From the NCBI GenBank assembly GCA_963722655.1, contig CAVRNT010000001.1, positions 162,612-226,611 of the forward strand: DNA of 64,000 nt, written 5' to 3'. This document shows positions 1 through 64,000 of this stretch, piece after piece. Position 1 is the first letter of the stretch, and every line of letters starts with the position of its first letter. A model generated the notes under the pieces. It did no database searches, was not told the DNA's origin, and saw only the letters and a list, made by a program, of their open reading frames with translations. Position numbers and translations under genes: made by a program. Source of the DNA: an uncultured bacterium. GTDB lineage: Bacteria > Patescibacteriota > Minisyncoccia > UBA6257 > GWB1-50-10.

Positions 1-76
1 ACTTGAAATAAAGAAAGACCCTATAGCGGCAAGCGAAAGCTTGCCGCTTTCTTTTTCGGCGGTTATATTTAAGTCC

Positions 77-1348
77 ATGAACAAACCCCTCAAGTTCAAA
101 TTGAAGAACGGTCTCCGGGTCATCATGATTCCGCAGCCGCAAAGTTTGACCGCGACGGCGATGGTCTCGGTCGAGGCCGGCTCCAAGTACGAGACGAAGG
201 GTATAAACGGCCTCTCGCACTTCTTGGAGCATATGTGCTTCAAGGGAACGACCAAGCGCCCAACGGCCCTTGCCATATCGGCCGAGCTCGACGGTCTCGG
301 CGCCCAGTACAACGCCTTCACCTCCCAAGAATACACGAGCTATTACGCCAAAGTGAAGAAGGATAATTTCGGCGAGATTTTGGACGTCGTCGCGGACATG
401 TACCTCGACCCGAAGTTCGAAAAGAACGAGATCGAGAAGGAACGCGGCGTGATCGTCCAAGAGCTCAATATGTACGAGGATACGCCGATGCGGCGGGTGC
501 AGGACCTTTTCTTGGAGCTCGTTTACGGCGACCAGCCGGCCGGCTGGAACATCGGGGGCCGCAAGGAGGTCATTCGGAAGCTCAACCGCGAAGATTTCAT
601 CGCCTACCGCAAGAAACATTACCTCCCCCAGGCGACGATCGTCACCGTGGCGGGGAAGTTCGAGCCGCAGCAGGCGCTTAAGCGTATCGAAAGATATTTT
701 TCGGTCCTGAAACCGGGGAAAAAGGGTAGGAAGTTGTCCGTCAAGGAATCCCAAGCCAAACCCAAGGAACTTGTCCACTTCAAGGACGTGGACCAGTCGC
801 ACGTCGTGCTCGGTTTCCGCGCCTTTGACGCCAAGGACGAGCGGAAGTACGCTCTCCAGCTCGCCGCTGAGATCTTGGGCGGGGGAATGAGCTCACGCCT
901 CTTCCAAACGGTGCGCGAAGAGCTCGGGGCCGCCTATTACGTCCGGTGCGAACCCGACCTCTACACCGACCACGGCCTCATCGCGATGTCCGCCGGCTTG
1001 GACCACACGAAGATCGAACCGGCCATCAAGGTGACCCTCGGGGAGTTCGCCCGCCTCAAGAAGGAGAAGGTAAGCGAGCGCGACCTCAAGAAGGCCAAAG
1101 AGCACTTCATCGGCGACCTTTTCCTCTCCCTTGAGGGAACGGACGATATCGCCGGCTTCTACGCCGGCCAGGAACTTTTGGGCCTCGGGACCCTCAAGAC
1201 CCCGGAAGAGGCGGCCAAGAGGATAAACGCCGTGACGGCCGCGGAGATCCAGGCCGTCGCGAAGCAGGTCTTCACGAGGCGGGGGCTCAATCTCGCCGTC
1301 ATCGGGCCCTTCAAGAAGCGAAGCTTTCTTGATATATTAAAGGTGTGA
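77..1348 (+). CDS. M16 family zinc metallopeptidase (insulinase-like)
   Basis: HxxEH zinc motif (HFLEHM) near the N-terminus. The ORF opens at 41, but the ATG at 77 has a TATATT box 8 nt upstream. Confidence 0.85.
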   Translation: MNKPLKFKLKNGLRVIMIPQPQSLTATAMVSVEAGSKYETKGINGLSHFLEHMCFKGTTKRPTALAISAELDGLGAQYNAFTSQEYTSYYAKVKKDNFGEILDVVADMYLDPKFEKNEIEKERGVIVQELNMYEDTPMRRVQDLFLELVYGDQPAGWNIGGRKEVIRKLNREDFIAYRKKHYLPQATIVTVAGKFEPQQALKRIERYFSVLKPGKKGRKLSVKESQAKPKELVHFKDVDQSHVVLGFRAFDAKDERKYALQLAAEILGGGMSSRLFQTVREELGAAYYVRCEPDLYTDHGLIAMSAGLDHTKIEPAIKVTLGEFARLKKEKVSERDLKKAKEHFIGDLFLSLEGTDDIAGFYAGQELLGLGTLKTPEEAAKRINAVTAAEIQAVAKQVFTRRGLNLAVIGPFKKRSFLDILKV

Positions 1349-2343
1349 ACCCCTCGAAGTTCGAGATCGGTTGGACCACCCTTTGGCGGATCTTCCTTTT
1401 CGTCGTCGCCATCGCCGTCTTTTATTTTGCCCGTGGCGCCTTTGCCGCGATCCTCGTCGGCGTCGTACTCTCGCTCGGGCTCGATCCCATCGTGAGCTTC
1501 GTCGCCGAGCGGCTTCGCATCGGCCGTCTCCTCGGCACGCTCGCTGTCGTCCTCGTCGCCATCATCCTCCTTATCGCCGCCTTGTACTTCATCGTGCCGG
1601 TCGTCGCCGGCGAGGTCGGCGGCTTCTTCACCCTCTTCAACGTGAGCGTTCCGATACCGTTGATCGCGACCCTCGGTAACGGGGTCGGGCAGATCATCAC
1701 GAGCTATCTCGGGACGAACGGCTCGGTGCCGATCGTGATCACCCGTATCCTGGAGAACCTCCTCTTGATCCTCGCCGCCTTCGTCATCACTCTTTACCTC
1801 ACGATCGAAAAGGACGGCGCCGACAAGATGTTGCGGCTCATCCTGCCGCAGGTCTACGAACGGCCGGTCGTCGCGATCTTCGATCGCTTCAAGCTCAAAA
1901 TGAGGCGCTGGCTTGGGACCCAGCTGGTCCTCAGCATCTTCATCGGACTCGCCGTGGGCCTCGGGATGTGGCTCATCGGCGTCCGGTATCCCCTGATCTT
2001 GGGCGTCATCGCCGCCATTCTCGAGGTCGTCCCCATCATCGGTCCCATCGTGACGGGAATCATCGCCTTCCTCATCGCCATCTCCGACTCGGTCGTCCTC
2101 GCGGTCTACGCCATCATCTTCTTCTTCGTCGTCCAGCAGTTCGAGAACCACGTCCTCGTGCCGCTCGTAATGGGTAAGAGCATGCGGGTCCATCCGGTGA
2201 TCGTCGTCTTCGCCCTCTTGGCCGGCGGCGAACTGGCCGGTTTCGTCGGTATCGTCCTGGCCGTCCCGATCTCGGTCCTCATCCAGGAGATCTTCGACTA
2301 TATGGCGGAACAGAAGGAAAAAAGGTCCGGATTGGAGCTCTAA
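1345..2343 (+). CDS. AI-2E family transporter (PerM/YhhT-like membrane protein)
   Basis: Eight predicted TM helices. C-terminal GKSMRVHPVIVVFALLAGGELAGFVGIVLAVPI block typical of UPF0118/AI-2E. GTG start overlaps the upstream stop. Confidence 0.75.
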   Translation: MNPSKFEIGWTTLWRIFLFVVAIAVFYFARGAFAAILVGVVLSLGLDPIVSFVAERLRIGRLLGTLAVVLVAIILLIAALYFIVPVVAGEVGGFFTLFNVSVPIPLIATLGNGVGQIITSYLGTNGSVPIVITRILENLLLILAAFVITLYLTIEKDGADKMLRLILPQVYERPVVAIFDRFKLKMRRWLGTQLVLSIFIGLAVGLGMWLIGVRYPLILGVIAAILEVVPIIGPIVTGIIAFLIAISDSVVLAVYAIIFFFVVQQFENHVLVPLVMGKSMRVHPVIVVFALLAGGELAGFVGIVLAVPISVLIQEIFDYMAEQKEKRSGLEL

Positions 2344-2346
2344 CAA

Positions 2347-3807
2347 ATGGACAGGAAACGTTTCTACATCACGACCACTTTGCCGTACGTGAACTCCGCG
2401 CCGCACATCGGCTTCGCCTTGGAGATCGTCCAAGCGGACGCGATCGCCCGTGAGCGCCGGGCGCTCGGCGACGAGGTCGTCTTTAACACCGGCACGGACG
2501 AGCACGGGCTCAAGATCTACCGGAGCGCCCAAGAGGCGGGACAGGACGTCCAATCCTACGTCGACGAGAACGCCGCTAAGTTCGACCGCCTCAAAGAGGC
2601 CTTGAATTTGAGCTACACGAACTTCATCCGCACGACCGATCCGCGCCATGTCGCGGCCGCCCAGGAGTTTTGGAGGCGGTGCGACAAAAACGGCGATATC
2701 TACAAGAAGAACTATGAGGTCAAATACTGCGTCGGTTGCGAGCTCGAAAAGACCGAATCGGAGCTCGTGGACGGCCGGTGTCCCATCCACCCGAATTTGC
2801 AGATCGAGGTCATCGAGGAGGAGAACTATTTCTTCCGCTTTTCCAAATACCAAAAGCCGCTTCTCGCGCTCTACGAGAAACGCCCCGATTTCGTCGTGCC
2901 GGCCCACCGCCTCGCGGAGATCCGGAACTTCGTCTCTTCCGGTCTCCAGGATTTCAGCGTCTCGCGCTTGGCGTCCAAGATGCCTTGGGGCGTGCCGGTG
3001 CCGGGCGATGAGGCGCACGTGATGTACGTCTGGTTCGACGCTTTAGTCAATTACATCTCCACGCTGGGCTGGCCGGACGACGAGAAGAATTTTAGTGCTT
3101 TCTGGCCCGGTGTTCAGATCGCCGGCAAGGATAACCTCCGCCAGCAATCGGCGATGTGGCAGGCGATGCTCATGTCGGCGGGCTTGCCGAACTCGAAACA
3201 GATCATCATCCACGGTTTCATCAACTCCGGCGGGGCGAAGATGTCCAAGAGCTTGGGGAACGTGGTGGACCCCTTCGCCATCGTTGAAAAATATGGGACG
3301 GACACTCTGCGGTTTTGGTTGCTGCACGACCTGAATCCCTTCGAGGACGGCAACTTCACCTGGGAGAAATTCAGCGAGGGCTACAACGCTTACCTTGCGA
3401 ACGGTCTGGGGAACTTCGCCGCGCGCGTTTTGACCTTGGGCGAGAAACTGAACGACGGCAACTTCAAATCGGGCGAAATAGACCCGGAGATAGACCGGCT
3501 CATCGGCGAGACCAAGAAGAAAGTCGCGGCTAAATTGGAGGCATACGCGTTCAACGAGGCGCTCGCCGCCATTTGGAACCTGATTTCCTTTGGCGACCGG
3601 TACGTGAACGAGAAAAAGCCCTGGGAGAAGTTCGACGGCCGGGTGGTCTGGGGTCTCATCGTCATACTGGACAACGTCGCCGCGCTCCTCGAACCCTTCC
3701 TCCCGGGCACGGCCGAGAAGATCACCGCCTCCATCTCCTGGGAGGGGAAGGATTTGAAGATCAAGAAACCGGCGATCCTTTTCCCGCGGATAAATTATCG
3801 AGGTTGA
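2347..3807 (+). CDS. metG: methionyl-tRNA synthetase
   Basis: Class I aaRS motifs: N-terminal TTTLPYVNSAPHIGF (HIGH-type) and KMSKS (KMSKSLGN). Zn knuckle CxxC...CP. Confidence 0.95.
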   Translation: MDRKRFYITTTLPYVNSAPHIGFALEIVQADAIARERRALGDEVVFNTGTDEHGLKIYRSAQEAGQDVQSYVDENAAKFDRLKEALNLSYTNFIRTTDPRHVAAAQEFWRRCDKNGDIYKKNYEVKYCVGCELEKTESELVDGRCPIHPNLQIEVIEEENYFFRFSKYQKPLLALYEKRPDFVVPAHRLAEIRNFVSSGLQDFSVSRLASKMPWGVPVPGDEAHVMYVWFDALVNYISTLGWPDDEKNFSAFWPGVQIAGKDNLRQQSAMWQAMLMSAGLPNSKQIIIHGFINSGGAKMSKSLGNVVDPFAIVEKYGTDTLRFWLLHDLNPFEDGNFTWEKFSEGYNAYLANGLGNFAARVLTLGEKLNDGNFKSGEIDPEIDRLIGETKKKVAAKLEAYAFNEALAAIWNLISFGDRYVNEKKPWEKFDGRVVWGLIVILDNVAALLEPFLPGTAEKITASISWEGKDLKIKKPAILFPRINYRG

Positions 3808-3840
3808 ACCTCGATAATTTCTAGGGATAACTTTATAAGA

Positions 3841-4632
3841 ATGCTGAAATTCTTTGACGCCCATACGCACGCGAACCTAGCGGAGTTCAAGGATGACTAC
3901 AAAGAAGTCATCGGCCGAGCCTTGGCCGCCGGCGTCGGTCTGGTGAATGTGGGTACGGATATCAACGACTCTCGCCGGGCGCTGGAAATCGCGCGCGAAT
4001 TCGAGAAAGAACCGGTATATGCCGCCGTCGGCTTCCACCCGGAATATGCCGCCGACAGATATTTCAATTACGAGGCCTTCAAAAAGCTCGCTCTGGACCA
4101 GAAAACGGTTGCGATAGGAGAATGCGGACTGGACTACTACAGAGAAATAAGCGACAAGAAACAAGAGACAAGAGGAAAGCAAAAGGCGGTTTTTATTGAG
4201 CAAATAAAGCTCGCCCATGAAGTTCAAAAGCCGTTAATGGTCCACTGCCGCGAAGCGTTCAACGATTTAATTAATATTCTTGTCTCTTGTCGCACGTCGC
4301 TTGTCGCCGATAACCCCGGGATCATCCATTTCTTCTCCGGCACGAAGGATGAGGCCCAAAAACTCATTGATCTCGGCTTCAGCTTCACTTTCGGCGGCGT
4401 AATTACTTTTGCCCGCGATCACGACGAGGTTATTAAATCAATGCCGCTAGACCGCATTCTTTCCGAGACCGACGCGCCTTTCGTTGCGCCCGTACCGTAC
4501 CGCGGCAAGCGCAACGAACCGGCCTACGTCGTCAAGACCGTGAAAAAGCTCGCGGAGATTAAGAATGTGAGTGTTGACGAAATGGCGGTGCGAACTTTGG
4601 AGAACGCCCGGCGGGTGTTCGCCGCCAGTTGA
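3841..4632 (+). CDS. tatD: TatD family metal-dependent hydrolase/DNase
   Basis: N-terminal FDAHTHAN motif, conserved E/H/D metal ligands, ~263 aa. Confidence 0.9.
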   Translation: MLKFFDAHTHANLAEFKDDYKEVIGRALAAGVGLVNVGTDINDSRRALEIAREFEKEPVYAAVGFHPEYAADRYFNYEAFKKLALDQKTVAIGECGLDYYREISDKKQETRGKQKAVFIEQIKLAHEVQKPLMVHCREAFNDLINILVSCRTSLVADNPGIIHFFSGTKDEAQKLIDLGFSFTFGGVITFARDHDEVIKSMPLDRILSETDAPFVAPVPYRGKRNEPAYVVKTVKKLAEIKNVSVDEMAVRTLENARRVFAAS

Positions 4633-4664
4633 GAACGCCGATTTTTTCAGCTAGAATCTAGTTA

Positions 4665-7046
4665 ATGAAGCGCTATGATTTCGGCAAGGCCGAAAAGAAA
4701 TGGCAGGCGGAATGGGACAAGGAGAATGTCTACGTCGCTAAAGATAAAAGTCCCAAGGACAAAAAATACGTCCTCATAGAGTTCCCGTACCCTTCGGGTG
4801 AGGGCCTCCACATGGGTCACCTTCGCCCCTACACGGCGGGCGACACCTACAGCCGCTTCCTCCGGATGAACGGATTTGAGGTAATGTATCCGATAGGGTG
4901 GGACGCCTTCGGTCTCCCGGCCGAGAACTATGCCATCAAGAAAGGCATCCAGCCGAAGATCACGACGGCCCAGAACATCGAGAACGCCAAGCGCCAGGTC
5001 AAAAGTTGGGGGATCGGCTTCGACTGGTCGCGCGAGGTGGTGACCACCGACCCCGAGTACTACAAATGGACCCAGTGGATCTTTCTGCAATTCTTCAAGG
5101 CCGGTTTGGCCTACGAGGCGACCGGTCTCATCAACTGGTGCCCCAAGGACAAGACCGGCCTCGCGAACGAGGAGGTGGTCGGCGGTAAGTGCGAGCGCTG
5201 CGGCACTGAGGTGGTGCAGAAGGAGGTGCGCCAGTGGTATTTGAAGATAACGGCCTACGCTGAAAAACTGATAAACGGTCTCAAGAAACTGGACTGGCCG
5301 GAGAGCGTGAAGGTCCAGCAGGAAAACTGGATAGGGAAGAGCGAAGGGGCGTTGATAGATTTTGAGATACAAGGGACAAGGGACAAGATACGGGTTTTCA
5401 CGACGCGGCCGGACACGCTCTTCGGTGCGACGTATATGGTCCTCGCGCCGGAGCACAAGCTGGTGCGTGAGTTGAGCGGCAAGATCACGAATCTAAAAGA
5501 AGTTGACGATTACGTCAAAAAAACCAAGGCGAAGACGGAAGAGGAAAGATTGACGGAAGGCAAAGCGAAAACCGGAGCGGAGCTCAAGGGTATTAAGGCG
5601 ATAAACCCTGCCAACAACGAAAAAATTTCGGTCTTCATTGCCGACTATGTTCTTTCCTCATACGGCACGGGCGCCATCATGGCCGTCCCGGCGCACGACG
5701 AGCGGGATTTTGAGTTCGCCAAGAAGTTCAAGCTACCGATAATCGATGTCATCTCCGGTGGAAAACCAGGCGAACTTTGGGAAGGGAACGGCGTTTTGCA
5801 AAATTCCGGTGAGTTCGACGGCATGGATTCCGAAAAGGCGAGATGGAAGATAACGGATTTCATCCACGGCGAAAGAAAAACGCAGTACAAACTCCGCGAC
5901 TGGGTCTTCTCGCGCCAAAGGTATTGGGGAGAACCAATACCCTTGATACATTGCTCCAAATGCGGAGTGGTTCCCGTGCCCGATGACGAGCTGCCGGTCA
6001 AGTTACCGGAGGTGGAGAAGTATGAGCCGACCGGAACGGGCGAGTCGCCTCTCGCGGCCATCAAATCTTGGGTGAACGTGGAATGTCCCCAGTGTGGCGG
6101 CCCGGCGAAACGCGAAACGAACACCATGCCCCAGTGGGCGGGGAGTTCTTGGTACTATCTGCGTTACTGCGACCCCAAAAACGGAAGAGAACTGGCCTCC
6201 GAAAAACTTTTGGGGCATTGGTTGCCGGTGGATGTCTATTTCGGCGGCATTGAGCATACGACCCTCCATCTTCTGTATTCCCGCTTTTGGCACCAGTTCC
6301 TTTACGACCAAAAGATCGTGCCGACGCCGGAACCATACGCCAAGCGGGTGACGCACGGCATCATCTTGGGGCCCGACGGCGAAAAGATGTCCAAGAGCCG
6401 CGGCAACGTCGTGAACCCGGACGAGATCGTTAAAGAGTTCGGCGCGGACGCTCTCCGGATGTACGAAATGTTCCTCGGACCGCACGAGGCGACCGTGAGT
6501 TGGAACAGCCAGGGCATTTTGGGCATCAGCCGTTTCTTGGACCGCGTTTGGAAGTTCTACGGCGACAAGGAACAAGAGACGGGCGACAAGGAGGTTGAGC
6601 GAGCGGTCCACAGGGCGATCAAGAAGGTGACGGAAGACGTCCAGGCCTTCAAGTTCAACACGGCCATTTCGTCATTGATGATCTGCCTGAATACGATCGA
6701 GGGGAAACCGATCGCAAAGGATCCGAAAGAAAGGTTCCTGAAACTCCTCGCGCCATTCGCGCCGCACATCGCGGAGGAATTGTGGCACGAGCTGGGGAGC
6801 AAAACCTTGATCCATATTGAAAAATGGCCGCAGTACGACGAAAAACTAGTCAAAGAAGAGACCATCGACCTCGTGGTGCAGGTGAACGGCAAGTATCGTG
6901 GTACAGTTAAGATGGAAGCCGGCTTGGTCCAAAGAGAGATCGAAGCGGCGGCGCTCGGTCTCCCGACCGTTCAGGCGGCCATCGGCGGCGGGAAACCCCG
7001 CAAGGTCGTCTACGTCAAAGATCGTTTAATAAACTTCGTCCTATGA
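4665..7046 (+). CDS. leuS: leucyl-tRNA synthetase
   Basis: HMGH (GEGLHMGHLRPYT) and KMSKS (KMSKSRGN) motifs, CP1 editing-domain signature, 793 aa. TAGAAT box 8 nt upstream of the ATG. Confidence 0.95.
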   Translation: MKRYDFGKAEKKWQAEWDKENVYVAKDKSPKDKKYVLIEFPYPSGEGLHMGHLRPYTAGDTYSRFLRMNGFEVMYPIGWDAFGLPAENYAIKKGIQPKITTAQNIENAKRQVKSWGIGFDWSREVVTTDPEYYKWTQWIFLQFFKAGLAYEATGLINWCPKDKTGLANEEVVGGKCERCGTEVVQKEVRQWYLKITAYAEKLINGLKKLDWPESVKVQQENWIGKSEGALIDFEIQGTRDKIRVFTTRPDTLFGATYMVLAPEHKLVRELSGKITNLKEVDDYVKKTKAKTEEERLTEGKAKTGAELKGIKAINPANNEKISVFIADYVLSSYGTGAIMAVPAHDERDFEFAKKFKLPIIDVISGGKPGELWEGNGVLQNSGEFDGMDSEKARWKITDFIHGERKTQYKLRDWVFSRQRYWGEPIPLIHCSKCGVVPVPDDELPVKLPEVEKYEPTGTGESPLAAIKSWVNVECPQCGGPAKRETNTMPQWAGSSWYYLRYCDPKNGRELASEKLLGHWLPVDVYFGGIEHTTLHLLYSRFWHQFLYDQKIVPTPEPYAKRVTHGIILGPDGEKMSKSRGNVVNPDEIVKEFGADALRMYEMFLGPHEATVSWNSQGILGISRFLDRVWKFYGDKEQETGDKEVERAVHRAIKKVTEDVQAFKFNTAISSLMICLNTIEGKPIAKDPKERFLKLLAPFAPHIAEELWHELGSKTLIHIEKWPQYDEKLVKEETIDLVVQVNGKYRGTVKMEAGLVQREIEAAALGLPTVQAAIGGGKPRKVVYVKDRLINFVL

Positions 7047-7942
7047 GCAAGGTCCTCATCATCATCATTGCCCTCATCGTCATCGTTGCGATAGTGATGG
7101 TCGTCAAGCAATTTCAAGGCGTGAAGTTCGGTAGTTTGGGTCCGCTCTTTAAGGTGAACTACACCGTCCCGTCAGGTTTGAGCAATCAGAAAACGAACAT
7201 TTCGTATTCGACGGGCGGGGGCACGACGACGCAAGTGCTGCCAAAACCGGGGCCGACGCCGCCCGCGGGATTCACTGCCGCCCAACTCTCGCCCTACTAC
7301 GGCGAAGTGAAGATCGGGAACGTTTCCGCCGCCTCTTCTTGGAACGGCGTCGCGCAATTTTCTCTCAATGCTTCTTACGGCGGCCTCGCCGCCCCGATCG
7401 ACGTCACGGGCTGGCGTCTCACGTACAACAAGGGGCAGGTGATCGTCCCGACGGCCGCGGCGGATTACATGCCTTCGGGTTTCGAGTATCCGGGCGATGT
7501 CGCCTTGAGCTCTGGCGACGTGCTGAACGTTTACAGCAGTCAAAGCCCCCTAAACGTCAATTTTCGGATGAACCAATGTATTGGCTATTTGAACAACGCC
7601 TATACCTTCACTCCGACCCTGCCGCAAAATTGCGCGGCGGTCTATGACCGTTCCGAGATCGCGACCTTCTCGGGTGCTTGCCAGAACTACATCCTCTCCC
7701 TCTGGGGATGCAGCGTACCGTCGGCCGATCAGTTGAACAATTTTTCAGGTGAGCCGGCCTGTCAATCGGTCCTGAACCGTTTCAACTACACCTATTGTTA
7801 CAATCGGCACCGGTTCGATACCGGCTTTTTCACGAACGACTGGCGCGTTTGGCTGGGCGGGCAGATCGGTTTTGATCAGAGCCACGATCGAGTGCTTTTA
7901 TGGGATAAAAACGGGCTTTTGGTGGACGAGTATATCTACTAG
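7043..7942 (+). CDS. hypothetical membrane-anchored secreted protein, Cys-rich C-terminal half (possible lamin-tail-like beta domain)
   Basis: N-terminal hydrophobic anchor (ALIVIVAIVMVV), eight Cys in the C-terminal 120 aa. The LTD-like assignment is tentative. Confidence 0.45.
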   Translation: MSKVLIIIIALIVIVAIVMVVKQFQGVKFGSLGPLFKVNYTVPSGLSNQKTNISYSTGGGTTTQVLPKPGPTPPAGFTAAQLSPYYGEVKIGNVSAASSWNGVAQFSLNASYGGLAAPIDVTGWRLTYNKGQVIVPTAAADYMPSGFEYPGDVALSSGDVLNVYSSQSPLNVNFRMNQCIGYLNNAYTFTPTLPQNCAAVYDRSEIATFSGACQNYILSLWGCSVPSADQLNNFSGEPACQSVLNRFNYTYCYNRHRFDTGFFTNDWRVWLGGQIGFDQSHDRVLLWDKNGLLVDEYIY

Positions 7943-8983
7943 CTATTTCCTCTCCGCGAGCGTCACCCGCGTCTCGAACTCCTTGCCGCCGCGCCAAACC
8001 TTGAGTTTGACAGTCTCGCCGACCTCGCAATCGTCCAAGAAATCCTGGAGCGTCGTTTCCGGGCCTATCTTCTTCCCATTCCACTCCAAGACCACGTCCC
8101 GCTCCTTGATCTTTGCTTGGTCGGCCGGGCTCTTGGGCACGACGGCCGGTTCGAAAGGATGCTCGCTCGTGACGTAAGCGCCGTAGCTGATCGGCAGACG
8201 CATCTTCTCGCTGAGGTCGTGGTTCAAGATCAGGTAGCGAATGCCGAGGAGCGGGCGGCGGATGCGGCCGTGCTTTTTGAGATCGAAGAGGTCCTTCTCG
8301 GCCGCCTTGATGGGGATGGCGAAGCTGATGTTCTGGGCGCCGACGACGACCGCGGCGTTGATGCCGATCGCCCGGCCGAAGATGTCGACGAGCGGCCCGC
8401 CGGAATTTCCCGGATTGATGGCGGCGTCGGTCTGGATGAGGCCGCGCAGTTCCTGGGCGCGGGAATTTTCCTCCTCCTTCGCCTCGACGGCGCGGGAAAG
8501 CCCGGAGATGATGCCGAGCGAGACCGTATTTTTGAAAATTCCCAGAGCATTCCCGATCGCGAGGACCGTTTGCCCGAGGACCGCCTCGTCCGAATCGCCG
8601 AGCGCGACGACCGGCAATCGCCCCTTCGGCTTGATGCGCAAGATGGCGACGTCGTCCACCGGGTCGCGGGCGAGCACCTCGGCGGCGTAGGTCGCGCCAT
8701 CGCTCGTTTGGACAAAGCACTTCGCGCCGCTTTCGGAGATGACGTGCTTGTTCGTCAAAATTATGCCGCTTTCGTCGACGACGAAGCCCGAACCACCGCC
8801 CACTTGGACCATACCGTGGGCGTCGATTTTCTCTGGCGGGATGTTGAGCGCCCCCTTCTTGCCCTTTCTGTCCGAGGCGAAATCGCCCTTGATGTCAGCG
8901 GCACTCTTTTCCAAAATGACGGAGACGACGGCGGGCATCACTTGAGCGGTCGTTTTGATGATGCGCGATCTTTCCTTCCTCAT
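7943..8983 (-). CDS. HtrA/DegP family trypsin-like serine protease with PDZ domain
   Basis: GNSGGPL catalytic Ser motif, His/Asp context, C-terminal PDZ-like region. Confidence 0.85.
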   Translation of the reverse strand: MRKERSRIIKTTAQVMPAVVSVILEKSAADIKGDFASDRKGKKGALNIPPEKIDAHGMVQVGGGSGFVVDESGIILTNKHVISESGAKCFVQTSDGATYAAEVLARDPVDDVAILRIKPKGRLPVVALGDSDEAVLGQTVLAIGNALGIFKNTVSLGIISGLSRAVEAKEEENSRAQELRGLIQTDAAINPGNSGGPLVDIFGRAIGINAAVVVGAQNISFAIPIKAAEKDLFDLKKHGRIRRPLLGIRYLILNHDLSEKMRLPISYGAYVTSEHPFEPAVVPKSPADQAKIKERDVVLEWNGKKIGPETTLQDFLDDCEVGETVKLKVWRGGKEFETRVTLAERK

Positions 8984-9032
8984 ATATGCTTATTGTATCA
9001 AAAATCGAGCGGAACGGCGCTCGATGAAAGCT

Positions 9033-9056
9033 AAACCCCTCATTAGGAGGGGTTTA
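9033..9056 (-). terminator. perfect 9-bp stem hairpin (aaacccctc/attagg/gaggggttt) between the TauE-like gene and the htrA start
   Basis: Inverted repeat read directly from the sequence. Could act as a bidirectional terminator. Confidence 0.4.
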
Positions 9057-9258
9057 GTCCAAGAAATTATCTGTGGTGCTTCCTGGTCTTCTTGGTCTTC
9101 TTGGCCTTTTTGGCCGCTTTTCTTTTCTTTGCCATTTTTATTTTTATTTTTTGGGATCGGTGTTGGATCGTCGACCGTCGATCGCTCCCAATCCTCTTAC
9201 GCGTTCATCTACATTCATTATAGAAGAACTTTTTTCTGAAATCTGTGGATAACTTATT

Positions 9259-9978
9259 TCAGTGGACCAAAACGAAAACACCGACGCCGAGAATTATCGC
9301 CGCGACGACCTTTTGAAAGATTGGCGTGGGAATTTTCTTGAGAAGCCGGCTGCCGATGACCGTGCCGACGAGGACGCCGATCGTCGCGATCAAGATCAGT
9401 GGCTAAAGGGCGAGGATCTGCGGTCCTTGCACCGCCAAATACACCGGCATCCTCGCGACGTCGACCATCAAAGCGATGCCGGTCGCGGTCGCGACGAATT
9501 CCTGTGATTTGAGATCGAAGCCGAAGAGCGCCGCGGAACGGATGCCACCTTGATTGCCCACCAGCCCGCCGAAGAGTCCCGAAAGCGCTCCGGCGAGCCA
9601 CGCTCCCGGTCCCCGGAAGCGCATTCTCTGGGATAGCCCGGTGAGTCCGCTGATGCCCGCGAAGATCAAGAGGCAGCCGAAGATGATCGTGAGAACCTCG
9701 TTGTAGAGGACGTTATGGAGCAAGGCGCCGATCAACCCGCCGCCCGCGCTTGCGAGCCCGAAGCTTACCAGAACCTTTTTGTTGATCTTTTTCCAGAGGA
9801 GGGCGAAACGGAGCGCGGTCCCGCAGAAATGGACGATGGAAACCGCGGCGACGGCTATGCTCGTACCGGCCACTACGGCGAGCGTCGGCGTCACCAAGCT
9901 GCCGATGCCGAAACCGGCGATCGAGGCGATACCGCCCGCGAAGAGCGCCACTACTCCGAGTATCGCTTGGAAGATCAT
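9259..9978 (-). pseudogene. TauE/SafE (DUF81) family anion exporter interrupted by an in-frame TAG at 9403-9405
   Basis: The ORF track gives 191 aa (9403..9978). Translation continues in the same frame past the TAG for 47 more aa (PLILIATIGVLVGTVIGSRLLKKIPTPIFQKVVAAIILGVGVFVLVH), giving a TauE-typical 240-aa, 8-TM protein. Confidence 0.55.
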
Positions 9979-9982
9979 TTAG

Positions 9983-10069
9983 CGGAGGGGGTGAGATTCG
10001 AACTCACGAAAGGATCTCTCCTTTACCGCATTTCAAGTGCGGCGCGTTAGACCGCTCTGCCACCCCTCC
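9983..10069 (-). tRNA. tRNA-Ser (anticodon TGA), long variable arm
   Basis: Manual fold: acceptor GGAGGGG/CCCCTCC, anticodon loop CTTGAAA, T-loop GTTCGAATC. Confidence 0.8.
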
Positions 10070-10122
10070 GTGCGTTGAACGCCGCGTCATCATAAACCGG
10101 CTGGGACGTTTTAATCAAGATT

Positions 10123-10494
10123 TCAATAATGACTGAAAATGTGGAACACGCTCCCGATTAGCGCCGTGAAACCGAAGATAAGGCCGGCGGCGATTATAAC
10201 GATGGCCACGATGGTCAATATCTTGCCGGCGTGATCGACGGCCTTGATGAAGCCGTTGTATTCGTGCTGGTTCTCGAAGTGCCGGCTCGTCGCGGCCATC
10301 TCGTGGCCTTTAATACCAAGATAGATCATAAAGACGATCCAAAAGAAGAAGTTCACGACCGGCACGAGGTAGAGCAGATACCACCAAAGCATGTGGTACT
10401 TCTTGATGGCGATTAGAAACGGCGCTCCGAAGAGGAATGCGCCCCACGACCAACCCGGCGCGGCGGTGATGCCGCCTTTTTTGGTTTCTTCCAT
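10123..10494 (-). CDS. hypothetical small membrane protein (3-4 TM)
   Basis: 123-aa hydrophobic ORF wedged between tRNA genes. Confidence 0.4.
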   Translation of the reverse strand: MEETKKGGITAAPGWSWGAFLFGAPFLIAIKKYHMLWWYLLYLVPVVNFFFWIVFMIYLGIKGHEMAATSRHFENQHEYNGFIKAVDHAGKILTIVAIVIIAAGLIFGFTALIGSVFHIFSHY

Positions 10495-10519
10495 AGGGAA
10501 ATTATAACAAACTTCGTTG

Positions 10520-10590
10520 TGGACCTACGGGGAATCGAACCCCGACCTCCTCCATGCCATGGAGATGTAATACCGTTTTACTATAGGCCC
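10520..10590 (-). tRNA. tRNA-Ala (anticodon GGC)
   Basis: G3:U70 pair in the acceptor stem, anticodon loop ATGGCAT, T-loop TTCGATT. Confidence 0.75.
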
Positions 10591-10591
10591 G

Positions 10592-10663
10592 TGGGCGTTA
10601 GAGGGATTGAACCTCTGACCTTTTCAATGTCAATGAAACGCTCTACCACTGAGCTAAACGCCC
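10592..10663 (-). tRNA. tRNA-Val (anticodon GAC)
   Basis: Acceptor GGGCGTT/AACGCCC, anticodon loop TTGACAT, T-loop TTCAATC. Confidence 0.8.
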
Positions 10664-10732
10664 GCTGACACACAATATATCAGGAGATTTGTTGCGAGAC
10701 AAGGCGATTTACATTATAAATAAGACGCCCTC

Positions 10733-10804
10733 GCCCTCGTAGCTCAACGGATAGAGCTATTCCGTCCTAAGGAAGAGATGGGGGTTCAATTCCCTCCGAG
10801 GGCA
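10733..10804 (+). tRNA. tRNA-Arg (anticodon CCT)
   Basis: Acceptor GCCCTCG/CGAGGGC, anticodon loop GTCCTAA, T-loop TTCAATT. Confidence 0.75.
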
Positions 10805-10814
10805 CAGAGCAAGT

Positions 10815-10904
10815 GGAGGGTTCGCATAGTGGTCTAGTGCGGCGCACTCGAAATGCGCTTGGGGAGAAATCCCCTCACAGGTTCGAATCCTGTACCCTCC
10901 GCCA
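10815..10904 (+). tRNA. tRNA-Ser (anticodon CGA), long variable arm, CCA encoded
   Basis: Acceptor GGAGGGT/ACCCTCC, anticodon loop CTCGAAA, T-loop GTTCGAATC. Confidence 0.8.
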
Positions 10905-11250
10905 GACAGTTTCTTTTATCGCCCTACCGTCTCAGCTGAGGCAGTAGCACGACCGGGACAGCTACCTGAACGTGGTAAAATAAACACACGAGAACTTGTC
11001 ACAAAAATGTTTAGCCCCACCAAACTCAATAGTAGAGGTTTTAACGCAAAAGCCACTCTACCTTACGGCTGTAAGACCTTAAACATAAAATCTGCCATGC
11101 AGGATTTCCTGGATTTTTTAACATTTATTGACACCAGGTTGGTAGAGAAAAAACCCTTCATAAAGGCCGCCATGTCCTGCGGCGTCTTCAAATTGGCAAC
11201 CTTTCGCTGATATTCTTCGTACGTTGGTATCTTCATGTGTTTGTATTGTT

Positions 11251-11335
11251 TGTTGGTTTGTTTTTTCGACTTGCGGCGGGCGGGTTTCGATTGGGAGGCG
11301 GCGAGGGGTATGGTAGCGGAAGAGGTTAGGTTTTT
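11251..11335. repeat. direct repeat copy A (~85 bp, about 85% identical to 13380..13460)
   Basis: Shared core gttttttcgacttgcgg(c)gggcgggt...gggaggcggcgaggggtatggtagcgga(a/g)gag read in both places. Confidence 0.7.
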
Positions 11336-11350
11336 GGAAGGTTTCATCGT

Positions 11351-12037
11351 GTGTTAAACTGGACACAGATTATGAAACCCCGGCAAGCTCCCTTAAGCTA
11401 CATCAAGCAGTACTACGAAGCCGACATCGGTGAGTCGGAAATTCCCGAAAGCCGCTTCTATCAGAAATATCTGAGGAGGGTGAAAGGTAATAGTGTCCTT
11501 AGCGTCGCCTGCGGTCCCCAGTTCTATAACGACCTTGCGTTCTTCGGCTCTAAGCCGAAAGAATACATAGGTCTCGATATCAACAAGAACACGGTTAAGT
11601 TCCTGAAGACCTCTAGAAATAATTACCTCCTCAAAAGCAAGAAAAAGGCGAAAGGCATCAAGGCGGAGGCAATCGTTGGAAATATCCTTAAATACAACCC
11701 CAAGTTCAAGGGAAAGTTCGATTTTGTGATTGCACTGGCTGTTCTCGGAATGTTCAGGGAAAATGATTTCAGAAAAGCCGTCAAAAACATCCATTCATAC
11801 CTGAAGCTTGGAGGAATGTTCCTGGACATAGACTGGATGGATGCCGATCTTCCTAAGGGAGTCTATCTCGAGAAGGTCAAATACCGCTTTTGGACAAATA
11901 AGGGGCCGTCCGTGAAGACGCAAGGCAACATTATTAGGAACGCGGGCTTCAAGATCGTAGAATATGACCATTACTCCCCGGACAAGAAGACATACAAATG
12001 GGGCAAGATATTCGTGTATCTGGCGAGAGCAAAATAA
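11351..12037 (+). CDS. class I SAM-dependent methyltransferase-like protein
   Basis: Rossmann-like motif I region (VLSVACGPQFY ... GLDIN), lower GC than the backbone. The true start may be the internal Met at 11372. Confidence 0.5.
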   Translation: MLNWTQIMKPRQAPLSYIKQYYEADIGESEIPESRFYQKYLRRVKGNSVLSVACGPQFYNDLAFFGSKPKEYIGLDINKNTVKFLKTSRNNYLLKSKKKAKGIKAEAIVGNILKYNPKFKGKFDFVIALAVLGMFRENDFRKAVKNIHSYLKLGGMFLDIDWMDADLPKGVYLEKVKYRFWTNKGPSVKTQGNIIRNAGFKIVEYDHYSPDKKTYKWGKIFVYLARAK

Positions 12038-12066
12038 ACGCAAGCAATGAAAAGGAAGTGTTTTCT

Positions 12067-12621
12067 TTATGTTTTCTCCGGCGAGTAGAGGATCTTGGCT
12101 TGATAAATCGTCCCGATGGTCTGGATGACGCCCATGATCACGAAAAGGGCGGTGAATGAGAAGTAATTGATGATTAGTCCGCCGATTAGGATTGAGACAC
12201 CGGTTATAAGCTCCTCGGTTCCGTGCTCCAGCCCCCAAATAAACCCGGCCCTCTTTTTTTCCTCATACTGGGCGTAAAGGGCGTCCCAGGTCGGGTCGGC
12301 GAGCGCAAGAGCAACACCCAAGCCCGCCTCAACGGCGAAAAGGGCTAAGGGCGTGTGGACAAGAAGGTAGCAGAACGTGAAGACGGCATTCAAGGCGTAG
12401 CCGATAATCATGAGCCTGGCGTGGCCGATCTTATCGGATATGCGGCCGACGAAAACTTCCAGTCCGCCCGTCACGAGCAGGTATATCGCCCAGGCCCAGG
12501 CGATGTCCAGCACGTTCCCGCCGATGCGCCCGGCGAAGATCGCGAAAAGAGGGCCGAAGAGGCCCTCCCCGAACCACCAGAAGCTCGCACCGCCCAAGAG
12601 TATCTTTTCTTCCCGCTTCAT
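12067..12621 (-). CDS. MFS-type transporter fragment (six-helix half only)
   Basis: Six TM helices plus the MFS loop motif GRISDKIGHARLM. 184 aa is about half a normal MFS, so a remnant or split gene. Confidence 0.45.
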   Translation of the reverse strand: MKREEKILLGGASFWWFGEGLFGPLFAIFAGRIGGNVLDIAWAWAIYLLVTGGLEVFVGRISDKIGHARLMIIGYALNAVFTFCYLLVHTPLALFAVEAGLGVALALADPTWDALYAQYEEKKRAGFIWGLEHGTEELITGVSILIGGLIINYFSFTALFVIMGVIQTIGTIYQAKILYSPEKT

Positions 12622-12702
12622 TGAATTGATTATACAGAAAAACCAATCAGCATCCTAATATAAATCTACTGGTTGGTGTAAAATGGAGTAGCAAAGACAG
12701 CG

Positions 12703-13353
12703 ATGAGACCGCGATTTTTACAGTTCAGTTGTCGGGAGGGGAACAAGCCCGATTACCGCCAGGCCAATGCCGTGTTGAAATACAAGCCGGACATTATTCT
12801 TTTTGAGATGCCAGCCGAAGGCGGCAACCCGTCGCTTATCTTCAACAGGTATAAGCCGGACAAGAAGCCGTTTACCAAAGTTGAGAAAATAAAAAAATCG
12901 TTGCGCCGTGCCGCAAAAAAATACCCGTATGCCGCTTCGGATATCCGGGTTTGGGAGAACATAGAAAAGCTCTGGCGGGAGGGACGCGAAACACTCCTAT
13001 TCAACGTAGACGCCCCGCAGGAGTTGCGCGCGCATTACCATAAAATCTACGGGGATATTCCTTACACGCAGGTACGACACGAATGGTGGTTTTGGGCTTA
13101 TCTCTTAATAAGGGAGTGCCAGATGGCGGGTCACATCGAAAATATTCTCAAACACTATCGTGTAAAGAGGAAGCCGACCGTTGCCGTGTTCCTCCAAAGC
13201 ATTCATTGGGAACACGTTAAATTCTTGCTTAGGAAACCTTCGGAGAAAGGAATTTGGCGGTACTATTTTGGCAAGTTTCCGGAAATTAGTCCCGCGAACA
13301 TTAGGGGACCGATAAAAAAGAAGGATAAAATTCTGTATAAGTATTGGAAATAA
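12703..13353 (+). CDS. hypothetical protein
   Basis: 216-aa ORF in the low-GC island, followed by the hairpin terminator at 13370. No recognisable motifs. Confidence 0.4.
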   Translation: MRPRFLQFSCREGNKPDYRQANAVLKYKPDIILFEMPAEGGNPSLIFNRYKPDKKPFTKVEKIKKSLRRAAKKYPYAASDIRVWENIEKLWREGRETLLFNVDAPQELRAHYHKIYGDIPYTQVRHEWWFWAYLLIRECQMAGHIENILKHYRVKRKPTVAVFLQSIHWEHVKFLLRKPSEKGIWRYYFGKFPEISPANIRGPIKKKDKILYKYWK

Positions 13354-13369
13354 AAAGGATAGCTTCAAA

Positions 13370-13398
13370 CTGCCCGTTTTGAGGCAGTTTTGTTTTTT
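13370..13398 (+). terminator. rho-independent terminator-like hairpin (ctgcc-cgttttgag-ggcag) followed by a T-run
   Basis: Stem-loop plus ttttgttttttcg immediately 3' of the 12703..13353 ORF. Confidence 0.55.
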
Positions 13399-13460
13399 CG
13401 ACTTGCGGGCGGGTGGGGCTGGGAGGCGGCGAGGGGTATGGTAGCGGAGGAGTGGTAAAT
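13380..13460. repeat. direct repeat copy B (partner of 11251..11335)
   Basis: See copy A. Lies just 3' of the RT stop (minus strand). The minus-strand reading encodes a 36-aa peptide whose N-terminus matches the 94-aa ORF at 11063..11347. Confidence 0.7.
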
Positions 13461-13475
13461 AGGGACAGGGTTCAT

Positions 13476-14501
13476 CTAGGAAGCCCAGAATTTGTTCAAC
13501 AGTTCCTCGCGTACCCCATAAGCATCCGCATGGGATAGGACGCCGAGGTATGACTGCATGGATTGCTCAAAATTCAGCTTGCTGATTTCCCCGGCCTCGT
13601 ATTCTTCCATTCGTTTTTCCAGCTTCCTGAACATCCGGCGCTTGGTTTTCAACCGGATAAGCCTGTGGTGAGGGAAAACGACGTATCCGAGGAAATCTAT
13701 GCCTTGACAAACGGAACTGAGTATGCTTTTATTAGGATGTAGTTTGAGAGCTAGTTCGTTTTCAAAGAATTCAGAGATGAACGGCAGAAGTCCTTCGAGA
13801 TATTTTCTGTCTTCGGAGATTATGACGAAGTCATCGGTGTAGCGAACATAATATTTCACCCGTAATTTATGTTTCACAAACTGATCAAATTCGTTCATGT
13901 AGATATTGGCGAAGAGCTGGGAGGTAAGATTCCCTATCGGGATGCCTCTCCCCGGCGCGCTTTCGTAGCTCTTCACAATGGATTCCAAAAGCCATACCGC
14001 ATCAACGTCCTTGATGCGTTTTTTGATTATGGAAAGGAGAATTTTGTGGTCCACGCTATCGAAAAACTTCCGTACGTCGCACTTCAGGACATAAGAACGG
14101 CGGGTATTGTTCCTACTCACCTTCCTTATCATATTTCCGAGAGCCTCTACTCCCTTATGGTTGCCGTATCCGACCCGGCAGGAAAAAGAGGTCGGGATGA
14201 ATGTCGGCTCGAAGATTGGGTTCAAGACAGAGAAGACGGCGTGGTGGATGATACGGTCCCGCACGGTCGCCTTGTGGATGTGTCGCGGTTTGGGATCGCT
14301 GATGTAGAAGCCTTTGTAGGGGCCGTGAATGTAGGTTTTGTTTGCAAGCTCGCGGTGAAGCTTGAAAATATTCTCCTCCAGATTCCATTCGAAATACCGG
14401 ACGTCTTTCTTGCCAGTCTTCCCGCGCCGGAATTCGTCCCAGGCCGAAAAGAGGTTTTCGGAGGAAATCATCCGTTCGAAGATATTGGCGTATGTTTTCA
14501 T
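13476..14501 (-). CDS. DGR-type reverse transcriptase
   Basis: RT motifs: N-terminal SENLFSAWDEFRRGK, IPIGNLTSQLFANIYM (the DGR-specific IGxxxSQ motif 4 rather than the group II QGxxxSP), and a YVRYTDDFVI catalytic box. 341 aa with no maturase or endonuclease domain. Confidence 0.9.
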   Translation of the reverse strand: MKTYANIFERMISSENLFSAWDEFRRGKTGKKDVRYFEWNLEENIFKLHRELANKTYIHGPYKGFYISDPKPRHIHKATVRDRIIHHAVFSVLNPIFEPTFIPTSFSCRVGYGNHKGVEALGNMIRKVSRNNTRRSYVLKCDVRKFFDSVDHKILLSIIKKRIKDVDAVWLLESIVKSYESAPGRGIPIGNLTSQLFANIYMNEFDQFVKHKLRVKYYVRYTDDFVIISEDRKYLEGLLPFISEFFENELALKLHPNKSILSSVCQGIDFLGYVVFPHHRLIRLKTKRRMFRKLEKRMEEYEAGEISKLNFEQSMQSYLGVLSHADAYGVREELLNKFWAS

Positions 14502-14515
14502 AGATTTAAAAACTA

Positions 14516-14863
14516 ATGGACGACTTCGACATCCCCATCTTCAAAAAGACCTACGACCTCTACAAGACCTTTTACGAATATCGGAATCTCGTCCCAAAGC
14601 TGGACCGGCACACGATCTGGCAGAAATCGGAAGACCTGATACTCGGCATCCTCGAGGGGATTCTCACGGCGAGCAAACTGTATAAGGCGGCTAAGGCGCC
14701 AGTTCTTGAAAATGCGAGCGTCAAACTGAATCTCCTGCGCGTTTTCGTACGTCTCATGAAAGAGGTGAAAACTATCGACAATAAGAAGTACGCGGCGCTG
14801 GAAGAGATGATCGATGAGATTGGCCGGATGCTCGGTGGGTGGATCAAGTCAGCGAAAGAGTGA
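14516..14863 (+). CDS. avd: Avd-like accessory variability determinant (four-helix bundle)
   Basis: 115-aa basic helical protein. C-terminus EEMIDEIGRMLGGWIKSAKE closely matches the Bordetella phage bAvd C-terminus (AEVGRILGSWIARV, recalled from memory). Confidence 0.8.
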   Translation: MDDFDIPIFKKTYDLYKTFYEYRNLVPKLDRHTIWQKSEDLILGILEGILTASKLYKAAKAPVLENASVKLNLLRVFVRLMKEVKTIDNKKYAALEEMIDEIGRMLGGWIKSAKE

Positions 14864-14877
14864 GCGATGGAACAATG

Positions 14878-14895
14878 CCCCGGTATAAGCCGGGG
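14878..14895. terminator. GC hairpin ccccgg-tataag-ccgggg between the avd stop and the TR
   Basis: Perfect 6-bp GC stem. Possible avd terminator or part of the TR RNA 3' structure. Confidence 0.4.
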
Positions 14896-14921
14896 CATTC
14901 CCATTCATTGAAGAGTAACTT

Positions 14922-15048
14922 CGGGACGAAACCCGAGGCCGAACCATAGTTGTCGTTGGCATTGCTGACCCAGTTCGTGTCGAGCTTGACCTTGCCGTCG
15001 TTGAAGTTGAAGTTCGGGGCCTTGGAGAAATCGCCATCGGCATCGGGA
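14922..15048 (-). repeat. DGR template repeat (TR), sense on minus strand
   Basis: 127 bp homologous to the 3' ends of both target genes. Its translation in the target frame is NDGKVKLDTNWVSNANDNYGSASGFVPK, with Asn (AAC) at the variable positions. All TR/VR mismatches fall on TR adenines. Confidence 0.85.
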
Positions 15049-15432
15049 ATCATTGCTCTCGCCCGTCCGTGTCACCGGAAATCGAGGTTTGCCGCTCAAA
15101 AAGGAGCTTATATCCTCTCAATCCTGAATTTTATCCGGCAGCATCCTTTTTAGGGGAATCTGCACTAGACAAGAGCAAGCAGTGATCTCCTCAACACAAC
15201 GCGCTCTTAGAAACCTTGGTCGCTAAGATTCCGGTTGCTTTTCTCTTCCTTGAAGAGAGAGTTCGGTGGCGGCAATCCGTGGACGGCCGTGCATGAACCT
15301 AATCTCATCTTGAATTATACAAAAATAAAGAGGTTGTCCACAATGAAGCGGATAACCTCTCAAAAATGACGGACGAAAGGATCAAAAATGAAATATCAAA
15401 AGATCCAAGCGTTCAATGTGCAACGTTCAGCA

Positions 15433-16341
15433 TCACTGCGGGACGAAACCCGAGGCCGAACCAAAGTAGTCGCCGGCATAGCCGACCCAGCTCGCGCCGA
15501 GCCCGACCCTGCCGTCGCGGAAGTCGAAGCCCGGGGCCCTGGAGAAAACGCCAACGGCAACGGGAGAGAATTCATCGCCCGGGCAATCAACATCCAACTC
15601 CTCGTAACGGACGAGGCGCTCGGGGTGAACCAGTATCTGGCATCCCGTATGGAATGCACCAAGACCAAATTCTGGTGGATCCATGACTTCCCAGGCCCTG
15701 CGAGTCGAACGGCCCGCGTGGCGCTTGCCGAACTGGAACGGGAAGATAAGGATGTCGCCCTTCTGTTTCTCGGCGATGAGTTCAAGCGCTTGAGCCGTGC
15801 GAGCGTGCTCGCGGAACCGATCCGGCAGGATTTCGCCTTCGCGATAGTTGTAGAACTTGCGCGAGGCGGCGATCTTCTCGAGGACGAGATGCGTCGCTCG
15901 GCAGTACCGTTCTTTCGGGTCTTTGACCTCCGGGAAAAACCGGGCGGCCACCGCATCAATCGAGGGAAATGCTCCCCAGCCCTCGGCCCATTCTGGAAGA
16001 GCGAGCGTCGGCAGGACCTTTTCCATGAAGTCCGTAACGTATCCGAGCGAAAGTTGGAAGATACCCGCGAGGATATCGACCTGCTTCCCGATGGGCTTCA
16101 GACCCTTGTACTCCGGAGGGTATGCGTAGCCGGAATGAACTTCCTCATCCGCATATTTGTTGGAGGTGGTGAGTTCCTCGATGATCTTTTTGAGACCATC
16201 TTGTAGTTCTCCACCCCGCTCATTGAGCATTTGAGCGCGGGCGTCGTCGAGCCCGGCTTTGTTGTAGACCGCTTCACAGAGGCCTACGCAATGGAGACCC
16301 TTCGGATCTCTGGACGTGATCAATGTCTTAGACATCGTCAT
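15433..16341 (-). CDS. DGR target protein 1 (variable C-terminal ligand-binding domain, CLec/FGE-like inferred)
   Basis: C-terminus ...DGRVGLGASWVGYAGDYFGSASGFVPQ is encoded by VR1. It is a paralog of the 16559..17440 protein. No signal peptide. Confidence 0.85.
   Translation of the reverse strand: MTMSKTLITSRDPKGLHCVGLCEAVYNKAGLDDARAQMLNERGGELQDGLKKIIEELTTSNKYADEEVHSGYAYPPEYKGLKPIGKQVDILAGIFQLSLGYVTDFMEKVLPTLALPEWAEGWGAFPSIDAVAARFFPEVKDPKERYCRATHLVLEKIAASRKFYNYREGEILPDRFREHARTAQALELIAEKQKGDILIFPFQFGKRHAGRSTRRAWEVMDPPEFGLGAFHTGCQILVHPERLVRYEELDVDCPGDEFSPVAVGVFSRAPGFDFRDGRVGLGASWVGYAGDYFGSASGFVPQ
15436..15565 (-). repeat. variable repeat VR1 (cognate to TR 14922..15048)
   Basis: About 20 substitutions relative to the TR, every one at a TR adenine (seen as T on the plus strand). 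The 3' 23 nt gggacgaaacccgaggccgaacc is identical to the TR (IMH-like). Confidence 0.85.
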
Positions 16342-16408
16342 CGTCTCCTTTCTTTGTTAGTGGATTAAATTGTTTAAGTGCACGTTCCTGAATTTCAGGA
16401 ACTTTTGG

Positions 16409-16437
16409 AGTATACCATAAGAATACTTGTATGTCAA
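16409..16437 (-). promoter_or_regulatory. sigma70-like promoter for target gene 1 (TTGACA-17 bp-TATACT)
   Basis: Read on the minus strand: tttgacatacaagtattcttatggtatact. It is followed by a 9-bp inverted repeat (gttcctgaa/attcaggaac) before the RBS AAAGGAG. Confidence 0.55.
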
Positions 16438-16445
16438 ACTAGATT

Positions 16446-16486
16446 TGAAATAAAAAGAGGGTTGCCAACAAGTGTTGGTAACCCTC
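16446..16486 (-). terminator. rho-independent terminator of target gene 2 (gagggttaccaac-actt-gttggcaaccctc + T-run)
   Basis: 12-bp stem with one mismatch, then ctttttatttc on the minus strand. Confidence 0.55.
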
Positions 16487-16558
16487 AAAAATAACGCGGA
16501 CTAAAGGAGCAAACGACCAGACGTCAAAAGATCCAAGCGTTCAATTTGCAATGTTCGA

Positions 16559-17440
16559 TCACTGCGGGACGAAACCCGAGGCCGAACCATAGTAGTCGCT
16601 GGCAGCGCTGACCCAGCGCGCGCCGAGCCCGACCCTGCCGTCGCTGAAGCGGAAGCTCGGGGCCCCGGAGAAATCGCCATCGGCATCGGGAGCGTATTCG
16701 TCTCCTCCGCAGTCGACGTGCAATTGCTCCCAGCGGACGAGCCGATTATGGGTCAGCACTCTGCATCCTTCGGCGACGCTTCCCAAGCCGAACTCGTTTT
16801 GGTCGTAGAGGACTCTGCCGCGACGGACAGATTTTCCCCTCCAACGCAATCCGGCTTGACTCGGGATGATGATGAGATCACCCGGTTGGTCCTTCTTGAT
16901 TTTTGCCTCAAGCCCGGCCGTCTTTTTCGACTGTTGCAAGCGCCCCGGCCCAAGCTGGCCGTTCCGGTAATTCACGAAGTTTTGATATTTCTTTCCCAGG
17001 GCGGCAAGCACTTGTTCCGTTGCGGCGTTGTAATTGCCGAACGCTTCCCACCACACATAGACCAGCGGGCTTTCAATCCAATCCGGCAGATTCTTTAAGC
17101 TGTCGTACCAGGCCCCTCCCTTAGTTAGAGCCCATGTTGCGTTCAATCCGGGGAAATACTCCAAAAGAATGTCGATCTGCTCTCGGATTGATTTCCGCTT
17201 GTATTCCTTGGGGTAAGTGTAGTCGGACGATTTTTCCTCATCCGCGTAGAGATACTTGATGAATATCTCCTTGCGGGAAATTCGGACTGCCGTTTGCAGC
17301 ATGTCGCCGTGCTTTAGAAGACACTGAGCTTCGTCGTTTGTGGGTTTCGGCGTAAAGAGTTCGTCCTCCATTACGACGCGACTCAGTTGCTTTTCTTGAC
17401 CATCTGTCATTGGCATGATCGATGTGGTATTCATCGTCAT
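16559..17440 (-). CDS. DGR target protein 2 (paralog of target 1)
   Basis: C-terminus ...DGRVGLGARWVSAASDYYGSASGFVPQ is encoded by VR2. The 5' UTR architecture matches target 1. Confidence 0.85.
   Translation of the reverse strand: MTMNTTSIMPMTDGQEKQLSRVVMEDELFTPKPTNDEAQCLLKHGDMLQTAVRISRKEIFIKYLYADEEKSSDYTYPKEYKRKSIREQIDILLEYFPGLNATWALTKGGAWYDSLKNLPDWIESPLVYVWWEAFGNYNAATEQVLAALGKKYQNFVNYRNGQLGPGRLQQSKKTAGLEAKIKKDQPGDLIIIPSQAGLRWRGKSVRRGRVLYDQNEFGLGSVAEGCRVLTHNRLVRWEQLHVDCGGDEYAPDADGDFSGAPSFRFSDGRVGLGARWVSAASDYYGSASGFVPQ
16562..16691 (-). repeat. variable repeat VR2
   Basis: About 19 substitutions relative to the TR, all at TR adenines. Identical 3' IMH-like block. Confidence 0.85.
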
Positions 17441-17509
17441 TGCCTCCTTTCTTTGGTTTAGTGAATATGAAGTTTTTAAGTTGCGTTCTTGGGTTTCAAG
17501 AATGCCATA

Positions 17510-17538
17510 ATATTACCATAATACGGTATAAAAGTCAA
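17510..17538 (-). promoter_or_regulatory. sigma70-like promoter for target gene 2 (TTGACT-17 bp-TAATAT)
   Basis: Minus strand: tttgacttttataccgtattatggtaatat. It is followed by an inverted repeat (gcattcttg/caagaacgc) and the RBS AAAGGAGG. Confidence 0.5.
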
Positions 17539-17779
17539 ATGTGCGTAATGTCCCAATAGCTTGGAATAGCCCCATTGTAGCGTCTCATTTGTCTCATTTG
17601 ATTCGACCGAAACCCCAGAAAGTGACACTTCCCCAATAACCGTTCCACTGTCACTTTTGTAACCTGTCACTTTCCATATAGCCCGACCCGTAGGCCTCGG
17701 AGCGGCTTTTCGGACTCGCGCTCCGAAAATGCTTACACTGATTAAAAGGAAAAAGTCCACAACCGGGGCACACCGCCAG

Positions 17780-17814
17780 TGCAAAAGAGCGACCCGTTGG
17801 GTCGCTCTTTTGCA
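17780..17814. terminator. 16-bp perfect hairpin (tgcaaaagagcgaccc-gtt-gggtcgctcttttgca) just 3' of tRNA-Gly
   Basis: Perfect inverted repeat adjacent to the tRNA 3' end. Confidence 0.45.
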
Positions 17815-17826
17815 TGCACTTTTGGG

Positions 17827-17897
17827 TGCGGGTAGGCGGAATCGGACCGCCGTCTCATCCTTGGCAAGGACGTGTTCTGCCACTAAACCATACCCGC
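17827..17897 (-). tRNA. tRNA-Gly (anticodon GCC)
   Basis: Acceptor GCGGGTA/TACCCGC, anticodon loop TTGCCAA, T-loop TCCGATT. Confidence 0.8.
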
Positions 17898-18064
17898 AGT
17901 CGTCACTCCGGAGGCGGACCGCTCGGCCCCTTCACGTAGGGGGCGCCGGTCGGTCCATGGAACGTTCCGGTGTATTTCGGCGTCGGCCAAAGCGCTAAAA
18001 CCAAATATATCATAAGGCCGAACAAGATGGCAATTAAAATCGAGTAGTGCCACGTTCTCATTTT

Positions 18065-18139
18065 TGGCGTCCCTACGAGGAATCGAACCTCGATCCCAGG
18101 TTCCGCAAACCTGTACTCTATCCGTTGAGCTATAGGGAC
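18065..18139 (-). tRNA. tRNA-Arg (anticodon GCG by manual fold; isotype less certain), CCA encoded
   Basis: Acceptor GTCCCTA/TAGGGAC, anticodon stem CAGGT/ACCTG with loop TTGCGGA. Confidence 0.65.
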
Positions 18140-18147
18140 AACTTTCT

Positions 18148-18657
18148 CTAGAATCCCAGGAACCGCGTGAAGATGTCCATGAAGGACTCTTCGTGTTCCA
18201 CTTCCGGCAACTTTCCTTCCAAGAACTCCCGCGCCTGCGCCGCCGTCTGGCCGTCCAAGAGGACTCGCAGGTACGGATTGAAGGACGTCTTGCGCTTCAG
18301 GACCATTTCGTCCAACCGGTTCGGCCGCTCGGTGATGCTGAAGTTCTCCAAAGCATCATAAGGGTAAAATTGCCTTTCGCCAAGATGGCAGCCGTCTTTG
18401 GTCAAGCGGCATTCCATCACCTCCGGCTTGCGCCGACCGAGCATGATCACCATCGCGGCGGCGAGGACGATGAAAACGGCGAAGAAGAAATCCTTCTGCC
18501 AAAGGGCGATCACGACGAGGAGGAGGGAAAAGGCGATGACCAAAAGATACCAGTTGAGGTCCTTTTCGTAATAGTCATGCTCCGCCGCCCGCCAGCTGAT
18601 CTCTTCGGGTGCCCGCCGCTCTGCGGTGACATTCGTTTGTTTTTTGGTCCTCGGCAT
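18148..18657 (-). CDS. hypothetical membrane protein (2 TM)
   Basis: 169-aa ORF between two tRNA genes. Hydrophobic segments at residues ~35-75. Confidence 0.45.
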   Translation of the reverse strand: MPRTKKQTNVTAERRAPEEISWRAAEHDYYEKDLNWYLLVIAFSLLLVVIALWQKDFFFAVFIVLAAAMVIMLGRRKPEVMECRLTKDGCHLGERQFYPYDALENFSITERPNRLDEMVLKRKTSFNPYLRVLLDGQTAAQAREFLEGKLPEVEHEESFMDIFTRFLGF

Positions 18658-18662
18658 TGTCT

Positions 18663-18737
18663 TGGTAGCCTCACCGGGAATCGAACCCGGATTTACGCCG
18701 TGAAAGGGCGCTGTCCTAACCGTTAGACGATAAGGCC
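18663..18737 (-). tRNA. tRNA-Glu (anticodon TTC), CCA encoded
   Basis: Anticodon stem GCGCC/GGCGT with loop CTTTCAC, T-loop TTCGATT. Confidence 0.75.
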
Positions 18738-18775
18738 TCGCTTCCCAATATACCCAAAACTCGAGCTTCGGGCAA

Positions 18776-19645
18776 TCAGACGGTGAAGCGCACGTATATT
18801 CCCGATGGCACGAGACGGCCGGAATGCGATTCCTTCACGTTCAACTCGCCGAACTCACCTTCGGTCCGAGCGGCGTCGGGGAAGGCGCCCTCGACGGTCT
18901 GACGGAAAGAGGTGGAGGAATACCCGGCGGCATAGCCGTTCAGAAGGAAGAACGAACTGGGCTTTTTCGAAAGCAGCGCGGTGAGAGTCTCGAGAAGCCG
19001 CGGCAGATCTTCCTCTATCTTCCAAACCTCACCTTTAGGCCCACGACCGAAGGCCGGCGGGTCTAAGATGATGCCGTCATAGACGGAGCCGCGGCGCTTT
19101 TCCCGTTCCGCGAACTTCAAAGCGTCGTCCAAAATGTATCGAATGCCGTCTGTCGGCGTCCCGGAAGACGCCGCGTTCTCCCTCGCCCAGGCGTTGGTCT
19201 GCTTCGAGGCGTCCACGTGCGTCACAAAGGCGCCGCTTTTCGCGGCGACGATGCTCGCGATACCGGTGTAGGCGAAGAGATTCAAGACCTGCGGACGCTC
19301 CATCTTCGGAACCCGATTCTTCAGCCACTGCCAGTTCGGCGATTGCTCCGGGAAAAGGCCGGTGTGCTTGAAGGACGTGAGGCGTACGGTGAAGCGCGCC
19401 TCGTTCCACTTGAGCCCCCACTCTTCGGGGACCCGACCTTCCTTCTTCCAGTCGCCCTTGCCGCCTGCGAAACTAAAATGCGCCGCCGCCTTCTTCCATT
19501 CCTCCGGGCGCGCCGGTTTCCAAATTGCTTGGGTTTCGGGACGGACGAGAAGAACGTCGCCGTAGCGCTCGAGCTTCTCGTTCCCGCCGGAGTCGATGAG
19601 CTCGTAATCGCTCCACGGCTCGGAGATGAGATCAAGTGCTTTCAT
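18776..19645 (-). CDS. class I SAM-dependent RNA methyltransferase (RlmI/COG1092-like)
   Basis: Motif I LNLFAYTGIASIVAA and motif IV ILDPPAFGRG, with a PUA-like N-terminal region. Confidence 0.6.
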   Translation of the reverse strand: MKALDLISEPWSDYELIDSGGNEKLERYGDVLLVRPETQAIWKPARPEEWKKAAAHFSFAGGKGDWKKEGRVPEEWGLKWNEARFTVRLTSFKHTGLFPEQSPNWQWLKNRVPKMERPQVLNLFAYTGIASIVAAKSGAFVTHVDASKQTNAWARENAASSGTPTDGIRYILDDALKFAEREKRRGSVYDGIILDPPAFGRGPKGEVWKIEEDLPRLLETLTALLSKKPSSFFLLNGYAAGYSSTSFRQTVEGAFPDAARTEGEFGELNVKESHSGRLVPSGIYVRFTV

Positions 19646-20440
19646 TTAGGACTTCAAATGATGCCGACTCCACTCGTAGAGGACGACGGCCGCCGAGATC
19701 GAGGCGTTCAGCGATTCGCATTCGGGGTTCATCGGGATGCGGAGCGCGACGTCGCAGTGCTCCAGCGTCTTTTGCCGGATACCCTCGCCTTCGTTGCCGA
19801 TGATGATGAGCGTTGGCGCCTCGAATCTCTCTTCGCGGACGTCGCGGCTCCCCGCCATGTCCAATCCGTAAGCCCGGAATCCTTTCTCCTTGAGGACGAG
19901 GACGGTCTGGTTGATGTTCCCGATTGCGACGAGCGGTATCGAAAAGACCATGCCGGCCGAGACCTTCACGACGGCGCCCGTGATCGGTGCCTGATGGTGC
20001 GGAGGGATGAGGACGCCCGCGGCGCCGAAGGCCACGGCGCTCCGGATGATGGCGCCGACGTTCTGTGGGTCGGTGAGCTCATCCAAAAGGACGAGCACGG
20101 TGTTCTCGTCAATTTTGATTCCGGCGAGGAAGATCCGAAAATCCACCATGAGTGACGTGGGGTCAATGAAGGCGATGACTCCTTGGTGCGTCGTCTCCCG
20201 GCCGACCATCTTTGAGGCGTCGTGCGATTTCATCGCCGAGGCCGTGATGCCGAGCTTCGAAAGAGCGCTCCGCAGCTCGTTATTCTCCGCGTCGGCGGAG
20301 AGGAAGACCTTCTTTATGGTGTGCGGCGCTTTCGCAAGGGCCTCCTCGAGGGCATGCTTGCCGTAGATGTATATTTTATTGCCGCGGTCGTTGCGGTCGA
20401 ACCTTTTGTGCTGTCTCGGGTTGAATCTTTTTTGGAACAT
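19646..20440 (-). CDS. TrmH/SpoU family RNA 2'-O-methyltransferase (RlmB-like)
   Basis: SpoU substrate-binding N-terminus and SPOUT motifs (LDELTDPQNVGAIIRSA, IIGNEGEGI, ESLNASISAAVVLYE). Start set at the internal Met to avoid overlapping tRNA-Ser. Confidence 0.8.
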   Translation of the reverse strand: MFQKRFNPRQHKRFDRNDRGNKIYIYGKHALEEALAKAPHTIKKVFLSADAENNELRSALSKLGITASAMKSHDASKMVGRETTHQGVIAFIDPTSLMVDFRIFLAGIKIDENTVLVLLDELTDPQNVGAIIRSAVAFGAAGVLIPPHHQAPITGAVVKVSAGMVFSIPLVAIGNINQTVLVLKEKGFRAYGLDMAGSRDVREERFEAPTLIIIGNEGEGIRQKTLEHCDVALRIPMNPECESLNASISAAVVLYEWSRHHLKS

Positions 20441-20451
20441 TGTTGAATTCT

Positions 20452-20542
20452 TGGCGGAGAGGGTGGGAGTCGAACCCACAAGAGGCTTTTAAAACCTCTA
20501 CAGTTTAGCAAACTGCTGGCTTACCATTCGCCGCACCTCTCC
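20452..20542 (-). tRNA. tRNA-Ser (anticodon GCT), long variable arm, CCA encoded
   Basis: Acceptor GGAGAGG/CCTCTCC, anticodon loop TTGCTAA, T-loop TTCGACT. Confidence 0.75.
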
Positions 20543-20597
20543 AAGATCACGCAAACGCCTTGTCTTTATATCATTCCTCTGGTAAGTTGACAACACG

Positions 20598-22004
20598 ATG
20601 CAGGAAAGACCGCCGGTCATAGTGGTGATGGGACACGTGGATCACGGGAAGACCACGCTTTTGGACTATATTCGGAAGACCGCCCTAGCCTCCCGCGAGG
20701 CGGGCGGCATTACCCAAGCGATTGGCGCCTACGAAGCGGAGTGGAAAGGGAAGAAGGTGACCTTCATTGACACGCCGGGTCACGAGGCCTTCCAGAACAT
20801 GCGCGCTTACGGCGCGCGCGTCGCCGACCTCGCGATCCTCGTCGTCGCGGCGGACGACGGCGTGAAACCCCAGACCAAGGAAGCGCTCCAGACGATCCTC
20901 ACGGCCAAGATCCCTTACGTCGTCGCTATCAATAAGATCGACAAGAACAACGCCGACCCGGAGCGCGCCAAGAAGGAGCTGCTCCAGAACGGCGTCCTTT
21001 TGGAGGGGATGGGCGGAGACGTTTCGTATCAGGAAATATCGGCCAAAACGGGTGAGGGCGTGCCGGAACTTCTGGACCTCGTGCTTCTCGCGACCGAGAT
21101 GGAAAGCTTGACGACCGACCCCGAAGCGCCCGCCTCCGGCATCGTGATGACAAGCCGACGGGATTCGCGGCGCGGCGTTTTGGTCGGCATCGTGATCAAA
21201 AACGGCGTTTTGAAAGAAGGTGACCCGATCCGGACCGCGACGGCGAGCGGCAAGGCGAAGATGATCGAGATCGGAAGTGGGGAGAAGGCGGAAGAGCTTT
21301 CACCTTGCGCTCCGGCGCTCATCATCGGTTTCGATTCTCTCCCGCGGGTGGGCGAAAGATTCACGACGGACCTGAACGAAAAGATGGATCAGTTGGAGGC
21401 TGGACCCGCCACGGCGGAGGTCGCCGAAGGCGTCGAGGCCTTAACGGTCGTCCTCAAGGCGGACGAGACCTCTTCGCTCGAGGCGCTCAAAGGCTTGGTC
21501 TTGAAATCGGCCGGCAAGTCGCCGCTCAAGGTGGTGGACGCGAGCGTGGGGAACATCACCGAGAACGACGTCAAGACCGCGGACGCGGCGAAGGCGCTCG
21601 TCATCGGCTTCAAGACGAAAATTGACCGGGCGGCCGAGAACCTCGCGGAGGGACGGCACGTCGAGATCGTGGAATCACCCATCATTTACGAACTCGAAAA
21701 GACGCTCACCGAGCGCTTGGGGAAGGTGAACCCGGCCGATCGCCGGCGGCTTGAAATCCTCGCGACCTTCGGCACGCCGAAGGGCGATGAGCAGGTCGTG
21801 GGCGGCCGCGTCGTCCTCGGGCCCATCAAGAATCAGGAAACCTTCGAAGTGTGGCAGAGCGAAGAAAAGATCGGCGAAGGGAAGATCTTGAACCTCCAAG
21901 CGCAAAAGAAGGACATCGCGGAAGCGAGCGAGGGGATGGAAGCGGGCCTCTTGGTCCAAAGCGCGACGTCCATTAAGCAGGGGAACGTGCTGATGTTCAA
22001 ATGA
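20598..22004 (+). CDS. infB: translation initiation factor IF-2 (minimal form, begins at the G domain)
   Basis: G1 VMGHVDHGKTTLLD, G3 DTPGH, G4 NKID, then the C-terminal beta-barrel domains. Only 468 aa. Followed by rbfA, the classic synteny. Confidence 0.9.
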   Translation: MQERPPVIVVMGHVDHGKTTLLDYIRKTALASREAGGITQAIGAYEAEWKGKKVTFIDTPGHEAFQNMRAYGARVADLAILVVAADDGVKPQTKEALQTILTAKIPYVVAINKIDKNNADPERAKKELLQNGVLLEGMGGDVSYQEISAKTGEGVPELLDLVLLATEMESLTTDPEAPASGIVMTSRRDSRRGVLVGIVIKNGVLKEGDPIRTATASGKAKMIEIGSGEKAEELSPCAPALIIGFDSLPRVGERFTTDLNEKMDQLEAGPATAEVAEGVEALTVVLKADETSSLEALKGLVLKSAGKSPLKVVDASVGNITENDVKTADAAKALVIGFKTKIDRAAENLAEGRHVEIVESPIIYELEKTLTERLGKVNPADRRRLEILATFGTPKGDEQVVGGRVVLGPIKNQETFEVWQSEEKIGEGKILNLQAQKKDIAEASEGMEAGLLVQSATSIKQGNVLMFK

Positions 22005-22285
22005 GGCCCTACCGTAATCTGAAGATGGCGAGTTTGATCCGGGAGGTCCTGAACGAACTTTTCCTCAAGGATTTCGATTTTAACGGCGCCCTGGTCACGA
22101 TTGCGGACGTCGAGATAGACGATAAGCTGGAGACGGCGCGGGTCAAGCTCGCGATCCTGCCGTTTGAAAAGGGGCCTGAAGCGTATAAAATGGTTGAAGA
22201 CCGGCGGCGGGAGCTCCAGTACAAGCTCGTCCGGAAGATGAACGTGAAGCCGATACCGCGTTTGAAGTTTGAAATAGCGCAATAG
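22001..22285 (+). CDS. rbfA: ribosome-binding factor A
   Basis: 94-aa KH-like protein directly downstream of infB. N-terminus RPYRNLKMASLIREVLNELF. Confidence 0.8.
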   Translation: MRPYRNLKMASLIREVLNELFLKDFDFNGALVTIADVEIDDKLETARVKLAILPFEKGPEAYKMVEDRRRELQYKLVRKMNVKPIPRLKFEIAQ

Positions 22286-22357
22286 GGCCGGATGGCGAAG
22301 AGGCAACGCGGCGGTCTGCAAAACCGCTATGCGAGGGTTCGAATCCCTCTCCGGCCT
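22286..22357 (+). tRNA. tRNA-Cys (anticodon GCA)
   Basis: Acceptor GGCCGGA/TCCGGCC, anticodon stem GCGGT/ACCGC with loop CTGCAAA. Confidence 0.75.
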
Positions 22358-22359
22358 CA

Positions 22360-22779
22360 ATGGAAATAAAACTTTTTGTGGCCACCAAAGCGTTCATACG
22401 ACACGGGGATAAGATACTTATTCTCCGTGAATCCGCCAAATACAGCGACGGTTCCAATGCCGGACGCTACGACGTCCCCGGCGGACGGGTGATTCCGGGG
22501 CAGCGTTTTGATGAAAGTATGCGTCGCGAAATAAAGGAAGAAACCGGGCTGGACGTTGATATCGGCGCACCATTCTTTGCCAACGAGTGGCGGCCGGTAG
22601 TACGCGGAGAACAGTGGCAGGTGATAGGTACGTTCTTCGTTTGCGAAAGTAAAACAAATAAGATTATCTTGAGCGAGGATCACGACGATTACCTTTGGAT
22701 AGACCCGGCCGGCTATAAGAGCTACCGGCTGATTGATAATCTAACGCCTGCGTTTGAAGCTTATCTTAAAACCATATAA
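22360..22779 (+). CDS. NUDIX hydrolase
   Basis: Nudix box GGRVIPGQRFDESMRREIKEETGL. Confidence 0.8.
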   Translation: MEIKLFVATKAFIRHGDKILILRESAKYSDGSNAGRYDVPGGRVIPGQRFDESMRREIKEETGLDVDIGAPFFANEWRPVVRGEQWQVIGTFFVCESKTNKIILSEDHDDYLWIDPAGYKSYRLIDNLTPAFEAYLKTI

Positions 22780-22800
22780 GCTTTTGTTAATGCCCGGGTG

Positions 22801-22884
22801 CTGTAACTGGTAGCCAGAGGGGACTTAAAATCCCCTGTCCGCAAGGGCGTGTGGGTTCGATTCCCACCCCGGGCACACTTCGAC
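22801..22884 (+). tRNA. tRNA-Leu (anticodon TAA), long variable arm
   Basis: Acceptor GCCCGGG/CCCGGGC, anticodon stem GGGGA/TCCCC with loop CTTAAAA. Confidence 0.8.
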
Positions 22885-22956
22885 AAGCTCAGTGCAGGCA
22901 CTTCAACTCCGACCAGTGCAAGCAAAACAAAAATCCGCCGATGAGGCGAATTTTCG

Positions 22957-24114
22957 TCATTTTACTTTTATCTTTATGAACTCTTTCTTCCCGATTTTTA
23001 TCATGTCACCGTCCTTTCTTTTCTCATCTGGGTCTTTGACGACCTCTCCGTTCACCTTGATCGCGCCTTGTTCCAAAAGCCTTCTCCATTCGCTATTACT
23101 TTTCCCTCCCAAAGCGATTAGGGTCGCCATTGTGCCGCTTGTCGGGGCTGTACTGGGAACGAATTTGATCTCTATCTCCTCCGGCGTCTCTCTTTTGGAG
23201 AAGGTCTTGATCCAATTTTCCTTCGCTTTGGCCGCGGATTTTTCGCCGTGATACATCCGAGTAACAGTCTCAGCTAGAAGCATCTTCGCCTCGTACGGAT
23301 TTCCCTTCGGCGGTTCCACCTCGGTAAAGTGCGTGAAGTATTTGGCGGTAAGCGAGTCGGGAATGGACATTAATTTTCCGAACATCTCCTCTGGCTTTTC
23401 GGTGAGGCCGACGTAGTTGCCATAACTCTTGCTCATTTTGCGGACGCCGTCTGTGCCCTCTACGAGCGGCATCGTCAAAATATCCTGTTCCGGCATTTTG
23501 AAATAGCGTTGGATGCGCCGGCCCATCAGCAAATTCAATTTCTGGTCTGCCCCGCCGAGCTCCACGTCGGCCTTGACCATCACGGAGTCGTATCCTTGGA
23601 GGATGGCATAAAGGGATTCCAAGACGGTCACGTCGCCGCCGGCATCGATCCGTTTCTGAAAATCCTCGCGCTTCATTATCTGGCTGATGCTCACGGCCTT
23701 GGTGACCGCTAGGAAATCCTTCAAGCTTTTTCCATGCCATTCGCTGTTGTATCGTACTTCTGTCTTTTTTACATCGATGACCTTCCCGGCCTGTTCAAGA
23801 TAGTGCTTCATGTTGGCCTTCACCTCCTTTTCGGTGAGCGGCTGACGTTCGGCCGACTGGCCGGAAGGATCGCCGATCTGGGCGGTGAAGTCGCCGATGA
23901 TGAGCACGGCCTGGTGCCCCAGGTCTTGGAACTCGCGGAGCTTTAGGAGGGGAACAGTGTGGCCGAGGTGGATGTCCGGTTTCGTCGGGTCGATGCCGAG
24001 CTTCACCCGTAGCTTCTGGCCGGAATTGAGCGCTTTTTCCAAATGTTCTCGATCGATCACCTCCTCCACTCCGCGGTTCAGGATTTTCTGGATTAGCACT
24101 TCTTTGTTTTCCAT
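22957..24114 (-). CDS. tyrS: tyrosyl-tRNA synthetase with C-terminal S4 domain
   Basis: HIGH-type motif (PDIHLGHTVPL), KMSKS (KMSKSYGN), C-terminal S4-like KVNGEVV. Confidence 0.9.
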   Translation of the reverse strand: MENKEVLIQKILNRGVEEVIDREHLEKALNSGQKLRVKLGIDPTKPDIHLGHTVPLLKLREFQDLGHQAVLIIGDFTAQIGDPSGQSAERQPLTEKEVKANMKHYLEQAGKVIDVKKTEVRYNSEWHGKSLKDFLAVTKAVSISQIMKREDFQKRIDAGGDVTVLESLYAILQGYDSVMVKADVELGGADQKLNLLMGRRIQRYFKMPEQDILTMPLVEGTDGVRKMSKSYGNYVGLTEKPEEMFGKLMSIPDSLTAKYFTHFTEVEPPKGNPYEAKMLLAETVTRMYHGEKSAAKAKENWIKTFSKRETPEEIEIKFVPSTAPTSGTMATLIALGGKSNSEWRRLLEQGAIKVNGEVVKDPDEKRKDGDMIKIGKKEFIKIKVK

Positions 24115-24185
24115 ATTATCTCCATTCTATCAATATTTCGACAATAAAAAAAACGCCCCTTGGGGGCGCCGGCGTCTATCAGGGT

Positions 24186-24770
24186 CTATTTTTTGGTCCT
24201 GATTATCTCGTCGATCAAGCCGTATTCCTTGGCTTCGGCGGTCGTCATATAGAAATCGCGGTCGGTGTCGTGCTCGATCTTATCCAGTTTCTGGCCGGTG
24301 TGTTTGGCGAGGATCTGGTTGATCTTGTCCTTGATCTTCACGATCTGCTTAGCGGTGATCTCGATCTCGATCGCTTGGCCTTCAGCGCCGCCCATCACCT
24401 GGTGGAGCAAGATCTCGGAGTTGGGGAGGGCGAAGCGCTTGCCCTTCGCGCCGCAACCGAGGAGCACCGCGCCCATCGAGGCGGCCATGCCGACGCAGAT
24501 CGTCGAGACCGGCGCCTTCACGTACTGCATCGTGTCGTAGATGGCCAGTCCCGCCGTAACCGAACCACCGGGAGTGTTCAGGTAAAGTTGGATGTCCTTC
24601 TTCTGGTCCTCGTGATCCAAAAAGAGAAGTTGGGCGATGACGGCGTTCGCCACGTCGTCCATTATCGGTCCGCCTAAAAAGATGATGCGCTCCTTGAGAA
24701 GACGCGAATAGATGTCGTAGGCCCGTTCGCCGTAGGACGACTTTTCTATTACGGTTGGTATCAAATTCAT
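24186..24770 (-). CDS. clpP: ATP-dependent Clp protease proteolytic subunit
   Basis: Ser-His-Asp triad context ([11 protein letters not shown], ...LHQVMGG...), 194 aa. Confidence 0.9.
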
Positions 24771-24775
24771 CTCCG

Positions 24776-25258
24776 CTACTTTACCAGATCAACCTCGGTC
24801 ACGTCAAACGTCGATGCGCTGAAGATGTTCTGTGCGCTCTGGACCACCACGGTGTCCCCGGCTTTTATGCTCGCGAGCGTAATCGCCGTACGGGTCGGGC
24901 TGCCATCGGGGTTCGGTTTCGTGTTGTCCACCGAGAAATATTTCGTGGCGGACGTTACGTTTGCGTTCCTACTCTGAGTTGCCTGCGGTAATCCATCTAG
25001 GTGAGGGAGGTAGTCAGAAGGATCGTTCACCGTCAGGGTTATGGTCGCGCCGTAGACGTTTGTCACCTGGCCCGTCAAGTTGTGGAGTGTTCCGGAGGGA
25101 GCTGGGAAACCGGCGTTGATTATCGGCATATATTTAGCAGTCGCCGTTTGATTTTCGGTCGCTTGGCCAATGAAGTAGCCGATGAGGCCGCCCGCAATGA
25201 GCGCTAAGATTGCGACGATGATGAAGACCGGTTTCTTGACTCCCGCTTGGTTTGCCAT
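24776..25258 (-). CDS. hypothetical membrane-anchored exported protein
   Basis: N-terminal TM anchor ([22 protein letters not shown]) followed by a Thr/Asn-rich beta-type sequence. Confidence 0.45.
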
Positions 25259-25344
25259 ATGCGTTCATTATAACAAATCGTTCGTGTGATATAATGGAAG
25301 AAAATCACAAGGTACCGTAAACCTTGTTTGCTATAATAAAAAGT

Positions 25345-26979
25345 ATGAAAAACTTGCGGCGGAGCCCCTTCTTCTACTTGAGCTTAATACTCGCTTTCGC
25401 GGTCGCTTTTGAAATAGCCAGCGTCGTGAGCGCCGCGTGGACCGCGCCGACGCAAAGCCCGCCGAACGGCAGTCCGGCCCAGCCGATTGATACTAGCGGC
25501 GACGCGCAGACAAAGACCGGCGGTTTGACGATCACCTCCAATGCGCCCGCGACAAATGGCGTGAAGATAGATCCTTACGGTCATGTCTGGTTCGGGTCCT
25601 CGAACGGAGATGGGACCATAAAAACGTCCCAGGGCGGGATTTATTTTGACGGAACTCAATTGCAGTATACGAATAATGGTGGCACAAGCTGGCAGCCAAT
25701 CGGGAGCGGAAGCGGATCGGCTTTCTGGGCGACGACCACTCCTTCTTCGATCTATGGCGGCATCTACTACACGGGAGGAGCTGTTGGTATCGGCAGTCAA
25801 CCGGAGTCTGAGTTCACGATATATCCTTCGTATGCGACTTGGCCGTTCAACTTCGGTAGCGGCGGTGGGGCCAACATCATTCGAAGTAATGCTTATTGGT
25901 CCGGTTCTCTTGGCACCGACGTATATGCCACCAGCGGACCGGCGGAAGAAATCGTCTTTGAGGGTGACGGTATCCATTTCGTGACCGCTCCGAGTGGCGT
26001 TGCCGGGAAGCCGGTTGCGCAGAATGGCGTATGGGCAGACCGTATGTCTTTTGATTCTATGGGCAATTTAACCCTCGATAATAGCATTAACTTGGTGACT
26101 AAAAGTATCACGGGCTTTTGGCTGGTTGCTTCGGATATGCCAACCTATGGGGATCCGTCCGAACGGTATTATGGCCCCGCAACCGACCTTGGTTGCGATA
26201 CGAATCAGGGGGATACCGTGACTTGGAATTCCGATAATTCCGCCACGTCCGATTGCAACATAGGCGCGCCTTATACTGATACCAGTGGTCAAGAACAGCG
26301 CATGGTGACCAATCCGGGTACAACCGGTTCAACTGACGGTTATTATTACGATGAATATCAAGATCAGGGTAATATAGTGGCTAATTATTTTCAATACAAA
26401 ACCATTACGGTTATTGACTCTAGTTCTGCGCCGGCCAGGCCAAATACAGCCACTCTGAACGTCGCCGACATCAACCTTAACGGCGGACTTTTTGATGGAG
26501 CGGTGGTGCTCCCAAATGGTACGAAAATATGCGCTGCCGACGTTAATACTACTGGTTCCACCGACAATGCGGCTTGTGCAAAGGTAGACAACGGCACGAT
26601 AGATATGTGGGTGAAAGGTAGCTCACAAAATAGCACGTGTAATAATAGTTATTATTGCGGAGCGGGCCGCAACCCTTCGGGGACAGGTGATTGGCAAACG
26701 TCCTGCACGGTTGGTTATCCTTTAATTGGATGGGTGGAGGACTCGGGGAACAGCAACACAATGTCAAGTGGGATAGTGCCCAAATTATCTTTAATCTGCA
26801 GCATGGAGAACACCAACGACAACCCGGAAATGAGATATGTAATCTGTCCGTTAGCCGGCGCTACGGGTCACGGGATCGCCGGAACGCCTATGATAAACGC
26901 AGGAGGACCAACCCCATTCGTAACTCGTAATACTGGGAGTGGTTTCTGTGAACCCTCAGCTTATGGATCGGCATTCTGA
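25345..26979 (+). CDS. hypothetical secreted Gly/Thr/Cys-rich surface protein
   Basis: N-terminal signal/anchor (FFYLSLILAFAVAF) and more than 10 Cys in the C-terminal third. Start set at the ATG 8 nt after the GCTATAAT box (the ORF opens at 25324). Confidence 0.5.
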   Translation: MKNLRRSPFFYLSLILAFAVAFEIASVVSAAWTAPTQSPPNGSPAQPIDTSGDAQTKTGGLTITSNAPATNGVKIDPYGHVWFGSSNGDGTIKTSQGGIYFDGTQLQYTNNGGTSWQPIGSGSGSAFWATTTPSSIYGGIYYTGGAVGIGSQPESEFTIYPSYATWPFNFGSGGGANIIRSNAYWSGSLGTDVYATSGPAEEIVFEGDGIHFVTAPSGVAGKPVAQNGVWADRMSFDSMGNLTLDNSINLVTKSITGFWLVASDMPTYGDPSERYYGPATDLGCDTNQGDTVTWNSDNSATSDCNIGAPYTDTSGQEQRMVTNPGTTGSTDGYYYDEYQDQGNIVANYFQYKTITVIDSSSAPARPNTATLNVADINLNGGLFDGAVVLPNGTKICAADVNTTGSTDNAACAKVDNGTIDMWVKGSSQNSTCNNSYYCGAGRNPSGTGDWQTSCTVGYPLIGWVEDSGNSNTMSSGIVPKLSLICSMENTNDNPEMRYVICPLAGATGHGIAGTPMINAGGPTPFVTRNTGSGFCEPSAYGSAF

Positions 26980-27065
26980 CCTTCAAGCTAAGATTTAGAC
27001 TCAAACTCCGATTAGCCGCCCTCCATTAGGCGGCTTTTTGTCAACCATCTGCTATAATAAAACCA

Positions 27066-29321
27066 ATGAAGAGAAAAATAATTTCTCTGTCTGTGATCTT
27101 TTGTGGAGCGGCCGTCGCGGTCTTTATATTAGTCGGATATATCCCCGGCGCGAAGGCCGATACTAGTAACTTTTCGGCAAACGCTCCATCGGCTTGCGCC
27201 ATAGGCTTCAACTGGACCGAGACCGGCAATTCCCTGAACTACGACTACTATCAGTACAAGGCCTGGATTGGGAGGGCGTCCCAAGGGAGCTTGATTAATT
27301 GGGCGACCCTCGACAAAAGCAATATCACCCTGAGCGGTACCGGCCGGAGTTTTCTCATCACCAACGCAGCGTACGGCGACAAAGGTCCGAAGCCGAACAC
27401 CAGCTACTACGTAATGCTTCAAGGATGCCTGAACGTCGGCGGCTGCACCCCAATTTCCTCCAAGAGCGAGCCCTATCCGGTAAGGACCTCTGACATCGCC
27501 TCGCCGCCTGCCCCGCCGACCAGCTTGTCAACTTTAGGTTGGCCGGGTGATCTACCGAACATCGCTTGGCAGCCGTCCGCGACGCCGAGCTACAGCGGCT
27601 TCCGGATCTACCGTTCGGATACCGACACGAACGCCTCTTCGTTTACGAACGTCGACACTAAAAGCTCGGACGATTTTTTGAGCCAGAAAAGCCAATGGCA
27701 GGACAATAGTTTGAGCGGCACGTCGATCGCCACCAGCAGCCCGCATTTCTACGAAATCCAGACGTACGAAACCGATCAATATTGCCAACCCGTCGATAAC
27801 ACGACCTCCCAGAGCGCAAATTGGGTTAAATTCAACAGCACGCTTTCGACCATCCTCACGGTGCCGCAGACGCCCAACAAAGTCGGCCCCAATTCCATCA
27901 CCCAAACCAGTGGCCAGTTCAACGTCGTTTTCGGTTGGCAAAACGTACTCAATAACACCGGCTACAATTTTGACATCGCGAGCGACAAGAATTTCACAAA
28001 CATCGTGAATTCCCAATCTTACTCCCAGAACACGAATTCAACCCAATCGTTCACTCTATCCCCTAATCAAATCTTCTATTACCGCATTAAGGCCTTGAAC
28101 TCGAGCGCCGGGAATTCTTCATTCTCCGATTACGCGGCGGGCGTGATTCAGACCGGCCTCGTGGCGCCAGTCAATCCCGTGGCCGCCATCCTTTCCGCCG
28201 ATCCGACGGCGAAAAAGGTGACGGTCAATTTAGCTTGGTCGGACACAGCGCAGTATCAGCGCCAGATCGACATTTACCGCGGCACGGACGGCGCCAATTT
28301 CTCTCTGGTAGCGACCCTAAGCCCCTCAAGCTGCATCGGGGGATCGTGCATCTATCCGACATCGTACGTGGATAACAACAAAGGCGCCAAATTGGACATC
28401 GGCCCGACCTACTATTACAAGGTTTCGTTCGTCTATACTGATCCCATAATAATCGGCAGCGGGAACACAGTTGAGGTACCGAGCAGCGTGTTCAGCATCG
28501 ACTCCAACGTGACACCCCTGACGAATTACGCTTGGTCGGGCCAGGCGGCGAACGGCGGGACGGATCCCGGCATCGGCTGGATCAGCTTCAGCGCTGCGAA
28601 CGAGACGGGAGCCACTGCTCCTTACGGCGTCTTTATGAACACGAGTACCGGTGTGCTTTCCGGCTACGCTTGGACGGAGTGGAATGGCTGGCTCTCATTC
28701 AACCCGGGCGATCTTACAGGGTGTCACAGCGGAAATTGCAACGCGCAAGTGAATTTGTCCACTGGCCAAGTGTCCGGTTGGGCGAAGTTCATAGGCGCGG
28801 ACAGCACGCAAGGTGCCTGGGACGGCTGGGTGAGCTTAAGCGGGAGCAACGGTTTACCGCCCGGTAACGCTAGAGCCGTTTCGTGGGGAGTTACGTACGA
28901 TCCTTCGACGGGGAAATTCTCCGGCGAGGGATGGGGCGGCGACGTTGCCGGTTGGATCTCTTGGTGCGACAGCGCTCCTTTCGCGAGCGGCGCCAACCGA
29001 TACTGCGTCACGACCGGCGCCGGTACGTTGCCGAGTGCGAACGCCCCGACAATTATAAGTACCTCATCGACCGCAAATTCCATCACGGTCACGTGGACGA
29101 ACCCGATTAGTTATAGTCAGATACAGATCGAACAAACTAACGCACCTAATATGAGCGCTCAACAAATACAAGATAAGGGGAATTACATAGTGGTGAGAAC
29201 ATTTAATTCTAGTAATCCTAGTGATGCTGCATATACTAAAGCCATATCATCGATCTCTTATACTATTCCTAACCTCAACGCAAGCAGTACGTACGGCATT
29301 TTCGTTAGGGGAACTCCATAG
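27066..29321 (+). CDS. large secreted surface protein with fibronectin type III-like repeats
   Basis: Signal peptide (SVIFCGAAVAVFILVG). Repeated W/Y-x-W beta-sandwich-like segments. 751 aa. Confidence 0.5.
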   Translation: MKRKIISLSVIFCGAAVAVFILVGYIPGAKADTSNFSANAPSACAIGFNWTETGNSLNYDYYQYKAWIGRASQGSLINWATLDKSNITLSGTGRSFLITNAAYGDKGPKPNTSYYVMLQGCLNVGGCTPISSKSEPYPVRTSDIASPPAPPTSLSTLGWPGDLPNIAWQPSATPSYSGFRIYRSDTDTNASSFTNVDTKSSDDFLSQKSQWQDNSLSGTSIATSSPHFYEIQTYETDQYCQPVDNTTSQSANWVKFNSTLSTILTVPQTPNKVGPNSITQTSGQFNVVFGWQNVLNNTGYNFDIASDKNFTNIVNSQSYSQNTNSTQSFTLSPNQIFYYRIKALNSSAGNSSFSDYAAGVIQTGLVAPVNPVAAILSADPTAKKVTVNLAWSDTAQYQRQIDIYRGTDGANFSLVATLSPSSCIGGSCIYPTSYVDNNKGAKLDIGPTYYYKVSFVYTDPIIIGSGNTVEVPSSVFSIDSNVTPLTNYAWSGQAANGGTDPGIGWISFSAANETGATAPYGVFMNTSTGVLSGYAWTEWNGWLSFNPGDLTGCHSGNCNAQVNLSTGQVSGWAKFIGADSTQGAWDGWVSLSGSNGLPPGNARAVSWGVTYDPSTGKFSGEGWGGDVAGWISWCDSAPFASGANRYCVTTGAGTLPSANAPTIISTSSTANSITVTWTNPISYSQIQIEQTNAPNMSAQQIQDKGNYIVVRTFNSSNPSDAAYTKAISSISYTIPNLNASSTYGIFVRGTP

Positions 29322-29516
29322 AAAGGTTCTGTTTGTATGTTTGGAAAAGGCCCGCAATATTGTGGGCCTTTTTAATTAAAAACCTAGATAAAATCTGCCT
29401 AATTTGACTTTTCCATATATTATGTGGTATAATAACTGTAGTTAAGGATCATCCTTAACCGCTAACTTTAAAACTAAACAATAGCTGAAACTAAAAAAAG
29501 AAAGGAGCGCTTTAGA

Positions 29517-30860
29517 ATGAAGCGTATGTTCTTCTTGGCGTTGGCGCTCCTTTTGAGCGTCGCGCCTTTGGCTTTCGGACAGCATTCCGACAGCGCTACA
29601 AAGACCGATTGGTCTTGGATATGGCCCGATGCGTCAGTAAGACGGGTATATCCCAATATCCACGCAATGGCTATTGACGGCGCAGGGGACATATTTGCAT
29701 CGATGATCGTTGATGACACAACCGATGGTTTATACATTTCACGCGATAACGGTCAGACATTTGCGAAAGTTCCAGCCTCGGCATTTGGCAATAAACTCGG
29801 TTCCAATGGTGCGTATGCAATTTGGACAATTTGTGCCAATACCAACGGAGTGTTTGTCGGAGCCGATCAGTATATTTTTAAGAGTACTGATTACGGGAAT
29901 AACTGGACGAAGGTGTTGTATAACTACAGCGAAGGTTACCACGCCCTAGTTTTTGACAGCAATAATACCGTATTTGCTGGTGGCGGCCGAGGGATCTACC
30001 GTTCAACAGATGGCGGGTTTACATGGATGAATGTTGATTCCAACGATTTATCTTCGGATAGAAAATTCTACTACGTAAACACTATGACCGTTTCGTCCAA
30101 CGGAACGATCTTCGCCGGTACTAGTTCCGGCCTCGGAGCCGGCGCTTACGGAATCCGCAGGTCAACAGACGGCGGGAACACCTGGGAATACGCCAATAAC
30201 GGTATCGGCAGTCACAACGACAGCACGTGGAACACCGACATCATCAGCATGGCGACATGCGGCAAGACGGTCTTCGCGGTCTCCAACCATCTCTATCGTT
30301 CAACTGACGGCGGGGATAGTTGGCAGATAGTCGGCGACTCTCTCTTCTACGGAGTTGAGAGCGGAGCGATCTTCGCCTCAAAAAAAGGCCTGATTGTCCC
30401 AACGCTGTATGCTCTTTGGATCACGACGGATCTCGGCGCTACTTGGCACGAACTCATCAACTTCTCGCTTCCCATTAACGTCTGGTCGGCAGCCCAATGG
30501 GATGCCGATAACAAGGTCCTTATGGGGATGTGGAACGGCCTCGCGGTCCTCACGATAGGGGATTTGACCCCCGTCATCGAGCACCAGCCGGTTGCGTCTA
30601 GTTTCCAGCTCTCCCAGAACTATCCGAACCCGTTCAATCCAACGACGACGATCAGTTACTCTCTGTCTCAGAGGACCTACGTAACCCTCAAGGTCTACAA
30701 CGTTCTCGGTCAGGAAGTAACGACTCTGGTTGACGGATATCAGTCACTCGGATCGCATCAGGTCACCTTTGACGGTTCGAAGCTTTCCTCCGGCACCTAT
30801 TTCTATAGGTTGCAGGCGGGAAGCTTCTCCGAGACGAAGAAGATGGTATTGATGAAGTAA
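29517..30860 (+). CDS. BNR/sortilin-type repeat protein with C-terminal T9SS (Por) sorting domain
   Basis: Signal peptide. Repeated S-x-D-x-G-x-(T/S)-W motifs ([32 protein letters not shown]). C-terminal 80 aa [17 protein letters not shown]...[22 protein letters not shown] matches the TIGR04183-type CTD. It has its own AAAGGAG RBS and lower GC. Confidence 0.7.
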
Positions 30861-30957
30861 TGAGTCATCAATAGAGCCCAATTTCTCGCAAGAGGATTGG
30901 GCTCTTATATTTTCGACCACCCAAATTGGCTATTTGCCAGCTGCCGGAAGCGATATA

Positions 30958-32766
30958 ATGAGGCGTATGGTTATTACCCCGAAAACTAAAAGACGCAAAC
31001 TCACGCGGGGGACATTCGTGAAAGGGGCGAAGACCATCGCGAGATACCTGAAGCCCCACCGGCGGCTTCTCATTGTACTCACGATTGCCGGGGTTCTGGA
31101 TGCGACAATCCAGGCGTTCGTTCCGCTCGTCTCCGGGAAGATATTTGACTCAATTATCGCAATCGCAAGAAACCCAGTAGTGTCGTTAACCACTTTCTTT
31201 TGGCTTATTGCCACCTGGACCGCACTCCAGCTCGGCGACAATATCATAAGCTGGAGAACAACTCTTGCGAACACCGCGCTCTCGGCGCGGCTTGAGGCGG
31301 AATACATCGCAAATGGGTTCGGGAAACTCATCATGATGCCGATAGCGTTCCACGTCTCGAAAAAACACGGCGATATCACCGACCGTATCAGCCGCGCCGC
31401 CAGCTGGATTGATAACCTCGTCAGCAACGTTATCCTTTATCTTTCCCCAATGTTCTTGAGCATTTTCGTCGCGCTCGCAATCGCGTTCACCATCAACATC
31501 GACCTTTCATTGGTTCTCATAGCTGCAATTCTGGTTTACGGCGTTGTCCTTTGGCGGGCGATGCCCCGGCTCGCCGACCTGAATCTCCGCATGAACAAAG
31601 CGTACGGTCGCGCATACGGCAGTTATTACGATGCGATTGACAATGTTCGCGAGATTAAACTTGCGGCGACCGAACATACAGAACAGCGAAACGTATGGCG
31701 GAATTTCGTGGATCGCGCGGCGGCGTTCTGGATAGACTTGAACAAGGTCCAACAGCGGCTATCGATCGGTCAACGAGTCGTCGTGACCGTCACCCAGCTA
31801 TCCATATTCGTCATCTCTGTGTTCTTCGTCCAGCAGGGATCACTTACCCCCGGTGAGCTCGTGGCGTTCAACGGCTATGCTGCAATGATGCTGGGGCCTT
31901 TCGTTACGCTCGGACGCAACTGGCAGACCGTTCAGAATGGGCTTGTTGCCATCGTCCGCGCCGAAAAGGTTCTCGAGACGCCGACAGAAAATTACCAACC
32001 AAGGAACGCCGTGATCCCGAGAAAACTTTCGGGTGAGGTGGTTTTCAATGATGTTTCATTCGGTTATAAAGGGGGGAACGAAATTTTAAAACATGTTTCG
32101 TTCCACGTGCGGCCGGGCGAGAAAATCGCGCTCGTCGGCGAATCCGGCGTCGGCAAAACCACGCTTATCGACCTACTTGTTGGATTTTATTTCCCGCAGA
32201 GCGGGAATATTTACATAGACGGCAACGATATCCGTAATCTCGATCTGGCCGCTTACCGTGCTCATCTTGGCGTCGTGCCACAGGAACCCACGCTCTTCAA
32301 CGACCAGGTTGGTAAAAATATCGCCTACGGCAACAGTGGCGCGAGTGAGCGGGATATCATCACGGCAGCGAAGGAAGCATACGCGGACGATTTCATATCC
32401 AGCTTCCCCAAAAAATATAAGCAGCTCGTCGGTTGGCGCGGCGTAAAACTCTCTATAGGCCAAAAGCAGCGTATTGCTTTGGCCCGCGCCTTCCTCCGCA
32501 AGCCCGACATTCTCATCCTTGATGAACCAACCTCAGCGCTCGATGCCAACTCCGAACATTACATTAAAGCTGCGCTCCGCAAGCTCATGGAAGGACGTAC
32601 TACAATCATAATCGCGCATCGTTTGAGCACCATCCGGGAGATCGATACCATCCTCGTTTTCAAAGACGGTAGGATCGCCGAACGCGGCAGCCACGCCGAG
32701 CTTCTCAAGATCCCGAACGGCATCTATCGGAATTTATATAAATTGCAAATAGGATTTACGAAGTGA
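30958..32766 (+). CDS. ABC transporter, fused permease/ATP-binding protein (MsbA-like exporter)
   Basis: 6-TM N-terminus, Walker A GESGVGKTT, signature LSIGQKQRIALARA, Walker B ILILDEPTSALD. A TATAAT box overlaps or immediately precedes the start. Confidence 0.85.
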   Translation: MRRMVITPKTKRRKLTRGTFVKGAKTIARYLKPHRRLLIVLTIAGVLDATIQAFVPLVSGKIFDSIIAIARNPVVSLTTFFWLIATWTALQLGDNIISWRTTLANTALSARLEAEYIANGFGKLIMMPIAFHVSKKHGDITDRISRAASWIDNLVSNVILYLSPMFLSIFVALAIAFTINIDLSLVLIAAILVYGVVLWRAMPRLADLNLRMNKAYGRAYGSYYDAIDNVREIKLAATEHTEQRNVWRNFVDRAAAFWIDLNKVQQRLSIGQRVVVTVTQLSIFVISVFFVQQGSLTPGELVAFNGYAAMMLGPFVTLGRNWQTVQNGLVAIVRAEKVLETPTENYQPRNAVIPRKLSGEVVFNDVSFGYKGGNEILKHVSFHVRPGEKIALVGESGVGKTTLIDLLVGFYFPQSGNIYIDGNDIRNLDLAAYRAHLGVVPQEPTLFNDQVGKNIAYGNSGASERDIITAAKEAYADDFISSFPKKYKQLVGWRGVKLSIGQKQRIALARAFLRKPDILILDEPTSALDANSEHYIKAALRKLMEGRTTIIIAHRLSTIREIDTILVFKDGRIAERGSHAELLKIPNGIYRNLYKLQIGFTK

Positions 32767-32815
32767 GGAAGTTTGGACAAATCATAAACGCCAAGGTTTT
32801 GCTATAATAGAAGTA

Positions 32816-34210
32816 TTGAAACCGGTATTCGGTCATAAGTCGATTGGCCTCACGGTGGCGCTTTTAGGAACGCTGGTTTTGAGTTTTCCCGCCGGAGCGG
32901 TCTTGGCCCAAACGCCGCCCTTCTACGACTCCCAGATCGTGACGGTGACGACGCTCGCGACGCCGCCGCCGGTCAATCTCGGCGCCGGTACCTACTCATT
33001 GGTATGCGCGCCTTCCCCGAACTCGGCGATATACCTCGGCTGGACGGCCAATGCATCGCCCGCCGTCGCTGGCACGGTTTATGCCTTTACCAACCCGACC
33101 TTTCGCCCGATAGACGGCACCGTGGTCACGACGGCCAACAGTTCCGGGAATTATTTGATGACCGTCACGTCCGGGGCGCCGAAATATTTTGAGATCCTTG
33201 GCAGCGGCTACAGCGCATTAAGCAACGTCGTCGGCCCGTGCAGTCCGCTCTCTCCGGTCTCGAGCGACGCGCCGACGCAGCTCAACGTCTTCACGAACGG
33301 TCCAGCCACCCTCTACCTGAACTGGAAGGACAACTCCACCTCCACCGCGACCTCAACCTTTGAGATCCAGCGCTTCCAAGTGACACCCGTCGCACCGTCG
33401 AATTTGAGCGTGACGCAAGCGGCAGGTTCGATGACGCTCCACTGGACCGACAATAATCCGACGGGAGGACCTCCCTTCTATGCGATCGTCGAGAGGAGTA
33501 ATGATACGAGCGCCGCCATGCGCTTCGACCCAATGAACGACCCGACACTCGTAACCTCCACCGTGAAGCAGGGGAACACATCCTTAACCGACGCCAATGG
33601 TCTGGTCATCGGCACGAACTATTACTACCGGGTGAAGGACGTTTCACAGCTCCCAGTGAGCAATTTCTATCAGATAGTCTCGGGGAGCACCGTCGCGAAG
33701 CCCGGGATCGCTTCGAGCACTTACGGAACACTTTTGCCGGTCACGTACACTCCGCCGGTCGGAATTAACCTCCTGAAGCAATCGCTCGGGAGCGTCATCG
33801 GCTGGCTCTTTGGGGCGCCGGTGGCCGAAGGCCAAACGTCACCGACCGTGAACTACGATAACTATTTCGCGACCATCGCGAGCAATGTCACCACGCCCTT
33901 TTACCCGGACTCCGGTCTTACACCCGGCACGGTCTATATGTACCGCGTCCGGCTCACGAAGGGGAGTTCAAGCACTTGGTCTAACATGGTCGCAGCCGTG
34001 ACGCTGCCGAGTGGCTCTTTGCCGAGTTGCCTTTCGGCTTCCCCGTCGAGTTGCGCCATAACGCCAATTTGTACTGCCTACGGTTACTGCGATCGCAGCG
34101 TCGCCGGCTATCGTTCTCCGGACTTCTCCCAGACGAGCGAATCGCAGTGCTCAGTCAACGCCGACTGCCGTAACGTCGGCCGGGCGAGCACGCAGACGCA
34201 GGAACAATAA
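32816..34210 (+). CDS. hypothetical secreted protein with FN3-like domains and a Cys-rich C-terminus
   Basis: Signal peptide (LTVALLGTLVLSFPAGAVLAQ), TTG start 7 nt after a GCTATAAT box, 12 Cys in the last 60 aa. Confidence 0.5.
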   Translation: MKPVFGHKSIGLTVALLGTLVLSFPAGAVLAQTPPFYDSQIVTVTTLATPPPVNLGAGTYSLVCAPSPNSAIYLGWTANASPAVAGTVYAFTNPTFRPIDGTVVTTANSSGNYLMTVTSGAPKYFEILGSGYSALSNVVGPCSPLSPVSSDAPTQLNVFTNGPATLYLNWKDNSTSTATSTFEIQRFQVTPVAPSNLSVTQAAGSMTLHWTDNNPTGGPPFYAIVERSNDTSAAMRFDPMNDPTLVTSTVKQGNTSLTDANGLVIGTNYYYRVKDVSQLPVSNFYQIVSGSTVAKPGIASSTYGTLLPVTYTPPVGINLLKQSLGSVIGWLFGAPVAEGQTSPTVNYDNYFATIASNVTTPFYPDSGLTPGTVYMYRVRLTKGSSSTWSNMVAAVTLPSGSLPSCLSASPSSCAITPICTAYGYCDRSVAGYRSPDFSQTSESQCSVNADCRNVGRASTQTQEQ

Positions 34211-34259
34211 TCACGTTCTCGCCGCTTCCGTCGCCGGAATGCTAGAATGAACTTACAGA

Positions 34260-35366
34260 ATGTTCAATCCGCTTCAATTCTTCCGGAATTTTTTTCAGGA
34301 TATTGGTAATTTTGTGAGTGCCCGGTCGGTCCTCGGCGTCGACATCGGCACCTCCTCTATCAAGATGGTGGAGCTCGCCCGAAAGGGCGACACCCTAACG
34401 CTTCTGAACTACGGTATCTTAGGGTCGAATGACTACCTGAACCATCCGAATCGGGCCATCCAGACGAGTTCCCTGAAGTTATCCGAAAAGGACGCGGCGG
34501 TGATGCTCAAAACGCTCATCGGCGAGACGCAACCGAAGAGTCGCCTCGCCGTCGCGACCATCCCGGCCTTCGCTTCGTTCCAAACCTTGATCGACATGCC
34601 ACTCCTTTCGCCCGCCGAGACCGCGAAGGCTGTGGAATTCCAGGCGCCCCAATACATTCCCTTGCCCTTGAGCGACGTCGCGGTCGACTGGCTCAAGGTG
34701 GACGAGTTCCAGACGGAGAACCGCGAGGCCTATCAGCGGATATTTTTGATCGGCCTCCCGAAGGACGTCCTTGAACGCTACAAAAGAACCTTCCGCGACG
34801 CGGGCTTGAAGCTCACAGCTCTCGAACTGGACGGCATCGCTATTTCGCGCGCCCTTCTCGCCAAAGAAACCGAACCGACACTTCTCATCGACCTTGGGGC
34901 GGTCGCTTCGGAGATTTTCGTCGTCCGGGAGGGCCGCTTGCTTTACGCGAGCCAGACGGATTATGGCGGTATTTACCTCACGCAGGCAATTGCGCGGAGC
35001 CTGGGACTAACGAACTCCCGGGCGGAAGAACTCAAGCGCCGCAAGGGTCTCACGGGCGGCGGCGCCGAGGCCGAGTTATCAACATTAACACTGCCTTTTT
35101 TGGATGTTATAATACAGGAGGTGAGCCACACGCGTGACGTCGTCGAGCGCCGGTACGGCCGCCCCATCAAACGAGCAATGCTCACGGGCGCGGGGGCGAA
35201 TCTCCTCGGGGTGGAGAAGTATTTCGGAAGCCAGCTAGACCTGCCTGTCGCGAAACCCAACCCCTTCCTCAACGTCAGCTACCCGGTGACCTTGGAACCA
35301 CTACTCCTGGAGCTCCAGAACGAACTGCCGGTCGCGATGGGGGCCGCGGAAAGATATTTTAGTTAG
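34260..35366 (+). CDS. pilM: type IV pilus assembly protein PilM (actin-like ATPase fold)
   Basis: N-terminal VLGVDIGTSSIKMVEL and the overall PilM pattern, 368 aa. Confidence 0.85.
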   Translation: MFNPLQFFRNFFQDIGNFVSARSVLGVDIGTSSIKMVELARKGDTLTLLNYGILGSNDYLNHPNRAIQTSSLKLSEKDAAVMLKTLIGETQPKSRLAVATIPAFASFQTLIDMPLLSPAETAKAVEFQAPQYIPLPLSDVAVDWLKVDEFQTENREAYQRIFLIGLPKDVLERYKRTFRDAGLKLTALELDGIAISRALLAKETEPTLLIDLGAVASEIFVVREGRLLYASQTDYGGIYLTQAIARSLGLTNSRAEELKRRKGLTGGGAEAELSTLTLPFLDVIIQEVSHTRDVVERRYGRPIKRAMLTGAGANLLGVEKYFGSQLDLPVAKPNPFLNVSYPVTLEPLLLELQNELPVAMGAAERYFS

Positions 35367-35927
35367 ATGCCGGAACAATCCAATCAGCCAGTTTTCAGGG
35401 AACAGTTTGTGACCGAGCCGGTCGCGGTGGGTTTCCCGTGGCGGCTTTTCGTCTTCTCGCTCGTCCTCTTTCTTCTCTCCCTCCTCATCTATTTCGGCTT
35501 GAAGTTCGGCTACGAAAATTATCTCCAGAATCAGGCGACGAGCGTGGATGGCCAGTTGAACCAGCTTTCAAACGCGGTGAGCCAGCAGGATCAGCAGCAG
35601 TTCGTGGGTTTCTATTCCCAGCTCGTGAATTTGAAGACAATCTTCGCTTCGCACGTCTTCTCCGCCAACAGCCTTCCGTTCCTCGAGAGGGACACCTTGC
35701 CGCAGGTCTACTACACCGACGCAAAATTCTCGGCGGGCGGTGACGCCCTTACCTTGACCGGCCAAGCCTCGTCGCTCCAGGTCCTCGCCGAGCAGATGGC
35801 GGAGTTCGAGCAGGCACCGGAGCTCCAGTCGGCGACGCTCTCGAGCACCGCCTTCAACCCGGGCGGCGCCGTGAGTTTCTCGGTCGATCTCGTTTTCAAA
35901 CCAACCTACCTCACCCAACCCCAATAA
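35367..35927 (+). CDS. pilN: type IV pilus assembly protein PilN-like
   Basis: Single TM near the N-terminus, then a coiled region. Position between pilM and pilO. Confidence 0.6.
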   Translation: MPEQSNQPVFREQFVTEPVAVGFPWRLFVFSLVLFLLSLLIYFGLKFGYENYLQNQATSVDGQLNQLSNAVSQQDQQQFVGFYSQLVNLKTIFASHVFSANSLPFLERDTLPQVYYTDAKFSAGGDALTLTGQASSLQVLAEQMAEFEQAPELQSATLSSTAFNPGGAVSFSVDLVFKPTYLTQPQ

Positions 35928-35928
35928 A

Positions 35929-36516
35929 ATGAAGGCTTCGTCCAAAAGAATATTGAGCATCTTGTTCTCGGCGGTCTTCCTCCTCGGGACGCTCATCGTG
36001 TACGGCAATCTGATCCAGCCCGAGATTACCGCCGCGAGCGCACTGCAATCCCTCGTCGCTTCGAAGACCAACCTCTTGAACAGCCAAAAGACCGCCGTCG
36101 CCCAGGTCTCGCAGCTCATCGGCCAGTTCCAAAACGCCGCGGCCCTCCAGCGGACGGTCTCACTCGCCATCCCAATCGGCCCGAACACGACGCAGATCCT
36201 GAACCAGTGGCAGGCCATGGCCCAGGCCGCCGGCGTCAGCCTCCAGTCGCTGAACGTCCAACCGGCGCCGCCCGCGGGGCCGGTCGCCGCGACGAGCACC
36301 CTCGTCAAGAATCCTGGCAGCGTCGCGATCACGGTCACCGCCGTCGGACCCTACACCTCGCTCAAGCAGTTCCTGCAATCCTTGGAGACGAACGTCCGGG
36401 TGACGAACGTGAACTCCTTTGAATTGAACGCCCTCCAAGGCAGCGGTCAGGGCGGGCCGGGGAACGGGGTTTACGCCCTCCAAGCGAGCGTCGCCGCTTT
36501 CTATCAAATCAACTAA
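35929..36516 (+). CDS. pilO: type IV pilus assembly protein PilO-like
   Basis: N-terminal TM (ILSILFSAVFLLGTLIV), a Q/A-rich coiled coil, synteny. Confidence 0.55.
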   Translation: MKASSKRILSILFSAVFLLGTLIVYGNLIQPEITAASALQSLVASKTNLLNSQKTAVAQVSQLIGQFQNAAALQRTVSLAIPIGPNTTQILNQWQAMAQAAGVSLQSLNVQPAPPAGPVAATSTLVKNPGSVAITVTAVGPYTSLKQFLQSLETNVRVTNVNSFELNALQGSGQGGPGNGVYALQASVAAFYQIN

Positions 36517-36517
36517 C

Positions 36518-36811
36518 ATGGCCATCGTAATGGAACAAGAGAAAAAGAAGGTGAACTGGTTCAATCTGATCCTCGTTGCGCTCTTCATCATCGTCCTCTT
36601 CCTCGTCACCTATTTCATCTTCTTCAAAAAACCGGAACTGATCGACGTCGTCGCGCCCGGTTCCCTCCAAAGCATCAGCCAGATCTCGCAGATCCAGCTC
36701 GATCCGACGCCGGTCGTCCAGACCTTGAACAAGTACTTCACGGGCAACTACGGCGGGACGCTCACTATCCCGACGCCGGGCAGAACGAACCCGTTCGCGC
36801 CGTACCAGTAA
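36518..36811 (+). CDS. small single-TM protein in the pilus operon (PilP-like role possible)
   Basis: 97 aa with TM LILVALFIIVLFLVTYFIFF. Start codons overlap those of pilO and pilB. Confidence 0.35.
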   Translation: MAIVMEQEKKKVNWFNLILVALFIIVLFLVTYFIFFKKPELIDVVAPGSLQSISQISQIQLDPTPVVQTLNKYFTGNYGGTLTIPTPGRTNPFAPYQ

Positions 36812-36818
36812 AATCCGC

Positions 36819-38549
36819 ATGACCGACCAGGAATTAATCCAAGCGCTTCAGAAGAAGGGTCTGCTCCCCGCCGCCTCGGCTGCGAAGCTCGTCAAGGAGG
36901 CCGGACTGCGCGAGCGGAGCGCGGAGGACCTCATCTATGAAGAGCGCCTCGTACCAGACGCCGAAGTGGCGGCGGTCAAAAGCGAGCTCTTGAAGATCCC
37001 GTACAAGAAGATCGACCCCGCTGCGATCGGCGAAGACCTCTTGAAGATCATCCCCAAGGACACCTCCCGGGCTTACCAGGTGGTCCCGCTCGAAAAGCGG
37101 CGAGACCTCCTCGTCGTCGGAATGCTCCATCCGGACAATCTGCAGGCGCAGGAGGTGCTCCGCTTCATCGCCAAGCAGAATCGGGTGAGCTTGGGCGTCT
37201 ACATCGTGACGCCGACCGATCTTCAGGCGGTGTGGCGCAAGTACGCCCCTTACCGGACGGAGATCGAAGCGGCCGTGAAGGAAATCGGGCCGTCGCGCCC
37301 AGTGGACGATCTGATGGTGACCCTCGAAGAGGGCGCTCGCACGGCCGAGGACGCCCCTATCATCCAGATCGTCGCCTCGACGCTCCGGGAAGCGGTCGAG
37401 GCCAAGGTCTCCGACATCCACATCGAGCCGGAGAAGGACCGGGTGCGCATTCGCTTCCGGTTGGACGGCAAGCTCGAGGAAACCGCCTCGGTGCCATCCG
37501 CCTTGGGCCAACCCATCATCTCGCGCATCAAGGTCCTCGCCAAATTACGGCTCGACGAGACGCGCGTGCCGCAGGACGGCCGTTTTCGGACAGTCGTGGG
37601 TGGCCGCGACATCGACTACCGTGTTTCCACCTTCCCGACGCCATCGGGCGAGAAGGTGGCCATCCGCGTCTTGGACCCCGCGACCGGCCTCAAGGGTCTT
37701 AAAGAGTTGGGACTGAACGACTACAACTTTGGACTTTTGGAAAAAGCGGCCGAGGCGCCTTACGGCATGATTCTCATCACCGGCCCCACGGGCTCGGGCA
37801 AGACGACGACCCTCTATGCGGTGATGCAGAAATTGAACCGCGACGACGTGAACATCGTAACCCTCGAAGACCCGGTGGAATATTTTATGGACGGCATCAA
37901 CCAGTCCCAAGTGAAACCCGAGATCGGCTACGATTTCGCCTCGGGACTCCGGCAGATCCTCCGCCAGGATCCGGACGTCATCATGGTGGGCGAGGTGCGG
38001 GACGAAGAGACGGCGAGCCTCGCCGTCCAATCCGCCTTGACCGGCCACTTGATGCTCTCCACCCTCCACACCAATAACGCGATCGGCGTCATCCCGCGCC
38101 TCGTCGACCTCAAGGTGCCGGGCTTTCTCCTCTCCGCTTCGCTCAATCTGATGCTCTCCCAGCGCCTCGTCGGCCGTCTCTGCCCGGATTGCAAGAAACC
38201 GGTCCCGGCGCCCGAAGCGGCGACGAAGTTCATCGACGAAGCGTTCCAAACGCTCCCGCCGATGCTCAAAGAGAAGCTGGACGCGAAGAGACCATATCAG
38301 GTCTACCGGAGCGAACCCAAACCAGACTGCAAGATCTGCAAAGGGAAGGGAATGGTCGGCCGAGTGGCGATCTTCGAGATCTTCCGAATGACCCGGGAGC
38401 TCGGCAATCTTTTGAACAAGGGCTACAGCGAGAGCGACCTAATGGACGAAGCCAAGCGCCAGGGAATGGTCCCGATGCGCGCGGACGGCATTCTCAAAGC
38501 GCTCCAAGGGGAGGTGCTCCTCGAAGAGGTGCTGCGCGAGACGGAGTGA
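36819..38549 (+). CDS. pilB: type IV pilus extension ATPase PilB (GspE family)
   Basis: Walker A GPTGSGKTT, Asp/His boxes, tetracysteine CPDC...CKICKGKG, N-terminal GSPII-like domain. Confidence 0.9.
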   Translation: MTDQELIQALQKKGLLPAASAAKLVKEAGLRERSAEDLIYEERLVPDAEVAAVKSELLKIPYKKIDPAAIGEDLLKIIPKDTSRAYQVVPLEKRRDLLVVGMLHPDNLQAQEVLRFIAKQNRVSLGVYIVTPTDLQAVWRKYAPYRTEIEAAVKEIGPSRPVDDLMVTLEEGARTAEDAPIIQIVASTLREAVEAKVSDIHIEPEKDRVRIRFRLDGKLEETASVPSALGQPIISRIKVLAKLRLDETRVPQDGRFRTVVGGRDIDYRVSTFPTPSGEKVAIRVLDPATGLKGLKELGLNDYNFGLLEKAAEAPYGMILITGPTGSGKTTTLYAVMQKLNRDDVNIVTLEDPVEYFMDGINQSQVKPEIGYDFASGLRQILRQDPDVIMVGEVRDEETASLAVQSALTGHLMLSTLHTNNAIGVIPRLVDLKVPGFLLSASLNLMLSQRLVGRLCPDCKKPVPAPEAATKFIDEAFQTLPPMLKEKLDAKRPYQVYRSEPKPDCKICKGKGMVGRVAIFEIFRMTRELGNLLNKGYSESDLMDEAKRQGMVPMRADGILKALQGEVLLEEVLRETE

Positions 38550-38600
38550 GCGCGCCGAGACTTTTTCGTGTATGATTAGTAGAAGTCAGCGCGCGACCAT

Positions 38601-39680
38601 ATGCCAACGACGAACTATAAGGACAAACTGAACGACCTCTTGCTCCAGACCGCGAAGCAGAACGCCTCGGACCTTCACCTCGCGGTCGGGCGGCGGCCCA
38701 CGATCCGGGTGGACAGCGTCCTCATCCCCTTGGCCCAAGAGGCCATCTTGACCAAAGAAGACACGGAGGGCTTGATCTTTTCGCTCCTCACCGAGGAACA
38801 AAAACAGACCTTCCTCACCGAGAAACAGCTGGACTTCTCTTTCAACTACGAGGACAAGGCCCGCTTCCGGGTGAACACCTATTACCAGCGCGGCTTCATG
38901 GCTGCCGCTTTGCGTTTGATCCCGGCCCAGATCCGGACGGTGGAGGAACTGAACCTGCCGCCGCTCCTCCACGATTTCACGAAACTGAATCAGGGTTTCA
39001 TCTTGGTCGTGGGGCCTGCCGGCCACGGCAAGTCCACGACCTTGGCCGCCCTCCTCGACGAGGTGAACCACAAGCGGAATGACCACATCATCACGGTCGA
39101 GGACCCAATCGAATACGTCTTCTCCCAGGACCGCTGCATCGTCTCCCAAAGGGAAGTGGGGGCTGACACCCTCTCTTTCCATGACGCGTTGCGGGCGGTC
39201 CTCCGCCAGGACCCGGATGTCATCATGATCGGCGAGATGCGCGACCCGGAAACGATCGCGACGGCGATGACGGCCGCCGAGACTGGCCACCTGGTCTTCT
39301 CAACGCTCCACACTAACTCCGCCTCCCAGACCATCGACCGCATCATCGACAGCTTCCCGCCGAACCAACAAGGCCAGGTCATCTCCCAGCTCGCCTCGAC
39401 CTTAGTGGCCATCATTTCAGAGCGCCTCGTGCCGCGCCTCGGCGGCGGGCGGATTCCCTCGATAGAAATAATGCTCGTGAACCCGGCCATCCGGAACCTC
39501 ATCCGCGAAAAGAAGATCTACCAGATCGACCTCGTCATCGAGACGAGCATCCAGGAAGGGATGATGTCCTTGAACCGTTCGCTCGTGAACCTCGTGAAGC
39601 GCAAGGAGGTATCGCTCGAGGAAGCTGAGACCTACTCCCTGAACCCGGCGGAACTGCGCATCCTCCTCGAGCGCACTTAG
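38601..39680 (+). CDS. pilT: type IV pilus retraction ATPase PilT
   Basis: Walker A GPAGHGKST, PilT signature ...HLVFSTLHTNSA..., 359 aa. Confidence 0.9.
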   Translation: MPTTNYKDKLNDLLLQTAKQNASDLHLAVGRRPTIRVDSVLIPLAQEAILTKEDTEGLIFSLLTEEQKQTFLTEKQLDFSFNYEDKARFRVNTYYQRGFMAAALRLIPAQIRTVEELNLPPLLHDFTKLNQGFILVVGPAGHGKSTTLAALLDEVNHKRNDHIITVEDPIEYVFSQDRCIVSQREVGADTLSFHDALRAVLRQDPDVIMIGEMRDPETIATAMTAAETGHLVFSTLHTNSASQTIDRIIDSFPPNQQGQVISQLASTLVAIISERLVPRLGGGRIPSIEIMLVNPAIRNLIREKKIYQIDLVIETSIQEGMMSLNRSLVNLVKRKEVSLEEAETYSLNPAELRILLERT

Positions 39681-39696
39681 GTTATAATTAAAGGAA

Positions 39697-40902
39697 ATGA
39701 AGTTCGATTATAAGGCCAGAACCAAAGAGGGGGAACTCCAAGTGGGGAACGTCGAGGCCTCGAACCGCGACGCGGCTTTGAGTATCCTTTTGGGCCACCA
39801 GCTCTTCGTTCTGAGCTTGGAAGAGGAACAGAATGCCGCGTGGTACACGCGCCTTCTCGACATCTTCAAGCGGGTCAAATCCCAGGATATCATGATCTTC
39901 ACGCGGCAGTTCGCGACGCTCCTCGCCTCTCAAGTGCCCCTTTCGGACAGCTTGGCCAATTTGTACAAACAGACGACGAAACCGGTCCTCAAGGAGGCCA
40001 TCTATGAGATTGCGAACGACATCGACGCCGGTTTCTCGCTCTCGCAATCCTTGGAGCGGCACAAAGCCATCTTTTCCGAGTTCTACGTGAACATGGTGAA
40101 ATCGGCCGAGGTGACCGGGCGCTTGAGCGAGGTCTTAGACTTCCTCGCCGATTACTCCGAGAAGCAGGCGACACTGATCGCCAAGGTGAAGAACGCCCTG
40201 ACCTACCCGGCCTTCGTCATAGTCCTCTTCATCGTCGTCGTGGCGGTGATGGTCACGATGGTCTTCCCGCAGATCACGCCGATCTTCGCCGAGTCGCACG
40301 TGGCGTTGCCCTTCTTCACCCAGGTCCTCTTGGGCATCAGCCAGTTCATGGCCGCCTGGTGGTGGGTCCTTGCGATCGCCCTTGTGGCCGTTGTCGTGCT
40401 CCTTTTGGATTACTTTCAGACGAACGAAGGCAAAGCGGTCTTGGACACCTTGGTCCTCAGGACCCCCATCATCGGTCCGCTCTTCCAGAAGCTTTACATC
40501 GCCCGTTTCGCCGAATCCGCCCGGGTGCTCATCAAAGGCGGGCTCACCATCCCCCAGGCCGTCGAGATCTCATCGCACACAATCGGCAACACCATCTACG
40601 CCGAGCTCCTGCGCGATGCCGCCGAGCAGATCCGTAAAGGCAAGCTTCTCTCCCAAGCCCTCGCGCCGATGTCGGAATTCCCGCCCCTCGTCTCCCAGCT
40701 CGTCGCCGTTGGGGAATCGACCGGTCGGTTGGAGGACCTTTTGGGCAAGATCAACGACTTCTATAGCCGCGAGGTGGACAACACCGTGAGCAATTTGGTG
40801 GAACTCATTCAGCCAATTCTAATGGTTGTAATCGGCGTCATCATCGCCATTCTCTTTGCCTCCATACTTCTGCCGATCTATAACCTGTCGCAGGCGTTCT
40901 AA
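39697..40902 (+). CDS. pilC: type IV pilus inner-membrane platform protein PilC (GspF family)
   Basis: Two GspF-like repeats, 3 TM regions, 401 aa. Confidence 0.9.
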   Translation: MKFDYKARTKEGELQVGNVEASNRDAALSILLGHQLFVLSLEEEQNAAWYTRLLDIFKRVKSQDIMIFTRQFATLLASQVPLSDSLANLYKQTTKPVLKEAIYEIANDIDAGFSLSQSLERHKAIFSEFYVNMVKSAEVTGRLSEVLDFLADYSEKQATLIAKVKNALTYPAFVIVLFIVVVAVMVTMVFPQITPIFAESHVALPFFTQVLLGISQFMAAWWWVLAIALVAVVVLLLDYFQTNEGKAVLDTLVLRTPIIGPLFQKLYIARFAESARVLIKGGLTIPQAVEISSHTIGNTIYAELLRDAAEQIRKGKLLSQALAPMSEFPPLVSQLVAVGESTGRLEDLLGKINDFYSREVDNTVSNLVELIQPILMVVIGVIIAILFASILLPIYNLSQAF

Positions 40903-40964
40903 AATCAAGATAGTCGCCTAAACTTAACTGTAAACCTTAAGAACGTCGCTATAATAAAAAACAA

Positions 40965-41435
40965 ATGGTCGATAATTTCGGAAACAAAATGCTTAATAGG
41001 AAAGGAGGTTTCACGCTCATTGAAATGCTCGTCGTGATCGCGATGATCGGCATCCTGTCGGCCGTCGTCTTGACCGCCCTCGGCCCTTCCCGCAATAAAG
41101 CGAAAGATACGAGGATTATTTCCGATGTGAACCAAGTCAGGGCTTTAGGCGAAATCGATTATAACGCCACGACCGGCGAGTATACCGATTGCGCTAATAC
41201 CGCCGCTGGTTTTAGTGCACTTGTTACCGATATATCCTCTCAAGGCGGGTCCCTATCGGTTAGTTGTAATAGTGGTGATACTCAAGCCGCCTACTCTTCG
41301 AAATTAGCTTCGAATAGCTCGACATATTTCTGCGTGGATTCCACGGGTGTAACCTCTGCTAACGCAGATTCCGTGGGGTCTTGCTCTACGGTCTCAATCC
41401 CGCCACCATATACAACTGGCTGGGACGAGGAGTGA
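40965..41435 (+). CDS. pilA: type IV pilin (pilin 1), C-terminus fused to IS-derived sequence
   Basis: Prepilin signal ...RKGG/FTLIEMLVVIAMIGIL with E+5. Disulfide-loop cysteines. The last ~16 codons (IPPPYTTGWDEE) come from a truncated IS3 orfA read in another frame. Confidence 0.75.
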   Translation: MVDNFGNKMLNRKGGFTLIEMLVVIAMIGILSAVVLTALGPSRNKAKDTRIISDVNQVRALGEIDYNATTGEYTDCANTAAGFSALVTDISSQGGSLSVSCNSGDTQAAYSSKLASNSSTYFCVDSTGVTSANADSVGSCSTVSIPPPYTTGWDEE

Positions 41436-42371
41436 AAGGCAACCCCACCATTGGTGAACTCGTTCGTCTCAAGCGCCAGAACGATGAGCTTCTCGCTCTC
41501 GTGGGCGAGCTCACTCTTGCCTCCTCCCGGACTCAAAAAAAGCGTTGATCAAGAAGCAGAAGAAGACGAAGCGAGCACTGGCCCGTGAGCTTGGTATTTC
41601 GAGATCGAGTCTGTACTACGCCTCAAAGCAAATACCAAAGGATTGGGAACTCAAAACAAAGATAGAGGAGGTGCTCTCGAAGGATCCGAGCTACGGCTAC
41701 CCGAGAGTGGCGCTCGCTCTTCATGTGAACCGGAAGAGAGCTCAGAGAGTGATGAGACTCTTCGGGATAAAGGCATATCGGAGAAGAGGAAGAAAGCCAA
41801 GAAAAATGGGCGTGGCGAGAACCCCGTACCCAAATCTCCTCAAAACCAATTATCCGAGATTTCCCAATGACATCTGGGTGGCAGACTTCACGTACATTCC
41901 GTATCAGGGAAAGTTCCTGTATCTGGCGACCGTACTAGATCTCTTCACGAGAGAGATTGTGGGCTCCGCGGTGATGAATGTTCATTCAGTGCCATTGATT
42001 CTTCAAGCTTTCTTCTCTGCGGTGGAGTTCCATCCCAGGCCGAACATCTTTCATTCGGACAACGGAAGAGAATATGGATCCAAGGTCTTTGAAGGAACTC
42101 TCATGGAGTTTGGCATCCGGATATCCCGGAGCGCAAAAGCCTCTCCCTGGGAAAACGGATACCAAGAGTCTTTCTATGACAAATTCAAAGTGGACCTGGG
42201 AGACCCGGAGAGATTCAAGACGTTGGGAGAACTGGTCTATGAGATTCATCGCCTTGTCTGGCATTACAATCACCAGAGGATTCATTCCATCCTCAAGATG
42301 CCACCACTCTTATTCGCAGAACGTTACCAAAAACTTGTCGAAAAAGTGTCTTAACTTTGGGGGTATTGCCA
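41388..42371 (+). mobile_element. IS3-family insertion sequence, 5'-truncated copy (last 52 codons of orfA + complete orfB + right IR)
   Basis: Identical to the interior of the full copy at 59991..61135 from acggtctcaat onward. Right end ...gggggtattgcca. Lacks the left IR and the 5' part of orfA. Confidence 0.85.
41545..42354 (+). CDS. IS3-family transposase OrfB (DDE integrase core)
   Basis: DDE residues in WVADFTYIP, IFHSDNGREY and SPWENGYQESF. Overlaps the orfA remnant in the -1 frame just after an A AAA AAG slippery site. Protein identical to 60017..60826. Confidence 0.9.
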   Translation: MIKKQKKTKRALARELGISRSSLYYASKQIPKDWELKTKIEEVLSKDPSYGYPRVALALHVNRKRAQRVMRLFGIKAYRRRGRKPRKMGVARTPYPNLLKTNYPRFPNDIWVADFTYIPYQGKFLYLATVLDLFTREIVGSAVMNVHSVPLILQAFFSAVEFHPRPNIFHSDNGREYGSKVFEGTLMEFGIRISRSAKASPWENGYQESFYDKFKVDLGDPERFKTLGELVYEIHRLVWHYNHQRIHSILKMPPLLFAERYQKLVEKVS

Positions 42372-42373
42372 TT

Positions 42374-42418
42374 GGGATCATCGGGATCATTGGGATCATC
42401 GGGATCATCGGGATCGAC
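42374..42418. repeat. 9-bp tandem repeat (GGGATCATY) x5 immediately outside the IS right end
   Basis: Read directly: gggatcatc gggatcatt gggatcatc gggatcatc gggatcg. Confidence 0.7.
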
Positions 42419-42721
42419 CGTCACTATTGATAGGCCGACAGAGTTTGATTTCCCTATTTGTTCTGGTAGTGCTGACGAATGGTGTAAAGAGAACGGTTAT
42501 TCTGCTGGCGGCTCCGACAGCGCGCCATATGGTGGTGGTACTTGCCAAACATACACAGGAGGCAATTGGCATGCCGGCAACAATGCGTGGGTAGGTGCGA
42601 TTTGCAACGAGTAATCTGTGCGCGTTCGTTGCTCTTGTCTTCACATCTATTTACATCACGATCCAAAAATTCTTCTACATCCTAACCGAGATGTTGATTA
42701 TGTTATAATGTAAGTAAGTAA

Positions 42722-43144
42722 ATGGTCGATAAACTCAGCAAATCATCAATGTTAAAAAACGAAAGAGGTTTCACGCTCATTGAAATGCTCGTCGTGATCG
42801 CGATGATCGGCATCCTGTCGGCCGTCGTCTTGACCGCCCTCGGCCCTTCCCGCAATAAAGCGAAAGATACGAGGATTATTTCCGATGTGAACCAAGTCAG
42901 GGCTTTAGGTGAAACCGATTATAATGCAACCGCAGGCACTTATGCCGATTGCAGTAATAGTGCTACCGCTGCCATTAGTAATTTGGCAACGGATATCACC
43001 AGTCAAGGAGGGGCGCTAACGGTGAACTGTAACACTGGTAGTACTCAAGCTGCTTATTCCTCGAGCTTGAACGCTGGTGGAAATTATTGCGTCGACACGA
43101 CCGGCAAAACGTCCAGCAATGCGGCGACCGGCGGGGGCTGCTAA
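42722..43144 (+). CDS. pilA: type IV pilin (pilin 2)
   Basis: Prepilin signal and first ~55 codons are nucleotide-identical to pilin 1 (~150 bp). Divergent C-terminal half ending in the Cys-loop ...YCVDTTGKTSSNAATGGGC. TGNTATAAT extended -10 box 12 nt upstream. Confidence 0.8.
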   Translation: MVDKLSKSSMLKNERGFTLIEMLVVIAMIGILSAVVLTALGPSRNKAKDTRIISDVNQVRALGETDYNATAGTYADCSNSATAAISNLATDITSQGGALTVNCNTGSTQAAYSSSLNAGGNYCVDTTGKTSSNAATGGGC

Positions 43145-43235
43145 ATTGAATTCGTCAAAAAGGGAAGATCGGCGGTGGAAAACCGCCGGTCTTTTCTTTG
43201 ATTTTGCGCGGCGATTTGGTATGATTAACGTAGAT

Positions 43236-43703
43236 ATGCGCAGAGAAACATCCGGTTTCACCTTGATCGAGATGCTGATCGTCGTCGCAATTATCGGCAT
43301 CCTCTCATCCGTCATCCTCACGGCCTTGGGGCCGGCCCGCGACAAGGCCAAGGATGCCAGAATCATCCAGGAGGTGAACCAGGCCCGAGCCATCGCCGAA
43401 TCATTGGGCGCGAACGGGACCTACGGCGGCGTGCCGACCGTGACCGCCGACTCGGTCTCGTCCATCACCGACCCCGATTTGCAGTCGCTCGCCTCGGACA
43501 TTAAGACCCAAGGCGGCGGTCTTTACATGGAAAAGGCCCTCTCTTCTCCTTATAACTGGTACATTGTCTTCTCGGCCCTGAACACGCTGGTCGGGCCGCA
43601 GAGTGACCAGACTCAGTATTATTGCGTGGACAGCTCTGGTCACGCGGTCTACACGACGACGAACCCGGACGGGTCGCAGAACAGTTGCCCGACTGGTTCT
43701 TAG
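43236..43703 (+). CDS. type IV pilin-like protein (pilin 3)
   Basis: Leader MRRETSG/FTLIEMLIVVAIIGIL, C-terminal YYCVDSSG...SCPTGS disulfide loop. The ORF track opens upstream at 43077. Confidence 0.7.
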   Translation: MRRETSGFTLIEMLIVVAIIGILSSVILTALGPARDKAKDARIIQEVNQARAIAESLGANGTYGGVPTVTADSVSSITDPDLQSLASDIKTQGGGLYMEKALSSPYNWYIVFSALNTLVGPQSDQTQYYCVDSSGHAVYTTTNPDGSQNSCPTGS

Positions 43704-43708
43704 GTGGA

Positions 43709-44611
43709 ATGACGATTCAGGTTTACGTCCTGCTTTTTATCTTCGGGACCGCCATCGGCAGTTTTTTGAACGTTCTGATCTTCCGCTACGCGCCGGACCG
43801 GAAGCTCTTCGATTTAAAACGTCTCGGCGGCCGTTCCCACTGCCTTTATTGCGGCCACGAGCTCGGCGCTTTGGAGCTCGTCCCGATCTTGAGTTTCCTC
43901 TTCCAAGGCGGTAAGTGCCGCGTCTGTGGCCACCGGCTTTCGGTCCAGTATCCTATCGTCGAGGTCTTGAGTGGAGCGGTCTTCGCCGGGATACCGCTTT
44001 TTTTGAACTTTTTCTATGTCAAAAGCGGCGTTCTCTTCGCGGCCTTCGGCTTGCCGGTTTGGTATTACCTTTTGGCGCTGGCTTGGGTCATTGTCTTCCT
44101 CGTCTGGCTCACGATGGTCGTGATCGACCTCCGGCATTACGTGATCCCGAACGAACTGAATCTGCTTCTGGTCCTTTTGGGCGTCGTCATCGTGTTCTTG
44201 AACGTCCATTACGGCAGCGCGCTCTTTCCTTTCCGGCAGTCCTTCTTGGAACAATACCAACTGGTCTTCTCGCCCTTTCAAGACATCCTCGCGAACCACT
44301 TGCTCGGCTCGGCCTTCGGCGCGGCCCTCTTCGGCCTCTTGGTCTTTGTGAGCCGGGGCCGCGGGATGGGTCTCGGGGACGTGAAGCTCGCCGCCGTTGC
44401 CGGCTTTCTCCTCGGCTGGCCGGATATCGCTCTCGCCACCATGCTCTCCTTCATCTTAGGCGGTCTTTTTAGCTTGGTTTTGATAGCGCTGCATAAGAAG
44501 ACCATGCGTGACCGGATACCCTTCGCGCCTTTTATGGTCTTGGGATTCATTTTGACCGTCTTTTTCGGTGCGGCGGTCATCACCGGTTATTTCCACCTCT
44601 TCTCGCTCTGA
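43709..44611 (+). CDS. pilD: prepilin peptidase PilD (A24 family)
   Basis: N-terminal zinc-binding CLYCGHEL...CRVCGHRL, 8 TM helices, conserved Asp residues (DLRHYVIPNE ... GLGDVKL). Confidence 0.85.
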   Translation: MTIQVYVLLFIFGTAIGSFLNVLIFRYAPDRKLFDLKRLGGRSHCLYCGHELGALELVPILSFLFQGGKCRVCGHRLSVQYPIVEVLSGAVFAGIPLFLNFFYVKSGVLFAAFGLPVWYYLLALAWVIVFLVWLTMVVIDLRHYVIPNELNLLLVLLGVVIVFLNVHYGSALFPFRQSFLEQYQLVFSPFQDILANHLLGSAFGAALFGLLVFVSRGRGMGLGDVKLAAVAGFLLGWPDIALATMLSFILGGLFSLVLIALHKKTMRDRIPFAPFMVLGFILTVFFGAAVITGYFHLFSL

Positions 44612-44636
44612 CGGATCCGGCCTATAATTAAGTCCG

Positions 44637-45167
44637 ATGGCGGATCTAAAGCCTTCAGAATCGGGGTTTACGCTTATTGAGACGCTGGTCGTCATCGCCA
44701 TTATGGCGATCCTTTCCGCGATGCTCATCGCTTTCAACCATTCGAGCACGACGGAGATCGCGCTCACGACCGACACGGCGACCGTGGCCGGGGCTCTGAA
44801 CCGCGCCAAGGCTCTAGCGCTCGAGAAATACAATCCGAGCTCGAGCGGCGGCGTCCCCGCCTGTGCCTACGGTGTCCATTTTAACAGCGGGACGGGCACC
44901 TATTTCATCTACGGTGTGTTCGCCAGCGATTGCAGCGGGGTCAGTTATTCGTACGATCCGAGCGCCGCGAACCAGCTCAAGGTGGAAACCTTCCAATTGG
45001 ACAATGGCATCGCCTTCGTGAACCTGACTCCGTCGGACATCTACTTCATCCCGCCATATCTCGAGGCGAGCAGTGCGGGCGGTAGGATGAGGGTGTTCCT
45101 GACAGTGGCCAAAACCGGCCAACCGGCGTCGGTCAGCGTGAGCCCCGGCGGGGGAGTGAGCTTTTAA
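44637..45167 (+). CDS. minor pilin / pseudopilin (FimT/GspH-like)
   Basis: Prepilin N-terminus SESG/FTLIETLVVIAIMAILSAML. CCTATAAT box 8 nt upstream. Confidence 0.65.
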   Translation: MADLKPSESGFTLIETLVVIAIMAILSAMLIAFNHSSTTEIALTTDTATVAGALNRAKALALEKYNPSSSGGVPACAYGVHFNSGTGTYFIYGVFASDCSGVSYSYDPSAANQLKVETFQLDNGIAFVNLTPSDIYFIPPYLEASSAGGRMRVFLTVAKTGQPASVSVSPGGGVSF

Positions 45168-45171
45168 ATCA

Positions 45172-45678
45172 ATGCGCGGATCTTTCCCCAAAGACGATAA
45201 AGGCAGTTTGATGATCGAGTCCATCGTCGCGACGAGCTTGGTCGTGGTCGGCGTTCTGGGTATCATGTCGCTTTTGATCAGCTCATCGCATCAGAGCATA
45301 AGCGCGAACGACAAATTGATCGCCGTCTATCTCGCTGCGGAGGATGTGGAGATAGTTAAGAATGCCATCGATAATTATTACGTCCTCGCCGAACCAAGTG
45401 GGACGAATTATTTCGCCCAATTGCCGACAGGGGATTTTTACATAGATTATACGTCGGAAAGTTTTACAGAGAACGCTCCCGCCCAGGTCTACGAAATGCC
45501 GGACGGCTCTTTCGTGCAGAGTGCCGCCGGCAACACGGCGACGATATTCAATCGTAAGGTCAATATCCAGTACCTCTCTCCGTCCAGCGTTCAGGTCAAG
45601 GCGACCGTCTGGTGGAATGAGAACGGCGTTCCGGCCAGCACGACCATCGTCGACATCTTCACTGGTTGGCGTTACTGA
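45172..45678 (+). CDS. minor pilin PilV-like (non-canonical +1 residue)
   Basis: N-terminus KG/SLMIESIVATSLVVVGVLGI with E+5. Confidence 0.5.
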   Translation: MRGSFPKDDKGSLMIESIVATSLVVVGVLGIMSLLISSSHQSISANDKLIAVYLAAEDVEIVKNAIDNYYVLAEPSGTNYFAQLPTGDFYIDYTSESFTENAPAQVYEMPDGSFVQSAAGNTATIFNRKVNIQYLSPSSVQVKATVWWNENGVPASTTIVDIFTGWRY

Positions 45679-45682
45679 ACGA

Positions 45683-46252
45683 ATGAAACAAGCACAAAAC
45701 AACAACGATCGAGGCGGCTTCACTTTGGCCGAGCTTTTGGTCGCCATGTCGGTCTTCATCGTCGTCACGGTCGTCGCCGTCGGTGCCTTCATCCAATCCC
45801 TGAAGAGCGAGCGGCACATCGTGACGGAGATCGCCGTCGCGAACGACGTCCAAACCGCTTTGGAGCAGATGGCGCGCGAGGTCCGGACCGGCTTTCTTTT
45901 TGACGTCTCGCCGGCGATGGACTCTTTGTTCTTCTATAATGCCAATAACGCCTCGACCACCTACGGTGTTTCGGCGGACGGCCTCTTGACCCGGACGGAC
46001 CAAAACGGCGTTACGTCAGCGATCACGTCGGACAACGTCATCGTGAAAGACCTACACTTCATTGTTTCGCAGGCGAACGACAACGCTTGCTATCCTTGGC
46101 GGATTACCATCCTTTTGGGCATCGGGGCCAAGGGAGCGGACGCGAGCGTCGCGCCGACCTACGTCCAAACGACCGTGAGCTCCCGGACGCTGCCCAAGGA
46201 CGTCCCGCCGGCCTTCAAATACACCTCCCCGCAAATATCCGGCTGCAATTAA
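45683..46252 (+). CDS. minor pilin PilW-like
   Basis: Prepilin N-terminus RGG/FTLAELLVAMSVFIVVTVVAVG. The ORF track opens at 45521; start set at the Met preceding the leader. Confidence 0.55.
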   Translation: MKQAQNNNDRGGFTLAELLVAMSVFIVVTVVAVGAFIQSLKSERHIVTEIAVANDVQTALEQMAREVRTGFLFDVSPAMDSLFFYNANNASTTYGVSADGLLTRTDQNGVTSAITSDNVIVKDLHFIVSQANDNACYPWRITILLGIGAKGADASVAPTYVQTTVSSRTLPKDVPPAFKYTSPQISGCN

Positions 46253-46253
46253 C

Positions 46254-48726
<2,473 letters not shown>

Positions 48727-48762
48727 TTTTGCGCTCGGCCGCCGTTTGCCTGTATAATCCCA

Positions 48763-49059
48763 TTGATGCTCACTAAAAAAGATCTGGAAAAACTGGCCGA
48801 GCTTTCCCGAATGGAGATCGGCGCCGGTGAGGAAAAGCTTTTGAAGGACTTGGAGAAGATTCTCGCTCATTTCGATGAGCTCAAGACCGTTCCGACCGAA
48901 GGCGTCGCGCCGATGACGGGCGGAACGGATGCCAAGAACGTCTTTCGGGAGGATGAGACCGGCAACGGCCTCTCGGGGGAGGCAGCCAAAGGCGAATTTC
49001 CGGAAAAGGAAAGAGGCTATTTGAAGGTCCCGCCGGTCTTTGACGCGGGAACGGATTGA
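48763..49059 (+). CDS. gatC: Asp/Glu-tRNA amidotransferase subunit C
   Basis: 98-aa helical protein immediately upstream of and overlapping gatA. TATAAT box 14 nt upstream. Confidence 0.75.
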   Translation: MMLTKKDLEKLAELSRMEIGAGEEKLLKDLEKILAHFDELKTVPTEGVAPMTGGTDAKNVFREDETGNGLSGEAAKGEFPEKERGYLKVPPVFDAGTD

Positions 49060-50510
49060 CGTATATGAACTTTGAAGAACTGACGATAAAAAAGGTCCGC
49101 GATGGTCTGACGAAGAAAACATTCTCCGCCGCCGAAGTTGCGGGGGAGTATTTGGAGCGGATCAAGGAAAAGGATGGCGATATCGGCGCCTATCTCTCAG
49201 TTTTTGATGAGCGGGCGCTCAAGACGGCCGCGGATGTGGACGAGCGGCGCGTCGCGGGCGAAAAATTGCCGCCCTTGGCAGGCGTGCCGGTGGCCTTGAA
49301 GGACAATCTGCTCGTCGCGGGGACGCGGGCGACGTCCGCTTCCAAAATTCTTGAGCATTACGTTTCTTCTTACGACGCGACGGTCGTGCGCAAGCTCGAG
49401 AACGCCGGTGCGGTGGTCATCGGTAAAACGAACATGGATGAGTTCGCGATGGGCTCCTCGACCGAGAACTCCGGTTTCCATCCGACGAAAAATCCTCACG
49501 ATCAAAGCCGCGTGCCCGGGGGTTCCTCCGGCGGCTCGGCCGCGGCGGTCGCCGCGGATACGGCCCTCGGCGCTTTCGGTTCGGATACCGGCGGGTCCAT
49601 CCGTCAGCCGGCGGCCTTCTGCGGCGTCGTCGGCTTCAAGCCGACCTACGGTGCGGTCTCGCGCTTCGGTTTGATGGCGATGTCCTCCAGCTTGGACCAG
49701 ATCGGGCCTTTTGCGAAGACCGTCGAGGACGCCGAGGCCCTCTTCGATGTCATCCGCGGTCGGGACGAGTTCGATGCAACGAGCGCGGACCTGCCGGAGC
49801 GCGAGCCGCTCGCGCGGGAGGCGCTCAAGGGATTGCGCGTCGGATTACCGAAGGAATACTTCTACACCGAAGGTTTGAGCGCCGAGGTCCAGCGCGGCGT
49901 CGATGAGGCGATCGATAAGTTCAAGAAGCTCGGCTTGAAGTTCAAGGAGATCAGTTTGCCCCACACCCGCTACGCCCTCTCGACCTACTACATCGTGATG
50001 CCGGCCGAGGTCTCGGCCAACCTCGCCCGCTTCGACGGCGTACGTTACCCAGGCCTGCCGCAAGTGAATGACAGCGCTGGTTCTTTGAAGGAGCTCTACT
50101 TCAAGACGCGCGGCGCGGGTTTTGGGACCGAAGTGCGCCGGCGCATCTTGCTCGGCACCTTCGTCCTCTCCGCCGGTTATTACGACGCTTATTATGCCAA
50201 GGCCCAGAAGGTGCGGCGTTTGATCAGCGAGGATTTCGAGAAGGCCTGGAACGAGGTGGACGCGATATTGACCCCGGTCACGCCCACGACCGCCTTCAAG
50301 TTCGGCGAGAAGACCGGCGACCCGCTCCAAATGTACCTATCGGACGTTTTCACCATCCCGGCCAACCTCGCGGGACTGCCGGCGCTTTCAATACCGATCA
50401 AGAAATATCCACTGGGTGGGAAAGAATTGCCGGTCGGATTCCAACTTATGGGTCCACGCCTCGCCGACAAGCTTATCCTCCATATCGGGAAGTTTTACGA
50501 GCAGGCGTAG
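49056..50510 (+). CDS. gatA: Asp/Glu-tRNA amidotransferase subunit A (amidase signature family)
   Basis: Amidase signature GGSSGGSAAAVAA...GSDTGGSIRQPAAFCGVVGFKPTYG, 484 aa. Confidence 0.9.
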   Translation: MTYMNFEELTIKKVRDGLTKKTFSAAEVAGEYLERIKEKDGDIGAYLSVFDERALKTAADVDERRVAGEKLPPLAGVPVALKDNLLVAGTRATSASKILEHYVSSYDATVVRKLENAGAVVIGKTNMDEFAMGSSTENSGFHPTKNPHDQSRVPGGSSGGSAAAVAADTALGAFGSDTGGSIRQPAAFCGVVGFKPTYGAVSRFGLMAMSSSLDQIGPFAKTVEDAEALFDVIRGRDEFDATSADLPEREPLAREALKGLRVGLPKEYFYTEGLSAEVQRGVDEAIDKFKKLGLKFKEISLPHTRYALSTYYIVMPAEVSANLARFDGVRYPGLPQVNDSAGSLKELYFKTRGAGFGTEVRRRILLGTFVLSAGYYDAYYAKAQKVRRLISEDFEKAWNEVDAILTPVTPTTAFKFGEKTGDPLQMYLSDVFTIPANLAGLPALSIPIKKYPLGGKELPVGFQLMGPRLADKLILHIGKFYEQA

Positions 50511-50548
50511 CTCATCGGAAAACAAAACCGCCATTTAGGCGGTTCTTG

Positions 50549-50623
50549 CGCTCGCGACGGGATTTGAACCCGTGATCTTCCCCGTGACAGGGGGACGTGT
50601 TAACCAGGCTACACCACACGAGC
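50549..50623 (-). tRNA. tRNA-Asp (anticodon GTC)
   Basis: Acceptor GCTCGTG/CGCGAGC, anticodon stem TCCCC/GGGGA with loop CTGTCAC. Confidence 0.75.
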
Positions 50624-50770
50624 AGGACCTACTCAGGTTAATTGATGTTAAAGTATTTTTCAAATACGGCAACTTGTTGCGGCTACCCGCAACCAGAAGA
50701 GAGGTCGGTGGAAGGCGGAAGCCGTCCTCCGTATTGGAAAAGATTAGAAACCGAGGGTTTCTAAAACGCA

Positions 50771-50794
50771 GAAAAACTGCGTAAGCAGTTTTTC
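50771..50794. terminator. 10-bp perfect hairpin gaaaaactgc-gtaa-gcagtttttc between the tRNA genes
   Basis: Perfect inverted repeat with flanking A/T runs on both sides, so it could terminate in either direction. Confidence 0.5.
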
Positions 50795-50799
50795 AAGTT

Positions 50800-50873
<74 letters not shown>

Positions 50874-50935
50874 GCCGACATAATATCAGGAAATTTGAAA
50901 AAAAGCAAAGTAAATCCTATAATCTTTTCAAATAG

Positions 50936-51009
50936 GGCTGGGTAGCTCAGTTGGTAAGAGCGTGGCACTCATAACGCCAAGGTCGTGGGTCCGACTCCCA
51001 CCCCAGCCA
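50936..51009 (+). tRNA. tRNA with CAT anticodon (elongator Met or Ile2-lysidine; cannot be distinguished)
   Basis: Acceptor GGCTGGG/CCCAGCC, anticodon loop CTCATAA. Confidence 0.7.
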
Positions 51010-51022
51010 CTAAAGAAATTTT

Positions 51023-52213
51023 ATGCAGGTCTATCGTGACGAATATTCGAAAAAAGGAGCACCCACGGGAGGGGACATCGTAGGATATAAGGATCCTGCG
51101 GAGTTAGAGGCACTCTCCGTATTCAAAAAGCGCGACGATTTTGAGGCAATGAGGATACAGCGCCTACTGGAATTGCCAGACCTTACCCGTAAGGAAAACT
51201 CTCCGGTAAAATTTGTCATCGACCAGATTTTAAAGATTCCCGAATTCCGTGGATTCGATGTTTTAAAGATACCTGAGACGGTCAGCGTGGAAACAGGATT
51301 TGACCTATTAAATGTTCCTGCCGATCATCCAAGTCGCCAGTCGACAGATTCTTATTTTGTCGACCGGAACAGAGTACTAAGGACCCAGACGACGGCCATG
51401 TGGCCTTATTACCTCAGTGATCCTGAAATCAGAACTTGTCTGCAAACCAGAGGATATTTAGGGGCCCTTTGTTATGGGAAGGTCTATAGGAAGGACGAAA
51501 TCGATAGGAGTCATTTCCCGGTGTTTCACCAAATCGACGGATTGTATATCAGCAGGCGGAACGACAAAAAAATTACATTGGAGACATTACAGGGCGTCCT
51601 CTCCGATATTATTAAGTCCGTTTTCGGAGCCAATATAGAATTTAGGTTTTTGGAGGATACCTTTCCGTTCACGCATCCTAGCACCCAAGTGGAAATCAAG
51701 CGCGGCGAGGGTTGGCTGGAAGTTGTCGGTGGGGGTCTGGTGCACGACAATGTTTTGAAAAACCTCAATCTCGACCCGGGAATTTATAACGGCTGGGCTT
51801 TTGGCTTTGGCTTGGAGCGGCTGGCGATGATTAAAAATAACATTCCGGACATTCGCATTCTATGGTCAACCGATCCACGTATAGTTAAGCAGTTCGTGGG
51901 TATAGATAGTCAATTCAAGGAGGTGAGCAAATACCCGGCCATCATGCGCGATATTTCCTTCGTCGTCGATTCCTCTTTCGTCCCCAACGACTATTTTGAC
52001 CTCATCCGCGACATCGGCGGCGATCTGGTGGAGGAGGTTTCCTTGCTGGATAAGTACGAGAACGCGGCGAAGTTCGGTGCAGGGAAAGTGAGCTATACCT
52101 ACCGTATCGTCTATCGCTCGACCGACCGGACGCTCAAGACCGAAGAAATCAATCCCATCCAGGACAAAATAGTGGAAGAGACGAAGAAACAGTTCAAGGC
52201 GGAGGTTAGATAA
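51023..52213 (+). CDS. pheS: phenylalanyl-tRNA synthetase, single-chain type: PheS catalytic core fused to a C-terminal FDX-ACB anticodon-binding domain
   Basis: Class II motifs (HPSRQSTDSYFV, FHQIDGL, GWAFGFGLERLAMI). C-terminal ~95 aa ISFVVD...RIVYRS... is a ferredoxin-fold ACB-like domain. Low GC. Confidence 0.65.
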   Translation: MQVYRDEYSKKGAPTGGDIVGYKDPAELEALSVFKKRDDFEAMRIQRLLELPDLTRKENSPVKFVIDQILKIPEFRGFDVLKIPETVSVETGFDLLNVPADHPSRQSTDSYFVDRNRVLRTQTTAMWPYYLSDPEIRTCLQTRGYLGALCYGKVYRKDEIDRSHFPVFHQIDGLYISRRNDKKITLETLQGVLSDIIKSVFGANIEFRFLEDTFPFTHPSTQVEIKRGEGWLEVVGGGLVHDNVLKNLNLDPGIYNGWAFGFGLERLAMIKNNIPDIRILWSTDPRIVKQFVGIDSQFKEVSKYPAIMRDISFVVDSSFVPNDYFDLIRDIGGDLVEEVSLLDKYENAAKFGAGKVSYTYRIVYRSTDRTLKTEEINPIQDKIVEETKKQFKAEVR

Positions 52214-54346
52214 CTATTCCGGGTGGACTTGGCTCGTGAACCGAGCCATCTCTTTTTGAAGCAGAGGGTGGGATTTTAAATGACGGTCCTCCTTGAGGAT
52301 TGCCCAAGCCTCCTCGCGCGCCTCCTTCACGAGCTCTGGGTTCTGAATGGCCTTCATCGCGAGGTCCGGCATCCCGGTCTGGGCGTTGCCCAGAAATTCA
52401 CCGGGTCCGCGCATCTTGAGGTCCCGCTCGGCGAGCTCGAAACCGTTTTTAGCCTCAACGATCGCCTTAATGCGCTCCTTCACTGTTTTCGATGAGGCGT
52501 CGGAGAAGAGGAAACAGTACGACTGATACTCGCCCCGGCCGACCCGGCCGCGGAACTGGTAAAGTTGGGCGAGGCCGAATCGATCCGCACCCTCGATGAG
52601 CATAATGGTCGCGTTCGGCACGTCGACGCCGACCTCAATGACGGCCGTCGTGACCAGAATGTCCGTTTTCCCGTCGACGAAATCACGCATCGTCCTTTCC
52701 TTCTCCGTCGCTTTTAGGCGGCCGTGAAGCATTGCGATCTTGAGGTCGGGGAATATCTTCTTCTTCAACTTTTCATGCTCTTCCTTGACCGACTTGAGTT
52801 CCAGCTTCTGGATCTCCGCCGGCGTCTCTTCCGTGGTCGGCTCGATGCGGGGACAGACGACAAAGACCTGGCGGCCGGATTTGATCTCCTCGCGGATGAA
52901 GGCGTAGGTCTTGGTCCGCTCCGCCGGCGCGACGGCCTTGGTGACGATCGTCTTGCGGCCCTTTGGCATCTCGGAGACGAGCGAGATGTCCAGGTCGCCG
53001 AAGAGCGTGAGGGAGAGCGTGCGGGGAATGGGAGTGGCAGACATCGAAAGGAAATGCGGGATCTCTTGCCTCTTGTCACTCATCTCTTGTCGCGTCAATT
53101 GGGCGCGCTGCTTCACGCCGAAACGATGCTGCTCGTCGACGATCACCAGAGCCAAATCGTTGAAAGTTATGCCTTTCTGAATGAGGGCTTGCGTGCCGAT
53201 TGCGACCTTCACCCGGCTGGAGCCGATCTCAGTGAGTGCTTTCTCTTTGGTTATAGTGCTTTCCAAGTTGTGGCCGTAAAAGAGACGCCGGTCGGACGAA
53301 GTGACGAGCGCCACACCGCCCTCGAACTCCGGGAAGAACTTCCGGAAGGTCAGGTAATGCTGGCGGGCGAGGATCTCGGTCGGCGCCATCAAGGTCGTCT
53401 GGAGACCCTGGTGGGCGGAGGAAAGCGCCGCGATTGCGGCGATGACCGTCTTCCCAGAACCAACGTCCCCTTGGAGCAGGCGGTTCATCGGCCGGACCGC
53501 CTCCATATCCTTCAAGATCTCCCAGAGCGCCTGTTTCTGTGAGCTCGTGAGCTCGAAAGGCAAATGTCCGAGCAGGTCCTTAATGAACGGCAGATCGATC
53601 TTTATCTCCAGCGCCTTTTGCTCGGCCAAGGCGATCTTCTGCTCCAGGTTCCAGAGCTGGAGGCAAAAGAGGTCGTTGAAGGCGAAGCGTTTTTTGGCGC
53701 GGAGTGCCTCCTCGATCGTCGAGGGGAAATGGATTTGCCGCAAAGCGGCGTTCAACTCCGGCAGGTCGTTCTTGGTGAGAATCGCGGCGGGGATCGGGTC
53801 GGGGAGCGCCCTCGAATCATCTAAGATCGGTTTCACGATGAATCGCAGGCCCTTGGAGGTGAGGCCGCGGGTCTCGGGATAGACCGGGACGATGCGGGCG
53901 GTGTGTTTGGTTTCTTGGAACTCACTCGTCATCTCATAGGTCGGGCTCGCAAGGTGGATTTCGCCGCCGTGGGAGGTCGCTACCTTTCCGGAGAAGTTGA
54001 ATGCCCGGCCGGGCTGGAGGATGTTGCGGACGTAGGGCTGATTGAACCAGACGGCGCGGATGGAACCGGAATCGTCAGAAATGATGGCCTCCACAATGTA
54101 GAGGTTCTTGCGGAAAGCGCGCCGGCCCTCGATCTCATCCACCGTTCCTTGGACCGTCGCCTCTTGGTTGGGGATGAGGTCGGCGATCTTGTAGACCTGG
54201 GAAAAATCCTCGTACCGAGCGGGAAAATGGAAGAGAAGGTCACGTACGGTCAAGAGACCGAGGCGTTTGAGGCGCGGGGCGAAGCGCGCGACGTTGCGGA
54301 TCTCGGCGAGCGGCGTTTCGGGTGAAAGAGCGCCCATTTGCGCCAT
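52214..54346 (-). CDS. recG: ATP-dependent DNA helicase RecG
   Basis: Wedge/OB N-terminus, helicase motifs GDVGSGKT, DEQHRFG, QFRGRVGRG, 710 aa. Confidence 0.9.
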   Translation of the reverse strand: MAQMGALSPETPLAEIRNVARFAPRLKRLGLLTVRDLLFHFPARYEDFSQVYKIADLIPNQEATVQGTVDEIEGRRAFRKNLYIVEAIISDDSGSIRAVWFNQPYVRNILQPGRAFNFSGKVATSHGGEIHLASPTYEMTSEFQETKHTARIVPVYPETRGLTSKGLRFIVKPILDDSRALPDPIPAAILTKNDLPELNAALRQIHFPSTIEEALRAKKRFAFNDLFCLQLWNLEQKIALAEQKALEIKIDLPFIKDLLGHLPFELTSSQKQALWEILKDMEAVRPMNRLLQGDVGSGKTVIAAIAALSSAHQGLQTTLMAPTEILARQHYLTFRKFFPEFEGGVALVTSSDRRLFYGHNLESTITKEKALTEIGSSRVKVAIGTQALIQKGITFNDLALVIVDEQHRFGVKQRAQLTRQEMSDKRQEIPHFLSMSATPIPRTLSLTLFGDLDISLVSEMPKGRKTIVTKAVAPAERTKTYAFIREEIKSGRQVFVVCPRIEPTTEETPAEIQKLELKSVKEEHEKLKKKIFPDLKIAMLHGRLKATEKERTMRDFVDGKTDILVTTAVIEVGVDVPNATIMLIEGADRFGLAQLYQFRGRVGRGEYQSYCFLFSDASSKTVKERIKAIVEAKNGFELAERDLKMRGPGEFLGNAQTGMPDLAMKAIQNPELVKEAREEAWAILKEDRHLKSHPLLQKEMARFTSQVHPE

Positions 54347-54385
54347 ATTCTAGTGCATTTTGGCGGATTTTAAAAGTTTATTTTG

Positions 54386-54458
54386 TCCACCCCCCGGGAA
54401 TCGAACCCGGAACCGTCTCCTTAAGAGGGAGCTGCTCTGCCAATTGAGCTAGAGGTGG
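54386..54458 (-). tRNA. tRNA-Lys (anticodon CTT)
   Basis: Acceptor CCACCTC/GGGGTGG (one G-U pair), anticodon loop CTCTTAA, T-loop TTCGATT. Confidence 0.7.
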
Positions 54459-54511
54459 GTGGCGTATTTATACTATCCGAAATGCCACTGTCTTTTCAAC
54501 TTTAATCAACT

Positions 54512-54832
54512 TTAACTGGCTTGCCAAAGAATTAGCGTTATGGCTATTACGCCGAGGATCATACCGACAACTTCCATCGTCGAAACCTTTTCGTGGTAAA
54601 GAAATACTCCCAGTCCGACGGCGATGACGGCCGAGGCGACGGAAAATATCATCGCGCCGCGAGCGAGACCGGAGCCGTCCTTAAGGGCGAAAAGCCAGAA
54701 AACGTTCGCGATAATGTAACCCAGGATCGCCCCGACGAATCGTATAGCCAAGCCATGGAGCGCCCATTCTTTTGAAAGCACATCCGCAAGCAATTCGAAG
54801 GTAATAAGTAAGCTTAAGGGTATGATCCACAT
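54512..54832 (-). CDS. SMR family small multidrug-resistance / Gdx-like 4-TM transporter
   Basis: 106 aa, 4 TM, conserved membrane Glu in helix 1 (ITFELLADVLSKEWA). Confidence 0.7.
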   Translation of the reverse strand: MWIIPLSLLITFELLADVLSKEWALHGLAIRFVGAILGYIIANVFWLFALKDGSGLARGAMIFSVASAVIAVGLGVFLYHEKVSTMEVVGMILGVIAITLILWQAS

Positions 54833-55125
54833 ATTCTGTGCCCTTCAGAGGTCTCCACACTTCGTGGGCGAGACCCCACAAGCGTTCTTTGGGATCCCCT
54901 TCACTTTTCCCGCGAAGCACCTCGGTCGCGGACTGTGCAGATAGTGTAATGAGTCCTGGATGTTAATTCAAGAAAACAAAGCACCTCGGTCTGGGTAAAT
55001 GAGACAAACAAGAATTCCCAGGCCTACTTTTTAGTGTCTCATTCATTACCGTCAAATATGGGTCAGCCTTCCACTCGCGGAGGTGAAGAGATTGTCATAG
55101 CCGTATTTGGGGTTATATTTAAGGT

Positions 55126-55737
55126 ATGAACGAGGGAGTCGAGGGCGGATGGAGTTCAGTCGGCAATTGGCTGCTTGAACAGAATAGGAGGTTCTCGCTT
55201 TTCCAAACGGGCCGATTAAGCAGGCTTGAGCTTCTTAGAAATTACGAAATATCATCCCTCTTTCCCTGGGGTCTTATTCTGCTCATATTTCTCGGCTCGT
55301 GGGCGGTTGGCGGCGATACAAACTGGCAGCAGATGATTGGGACATCCGGCTTTGTGATTATCACGATCATCACCATCGTGGTTTACGTTGGTGCCGGACT
55401 TATCGGAGTATTCGCCGCAATCCAGCGATTTCACGATTTAGGCAAGTCAGGATGGCGAACCCTACTGCTGCTTATTCCGTTCGCGGTTCTCACTTACCCA
55501 ACTAGAGAGACTCCGAAAATATTTTTAGGGTTAAAGATTAACCCGGATGGTTCATTCTTCGAGGTGTATAACGGGCCAGGGAGATATATAAAGAAATTAG
55601 TTGTGGGACGTAAAGAACCGTATAACCGTTTGCATATTCTATCCTTAAAAAAGTTAGCCGAAATCTCGAGCAAAATACCTGCACATGAAAAAGTAAAAAC
55701 AAGAAAAGGAAAACGACCACTCACCTTTCCTCTATGA
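55126..55737 (+). CDS. DUF805-like inner-membrane protein
   Basis: Signature RFHDLGKSGWRTLLLLIPF and 3-4 TM helices. Confidence 0.5.
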   Translation: MNEGVEGGWSSVGNWLLEQNRRFSLFQTGRLSRLELLRNYEISSLFPWGLILLIFLGSWAVGGDTNWQQMIGTSGFVIITIITIVVYVGAGLIGVFAAIQRFHDLGKSGWRTLLLLIPFAVLTYPTRETPKIFLGLKINPDGSFFEVYNGPGRYIKKLVVGRKEPYNRLHILSLKKLAEISSKIPAHEKVKTRKGKRPLTFPL

Positions 55738-56291
55738 ATTTTCTAGATTTAAAATTCGAAATTGGGTTCTGGCATCCGTTTGGTCCGCATGGGGGAGAAA
55801 CCCCTGAAGAGATTATAAAAAGAAAACGGGGCGAGATTGGGAGAAACGGTTGGACTCTCTGGTCATTTCAATTCAGGAATACTCTCGGGCCCTGGTATCA
55901 GGAGATTGAGAAAATAGACCCAGGGAACGTCTTAGTCTTTTGCTCCGAAGGAAAAGGCGCGCGTGATCCCATAGGAGAGCGCAAGTATTGTAGCTATTAC
56001 ATACCCGTGGGAGAAGTTGCGCCTAGGAAGATTCCAATGGGAATACAAATCCCTCATCCTATGGGGAAGAAGACTAGGGGTTCCGCATTCATTGTTAAAA
56101 ACATTATTTGCCCCGCTGTTTACGAAGCGACGCCAATCGTATGGTTAAAGGGTAGCGGGTGGCAAACCGCACCGCTACCAACCCGGCCTGAGTATCTTAT
56201 AAAACCAGGGCAAGGTCAGCCCATGAGGAGGTTCCGGGCAGTACTTGAGCTTAAATGGCCATATCTTGCTGAGGTTGGTATTGCACATTAA
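55734..56291 (+). CDS. hypothetical protein (low-GC island)
   Basis: 185-aa ORF with no recognisable motifs. Confidence 0.3.
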   Translation: MNFLDLKFEIGFWHPFGPHGGETPEEIIKRKRGEIGRNGWTLWSFQFRNTLGPWYQEIEKIDPGNVLVFCSEGKGARDPIGERKYCSYYIPVGEVAPRKIPMGIQIPHPMGKKTRGSAFIVKNIICPAVYEATPIVWLKGSGWQTAPLPTRPEYLIKPGQGQPMRRFRAVLELKWPYLAEVGIAH

Positions 56292-56419
56292 GGCAATGTT
56301 TTCTTAATGCCTCATTTTCTATCAAGTATTTATTGGTTTGCCACATAGTCACCATGAATCCATCTAGACCCCCGAACATGGCCGATGGTAAATACCGGGA
56401 GCTAGATAATCTTTTGCTA

Positions 56420-57064
56420 TTATAGGTATCTGATTTCTCTGAGCTTTTCTAATAATTCCTTATCTGTCAAAACCGTCGTTTCGATCCTCTTGAGTCTAGT
56501 AGCGACCGCCCTAAGAAATGGCCTAGCCTCATTCCTCGTCTTGGGCTTAGCCCGTTCAATTTTTGTGATAACCCAATCTAAAACTCTTTTATCGCTGAAT
56601 ACTTTATAGGTGAGAATCTCTCTCCATAGCGCCCATAAACCAATTTTCTGTAATTTTTTCAGGGGGTTTTTGGCTAAAGTTGACGCTATCCTGAAATCAT
56701 TTCTTGTCTTGCTAATTTTGCTCCTGGGCATGTCCTTGCCTATAAGCGATGATCGTCCATAGAGTTGATTCCAAAAAATATTCTCTTCCTCAGAAGAAAC
56801 GCTGTTTTTCTCTAAAAACTTGTTGATTTTTGTACCTATAAGATACCACGCCCCTAGCATATCGTATTTGCGAGCATGGGGCGAAAGCATATTTTCTTTC
56901 ACTAAAATTCTCTCGATTTCTTTTATCTCTTTTCCTAACCTAGCGTCAAAACGATCCGCTTCCTTTATGTCTCGAGATGTAAGAATTCTTTTCGAACTTT
57001 TATATCCTTGGGATTTATCCGCCTTCTTGATTTTTATGGTCATTTTTGCTTTTTGAGATCCCAA
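56420..57064 (-). CDS. hypothetical protein, downstream partner of the GHKL ATPase gene (25-nt overlap)
   Basis: 214 aa, Lys/Arg-rich, AT-rich codons. Translationally coupled to 57040..59061. Confidence 0.5.
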   Translation of the reverse strand: MGSQKAKMTIKIKKADKSQGYKSSKRILTSRDIKEADRFDARLGKEIKEIERILVKENMLSPHARKYDMLGAWYLIGTKINKFLEKNSVSSEEENIFWNQLYGRSSLIGKDMPRSKISKTRNDFRIASTLAKNPLKKLQKIGLWALWREILTYKVFSDKRVLDWVITKIERAKPKTRNEARPFLRAVATRLKRIETTVLTDKELLEKLREIRYL

Positions 57065-59061
57065 ATGAATTCACTATAGCGCCTCAGGAATAACTGCCAC
57101 ACACCCGACACATCTTTTGATTTAACAAGATGACTAAATTCTTGGTCACTGTCGTCATCGTCGGCGATTGATTCTTCTAGTTTGATCTGAAAGGCAATGA
57201 ATATTGCTTGCTCCATTAGATATTCCGTCAGTTTTTCGAGATCACTAAGGAGTGGCTTGATACGCGGGTGAAGTTCATTGTAAAAAATGACGTGACCATC
57301 TCCCTCCGGCACCCATTCGAGTAAATAGTTCTTGTCGTCCCGCTCAACGCCCCGAAAATCGAACGGGCCTGATTCTGGTGGGTCTACCTCTACATAAAAT
57401 TTTTGATTTATCCGGTCGTACAAAATAGTGCCCTTCTCAATTTTTTTGCCGTCAGACAAAACAAGATCTTTTTTGTCTTCGAGCGAGACCATCCTTGCTC
57501 TCAATGAGTATCCGCCGGGGGTATATTTCTTGGATATCAAAATTGACCCTGCTCCTATTTCCGGCCCTCTTCCAGGGCGAAGATTTATTTCTTTTTCCTG
57601 CAAGAGTTCGGTTTTGCCTTCCGGGGAAACGACGAAAACGCGTACTAGGATATTTATATCTTCATTGATATCACTAATCGGTATCACATATGTCCCGTCA
57701 ATTTTCTCACCATAATTTACCCGCTTATTATCTCTTGGAAACTCTATGTCCGGAATCGACAGTCTCAATGGCTCCTTCTCCCTCCGAAAATGATCTTCTC
57801 GCTTTTTCTTTCCTATGTGCTTTCCAAACAATCCAAGCTTCTTAAATAATGGCGTTAAAAGCTTCAGTGCCTCAGCCTCGGCGTCTTTTTGGATTTTGTT
57901 CTTTTTTGACTGCTCCGACTCTATGATTTTTAATTCCTTAGCAAACTCTCTCGTTTTCGCTCTAAGATAATCTCTTAAGTATTTTGCTGGTTTCTGGGTC
58001 CAGCTAAAGTCGAAGTGCTCCGGCCCCTCGCATAGAATTTTCATTTCTTCCTCCAGTGGCTTGCCCTCCATTTCGAGCCATCCATAGATATCAACCATTC
58101 CCTTCTCATTAACAAGCTCATCCGCTCGAACCCTTTCGATCGTCATCCCTCCACGTTGTATGCCAATACCCCTCACCGACTCAGGAAGATTGAGATTGGG
58201 AGCATATCTCAGGACAAGGCGCTTCGTTTTATATAACGTACTTTCCTTGATGGCTTCTGGCTTGAACTCTAAACCCTCGACTCCCTTTACACTATCCTCA
58301 TACCAATAAGGAGTGCTTGCATATTTTTTACCATGTCCGTCATCAACAAAGATTTTTGATTCATATTTTTTAATAGTTTCCCAGCGCGAGCTGCTCACAA
58401 AGGAAAGCATTTGTCCTGTTTTGATAGCTTCGATCACGGACTGATCGGGATTAGTGATAAAGATCCTTGTTCCGCATGATACAAGGGGGGTTATTCCACG
58501 ATTAACACTCTCCTTAAATTCCTCTTTACCCTCTTGATCGTAATGTACCCTGAACTTGATTTGCTTGTCGCTATCCAAATAGATTTCCCCAAAGACATAC
58601 GAATTATCCGATGATCTCACAGAATCAAAAAACACTCTCCTTTTTTTTGAAGCGACTAGAAATAGTGTTTTGCCCCGTCCTCTGTTGCCCCCCTCCTCTC
58701 CTGATTTATCACTCCAATTTGAATTCAGAAAATTCGCTAGATCTTCACGCTTATCAGCCCCACTAAGAAGAATTTTATCCAACTCGCTGTCGCTAAAAAA
58801 TTTCGTCCCATTTAAGCCGCTCGTTCCCTGATCGGAGATGCAAATGACCTGCCCCTCCTTGGTGCTCATCAATGAAAAACCACACTCCCAATTCTTGCCG
58901 TGTTTTTTGTCTATTCTTGCGTCCCAGCTATTTTGAATGGCGTCTTTCTGTAAACCATCGGCCAGCCAAAGCTCATGGCCTATCTTTGTCCTATAGCCGT
59001 CAGCCAGAGCTTCTATGGCTTTTTCATTATTTGTCCTCTGGGTATATATTTTTCGTTCCAT
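57040..59061 (-). CDS. GHKL-superfamily (HATPase_c / Hsp90-MORC-like) ATPase-domain protein with a large uncharacterised C-terminal region
   Basis: Bergerat-fold motifs near the N-terminus: N-box HELWLADGLQKDAIQNSWDARIDK, G1 ISDQGTSGLNG, G2 GGNRGRGKTLF. 673 aa. Low GC. Confidence 0.65.
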   Translation of the reverse strand: MERKIYTQRTNNEKAIEALADGYRTKIGHELWLADGLQKDAIQNSWDARIDKKHGKNWECGFSLMSTKEGQVICISDQGTSGLNGTKFFSDSELDKILLSGADKREDLANFLNSNWSDKSGEEGGNRGRGKTLFLVASKKRRVFFDSVRSSDNSYVFGEIYLDSDKQIKFRVHYDQEGKEEFKESVNRGITPLVSCGTRIFITNPDQSVIEAIKTGQMLSFVSSSRWETIKKYESKIFVDDGHGKKYASTPYWYEDSVKGVEGLEFKPEAIKESTLYKTKRLVLRYAPNLNLPESVRGIGIQRGGMTIERVRADELVNEKGMVDIYGWLEMEGKPLEEEMKILCEGPEHFDFSWTQKPAKYLRDYLRAKTREFAKELKIIESEQSKKNKIQKDAEAEALKLLTPLFKKLGLFGKHIGKKKREDHFRREKEPLRLSIPDIEFPRDNKRVNYGEKIDGTYVIPISDINEDINILVRVFVVSPEGKTELLQEKEINLRPGRGPEIGAGSILISKKYTPGGYSLRARMVSLEDKKDLVLSDGKKIEKGTILYDRINQKFYVEVDPPESGPFDFRGVERDDKNYLLEWVPEGDGHVIFYNELHPRIKPLLSDLEKLTEYLMEQAIFIAFQIKLEESIADDDDSDQEFSHLVKSKDVSGVWQLFLRRYSEFIWDLKKQK

Positions 59062-59063
59062 TT

Positions 59064-59300
59064 TTACAATTTAAACTCCTTGCTCTTGGGGAAGTGAAAT
59101 TTTGATTTTATTTCACGACCCCGACGTTCAATTTCGGAAAAGATTTTTCCGACATCTTCCTCGGAATAGTCATACGCGCTCCTATTTGAACAATTACCCA
59201 AGACCTTAAGCTTTTGGAGAACAGCGTTGGTACGTTGGGTTGCTAACCTCTTGAAACGTTCCCTTTTTTCTTCGTTATTATTTTTCATATACTTAGTCAA
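59064..59300 (-). CDS. hypothetical small basic protein upstream of the GHKL gene
   Basis: 78-aa ORF ending 3 nt before the GHKL start. Could be a regulator. Confidence 0.3.
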   Translation of the reverse strand: MTKYMKNNNEEKRERFKRLATQRTNAVLQKLKVLGNCSNRSAYDYSEEDVGKIFSEIERRGREIKSKFHFPKSKEFKL

Positions 59301-59489
59301 TAACTATTATCCTTATAAGGGTACTCTACCCTTATAAAATAGTCAATACCCTTATTTATGGATATTAAAGGAGATTCTAGTGTATTCAAAAACTTGCCCT
59401 TTTCGCCCACTTATCGCCTTGTAGCGCCCTTTTAGTTATCAACTCGACTATCCTGGACGCCCTAGCGGGGTTGCGTCATCCCTTGTGGC

Positions 59490-59990
59490 ATGACCAACCA
59501 AAGTAAGGGGTCGGCAGGAGCGGCGACCCGAGTAAGCCAACCGCTCCCAGTAAAGGTCGCGTACTGCCTCTACGCGAGGAAGAGCACGGAAAGCGAGGAA
59601 CAGCAGGTCCTCTCGATCGAGAGCCAGGTGAAGGAAATGCTCCAGATTGCCGAGCGGGACGGGCTCGTAATCACCGAGATCAGGAAGGAGAGTCACTCGG
59701 CCAAGGCGACCGGGGAGCGGGAGGTGTTCAACGGGCTCCTGAAGGACATCAAGGGCGGCAAGTTCAACGGCATCCTAACCTGGGCTCCTGACCGCCTGAG
59801 CCGGAATGCAGGTGACCTCGGGTCGCTGGTCGACCTCATGGATCAGAAGCTCCTCATCGAGATACGGACCTTCAGCCAGAAGTTCACCAATAGCCCGAGC
59901 GAGAAGTTCATGCTCATGATCCTCTGCTCAACGGCCAAACTCGAGAATGACAATAAGTCCGAGAACGTGAAGCGAGGCCTCCGAACCCGG
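59490..59990 (+). pseudogene. serine recombinase (resolvase/invertase or large serine recombinase) N-terminal catalytic domain, truncated by the IS3 insertion
   Basis: Catalytic YCLYARKSTESEEQQ..SIESQ, then ILTWAPDRLSRN and LENDNKSENVKRGL. The reading frame runs into the IS right end at 59991 and stops (…EQWQYPQS*). Confidence 0.7.
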
Positions 59991-60016
59991 TGTGAGCAGT
60001 GGCAATACCCCCAAAG

Positions 60017-60826
60017 TTAAGACACTTTTTCGACAAGTTTTTGGTAACGTTCTGCGAATAAGAGTGGTGGCATCTTGAGGATGGAATGAATCCTCTGGTG
60101 ATTGTAATGCCAGACAAGGCGATGAATCTCATAGACCAGTTCTCCCAACGTCTTGAATCTCTCCGGGTCTCCCAGGTCCACTTTGAATTTGTCATAGAAA
60201 GACTCTTGGTATCCGTTTTCCCAGGGAGAGGCTTTTGCGCTCCGGGATATCCGGATGCCAAACTCCATGAGAGTTCCTTCAAAGACCTTGGATCCATATT
60301 CTCTTCCGTTGTCCGAATGAAAGATGTTCGGCCTGGGATGGAACTCCACCGCAGAGAAGAAAGCTTGAAGAATCAATGGCACTGAATGAACATTCATCAC
60401 CGCGGAGCCCACAATCTCTCTCGTGAAGAGATCTAGTACGGTCGCCAGATACAGGAACTTTCCCTGATACGGAATGTACGTGAAGTCTGCCACCCAGATG
60501 TCATTGGGAAATCTCGGATAATTGGTTTTGAGGAGATTTGGGTACGGGGTTCTCGCCACGCCCATTTTTCTTGGCTTTCTTCCTCTTCTCCGATATGCCT
60601 TTATCCCGAAGAGTCTCATCACTCTCTGAGCTCTCTTCCGGTTCACATGAAGAGCGAGCGCCACTCTCGGGTAGCCGTAGCTCGGATCCTTCGAGAGCAC
60701 CTCCTCTATCTTTGTTTTGAGTTCCCAATCCTTTGGTATTTGCTTTGAGGCGTAGTACAGACTCGATCTCGAAATACCAAGCTCACGGGCCAGTGCTCGC
60801 TTCGTCTTCTTCTGCTTCTTGATCAA
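60017..60826 (-). CDS. IS3-family transposase OrfB (DDE)
   Basis: Identical 269-aa product to 41545..42354. Confidence 0.9.
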   Translation of the reverse strand: MIKKQKKTKRALARELGISRSSLYYASKQIPKDWELKTKIEEVLSKDPSYGYPRVALALHVNRKRAQRVMRLFGIKAYRRRGRKPRKMGVARTPYPNLLKTNYPRFPNDIWVADFTYIPYQGKFLYLATVLDLFTREIVGSAVMNVHSVPLILQAFFSAVEFHPRPNIFHSDNGREYGSKVFEGTLMEFGIRISRSAKASPWENGYQESFYDKFKVDLGDPERFKTLGELVYEIHRLVWHYNHQRIHSILKMPPLLFAERYQKLVEKVS

Positions 60827-61080
60827 CGCTTTTTTTGAGTCCGGGAGGAGGCAAGAGTGAGCTCGCCCACGAGAGCGAGAAGCTCATCGTTCTGGCGCTT
60901 GAGACGAACGAGTTCACCAATGGTGGGGTTGCCTTTCACTCCTCGTCCCAGCCAGTTGTATATGGTGGCGGGATTGAGACCGTGTTCTTTGGCAGCCTGA
61001 GCGACCGGTATGCCTTCTTCCTTGATCCTCTTCAATATCTGCTCCTTCACCTCGGGAGCGATGCGGTATGTTTTCTTCAT
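60823..61080 (-). CDS. IS3-family transposase OrfA (HTH DNA-binding)
   Basis: 85-aa protein with an HTH (GIPVAQAAKEHGLNPATIYNWL) and a leucine-zipper-like C-terminus. Ends at the slippery site. Confidence 0.85.
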   Translation of the reverse strand: MKKTYRIAPEVKEQILKRIKEEGIPVAQAAKEHGLNPATIYNWLGRGVKGNPTIGELVRLKRQNDELLALVGELTLASSRTQKKR

Positions 61081-61187
61081 GACACAAGGTTATATTATCT
61101 TCGACCTTTGTGTCTAATATATGGGGTTAATGCCACCACGCAAATCGAGGAGCCCCTCTTCAAGCATCGAAAGTTCGTGACGGGAAC

Positions 61188-61475
61188 TTGTTAGCCTTTT
61201 ACAACGAAAAGAAACCGTCAACACACTATGACAAAATAGCAGTTTTCGCGTATTACATAAATGAAAACGGAAAGAAGGTTTTTTCGGAGAGCGACGTCAA
61301 GGGTTGTTATGACGAGCTGCGGCGAGTCACTAAAATACCTGGAAACTTACGGGTAACACTCCAGGACACAATTCGATATACTGGATATATCAAACGAGTG
61401 AAAAAGATGAATTACGAACTCACTTCCGCGGGCAGTAACTATGTCAACTTCCAATTACCCGGCAGTGTTAAGTGA
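61188..61475 (+). CDS. hypothetical protein
   Basis: 95-aa ORF, low GC, overlaps the next ORF. Confidence 0.3.
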   Translation: MLAFYNEKKPSTHYDKIAVFAYYINENGKKVFSESDVKGCYDELRRVTKIPGNLRVTLQDTIRYTGYIKRVKKMNYELTSAGSNYVNFQLPGSVK

Positions 61476-62238
61476 GTTGAGAGCCCGTCTCAACGCGTTT
61501 CTCGAAAAGTTACCTACCCCTCTCGAGGACCTACCCGATAACTACTCTCGTATTGGGGTTTTTATTTACTTCCTCACAATTCTTGAGGGAGAAGGGGTAG
61601 CTCTGAAAAGTTCGATATTACAGCTCTTTGACCTCGCAGACATAAATAGACCAGCTAATGTAGACAGAGACTTCCGAGAGCTGCGGAGGGTAGGAAGAAT
61701 TATTCCTCTCGATGAGGGGTTCCGCCTTCATCGTCGGGAGCAAAGGAAAATTGAGGACGATATCAGGGGAAGACAGAAAACAGTAGACCTACGAAAGGAT
61801 CTTCTAGCGTTAACGAAAAAGATTCCAAACCAACTTGAGCGAGAGTTCATTGAAGAGGCAGTTCGATGTTTTGCGACAAGACCACCGTCTAAGCGCGCGA
61901 CTGTGGTTCTCACTTGGATAACCTGCGTTGACCACCTACAAAACTTCGTCTTGGGAAGTAGGAAAAACTTAACTAAATTCAACTCAGCGCTTATAACGAC
62001 GAAACAGAGGGTCCAAAGAATATCGAAAAAGGAGAACTTCTCAGACTTAGACGAAAGTGTGTTCATTCAAAAACTGAGAGAGGCGAGGCTTATCGATACG
62101 AATATCCACAAGCAATTAAACCGCCATCTCGGCTTCCGGGATTCGTGTGCCCACCCAAACACCTTTTATGTCTCCGATCCTGCTGTGGAGGCCTACATAG
62201 AAGACTCAATCAAAAATATCCTCGTGAAATTCAAGTGA
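61441..62238 (+). CDS. hypothetical protein
   Basis: 265-aa ORF, low GC, followed by a hairpin (caaaacggcga...tcgccgtcttg) and a T-run at ~62310-62345. Confidence 0.35.
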   Translation: MSTSNYPAVLSELRARLNAFLEKLPTPLEDLPDNYSRIGVFIYFLTILEGEGVALKSSILQLFDLADINRPANVDRDFRELRRVGRIIPLDEGFRLHRREQRKIEDDIRGRQKTVDLRKDLLALTKKIPNQLEREFIEEAVRCFATRPPSKRATVVLTWITCVDHLQNFVLGSRKNLTKFNSALITTKQRVQRISKKENFSDLDESVFIQKLREARLIDTNIHKQLNRHLGFRDSCAHPNTFYVSDPAVEAYIEDSIKNILVKFK

Positions 62239-62413
62239 GATGTTAATTGAGGTACCCGCATCCACCGGTACCAAGTACTAACTGCGGACGGTGGTGATCT
62301 GGAAAAACAAAACGGCGATCGCTCGCCGTCTTGTTTTGCGCCCTTGCTTGGTGGGTTCTTAAGTCGCTCTAGCGAGGCGGGGACCCTTGTCCCTCCAACC
62401 TCGCCCTGGTCTG

Positions 62414-62487
62414 TGCCCTCGGCAGGAATTGAACCTGCAACCTCTTGGTTCGAAGCCAAGCACTCTATCCAATTGAGCTACGAGGGC
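62414..62487 (-). tRNA. tRNA-Arg (anticodon TCG)
   Basis: Acceptor GCCCTCG/CGAGGGC, anticodon stem CTTGG/CCAAG with loop CTTCGAA. Confidence 0.75.
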
Positions 62488-62560
62488 GTTCGCTTCATTA
62501 TCGGCCGATGGGAGAAAAAAATAAACCCCGCGCTGGATTGCGGGGTTCAATAAACGAGAC

Positions 62561-62782
62561 TCAGGTTAATGGGATAGCTAACTGTTCTTCCTTGTAGAAT
62601 AGGTCGCCTTGTTGGCTATTCCGCTTCTCCATCGTCAACTTCAGTTTGGCGTTGGCGGTCAATCGCTCCACTCGGTCCTTGAATTCTTCCGGCGGGACTG
62701 GTGGATTAGCACGCAACATCGCATTTATCTCTTCCACCAACCCATTAATGATTTCGTCCGAATCCTTCATTTTTAACCCCAA
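62561..62782 (-). CDS. hypothetical small protein
   Basis: 73-aa ORF with no motifs. Confidence 0.25.
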   Translation of the reverse strand: MGLKMKDSDEIINGLVEEINAMLRANPPVPPEEFKDRVERLTANAKLKLTMEKRNSQQGDLFYKEEQLAIPLT

Positions 62783-62860
62783 TTTTTAGTTATCTGCCGG
62801 AAGCATAGACCCGAAGGAAGGAAATTTCAATATGCGACCGTTTCGGTTAGAATTAATCTG

Positions 62861-64000
62861 ATGAAGCCGAAGATACCGAAGGTCGTTCATGAGACCGGCG
62901 CCGTTTTGGGGAAGGCCGGCTTTAAGGCCTATCTCGTCGGCGGTTGCGTCCGCGACCTCTATCTCGGCCGGGAGCCGAAGGATTGGGACATCGCGACGGA
63001 CGCTTTGCCGGAGAAGATCCAAAAGCTCTTCCCCGAGAGCGTTTATGAAAATACGTTCGGGACCGTGGGGGTGAAGACGGATTCCAAGGATGAGCGTTTG
63101 AAGATAATCGAGATCACCACCTTCCGCTCCGAGGGCCGGTACACCGATAAACGCCACCCGGACGAGGTGAAGTTCGCGAAGACCATCGAAAAAGACCTCT
63201 CCCGCCGCGACTTCACGATCAACGCTATCGCGATGGACCTCGCCGACCCGAAGGAGGCGTTTATCGATCCCTATGGCGGGGAAGCGGACCTTAAAAAGAA
63301 AGTGATCCGCACAGTGCGCGAGCCGCGCGAACGCTTCAACGAGGACGCCTTACGATTGATGCGAGCCGTCCGTTTCGCAGTGGAGCTGGGGTTTGCGATA
63401 GACGGACTGACGCTCAAGGCCGTGAAGGAACAGGCAGGGCTCTTGGAAATGATCGCCAAGGAGCGCATCCGCGACGAGCTCGTTAAGATTGTGATGGCCG
63501 ACCGTGCGGCCGAGGGTATCATCCTCTTGGAGGACGTCGGTCTTTTGAAGTTCATCATCTCCGAGCTTAGGGAGGGGATCGGCTGCGGCCAGAACAAGCA
63601 CCACATCTATACCGTCTTCGAACACAACGTCCGTGCTTTGAACTACACCGCCGAGAAGGGCTACTCGCTCGTCGTCCGCCTCGCTGCCCTCCTCCACGAC
63701 GTGGGCAAGCCCCGTTCCAAACGGGGGGATGGCCCCGATTCCACTTTCCATGGCCACGAGGTCGTGGGCGCGCGGATGACCGTGAAGATAATGGACCGCC
63801 TGCGTTTCGGCAAGGAGATCGCGGATAAGGTCGTCCACCTCGTCCGCTGCCATCTTTTCTATTACAACGTGGGCGAAGTGACCGAGGCCGGCGTACGGCG
63901 CTTCCTCGTCCGGGTGAGGCCGGAGAATGTGGATGACCTCTTGAAGGTCCGCGAGGCCGACCGCATCGGCTCGGGCGTGCCCAAGGCCTTCCCGTACAAA
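62861..64000 (+). CDS. cca: CCA-adding enzyme / poly(A) polymerase family nucleotidyltransferase with HD domain (3' end outside the window)
   Basis: Pol-beta NTase motif GGCVRDLYLG...DWDIATD, RxxRxxxF RNA-binding region, HD motif HDVGK. The ORF runs to the window edge. Confidence 0.8.
   Translation, partial: MKPKIPKVVHETGAVLGKAGFKAYLVGGCVRDLYLGREPKDWDIATDALPEKIQKLFPESVYENTFGTVGVKTDSKDERLKIIEITTFRSEGRYTDKRHPDEVKFAKTIEKDLSRRDFTINAIAMDLADPKEAFIDPYGGEADLKKKVIRTVREPRERFNEDALRLMRAVRFAVELGFAIDGLTLKAVKEQAGLLEMIAKERIRDELVKIVMADRAAEGIILLEDVGLLKFIISELREGIGCGQNKHHIYTVFEHNVRALNYTAEKGYSLVVRLAALLHDVGKPRSKRGDGPDSTFHGHEVVGARMTVKIMDRLRFGKEIADKVVHLVRCHLFYYNVGEVTEAGVRRFLVRVRPENVDDLLKVREADRIGSGVPKAFPYK

What the first reader, a model, noticed from the sequence alone, without database searches (positions are those of the whole stretch)
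51023..52213. Single-chain, mitochondrial-type phenylalanyl-tRNA synthetase (PheS core + FDX-ACB) with low GC
This 396-aa protein carries the class II PheS catalytic motifs. Instead of pairing with an adjacent pheT, it ends in a ~95-aa ferredoxin-fold anticodon-binding-like domain (ISFVVDSS…YRIVYRSTDRTL…). That layout is otherwise known from monomeric organellar PheRS and from the C-terminus of bacterial PheT. No pheT follows; the next gene is recG on the opposite strand. The gene is AT-rich compared with its GC-rich neighbours, which suggests acquisition.
Basis: partly seen in the sequence, partly recalled or inferred. Interest (0 to 1): 0.55.

Follow-up and report, generated by a model that had tools for sequence, protein, structure and literature searches.

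The report
Single-chain PheRS typical of CPR bacteria
This gene encodes a one-piece phenylalanyl-tRNA synthetase of the kind known from mitochondria; it is the normal, inherited form in a huge group of tiny uncultivated bacteria (Paceibacteria/CPR), not a recent import, and the bacterial group branches beside the mitochondrial enzymes.

Summary
ORF 51023-52213 (+) encodes 396 aa with a class II PheS core (aa 54-291) and a C-terminal FDX-ACB anticodon-binding domain (aa 302-396). No pheT is adjacent; recG abuts it convergently. The gene is AT-richer than its neighbours (GC3 0.57 vs about 0.78).

It is a mitochondrial-type single-chain PheRS. An AlphaFold model (pLDDT 92) superposes full-length on human mtPheRS (TM 0.75). 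The Phe-pocket residues and the four residues that read G34 of tRNAPhe are invariant.

"Acquisition" is not supported. Relatives occur in at least 529 Patescibacteria species genomes, and a related type in Gracilibacteria. The ligA-gatC-gatA-PheRS-recG neighbourhood recurs in distant relatives, and the nearest relative shows the same GC dip.

In NJ trees the CPR proteins form a clade (80-88% bootstrap) sister to the eukaryotic mitochondrial plus giant-virus clade, not nested in it.

The protein misses all three NCBIfam cut-offs (SrmL, pheS_mito, pheS), and NCBI records call it "hypothetical". I could not test genome-wide absence of pheT directly. Published single-copy marker counts for 17 Parcubacteria genomes argue against a second PheS/PheT set.

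I found no paper describing this in the library searched. Verdict: new member of a known kind, moderate interest.

The parts
51023..52213 (+). Gene for the single-chain (mitochondrial-type) phenylalanyl-tRNA synthetase, 396 aa plus stop
   Evidence: ORF; Pfam PF01409 + PF03147; best PDB sequence match is human mtPheRS, E 1e-60; AF2 model pLDDT 92.1; Foldseek TM 0.75 to 3cmq/5mgw
51023..51181 (+). N-terminal region, aa 1-53: two short strands and two helices. It is much shorter than the N-terminal extension of the canonical PheS sequences used for comparison
   Evidence: AF2 secondary structure. No Phe_tRNA-synt_N Pfam hit. Median residues before q55: CPR 56 vs 128 in canonical PheS
51182..51895 (+). 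Class IIc catalytic core, aa 54-291. Motif 2: R156...H164, F168-H169-Q170-x-D172. Phe pocket: F214-P215-F216-T217. Motif 3: G257-W-A259-F-G261...E265-R266
   Evidence: Pfam. Alignment to E. coli PheS puts Ec T251 at T217 and Ec A294 at A259. These residues are invariant in 43 CPR homologues and conserved in the eukaryote/virus clade and in canonical PheS
51896..51925 (+). Linker, aa 292-301, joining the core to the anticodon-binding domain. The preceding DPRIVKQF segment aligns with both human DERFLKQF and E. coli DLRFLKQF (where canonical PheS ends), so it is not specific to single-chain forms
   Evidence: HMMER alignment to human mtPheRS; BLASTP alignment to E. coli PheS ends at q291; linker length 20-21 in CPR vs median 24 in clade B
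51926..52210 (+). FDX-ACB (ferredoxin-fold anticodon-binding) domain, aa 302-396. D343, Y345, S357 and R396 are the predicted tRNAPhe G34-reading residues
   Evidence: Pfam 87.3 bits. Human D364/F366/S375/R414 contact G34 (PMC7540514) and align to D343/Y345/S357/R396, which are invariant or nearly so in CPR. The domain is 41-44% identical to fungal/human mito ABD vs 33% to E. coli PheT B8
50936..51010 (+). tRNA-Met (CAT) 12 nt upstream on the same strand; possibly co-transcribed (context only)
   Evidence: ARAGORN; sequence
46627..50510 (+). ligA, gatC, gatA: the conserved upstream neighbourhood that argues for vertical inheritance
   Evidence: NCBIfam gatA 588 bits. The same order is seen in L005, L007 and L051, and nearby in L002 and L045
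52214..54346 (-). recG, convergent and abutting; a conserved downstream neighbour in some relatives
   Evidence: NCBIfam RecG 798.9 bits; recG lies downstream on the opposite strand in L045, L051 and L072

Best explanation
The gene encodes the organism's housekeeping phenylalanyl-tRNA synthetase in a single-chain, mitochondrial-type form. This form is inherited vertically within Paceibacteria-type Patescibacteria (CPR). Shown: the architecture, the fold, and conservation of the catalytic and anticodon-reading residues. Inferred by analogy with human mtPheRS: one polypeptide activates Phe with ATP in the class IIc core. The Phe pocket is F214/F216/T217/A259, the motif 2 arginine is R156 and the motif 3 arginine is R266. 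The FDX-ACB domain packs on the core in the closed state. On tRNA binding it swings out and reads G34 of the GAA anticodon through D343, Y345, S357 and R396. Phe is then transferred to A76. There is no PheT, hence no B3/B4 editing site, so fidelity rests on the synthetic site alone. Some relatives add a Trbp111/PheT-B2-like OB-fold tRNA-binding domain, either as an upstream gene or as an N-terminal fusion.
For: Domain architecture is above Pfam thresholds. The best solved relative is human mtPheRS: 208 bits vs 160 for E. coli PheS. The AF2 model has pLDDT 92.1 and pTM 0.89. It superposes full-length on closed-state human mtPheRS (TM 0.74-0.76), whereas bacterial PheS covers only the core. The Phe-specificity residues equivalent to E. 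coli T251 and A294, and all class II motif residues, are invariant in 43 homologues. The four G34-contacting residues of human mtPheRS (PMC7540514) are conserved as D343/Y345/S357/R396. The family is ubiquitous: over 7000 homologues, with the top 120 all sharing this architecture, at least 529 GTDB species genomes including complete ones, and a Gracilibacteria type. No PheT (B3_4/B5/B6-7) ORF occurs in 0.93 Mb of flanks from 83 loci. Synteny with ligA-gatCA and recG is conserved. In 17 Parcubacteria genomes, including the complete RAAC4 genome, tRNA-synt_2d is found in 17/17 (one copy in 15) and FDX-ACB once in 16/17. This leaves no room for a canonical PheS/PheT pair in addition to a single-chain enzyme (PMC4508563 Table S2). 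COG0016 is in that paper's core-genome table while COG0072 (PheT) is not. tRNA_bind domains adjacent to or fused with the enzyme in relatives support a tRNA substrate.
Against: The protein is below every NCBIfam equivalog cut-off: SrmL 252.7 < 300, pheS_mito 244.6 < 258.35, pheS 181.8 < 237.45. The top-scoring model is a 'mystery ligase' of unknown role. Motif 2 has Asp (D172) where E. coli and human have Glu, although 21 of 79 eukaryote/virus members also have Asp. I could not check genome-wide absence of pheS/pheT for this organism; only 64 kb of a 379.5-kb contig is visible. The published core table also lacks AlaRS and IleRS COGs, so the absence of COG0072 there is weak on its own. I could not confirm that the 17 genomes' single hits sit on one protein. 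There is no biochemical evidence.
Confidence: 0.8

Rival explanations
1. The protein is an accessory PheS-related ligase (SrmL-like paralogue) with a non-translational or unknown role, and a canonical PheS/PheT pair elsewhere in the genome does the housekeeping.
For: The best NCBIfam hit by E-value is NF051887 'PheS-related mystery ligase SrmL'. NCBI records name the homologues 'hypothetical protein'. In one Gracilibacteria locus the homologue sits next to a 40-aa ORF and three radical SAM/SPASM genes.
Against: The score is below the SrmL cut-off (252.7 < 300), and none of 11 relatives tested reaches it. The Phe pocket, ATP motifs and G34-reading residues are all invariant. The gene is near-universal across at least 529 species genomes. 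Single-copy counts of tRNA-synt_2d and FDX-ACB in 17 Parcubacteria genomes leave no second set. The neighbours of the radical SAM cluster match no Srm family.
Confidence: 0.07
2. The gene was recently acquired from outside the lineage (a eukaryote, giant virus or unrelated bacterium), as the low GC would suggest.
For: Gene GC3 is 0.57 vs about 0.78-0.81 in the flanking genes. The 17.6-kb segment containing it lies between two 99%-identical inverted IS copies and next to a low-GC island with a resolvase. The closest solved structure is mitochondrial.
Against: All close homologues (up to 75% identity) are Patescibacteria. The protein falls in the CPR clade, not in the eukaryote/virus clade: 80-88% bootstrap full-length and 73-78% core-only. 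The segment between the IS copies carries core genes (ligA, gatCA, recG) in an order conserved in relatives. recG, of normal GC, separates the gene from the low-GC island.
Confidence: 0.03
3. Function is as in the best explanation, but the copy in this lineage (window plus its nearest relative L002) replaced the ancestral one by transfer from a lower-GC Paceibacterium. The replacement is old enough to be partly ameliorated.
For: The GC3 lag is seen here (0.57 vs 0.78), in L002 (0.59 vs 0.65) and in L027 (0.37 vs 0.58), but not in low-GC relatives. Identity ratios are incongruent. PheRS is closer to L005/L007 (65/60%) than to L051/L045 (58/54%), whereas GatA shows the reverse (57/56% vs 64/63%).
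Against: The gene sits at the conserved locus. GC1 and GC2 are low too, as expected for a highly constrained protein lagging behind a genome-wide GC rise. Only a few genes and loci were compared, and no trees of the neighbours were made.
Confidence: 0.2

Closest known systems
Mitochondrial monomeric PheRS (human FARS2, PDB 3CMQ/3TUP; yeast/fission-yeast Msf1; TIGR00469)
   Same: Same architecture: PheS-type core, linker and FDX-ACB in one chain, with no B1-B7 domains. The full-length fold matches (TM 0.75). Identity is about 50% over the C-terminal 200 aa. The Phe pocket and G34-reading residues are the same.
   Different: Encoded in a free-living or episymbiotic bacterial genome. Below the TIGR00469 cut-off. 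Forms a separate sister clade. Lacks the post-motif-2 insertion of long eukaryotic forms: 19 vs median about 50 residues. Carries an 8-residue CPR-specific insertion at aa 125-150. Has no targeting presequence.
Giant-virus PheRS (e.g. Tupanvirus soda lake; about 345 aa)
   Same: Single chain of core plus FDX-ACB; compact; lacks the eukaryotic insertion.
   Different: The viral proteins pass the pheS_mito cut-off and cluster inside the eukaryotic clade. The CPR protein does neither.
Canonical bacterial (alpha-beta)2 PheRS (PheS TIGR00468 plus PheT TIGR00472; E. coli 3PCO, T. thermophilus 1PYS)
   Same: Homologous catalytic core (35-39% identity) with identical specificity residues. The FDX-ACB domain is homologous to PheT domain B8 and has the same G34-reading residues.
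   Different: No long N-terminal extension (and no Phe_tRNA-synt_N hit), no beta subunit gene adjacent, and no B3/B4 editing domain. The ABD is covalently attached to the alpha-type core.
NCBIfam NF051887 'PheS-related mystery ligase SrmL'
   Same: The 349-position model aligns over aa 63-386, so it covers core plus FDX-ACB. It is the best NCBIfam hit by E-value.
   Different: The score is below the curated cut-off. I could not retrieve any SrmL members or find any description, so its biology and its relation to the CPR enzymes remain unknown to me.

Membership tests
Class IIc PheRS catalytic core (Pfam PF01409 tRNA-synt_2d) | Profile match above the gathering threshold | tested here: met
   203.6 bits vs GA 19.8, aa 54-291
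Class IIc PheRS catalytic core (Pfam PF01409 tRNA-synt_2d) | Class II motif 2 and 3 arginines, and Phe-pocket residues equivalent to E. coli F248/F250/T251/A294 | tested here: met
   R156, R266, F214, F216, T217 and A259; invariant or at least 90% conserved in 43 homologues
Class IIc PheRS catalytic core (Pfam PF01409 tRNA-synt_2d) | Phe activation and tRNAPhe charging activity | not testable with these tools
   Needs biochemistry or complementation
Mitochondrial-type monomeric PheRS (TIGR00469 pheS_mito) | PheS core and FDX-ACB in one polypeptide, without PheT domains B1-B7 | tested here: met
   Pfam architecture; EcPheT matches only the last ~100 aa
Mitochondrial-type monomeric PheRS (TIGR00469 pheS_mito) | Score at or above the curated equivalog cut-off (258.35) | tested here: not met
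   244.6 bits. Eukaryote and giant-virus clade members score 260-361
Mitochondrial-type monomeric PheRS (TIGR00469 pheS_mito) | Full-length fold like human mtPheRS | tested here: met
   Foldseek E 2e-33, TM 0.74-0.76 to 5mgw/3cmq over about 390 columns; model pLDDT 92.1
Mitochondrial-type monomeric PheRS (TIGR00469 pheS_mito) | ABD residues that read G34 (human D364, F366, S375, R414) | tested here: met
   D343, Y345, S357 and R396
Mitochondrial-type monomeric PheRS (TIGR00469 pheS_mito) | Phylogenetic placement within the eukaryotic mitochondrial clade | tested here: not met
   The CPR clade is sister to the eukaryote plus giant-virus clade. NJ bootstrap: 80-88% for the CPR groupings and 86% for clade B full-length; 73-78% core-only
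Mitochondrial-type monomeric PheRS (TIGR00469 pheS_mito) | Works without a beta subunit (no pheT in the genome; monomer) | tested here: inconclusive
   No pheT in the window or in 0.93 Mb of flanks from 83 loci. Single-copy tRNA-synt_2d and FDX-ACB in 17 Parcubacteria genomes. Whole-genome access and oligomeric state were not available
SrmL, PheS-related mystery ligase (NF051887) | Score at or above the curated cut-off (300) | tested here: not met
   252.7 bits. Ten representative relatives score 194-274 and a Gracilibacteria homologue scores 232
SrmL, PheS-related mystery ligase (NF051887) | Whatever genomic association defines the family | not testable with these tools
   No description or members retrievable
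Canonical bacterial PheS (TIGR00468) | Score at or above the cut-off (237.45) | tested here: not met
   181.8 bits
Canonical bacterial PheS (TIGR00468) | N-terminal Phe_tRNA-synt_N domain and an adjacent pheT | tested here: not met
   No PF02912 hit; N-terminus of 53 aa vs a median of 128 in canonical forms; the next gene is recG
Bacterial PheT (TIGR00472) | Full-length beta subunit with B1-B8 domains | tested here: not met
   Only profile positions 697-798 of 798 match; 83.7 bits vs cut-off 402.65

The most novel reading that the evidence does not exclude
The one-piece PheRS (PheS core fused to the PheT B8 anticodon-binding domain) arose in bacteria, in or before the Patescibacteria/CPR radiation. 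The eukaryotic mitochondrial PheRS, and through eukaryotes the giant-virus PheRS, would then descend from such a CPR-type enzyme by ancient horizontal transfer, not from a fusion invented in eukaryotes or from the alphaproteobacterial endosymbiont. The evidence allows this: there is one monophyletic single-chain family, a CPR clade spanning at least two CPR classes, and reciprocal monophyly with the eukaryotic clade. The opposite direction (early eukaryote to CPR ancestor) fits the same tree.
Probability: 0.25. Interest if true: 0.75.

Novelty: new member of a known kind. Interest (0 to 1): 0.5.

Why it matters
Papers I read here describe the monomeric PheRS as the mitochondrial/organellar type (PMC4494062, PMC6723311), and where it came from is, to my knowledge, unresolved. 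A very large bacterial sister clade changes that question. The fusion of the catalytic core to the anticodon-binding domain, and the loss of the beta subunit and its editing site, need not be eukaryotic inventions.

It also means a major bacterial radiation probably translates Phe codons without PheT-based proofreading. That is relevant to how ultra-small genomes economise: about 400 aa replace about 1100 aa.

There are practical consequences too. NCBI records label these proteins "hypothetical" because they fall between three curated models. Marker sets that expect PheS and PheT, or that count FDX-ACB as "pheT", will mis-score CPR genomes.

For this particular window the gene is ordinary for its lineage.

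Tried and rejected
1. Literature. All ten full-text searches found nothing on a CPR/Parcubacteria single-chain PheRS or on SrmL. Mukai 2017 mentions only CPR PheRS-beta lacking B2.

2. Direct genome-wide test for pheT was not possible.

3. The Minisyncoccus gene table was cut in storage and uninformative.

4. The Nelson & Stegen core table lacks COG0072 but also lacks AlaRS and IleRS COGs, so I treat it as weak evidence. The marker count table is more useful.

5. I suspected the 793-aa ORF at 4665-7046 was PheT; it is LeuRS.

6. I suspected the ~345-aa metagenomic relatives were a second prokaryotic group nested among mitochondrial enzymes. They include Tupanvirus and are most likely giant-virus genes.

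7. I asked whether the Gracilibacteria radical SAM/SPASM neighbourhood defines 'Srm'. There was no support: no Srm family hits.

8. The post-motif-2 insertion does not polarise the direction of transfer, because the viral short forms lack it.

9. The afdb50 fold library was not available.

Full report
**Observation.**
The ORF is exactly where stated: 51023-52213 on the plus strand, ATG start, 396 aa. Pfam places a class II PheRS core (tRNA-synt_2d) at aa 54-291 (203.6 bits). It places a ferredoxin-fold anticodon-binding domain (FDX-ACB) at aa 302-396 (87.3 bits). Both are far above threshold.

The downstream gene is recG on the opposite strand (52214-54346), and its stop codon abuts the PheRS stop. 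Upstream lie ligA, gatC, gatA, tRNA-Asp and two tRNA-Met genes. The nearer tRNA-Met ends 12 nt before the ATG.

The window contains MetRS and LeuRS but no PheS or PheT. E. coli PheT (fetched) matches only the last ~100 residues of this ORF.

The gene is AT-richer than its neighbours: GC 0.478 and GC3 0.569, against GC3 of 0.78-0.81 for ligA, gatA and recG. A quarter of the large ORFs in this mosaic window are similarly low.

**What it is.**
By sequence, the closest solved proteins are human mitochondrial PheRS entries (3cmq and others; 208 bits, E about 1e-60). Identity is about 50% over the C-terminal 200 residues, including the linker and the FDX-ACB domain. E. coli PheS scores 160 bits. PheT chains match only through their last domain, at 29-38 bits.

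An AlphaFold2 model built from 43 homologues is confident (pLDDT 92.1, pTM 0.89). Foldseek superposes it full-length on closed-state human mtPheRS (TM 0.74-0.76). The tRNA-bound open state gives TM 0.56. Bacterial PheS chains cover only the core.

The residues that define Phe specificity in E. coli PheS, T251 and A294, correspond to T217 and A259. These, the FPF motif (F214-P215-F216), the motif 2 arginine R156, H169-Q170 and motif 3 (G261, G263, E265, R266) are invariant or nearly so in the family.

Four residues of human mtPheRS contact G34 of tRNAPhe: D364, F366, S375 and R414 (PMC7540514). They align to D343, Y345, S357 and the C-terminal R396. All are invariant or at least 90% conserved, and the same residues occur in E. 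coli PheT B8.

One deviation is Asp at position 172 where E. coli and human have Glu. A quarter of the eukaryote/virus clade also has Asp.

**Distribution and inheritance.**
The family is very large. There are more than 7000 database homologues. The top 120 all have PF01409 plus PF03147, are about 380-400 aa long, and are named Paceibacterota, Wolfebacteria, Harrisonbacteria, Portnoybacteria or Parcubacteria. NCBI labels them "hypothetical protein", JGI "PheRS alpha chain" and UniRef "phenylalanine--tRNA ligase".

The best 80 carry Patescibacteria-type record titles. Many are labelled generically as "uncultured Candidatus Saccharibacteria". Two are complete genomes.

A deeper-branching type (about 410-456 aa) belongs to Gracilibacteria and "gcode 4" bacteria. 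So the enzyme spans at least two CPR classes.

The neighbourhood is conserved. A type IV pilus cluster, ligA-gatC-gatA and then PheRS appear in L005. ligA-gatC-gatA...PheRS...recG(-) appears in L051 and L045, and related orders appear in L002 and L007. These relatives are only 54-75% identical. None of 83 loci (0.93 Mb) has a PheT-like gene next to it.

**The GC claim.**
In low-GC relatives the gene has the same GC3 as its neighbours. In the higher-GC genomes it lags: this window 0.57 vs 0.78, its nearest relative L002 0.59 vs 0.65, and L027 0.37 vs 0.58. GC1 and GC2 are also low.

Two readings fit. One is a strongly constrained gene trailing a lineage-wide rise in GC. The other is an old replacement from a lower-GC Paceibacterium. 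Mildly incongruent identity ratios between PheRS and GatA give the second reading some support.

The data do not fit recent import from outside the lineage. The two 99%-identical inverted IS copies (41388-42388 and 59983-60983; rve transposase) bracket a 17.6-kb segment. That segment is made of conserved core genes plus a genuine low-GC island with a resolvase, and it is not a PheRS cassette.

**Is it the only PheRS?**
I could not read the rest of the genome. Indirect evidence comes from the published single-copy marker table for 17 Parcubacteria genomes, including the complete RAAC4 genome. tRNA-synt_2d occurs in 17/17 genomes (one copy in 15). FDX-ACB occurs once in 16/17 (PMC4508563 Table S2). 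If a canonical PheS/PheT pair coexisted with a single-chain enzyme, both counts would be two.

The same paper's core-gene table has COG0016 (16 genomes) but no COG0072. That point is weak alone, because the AlaRS and IleRS COGs are also missing. Together with universal presence, strong conservation and intact substrate-binding residues, I put the sole housekeeping PheRS reading at about 0.8.

**Relation to known families.**
The protein falls between curated models: SrmL ("PheS-related mystery ligase") 252.7 < 300, pheS_mito 244.6 < 258.35, pheS 181.8 < 237.45. That explains the "hypothetical" labels.

An exhaustive HMMER search of 1.84 billion representatives found 393 with E <= 1e-30. I classified them by domain HMMs, NCBIfam and names. 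They fall into three groups:
- CPR sequences.
- A few canonical PheS.

None of the ten I tested reaches the SrmL cut-off.

In neighbour-joining trees (99 sequences, 354 columns) canonical PheS separates from all single-chain forms in 100% of bootstraps. The Paceibacteria clade gets 80%. Paceibacteria plus the Gracilibacteria type gets 88%. The eukaryote plus virus clade gets 86%. The catalytic core alone gives 100%, 73%, 78% and 77%.

The CPR groups share an 8-residue insertion at aa 125-150. The anticodon-binding domain is 41-44% identical to fungal and human mitochondrial ABDs, against 33% to E. coli PheT B8.

So the CPR enzymes and the mitochondrial enzymes appear to descend from one fusion and are sister groups. 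Caveats: simple distance trees, four outgroup sequences, and no SrmL or alphaproteobacterial sampling.

**Mechanism.**
This is inferred by analogy with human mtPheRS. A single polypeptide forms Phe-AMP in the class IIc site. The FDX-ACB domain, closed onto the core in the model, reorients to bind the anticodon stem-loop and reads G34. Phe is then transferred to A76. No B3/B4 editing domain exists, so there is no cis-proofreading of Tyr-tRNAPhe.

In six relatives a PF01588 tRNA_bind OB-fold (similar to PheT B2 and Trbp111) is present. It is encoded just upstream in L069, L060, L085 and L075, and fused N-terminally in L082 and L079. This is consistent with extra tRNA affinity being added in trans or in cis.

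**Novelty and score.**
I found no paper in the searchable library describing a bacterial or CPR single-chain PheRS. Papers I read there describe the monomer as the mitochondrial type. The databases already contain thousands of these sequences, and NCBI curators have a related "mystery ligase" model.

For this window the gene is lineage-typical. As biology it is a new bacterial member of a known kind of enzyme, with a bearing on the origin of mitochondrial PheRS. Interest 0.5.

Noticed in passing
window 41388-42388 and 59983-60983: Two 1001-nt copies of an IS element, 99% identical and in inverted orientation. Each encodes a 269-aa rve-family transposase (41545-42354 + and 60017-60826 -). They bracket a 17.6-kb segment that contains ligA, gatCA, the PheRS gene, recG and a low-GC island. 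The segment could invert by recombination.
   Followed up: partly
window 54500-59300 (plus resolvase 59490-60020): A low-GC island (38-49% GC, GC3 0.41-0.59) just beyond recG. It has a small EamA-like ORF, a DUF805/DUF6998 protein, two ORFs with no family and a 673-aa ORF with no Pfam or NCBIfam hit. A serine resolvase and the second IS copy follow. This looks like the really foreign DNA in this neighbourhood.
   Followed up: partly
L069 ~5466-5960, L060 ~3590-4012, L085, L075 (upstream ORFs); L082 and L079 ~5547-7090 (fusions): In six Paceibacteria relatives a PF01588 tRNA_bind OB-fold (matching E. coli PheT residues ~40-150, the B2 domain) is present. It is encoded immediately upstream of the single-chain PheRS in four loci and fused to its N-terminus in two, giving a ~507-aa three-domain enzyme.
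   Followed up: partly
L088 8001-13924 (Gracilibacteria, genetic code 25): Here the single-chain PheRS homologue is followed by a 40-aa ORF, a 243-aa ORF and three radical SAM/SPASM genes, a RiPP-like cluster. No Srm family or other specific family matched, so the adjacency may be a coincidence.
   Followed up: partly
P0154, P0287-P0405 (e.g. P0344 Tupanvirus soda lake): A large set of ~345-aa mitochondrial-type PheRS proteins from metagenomic contigs of up to 0.5-1.5 Mb includes Tupanvirus. They are probably giant-virus genes. They pass the pheS_mito cut-off and lack the insertion of long eukaryotic forms.
   Followed up: partly
window 51023-52213 and homologues P0007, P0024, P0054, P0080: Annotation gap. 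The family scores below the curated cut-offs of all three relevant NCBIfam models, and NCBI records call it 'hypothetical protein'. A published marker table counts its FDX-ACB domain as 'pheT'.
   Followed up: yes
window 40988-41199 and 42748-42959: A 212-nt direct repeat (91% identical) flanks the first IS copy, within a type IV pilin (N_methyl) gene region. This may be paralogous pilin genes or a duplication linked to the insertion.
   Followed up: no
window 34260-44611: A type IV pilus cluster (PilM, PilB-type ATPase, pilins, prepilin peptidase) lies upstream of ligA. The same pilus-ligA-gatCA-PheRS order occurs in relative L005.
   Followed up: partly
window 25324-29321: Two large ORFs (551 and 751 aa) have unusually high second-position GC (0.52-0.54) and no Pfam family. 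The 464-aa ORF at 32816-34210 has a similarly high GC2 (0.54) but does hit fn3 and Pur_ac_phosph_N. A neighbouring 447-aa protein carries BNR repeats and a Por_Secre_tail sorting domain.
   Followed up: no
window 9982-10904, 17823-22876, 50548-51010: There are sixteen tRNA genes in 64 kb, including a divergent pair of tRNA-Met(CAT) genes (50802-50873 - and 50936-51010 +) directly upstream of the PheRS gene. No tRNA-Phe is in the window.
   Followed up: no

Follow-up and report, generated by a model that had tools for sequence, protein, structure and literature searches.

The window, the whole 64-kb stretch of DNA that was analysed, contains an operon of three tightly coupled genes. Their products are a small basic protein, an ATPase of the MORC/Hsp90 DNA-clamp type and a partner that is likewise basic. 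On balance, we favour the view that this operon, carried in a low-GC island, is a DNA-directed GHKL clamp ATPase system of the MORC/paraMORC type that restrains foreign DNA, a preference that extends to the mechanism proposed below. A defence or restriction-like role is plausible from the genomic context, and is drawn from that context because the searched literature contains no experimental test of any member of the family, or of PDC-M33, a predicted PADLOC candidate system. The cassette is an uncharacterised variant of the methylase-linked ATPase systems of defence islands, and a distant cousin of PDC-M33.

Gene calls and genomic setting

The three open reading frames (ORFs) of the original prediction are confirmed on the minus strand (59064–59300, 57040–59061 and 56420–57064). 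They represent genes rather than chance ORFs, being conserved in ~130 (ATPase), 99–150 (partner) and more than 6,700 (small protein) database proteins. The features of the cassette and its surroundings are as follows.

56420–57043, minus strand: partner gene, 207 aa (homologue starts, exact database entry P0121)
57040–57270, minus strand: YN-x-x-HP motif and helical bundle of the ATPase, residues 598–673 plus stop codon (conservation, model)
57271–57771, minus strand: two Ig-like β-sandwich domains, residues 431–597 (model, Foldseek, charge)
57832–58356, minus strand: S5-fold transducer and two long helices (359–409), residues 236–410 (model secondary structure, Foldseek)
58357–59061, minus strand: Bergerat (GHKL) ATP-binding domain, residues 1–235 (invariant columns, Foldseek)
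59064–59288, minus strand: small leader gene, 74 aa (profile search, exact entry P0387)
59313–59365, minus strand: conserved promoter/operator leader (DNA-level alignment with other leaders)
59490–60020, plus strand: N-terminal fragment of a serine recombinase, 176 aa, divergent and cut off by an insertion sequence (IS) (Pfam Resolvase, 4.9e-21; partial NCBIfam matches of CcrB/XisF type)
60017–61080, minus strand: IS3-family IS with orfA (60823–61080) and orfB (60017–60826) (Pfam rve, rve_3 and HTH_21 in orfB; ORF layout)

The partner start is assigned to the ATG at 57043 from its context (aaaaATGAcc), from the MxIKI beginning of all homologues and from the exact 207-aa entry. The partner is thus basic, as described originally (pI 10.2), but 207 rather than 214 aa long, and the 25-nt overlap with the ATPase gene, which arose from taking the first TTG as the partner start, is replaced by a 4-nt ATGA overlap. 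The 78-aa upstream ORF exists and reaches to a TTG at 59300, but its start is most likely the ATG at 59288, which agrees with the 74-aa entry; its stop lies 2 nt, not 3 nt, before the ATPase ATG. This 2-nt spacing, together with the ATGA overlap, argues for obligate coupling of the three genes.

The pairing of ATPase and partner is borne out in other genomes, the partner gene adjoining the ATPase gene downstream in all 24-odd loci examined, from Patescibacteria to Bathyarchaeota. The ATPase family is rare (~130 sequences among 5.8 billion searched) and patchy in its spread, with members in Patescibacteria, Proteobacteria, Ignavibacteria, Verrucomicrobia, Chloroflexi and Bathyarchaeota, and it was not found in 72,556 plasmids, 50,697 phage genomes or IMG/VR. 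The small gene, far from being an accessory, is the most widespread component (6,729 proteins in the profile search) and stands directly upstream of the ATPase gene in all crown-group loci.

The host is probably a member of the Patescibacteria (CPR), with the cassette in a low-GC chromosomal island. The cassette is AT-rich, as first noted (GC of 42–44%, versus 55–60% in most of the window), and the adjoining recombinase and IS are a resolvase-type fragment and an IS3-family element. No att-like direct repeats flanking the island or tied to the flanking tRNAs were found, and an Rfam scan returned only the two tRNAs. Custom methylase and Vsr HMMs match nothing in the window, the copy in the window is accompanied by none of its relatives' methylase or nuclease genes, and its closest relatives all lack Dcm and Vsr. 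Linkage to methylase and Vsr genes occurs in about 8 of about 24 distinct family loci: the operons of L006, L018, L020, L023 and L096 include a fused-in C5 methylase, L014, L022 and L079 have one close by, and Vsr is present in at least five loci. Nucleases (HNH, SduA_C, Vsr-like) are found in some loci only; an SduA_C nuclease gene overlaps the end of the partner gene in L007, HNH is present in L003 and Schlafen/AlbA_2 in L022. AbiEii, M78 with DUF4411, and Panacea antitoxins also lie near family loci. Serine recombinases are among the recurrent neighbours, yet they occur in a minority of loci. The top 25 families represented by 118 flanking proteins include no superfamily II helicase, and neither do the 10 immediately downstream genes. 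An apparent polymorphism between L001 and L002 at the recombinase is a difference in gene calling, the DNA being 99% identical. With methylase, Vsr, Shedu, HNH and Schlafen neighbours, these contexts resemble variable or defence islands, in keeping with the setting first suggested.

Architecture of the ATPase and its partner

The Bergerat-fold motifs claimed for the 673-aa protein are real and do not vary among 51 homologues, the most distant of which are only 27% identical. In the N-box (QKDAIQNSWDA), with Asp40 at the position of the catalytic base and Asn44, the invariant residues are Q38, D40, Q43, N44, W46 and D47; in G1 (DQGTSGLNG) they are D77, G79, G82, L83 and G85, and in G2 (GGNRGRGK) G125, G128, G130 and K131. 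Motif IV (G197-T198) is likewise invariant in the family. The transducer contains a loop, IQRGGM, with an invariant Q302 and a near-invariant R303, which we infer to contact the γ-phosphate of ATP. Directly past the last S5 helix, E345-x3-H349 (CEGPEH) is invariant in the 51 sequences, and H598 is invariant within the YN-x-x-HP motif. Motifs I–IV in order, together with the Bergerat fold, place the protein in the GHKL superfamily. Its catalytic base is Asp40, where Glu is usual and where the five inspected sister classes have Glu.

The AlphaFold model of the ATPase (pLDDT of 87) matches many GHKL ATPase structures with a Foldseek probability of 1.00, including SMCHD1 (PDB entry 6mw7), TRAP1 (4iyn), HSP90B (8eob), Topo VI-B (9o8z) and Topo II (E of 2e-9 to 2e-5). 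The alignments, of 400–475 columns, cover the ATPase domain and the transducer together, which assigns the protein to the S5-transducer branch of GHKL proteins (MutL, Hsp90, type II topoisomerases and MORC) and upholds the Hsp90/MORC-like identity originally proposed. The best structural matches are SMCHD1, TRAP1 and HSP90B, with 410–475 aligned columns at an identity of 12–13%. Sequence and profile searches against the PDB returned nothing for the ATPase, and none of the 51 homologues matches Pfam. No HisKA, MutL, HSP90 or other family was matched by the ATPase in Pfam or NCBIfam, nor was a STAS or receiver domain, and a housekeeping identity thus finds no match in either database. Scanned against Pfam, NCBIfam and PADLOC, the three proteins gave nothing usable apart from a marginal match of the ATPase to PDC-M33A.

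The ~500 residues described as lacking a recognisable domain are accounted for by the S5 transducer and the pair of long helices behind it, then by two β-sandwiches of Ig-like fold and, at the C-terminus, a helical tail. A basic, disordered linker (residues 411–430, with a pLDDT below 50 at residues 415–428) precedes the Ig-like region (residues 431–597), which is acidic (pI 5.0), is all-β in the model between residues 432 and 595, and has Foldseek matches to RbmA, transglutaminase C-terminal barrels and NPC2. The C-terminal helical bundle may be a constitutive dimerisation end, by analogy with MutL and Hsp90. Its signature, (I/Y)N-x-x-(H/F)P followed by helices, recurs in c7, c8 and c11 among the sister classes and, in a looser form, in c9, with weak profile matches between this region and the sister classes (3–8% probability).

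The partner is strongly charged (net charge about +23) and all-α with an N-terminal β-hairpin; its invariant residues include R114-N115-D116-F117, W137, R141-E142, D151, R153, R170 and R174. The effector fold that was expected in the C-terminal half of the ATPase or in the partner was not found, and the partner gave no sign of a nuclease, HEPN or membrane fold. Sequence and profile searches of the PDB returned nothing for it, and an exhaustive profile search for fusions to effectors gave only stand-alone proteins, ten distant ones carrying no Pfam domain. It also lacks the Toprim and winged-helix (Spo11/Top6A) fold of a type IIB topoisomerase. The possibility that it is the split-off C-terminal domain of a single-gene class of ~800 aa was discarded, as hhalign shows no relation to any other class.

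The small leader gene and its sister cassettes

The small protein (pI 9.9) has two predicted helices flanking an invariant LGN-x-SN...Y-x-Y loop and matches nothing in Pfam, NCBIfam or PADLOC. Its upstream DNA contains a putative promoter, with a −35 element TTGACT (59346–59341) and a −10 element TACCCT (59323–59318). A 25-nt palindrome, TTATAAGGG-N7-CCCTTATAA (59337–59313), occupies the −35/−10 spacer; its folding z-score is −3.7, with none of 200 shuffles folding equally well, and a palindrome of the same type is found in 11 of 105 leaders, versus about 1% of control windows. A consensus promoter scan did not report this site, so the assignment rests on conservation: at the DNA level, the leader aligns with those of loci bearing different downstream cassettes. 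A degenerate DnaA-box-like sequence, ATATCCATA, lies at 59365–59357. The exact box, TTATCCACA, is carried by 15 of 105 leaders, where about 0.6 would be expected, but it is confined to one subclade. Because the copy in the window has two mismatches, regulation of this operon through a DnaA box is unsupported.

At least six cassette types begin with the small gene and its promoter; of these, four have sequence or profile evidence for a GHKL protein and two have motifs only. For cluster 1, the GHKL assignment is by motifs, a profile comparison with the window family being not significant and sequence and profile searches of the PDB returning nothing; class c9 is tied to the GHKL set by motifs and by its similarity to c8 only. 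In sister cassettes, DnaA domain IV is fused either to the small protein or to the ATPase, and these Rosetta-stone fusions speak for a single complex in which the small protein and the ATPase act with a DNA-binding module. A broader and more doubtful proposal, which we put forward tentatively, is that the 74-aa leader and its promoter are the common head of a large and undescribed supersystem of MORC-like clamp ATPases concentrated in CPR. PDC-M33 and the window cassette would then be two of at least six interchangeable bodies, and DNA would be recognised through swappable modules: in the window the basic partner unique to it, elsewhere a DnaA domain IV joined to either the small protein or the ATPase.

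Known systems, alternative readings and a possible mechanism

PDC-M33 comprises a GHKL ATPase of ~630 aa (PDC-M33A), a protein of ~286 aa (PDC-M33B) and a DUF6339 protein (PDC-M33C). Its ATPase module is homologous to that of the window (hhalign probability of 97.8%, E of 1e-12, residues 33–354), and weak collinear HMM matches to PDC-M33A occur in 11 of the 51 members of the window family. The window ATPase itself matches PDC-M33A over residues 45–158 only (E of 0.011, 12.5 bits) rather than over its full length, whereas a genuine member, L041, matches the whole model (2.6e-111). The two proteins differ in their catalytic base (Asp in the window, Glu in PDC-M33A), and the C-terminal 320 residues of the window ATPase, the Ig-like region and helical tail, are unrelated to PDC-M33A. 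Neither PDC-M33B nor PDC-M33C is present in the window, the 207-aa partner is unrelated to both (hhalign probability of 0.1–0.2%), and PADLOC has no match for it or for eight partners from other loci. The small leader gene of the window also stands at the head of genuine PDC-M33 loci (L041, L059, L072, L089, L090 and L117), and PDC-M33 loci are often flanked by Dcm and Vsr. The claim that the cassette corresponds to no named defence system has to be qualified by its distant kinship to PDC-M33A and its fit to the paraMORC theme.

Prokaryotic MORC and paraMORC ATPases of restriction-modification (R-M) systems were described by Iyer, Abhiman & Aravind in 2008, with ExxxH at the C-terminal end of S5 as the signature of paraMORC2 (PMC2292703). 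Prokaryotic MORC-like ATPases were predicted in that year to function in restriction-like systems and to be the ancestors of the eukaryotic chromatin-silencing MORC proteins and SMCHD1. The window ATPase has the same GHKL and S5 architecture, with E345 and H349 corresponding to ExxxH at the motif level, and its family is like the paraMORCs in its sporadic bacterial and archaeal distribution and, at some of its loci, in its neighbours (cytosine methylases, Vsr and HNH). It differs from them in having no conserved neighbourhood of helicase and/or restriction-fold nuclease genes, and the obligate partner, small leader and Ig-like domains are not among the paraMORC features in the available excerpts of that paper (PMC2292703). 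As for MORC proper, none of the 51 members matches HATPase_c_3 at E ≤ 0.1, and the S5 motif GhXhhpXXRhl, read by eye, does not fit the candidate segment GIGIQRGGMTIER. In comparison with SMCHD1 and MORC2, the window ATPase lacks CW, hinge and coiled-coil domains, and has a prokaryotic context and a dedicated partner. VcSduA, a Shedu type I-D protein experimentally shown to be anti-phage, is a GHKL ATPase fused to a DUF4263 nuclease; the middle domain of the ATPase is clamp-like, and control of the nuclease by the ATPase has been proposed (PMC12137116). By contrast, the three window proteins contain no DUF4263/SduA_C PD-(D/E)xK domain, and the window contains no Shedu nuclease.

MutL of Escherichia coli stimulates Vsr, and the GHKL and S5 architecture is common to MutL. 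The genes most commonly linked to the family encode C5 methylases and T:G repair enzymes of the Vsr or EndoIII type and frequently share its operon, as would suit a MutL-like accessory of cytosine-methylation housekeeping that aids Dcm/Vsr very-short-patch repair or reads 5mC and does not attack foreign DNA. We consider this unlikely, since the window and its closest relatives keep an intact cassette under strong conservation without Dcm or Vsr, other copies adjoin Shedu, HNH, Schlafen and abortive-infection genes, and Dcm–Vsr pairs are themselves typical of R-M modules (PMC2292703). Marginally less probable again is that the cassette serves an integrative element, mobilised by the serine recombinase, as a selfish module for maintenance, partition or addiction, with an NTPase and a centromere-binding-like protein as a pair, or as an island stabiliser. 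Against it, the recombinase is truncated by the IS while the cassette is intact, recombinases accompany a minority of loci, the island is without att-like repeats, the family is absent from the plasmid and viral collections searched, and similarity to ParB is weak.

A purely regulatory role, in which a kinase–repressor pair (CapK/CapS-like or an anti-sigma kinase) or a sensor kinase would only control other genes, is very improbable. Like CapK/CapS, the cassette combines a GHKL protein with a small basic protein at the operon head, preceded by a palindromic operator, and many different operons begin with the small gene; CapK/CapS, a GHKL protein and a small DNA-binding protein heading diverse immune operons with palindromic operators, demonstrates that such pairs can regulate immune operons (PMC13373217). 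The architecture is different, however, and CapK/CapS-type regulation is rejected on that ground: CapK is an HTH-STAS-SpoIIAB-type kinase and CapS a 184-aa STAS-wHTH protein (PMC13373217), whereas the window ATPase has no HisKA, STAS or receiver domain, carries an S5 transducer and matches SMCHD1, Hsp90 and topoisomerases rather than kinases; moreover, there is no downstream gene in the window to regulate. Least probable of all is that the ATPase works as an Hsp90-like housekeeping chaperone assisted by a co-chaperone. The leading structural matches do include TRAP1 and HSP90B, but Pfam and NCBIfam give no HSP90 match, the family is rare and patchy, it is set in low-GC islands with mobile-element and R-M genes, and both companion proteins are strongly basic.

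For the favoured reading, a clamp that restrains foreign DNA, the following mechanism can be proposed. Binding of ATP would dimerise the N-terminal gates while the C-terminal helical bundle keeps the dimer joined, so that the ATPase would close as a ring on DNA, like MORC, SMCHD1, MutL and Topo VI-B. SMCHD1 and MORCs silence chromatin. MORC2 is reported to compact DNA (PMC12216690). The basic partner would provide DNA binding or the choice of target, a role for which sister cassettes may use PDC-M33B and PDC-M33C, or DnaA-domain-IV modules that are either fused or encoded alongside, and the small protein would be a shared subunit or autoregulator of the whole ATPase radiation. The outcome would be restriction-like or silencing, with self DNA presumably marked by the linked Dcm-type methylase, where present, and cleavage potentially supplied by the variable HNH, Shedu or Schlafen neighbours. 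With neither a methylase nor a nuclease in the window, the copy described here would have to rely on clamping or silencing, or else on genes elsewhere in the genome.

Direct experimental work on stand-alone bacterial MORC-like ATPases is almost absent from the searched literature. The cassette, being minimal, free of nuclease and methylase, and equipped with an obligate partner of DNA-binding type, offers a clean system in which to ask whether a bacterial MORC-like clamp alone restrains foreign DNA. If the supersystem proposed above is real, no nuclease would be needed in its minimal three-gene form, and the perfect DnaA box of some leader promoters would hint that an immune or silencing apparatus senses DnaA status or sequences of the replication-origin type. 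Through the small leader gene, the window family forms a single modular group with PDC-M33 and a number of unannotated ATPase classes, and one 74-aa profile provides a simple handle on such systems in the genomes of CPR, a group with little-known defence repertoires.

Gene content and setting of the cassette

The cassette is a methylase-linked ATPase system of the paraMORC type, and a distant sister of the PADLOC candidate PDC-M33, a computational prediction composed of a GHKL ATPase (A), B and a DUF6339 protein (C). The three minus-strand open reading frames (ORFs) of the original prediction (59064-59300, 57040-59061 and 56420-57064) are present and are real genes, since each has database homologues: ~130 for the ATPase, down to 27% identity; 99 for the partner, with 150 clusters in a search of 1.84 billion representatives; and 6,729 for the small protein in a database search, ~50 times the ATPase family. 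The proposed 25-nt overlap of partner and ATPase proved wrong. The junction reads aaaaATGAcc, every partner homologue begins with MxIKI and an exact 207-aa entry was found, which places the partner start at 57043, where the sequence ATGA forms a 4-nt overlap with the ATPase stop. A gap of 2 nt separates the end of the small gene from the ATPase ATG, and the small gene most likely encodes 74 residues rather than the 78 first proposed.

Features of the cassette and adjoining element
59064-59300, minus strand: small gene, longest ORF
59064-59288, minus strand: small gene from its likely ATG at 59288 (exact 74-aa database entry P0387)
57040-59061, minus strand: ATPase gene (ORF)
56420-57043, minus strand: partner gene from its ATG (ORF to 57064)
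59490-61080: serine recombinase fragment, broken off after 176 codons, and IS3-family element
60823-61080, minus strand: IS3-family orfA
60017-60826, minus strand: IS3-family orfB

The AT-rich island was confirmed (GC 42-44%, against 55-60% over most of the window), flanked by tRNA-Lys (54385-54458) and tRNA-Arg (62413-62487), as were the adjoining recombinase, a resolvase-type fragment severed by the IS3-family element, and the IS itself. No C-terminal part of the recombinase was evident downstream of the element. The window holds 16 tRNA genes in several clusters (9982-10904, 17823-22876 and 50548-51010), a high density for 64 kb. On the plus strand, a 95-aa ORF (61188-61475) overlaps the start of a 265-aa ORF (61441-62238) whose C-terminus has the motif R-x4-H (FRDSCAHP) and which matches HepT/HEPN marginally (E 0.033); the two (61188-62238) may be a toxin/abortive-infection pair of the HEPN type within this island. 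A DUF805/DUF6998 membrane protein and a 185-aa ORF that overlaps it (55126-56291, plus strand) run convergently with the partner gene, an arrangement shared with L130, an independent metagenome contig.

The gene pair recurs in other genomes, with the partner immediately 3' of the ATPase wherever DNA is present. This covers 28 loci retrieved through the ATPase, including Gammaproteobacteria, Ignavibacteria, Verrucomicrobia, Chloroflexi and Bathyarchaeota. The small gene lies directly upstream of the ATPase in all crown-group loci, and an unrelated ~350-aa gene takes its place in the deepest branch. Translational coupling in the cassette is obligate. The ATPase family had no member in PLSDB plasmids, INPHARED phages or IMG/VR. 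The gene directly 3' of the partner differs between loci.

Genes directly after the partner, by database locus
C5 cytosine methylase: L006, L018, L020, L023, L096
DUF2130: L008, L017
Schlafen/AlbA_2: L022
Shedu nuclease (SduA_C): L007
Small HNH: L003

The commonest families among 118 further flanking proteins are Vsr (4), C5 methylases, Panacea antitoxins, serine recombinases and Vsr-like REase domains (3 each), and AbiEii and M78+DUF4411 also occur near some loci. Custom methylase and Vsr HMMs placed Dcm and Vsr beside many copies and found neither in the 64 kb of the window, which is thus the bare three-gene form. At L006 (9650-11695), the C5 methylase is fused into a distant cassette as a 681-aa protein, with a ~320-residue N-terminal extension and the methylase domain at residues 325-645.

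ATPase fold and relation to known systems

Pfam, NCBIfam and PDB sequence searches did not recognize the ATPase, the partner or the small protein, and none of 51 ATPase homologues matched Pfam GHKL models. The AlphaFold2 model of the ATPase (pLDDT 87) matches modules that pair an ATPase with a transducer, those of SMCHD1, TRAP1, HSP90B, Topo VI-B and Topo II (E 2e-9 to 2e-5, 400-475 columns), and this predicted structure settles its identity as a GHKL protein of that type. The N-terminal Bergerat fold named earlier is borne out, its ATP-site residues being invariant. In the transducer, Q302 is invariant and R303 near-invariant; the motif E345-x3-H349 is invariant, and the catalytic-base position is Asp40, against Glu in the five sister classes inspected. 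The ~500 residues said to lack a recognizable domain indeed have no Pfam or NCBIfam match, but the model resolves a transducer and, past residue 410, a disordered basic linker, two Ig-like β-sandwiches (structural matches to RbmA and transglutaminase-type domains) and a helical tail opening with an invariant YNxxHP. The signature '(I/Y)N-x-x-(H/F)P', with helices after it, is shared near the C-terminus by ATPase classes that otherwise cannot be aligned, c0 (that of the window, residues 592-599), c7, c8 and c11, and may be a common docking or dimerization module.

The three genes had been matched to no named defence system, which holds only in part. Weak collinear matches to PDC-M33A were found for 11 of 51 homologues, and an hhalign comparison links the ATPase module of the window protein with PDC-M33A (97.8%, E 1e-12, residues 33-354); by the same method the C-terminal half is unrelated to PDC-M33A, and the partner to M33B or M33C. 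Full-length PDC-M33 occurs behind the same small gene (A 2.6e-111, B 7.8e-57, C/DUF6339 2e-44). The PADLOC A/B/C loci so headed are L041 (3833-7690), L059, L072, L089, L090 and L117. As the small gene precedes PDC-M33 loci and the window's small protein matches no PADLOC model, PDC-M33 as modelled may lack a fourth component. The literature searched held no mention of PDC-M33 or DUF6339. The description of paraMORC, especially paraMORC2 (Iyer et al. 2008, PMC2292703), resembles this system in its ExxxH motif and methylase/Vsr/HNH neighbourhoods, but reports a helicase association that was not seen in the neighbourhoods here. CapK/CapS (PMC13373217) was rejected, its architecture being unlike the cassette.

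The shared leader gene and its DNA

Approximately 100 loci sampled through the small protein show it heading at least six downstream architectures, the window-type GHKL-plus-partner cassette accounting for only ~1/8 of the classifiable loci. The strength of the GHKL evidence differs by class.

Basis of the GHKL assignment for sister ATPase classes
c4 (PDC-M33A): strong profile similarity to the window family
c7: Pfam HATPase_c_3 match; weaker profile similarity
c11: Pfam HATPase_c_3 match
c8: weaker profile similarity to the window family
c9: N-box/G1/G2 motifs and similarity to c8
c1: N-box/G1/G2 motifs only

Loci L029 and L030 carry an identical 74-aa small protein before two unrelated cassettes, with flanks also unrelated; their DNA (5889-6229 in both) is 86% similar only over ~110 nt of leader and the small gene, up to its stop codon, a pattern that points to cassettes being exchanged at the small gene, or to strong constraint acting on it independently. 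In IMG/VR, more distant homologues (26-53% identity) lie on 15 contigs classed as viral (L115-L129), some of which (L117, L121) carry PDC-M33-like or ~800-aa cassettes and Dcm/Vsr after the small gene.

The conserved leader DNA has a -35 TTGACT and a -10, with a palindrome spanning the spacer (window 59346-59313; palindrome folding z = -3.7). A perfect DnaA box, TTATCCACA, abuts the -35 in 15 of 105 unique leaders, a subclade, against ~0.6 expected by chance (L029, L030, L036, L039, L040, L049 and L003 among them); the window box (59357-59365) is degenerate, ATATCCATA, with two mismatches. DnaA-domain-IV modules are fused to the small-protein N-terminus at four loci (L017:7383-7961, L056:2297-2884, L062:1214-1798 and L078:101-694) and to the ATPase C-terminus in two other classes (L030:6885-9680 and L092:6218-8239), a stand-alone module lies alongside the cassette at L033 (8958-10106), and none was found in the window. 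The fusions argue that small protein, ATPase and DNA-binding module form a single working complex, in which the basic partner would fill the DNA-binding slot for cassettes of the window's class.

Possible roles

Established for the system are invariant ATP-site residues, Asp taking the place of the catalytic base, together with a transducer and two basic companions. ATP-driven N-gate dimerization of a C-terminally held dimer could close a clamp on DNA, targeted or loaded by the partner, with the small protein as shared subunit and/or autorepressor at the palindrome. The role we lean towards is restraint of foreign DNA. It would resemble restriction at loci linked to Dcm and nucleases; the bare form in the window would act by clamping or silencing, or rely on unlinked genes. 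The reading as a defence operon is partly supported, by the coupled pair and the defence-gene contexts; no effector is evident.

A MutL-like helper of Dcm/Vsr repair, favoured by Dcm and Vsr beside many copies and opposed by their absence from the window, we consider unlikely; a module that maintains an island carried by a recombinase, against which the severed recombinase here speaks, is a shade less probable. A kinase-repressor regulator, favoured by the leader palindrome and opposed by the transducer-bearing fold, is very improbable, and a chaperone, despite the structural matches to TRAP1 and HSP90B alongside SMCHD1 and the topoisomerases, is the least credible. A very large small-protein family joins several ATPase cassette types, and the minimal architecture and shared leader make open questions on bacterial MORC-like proteins directly testable.
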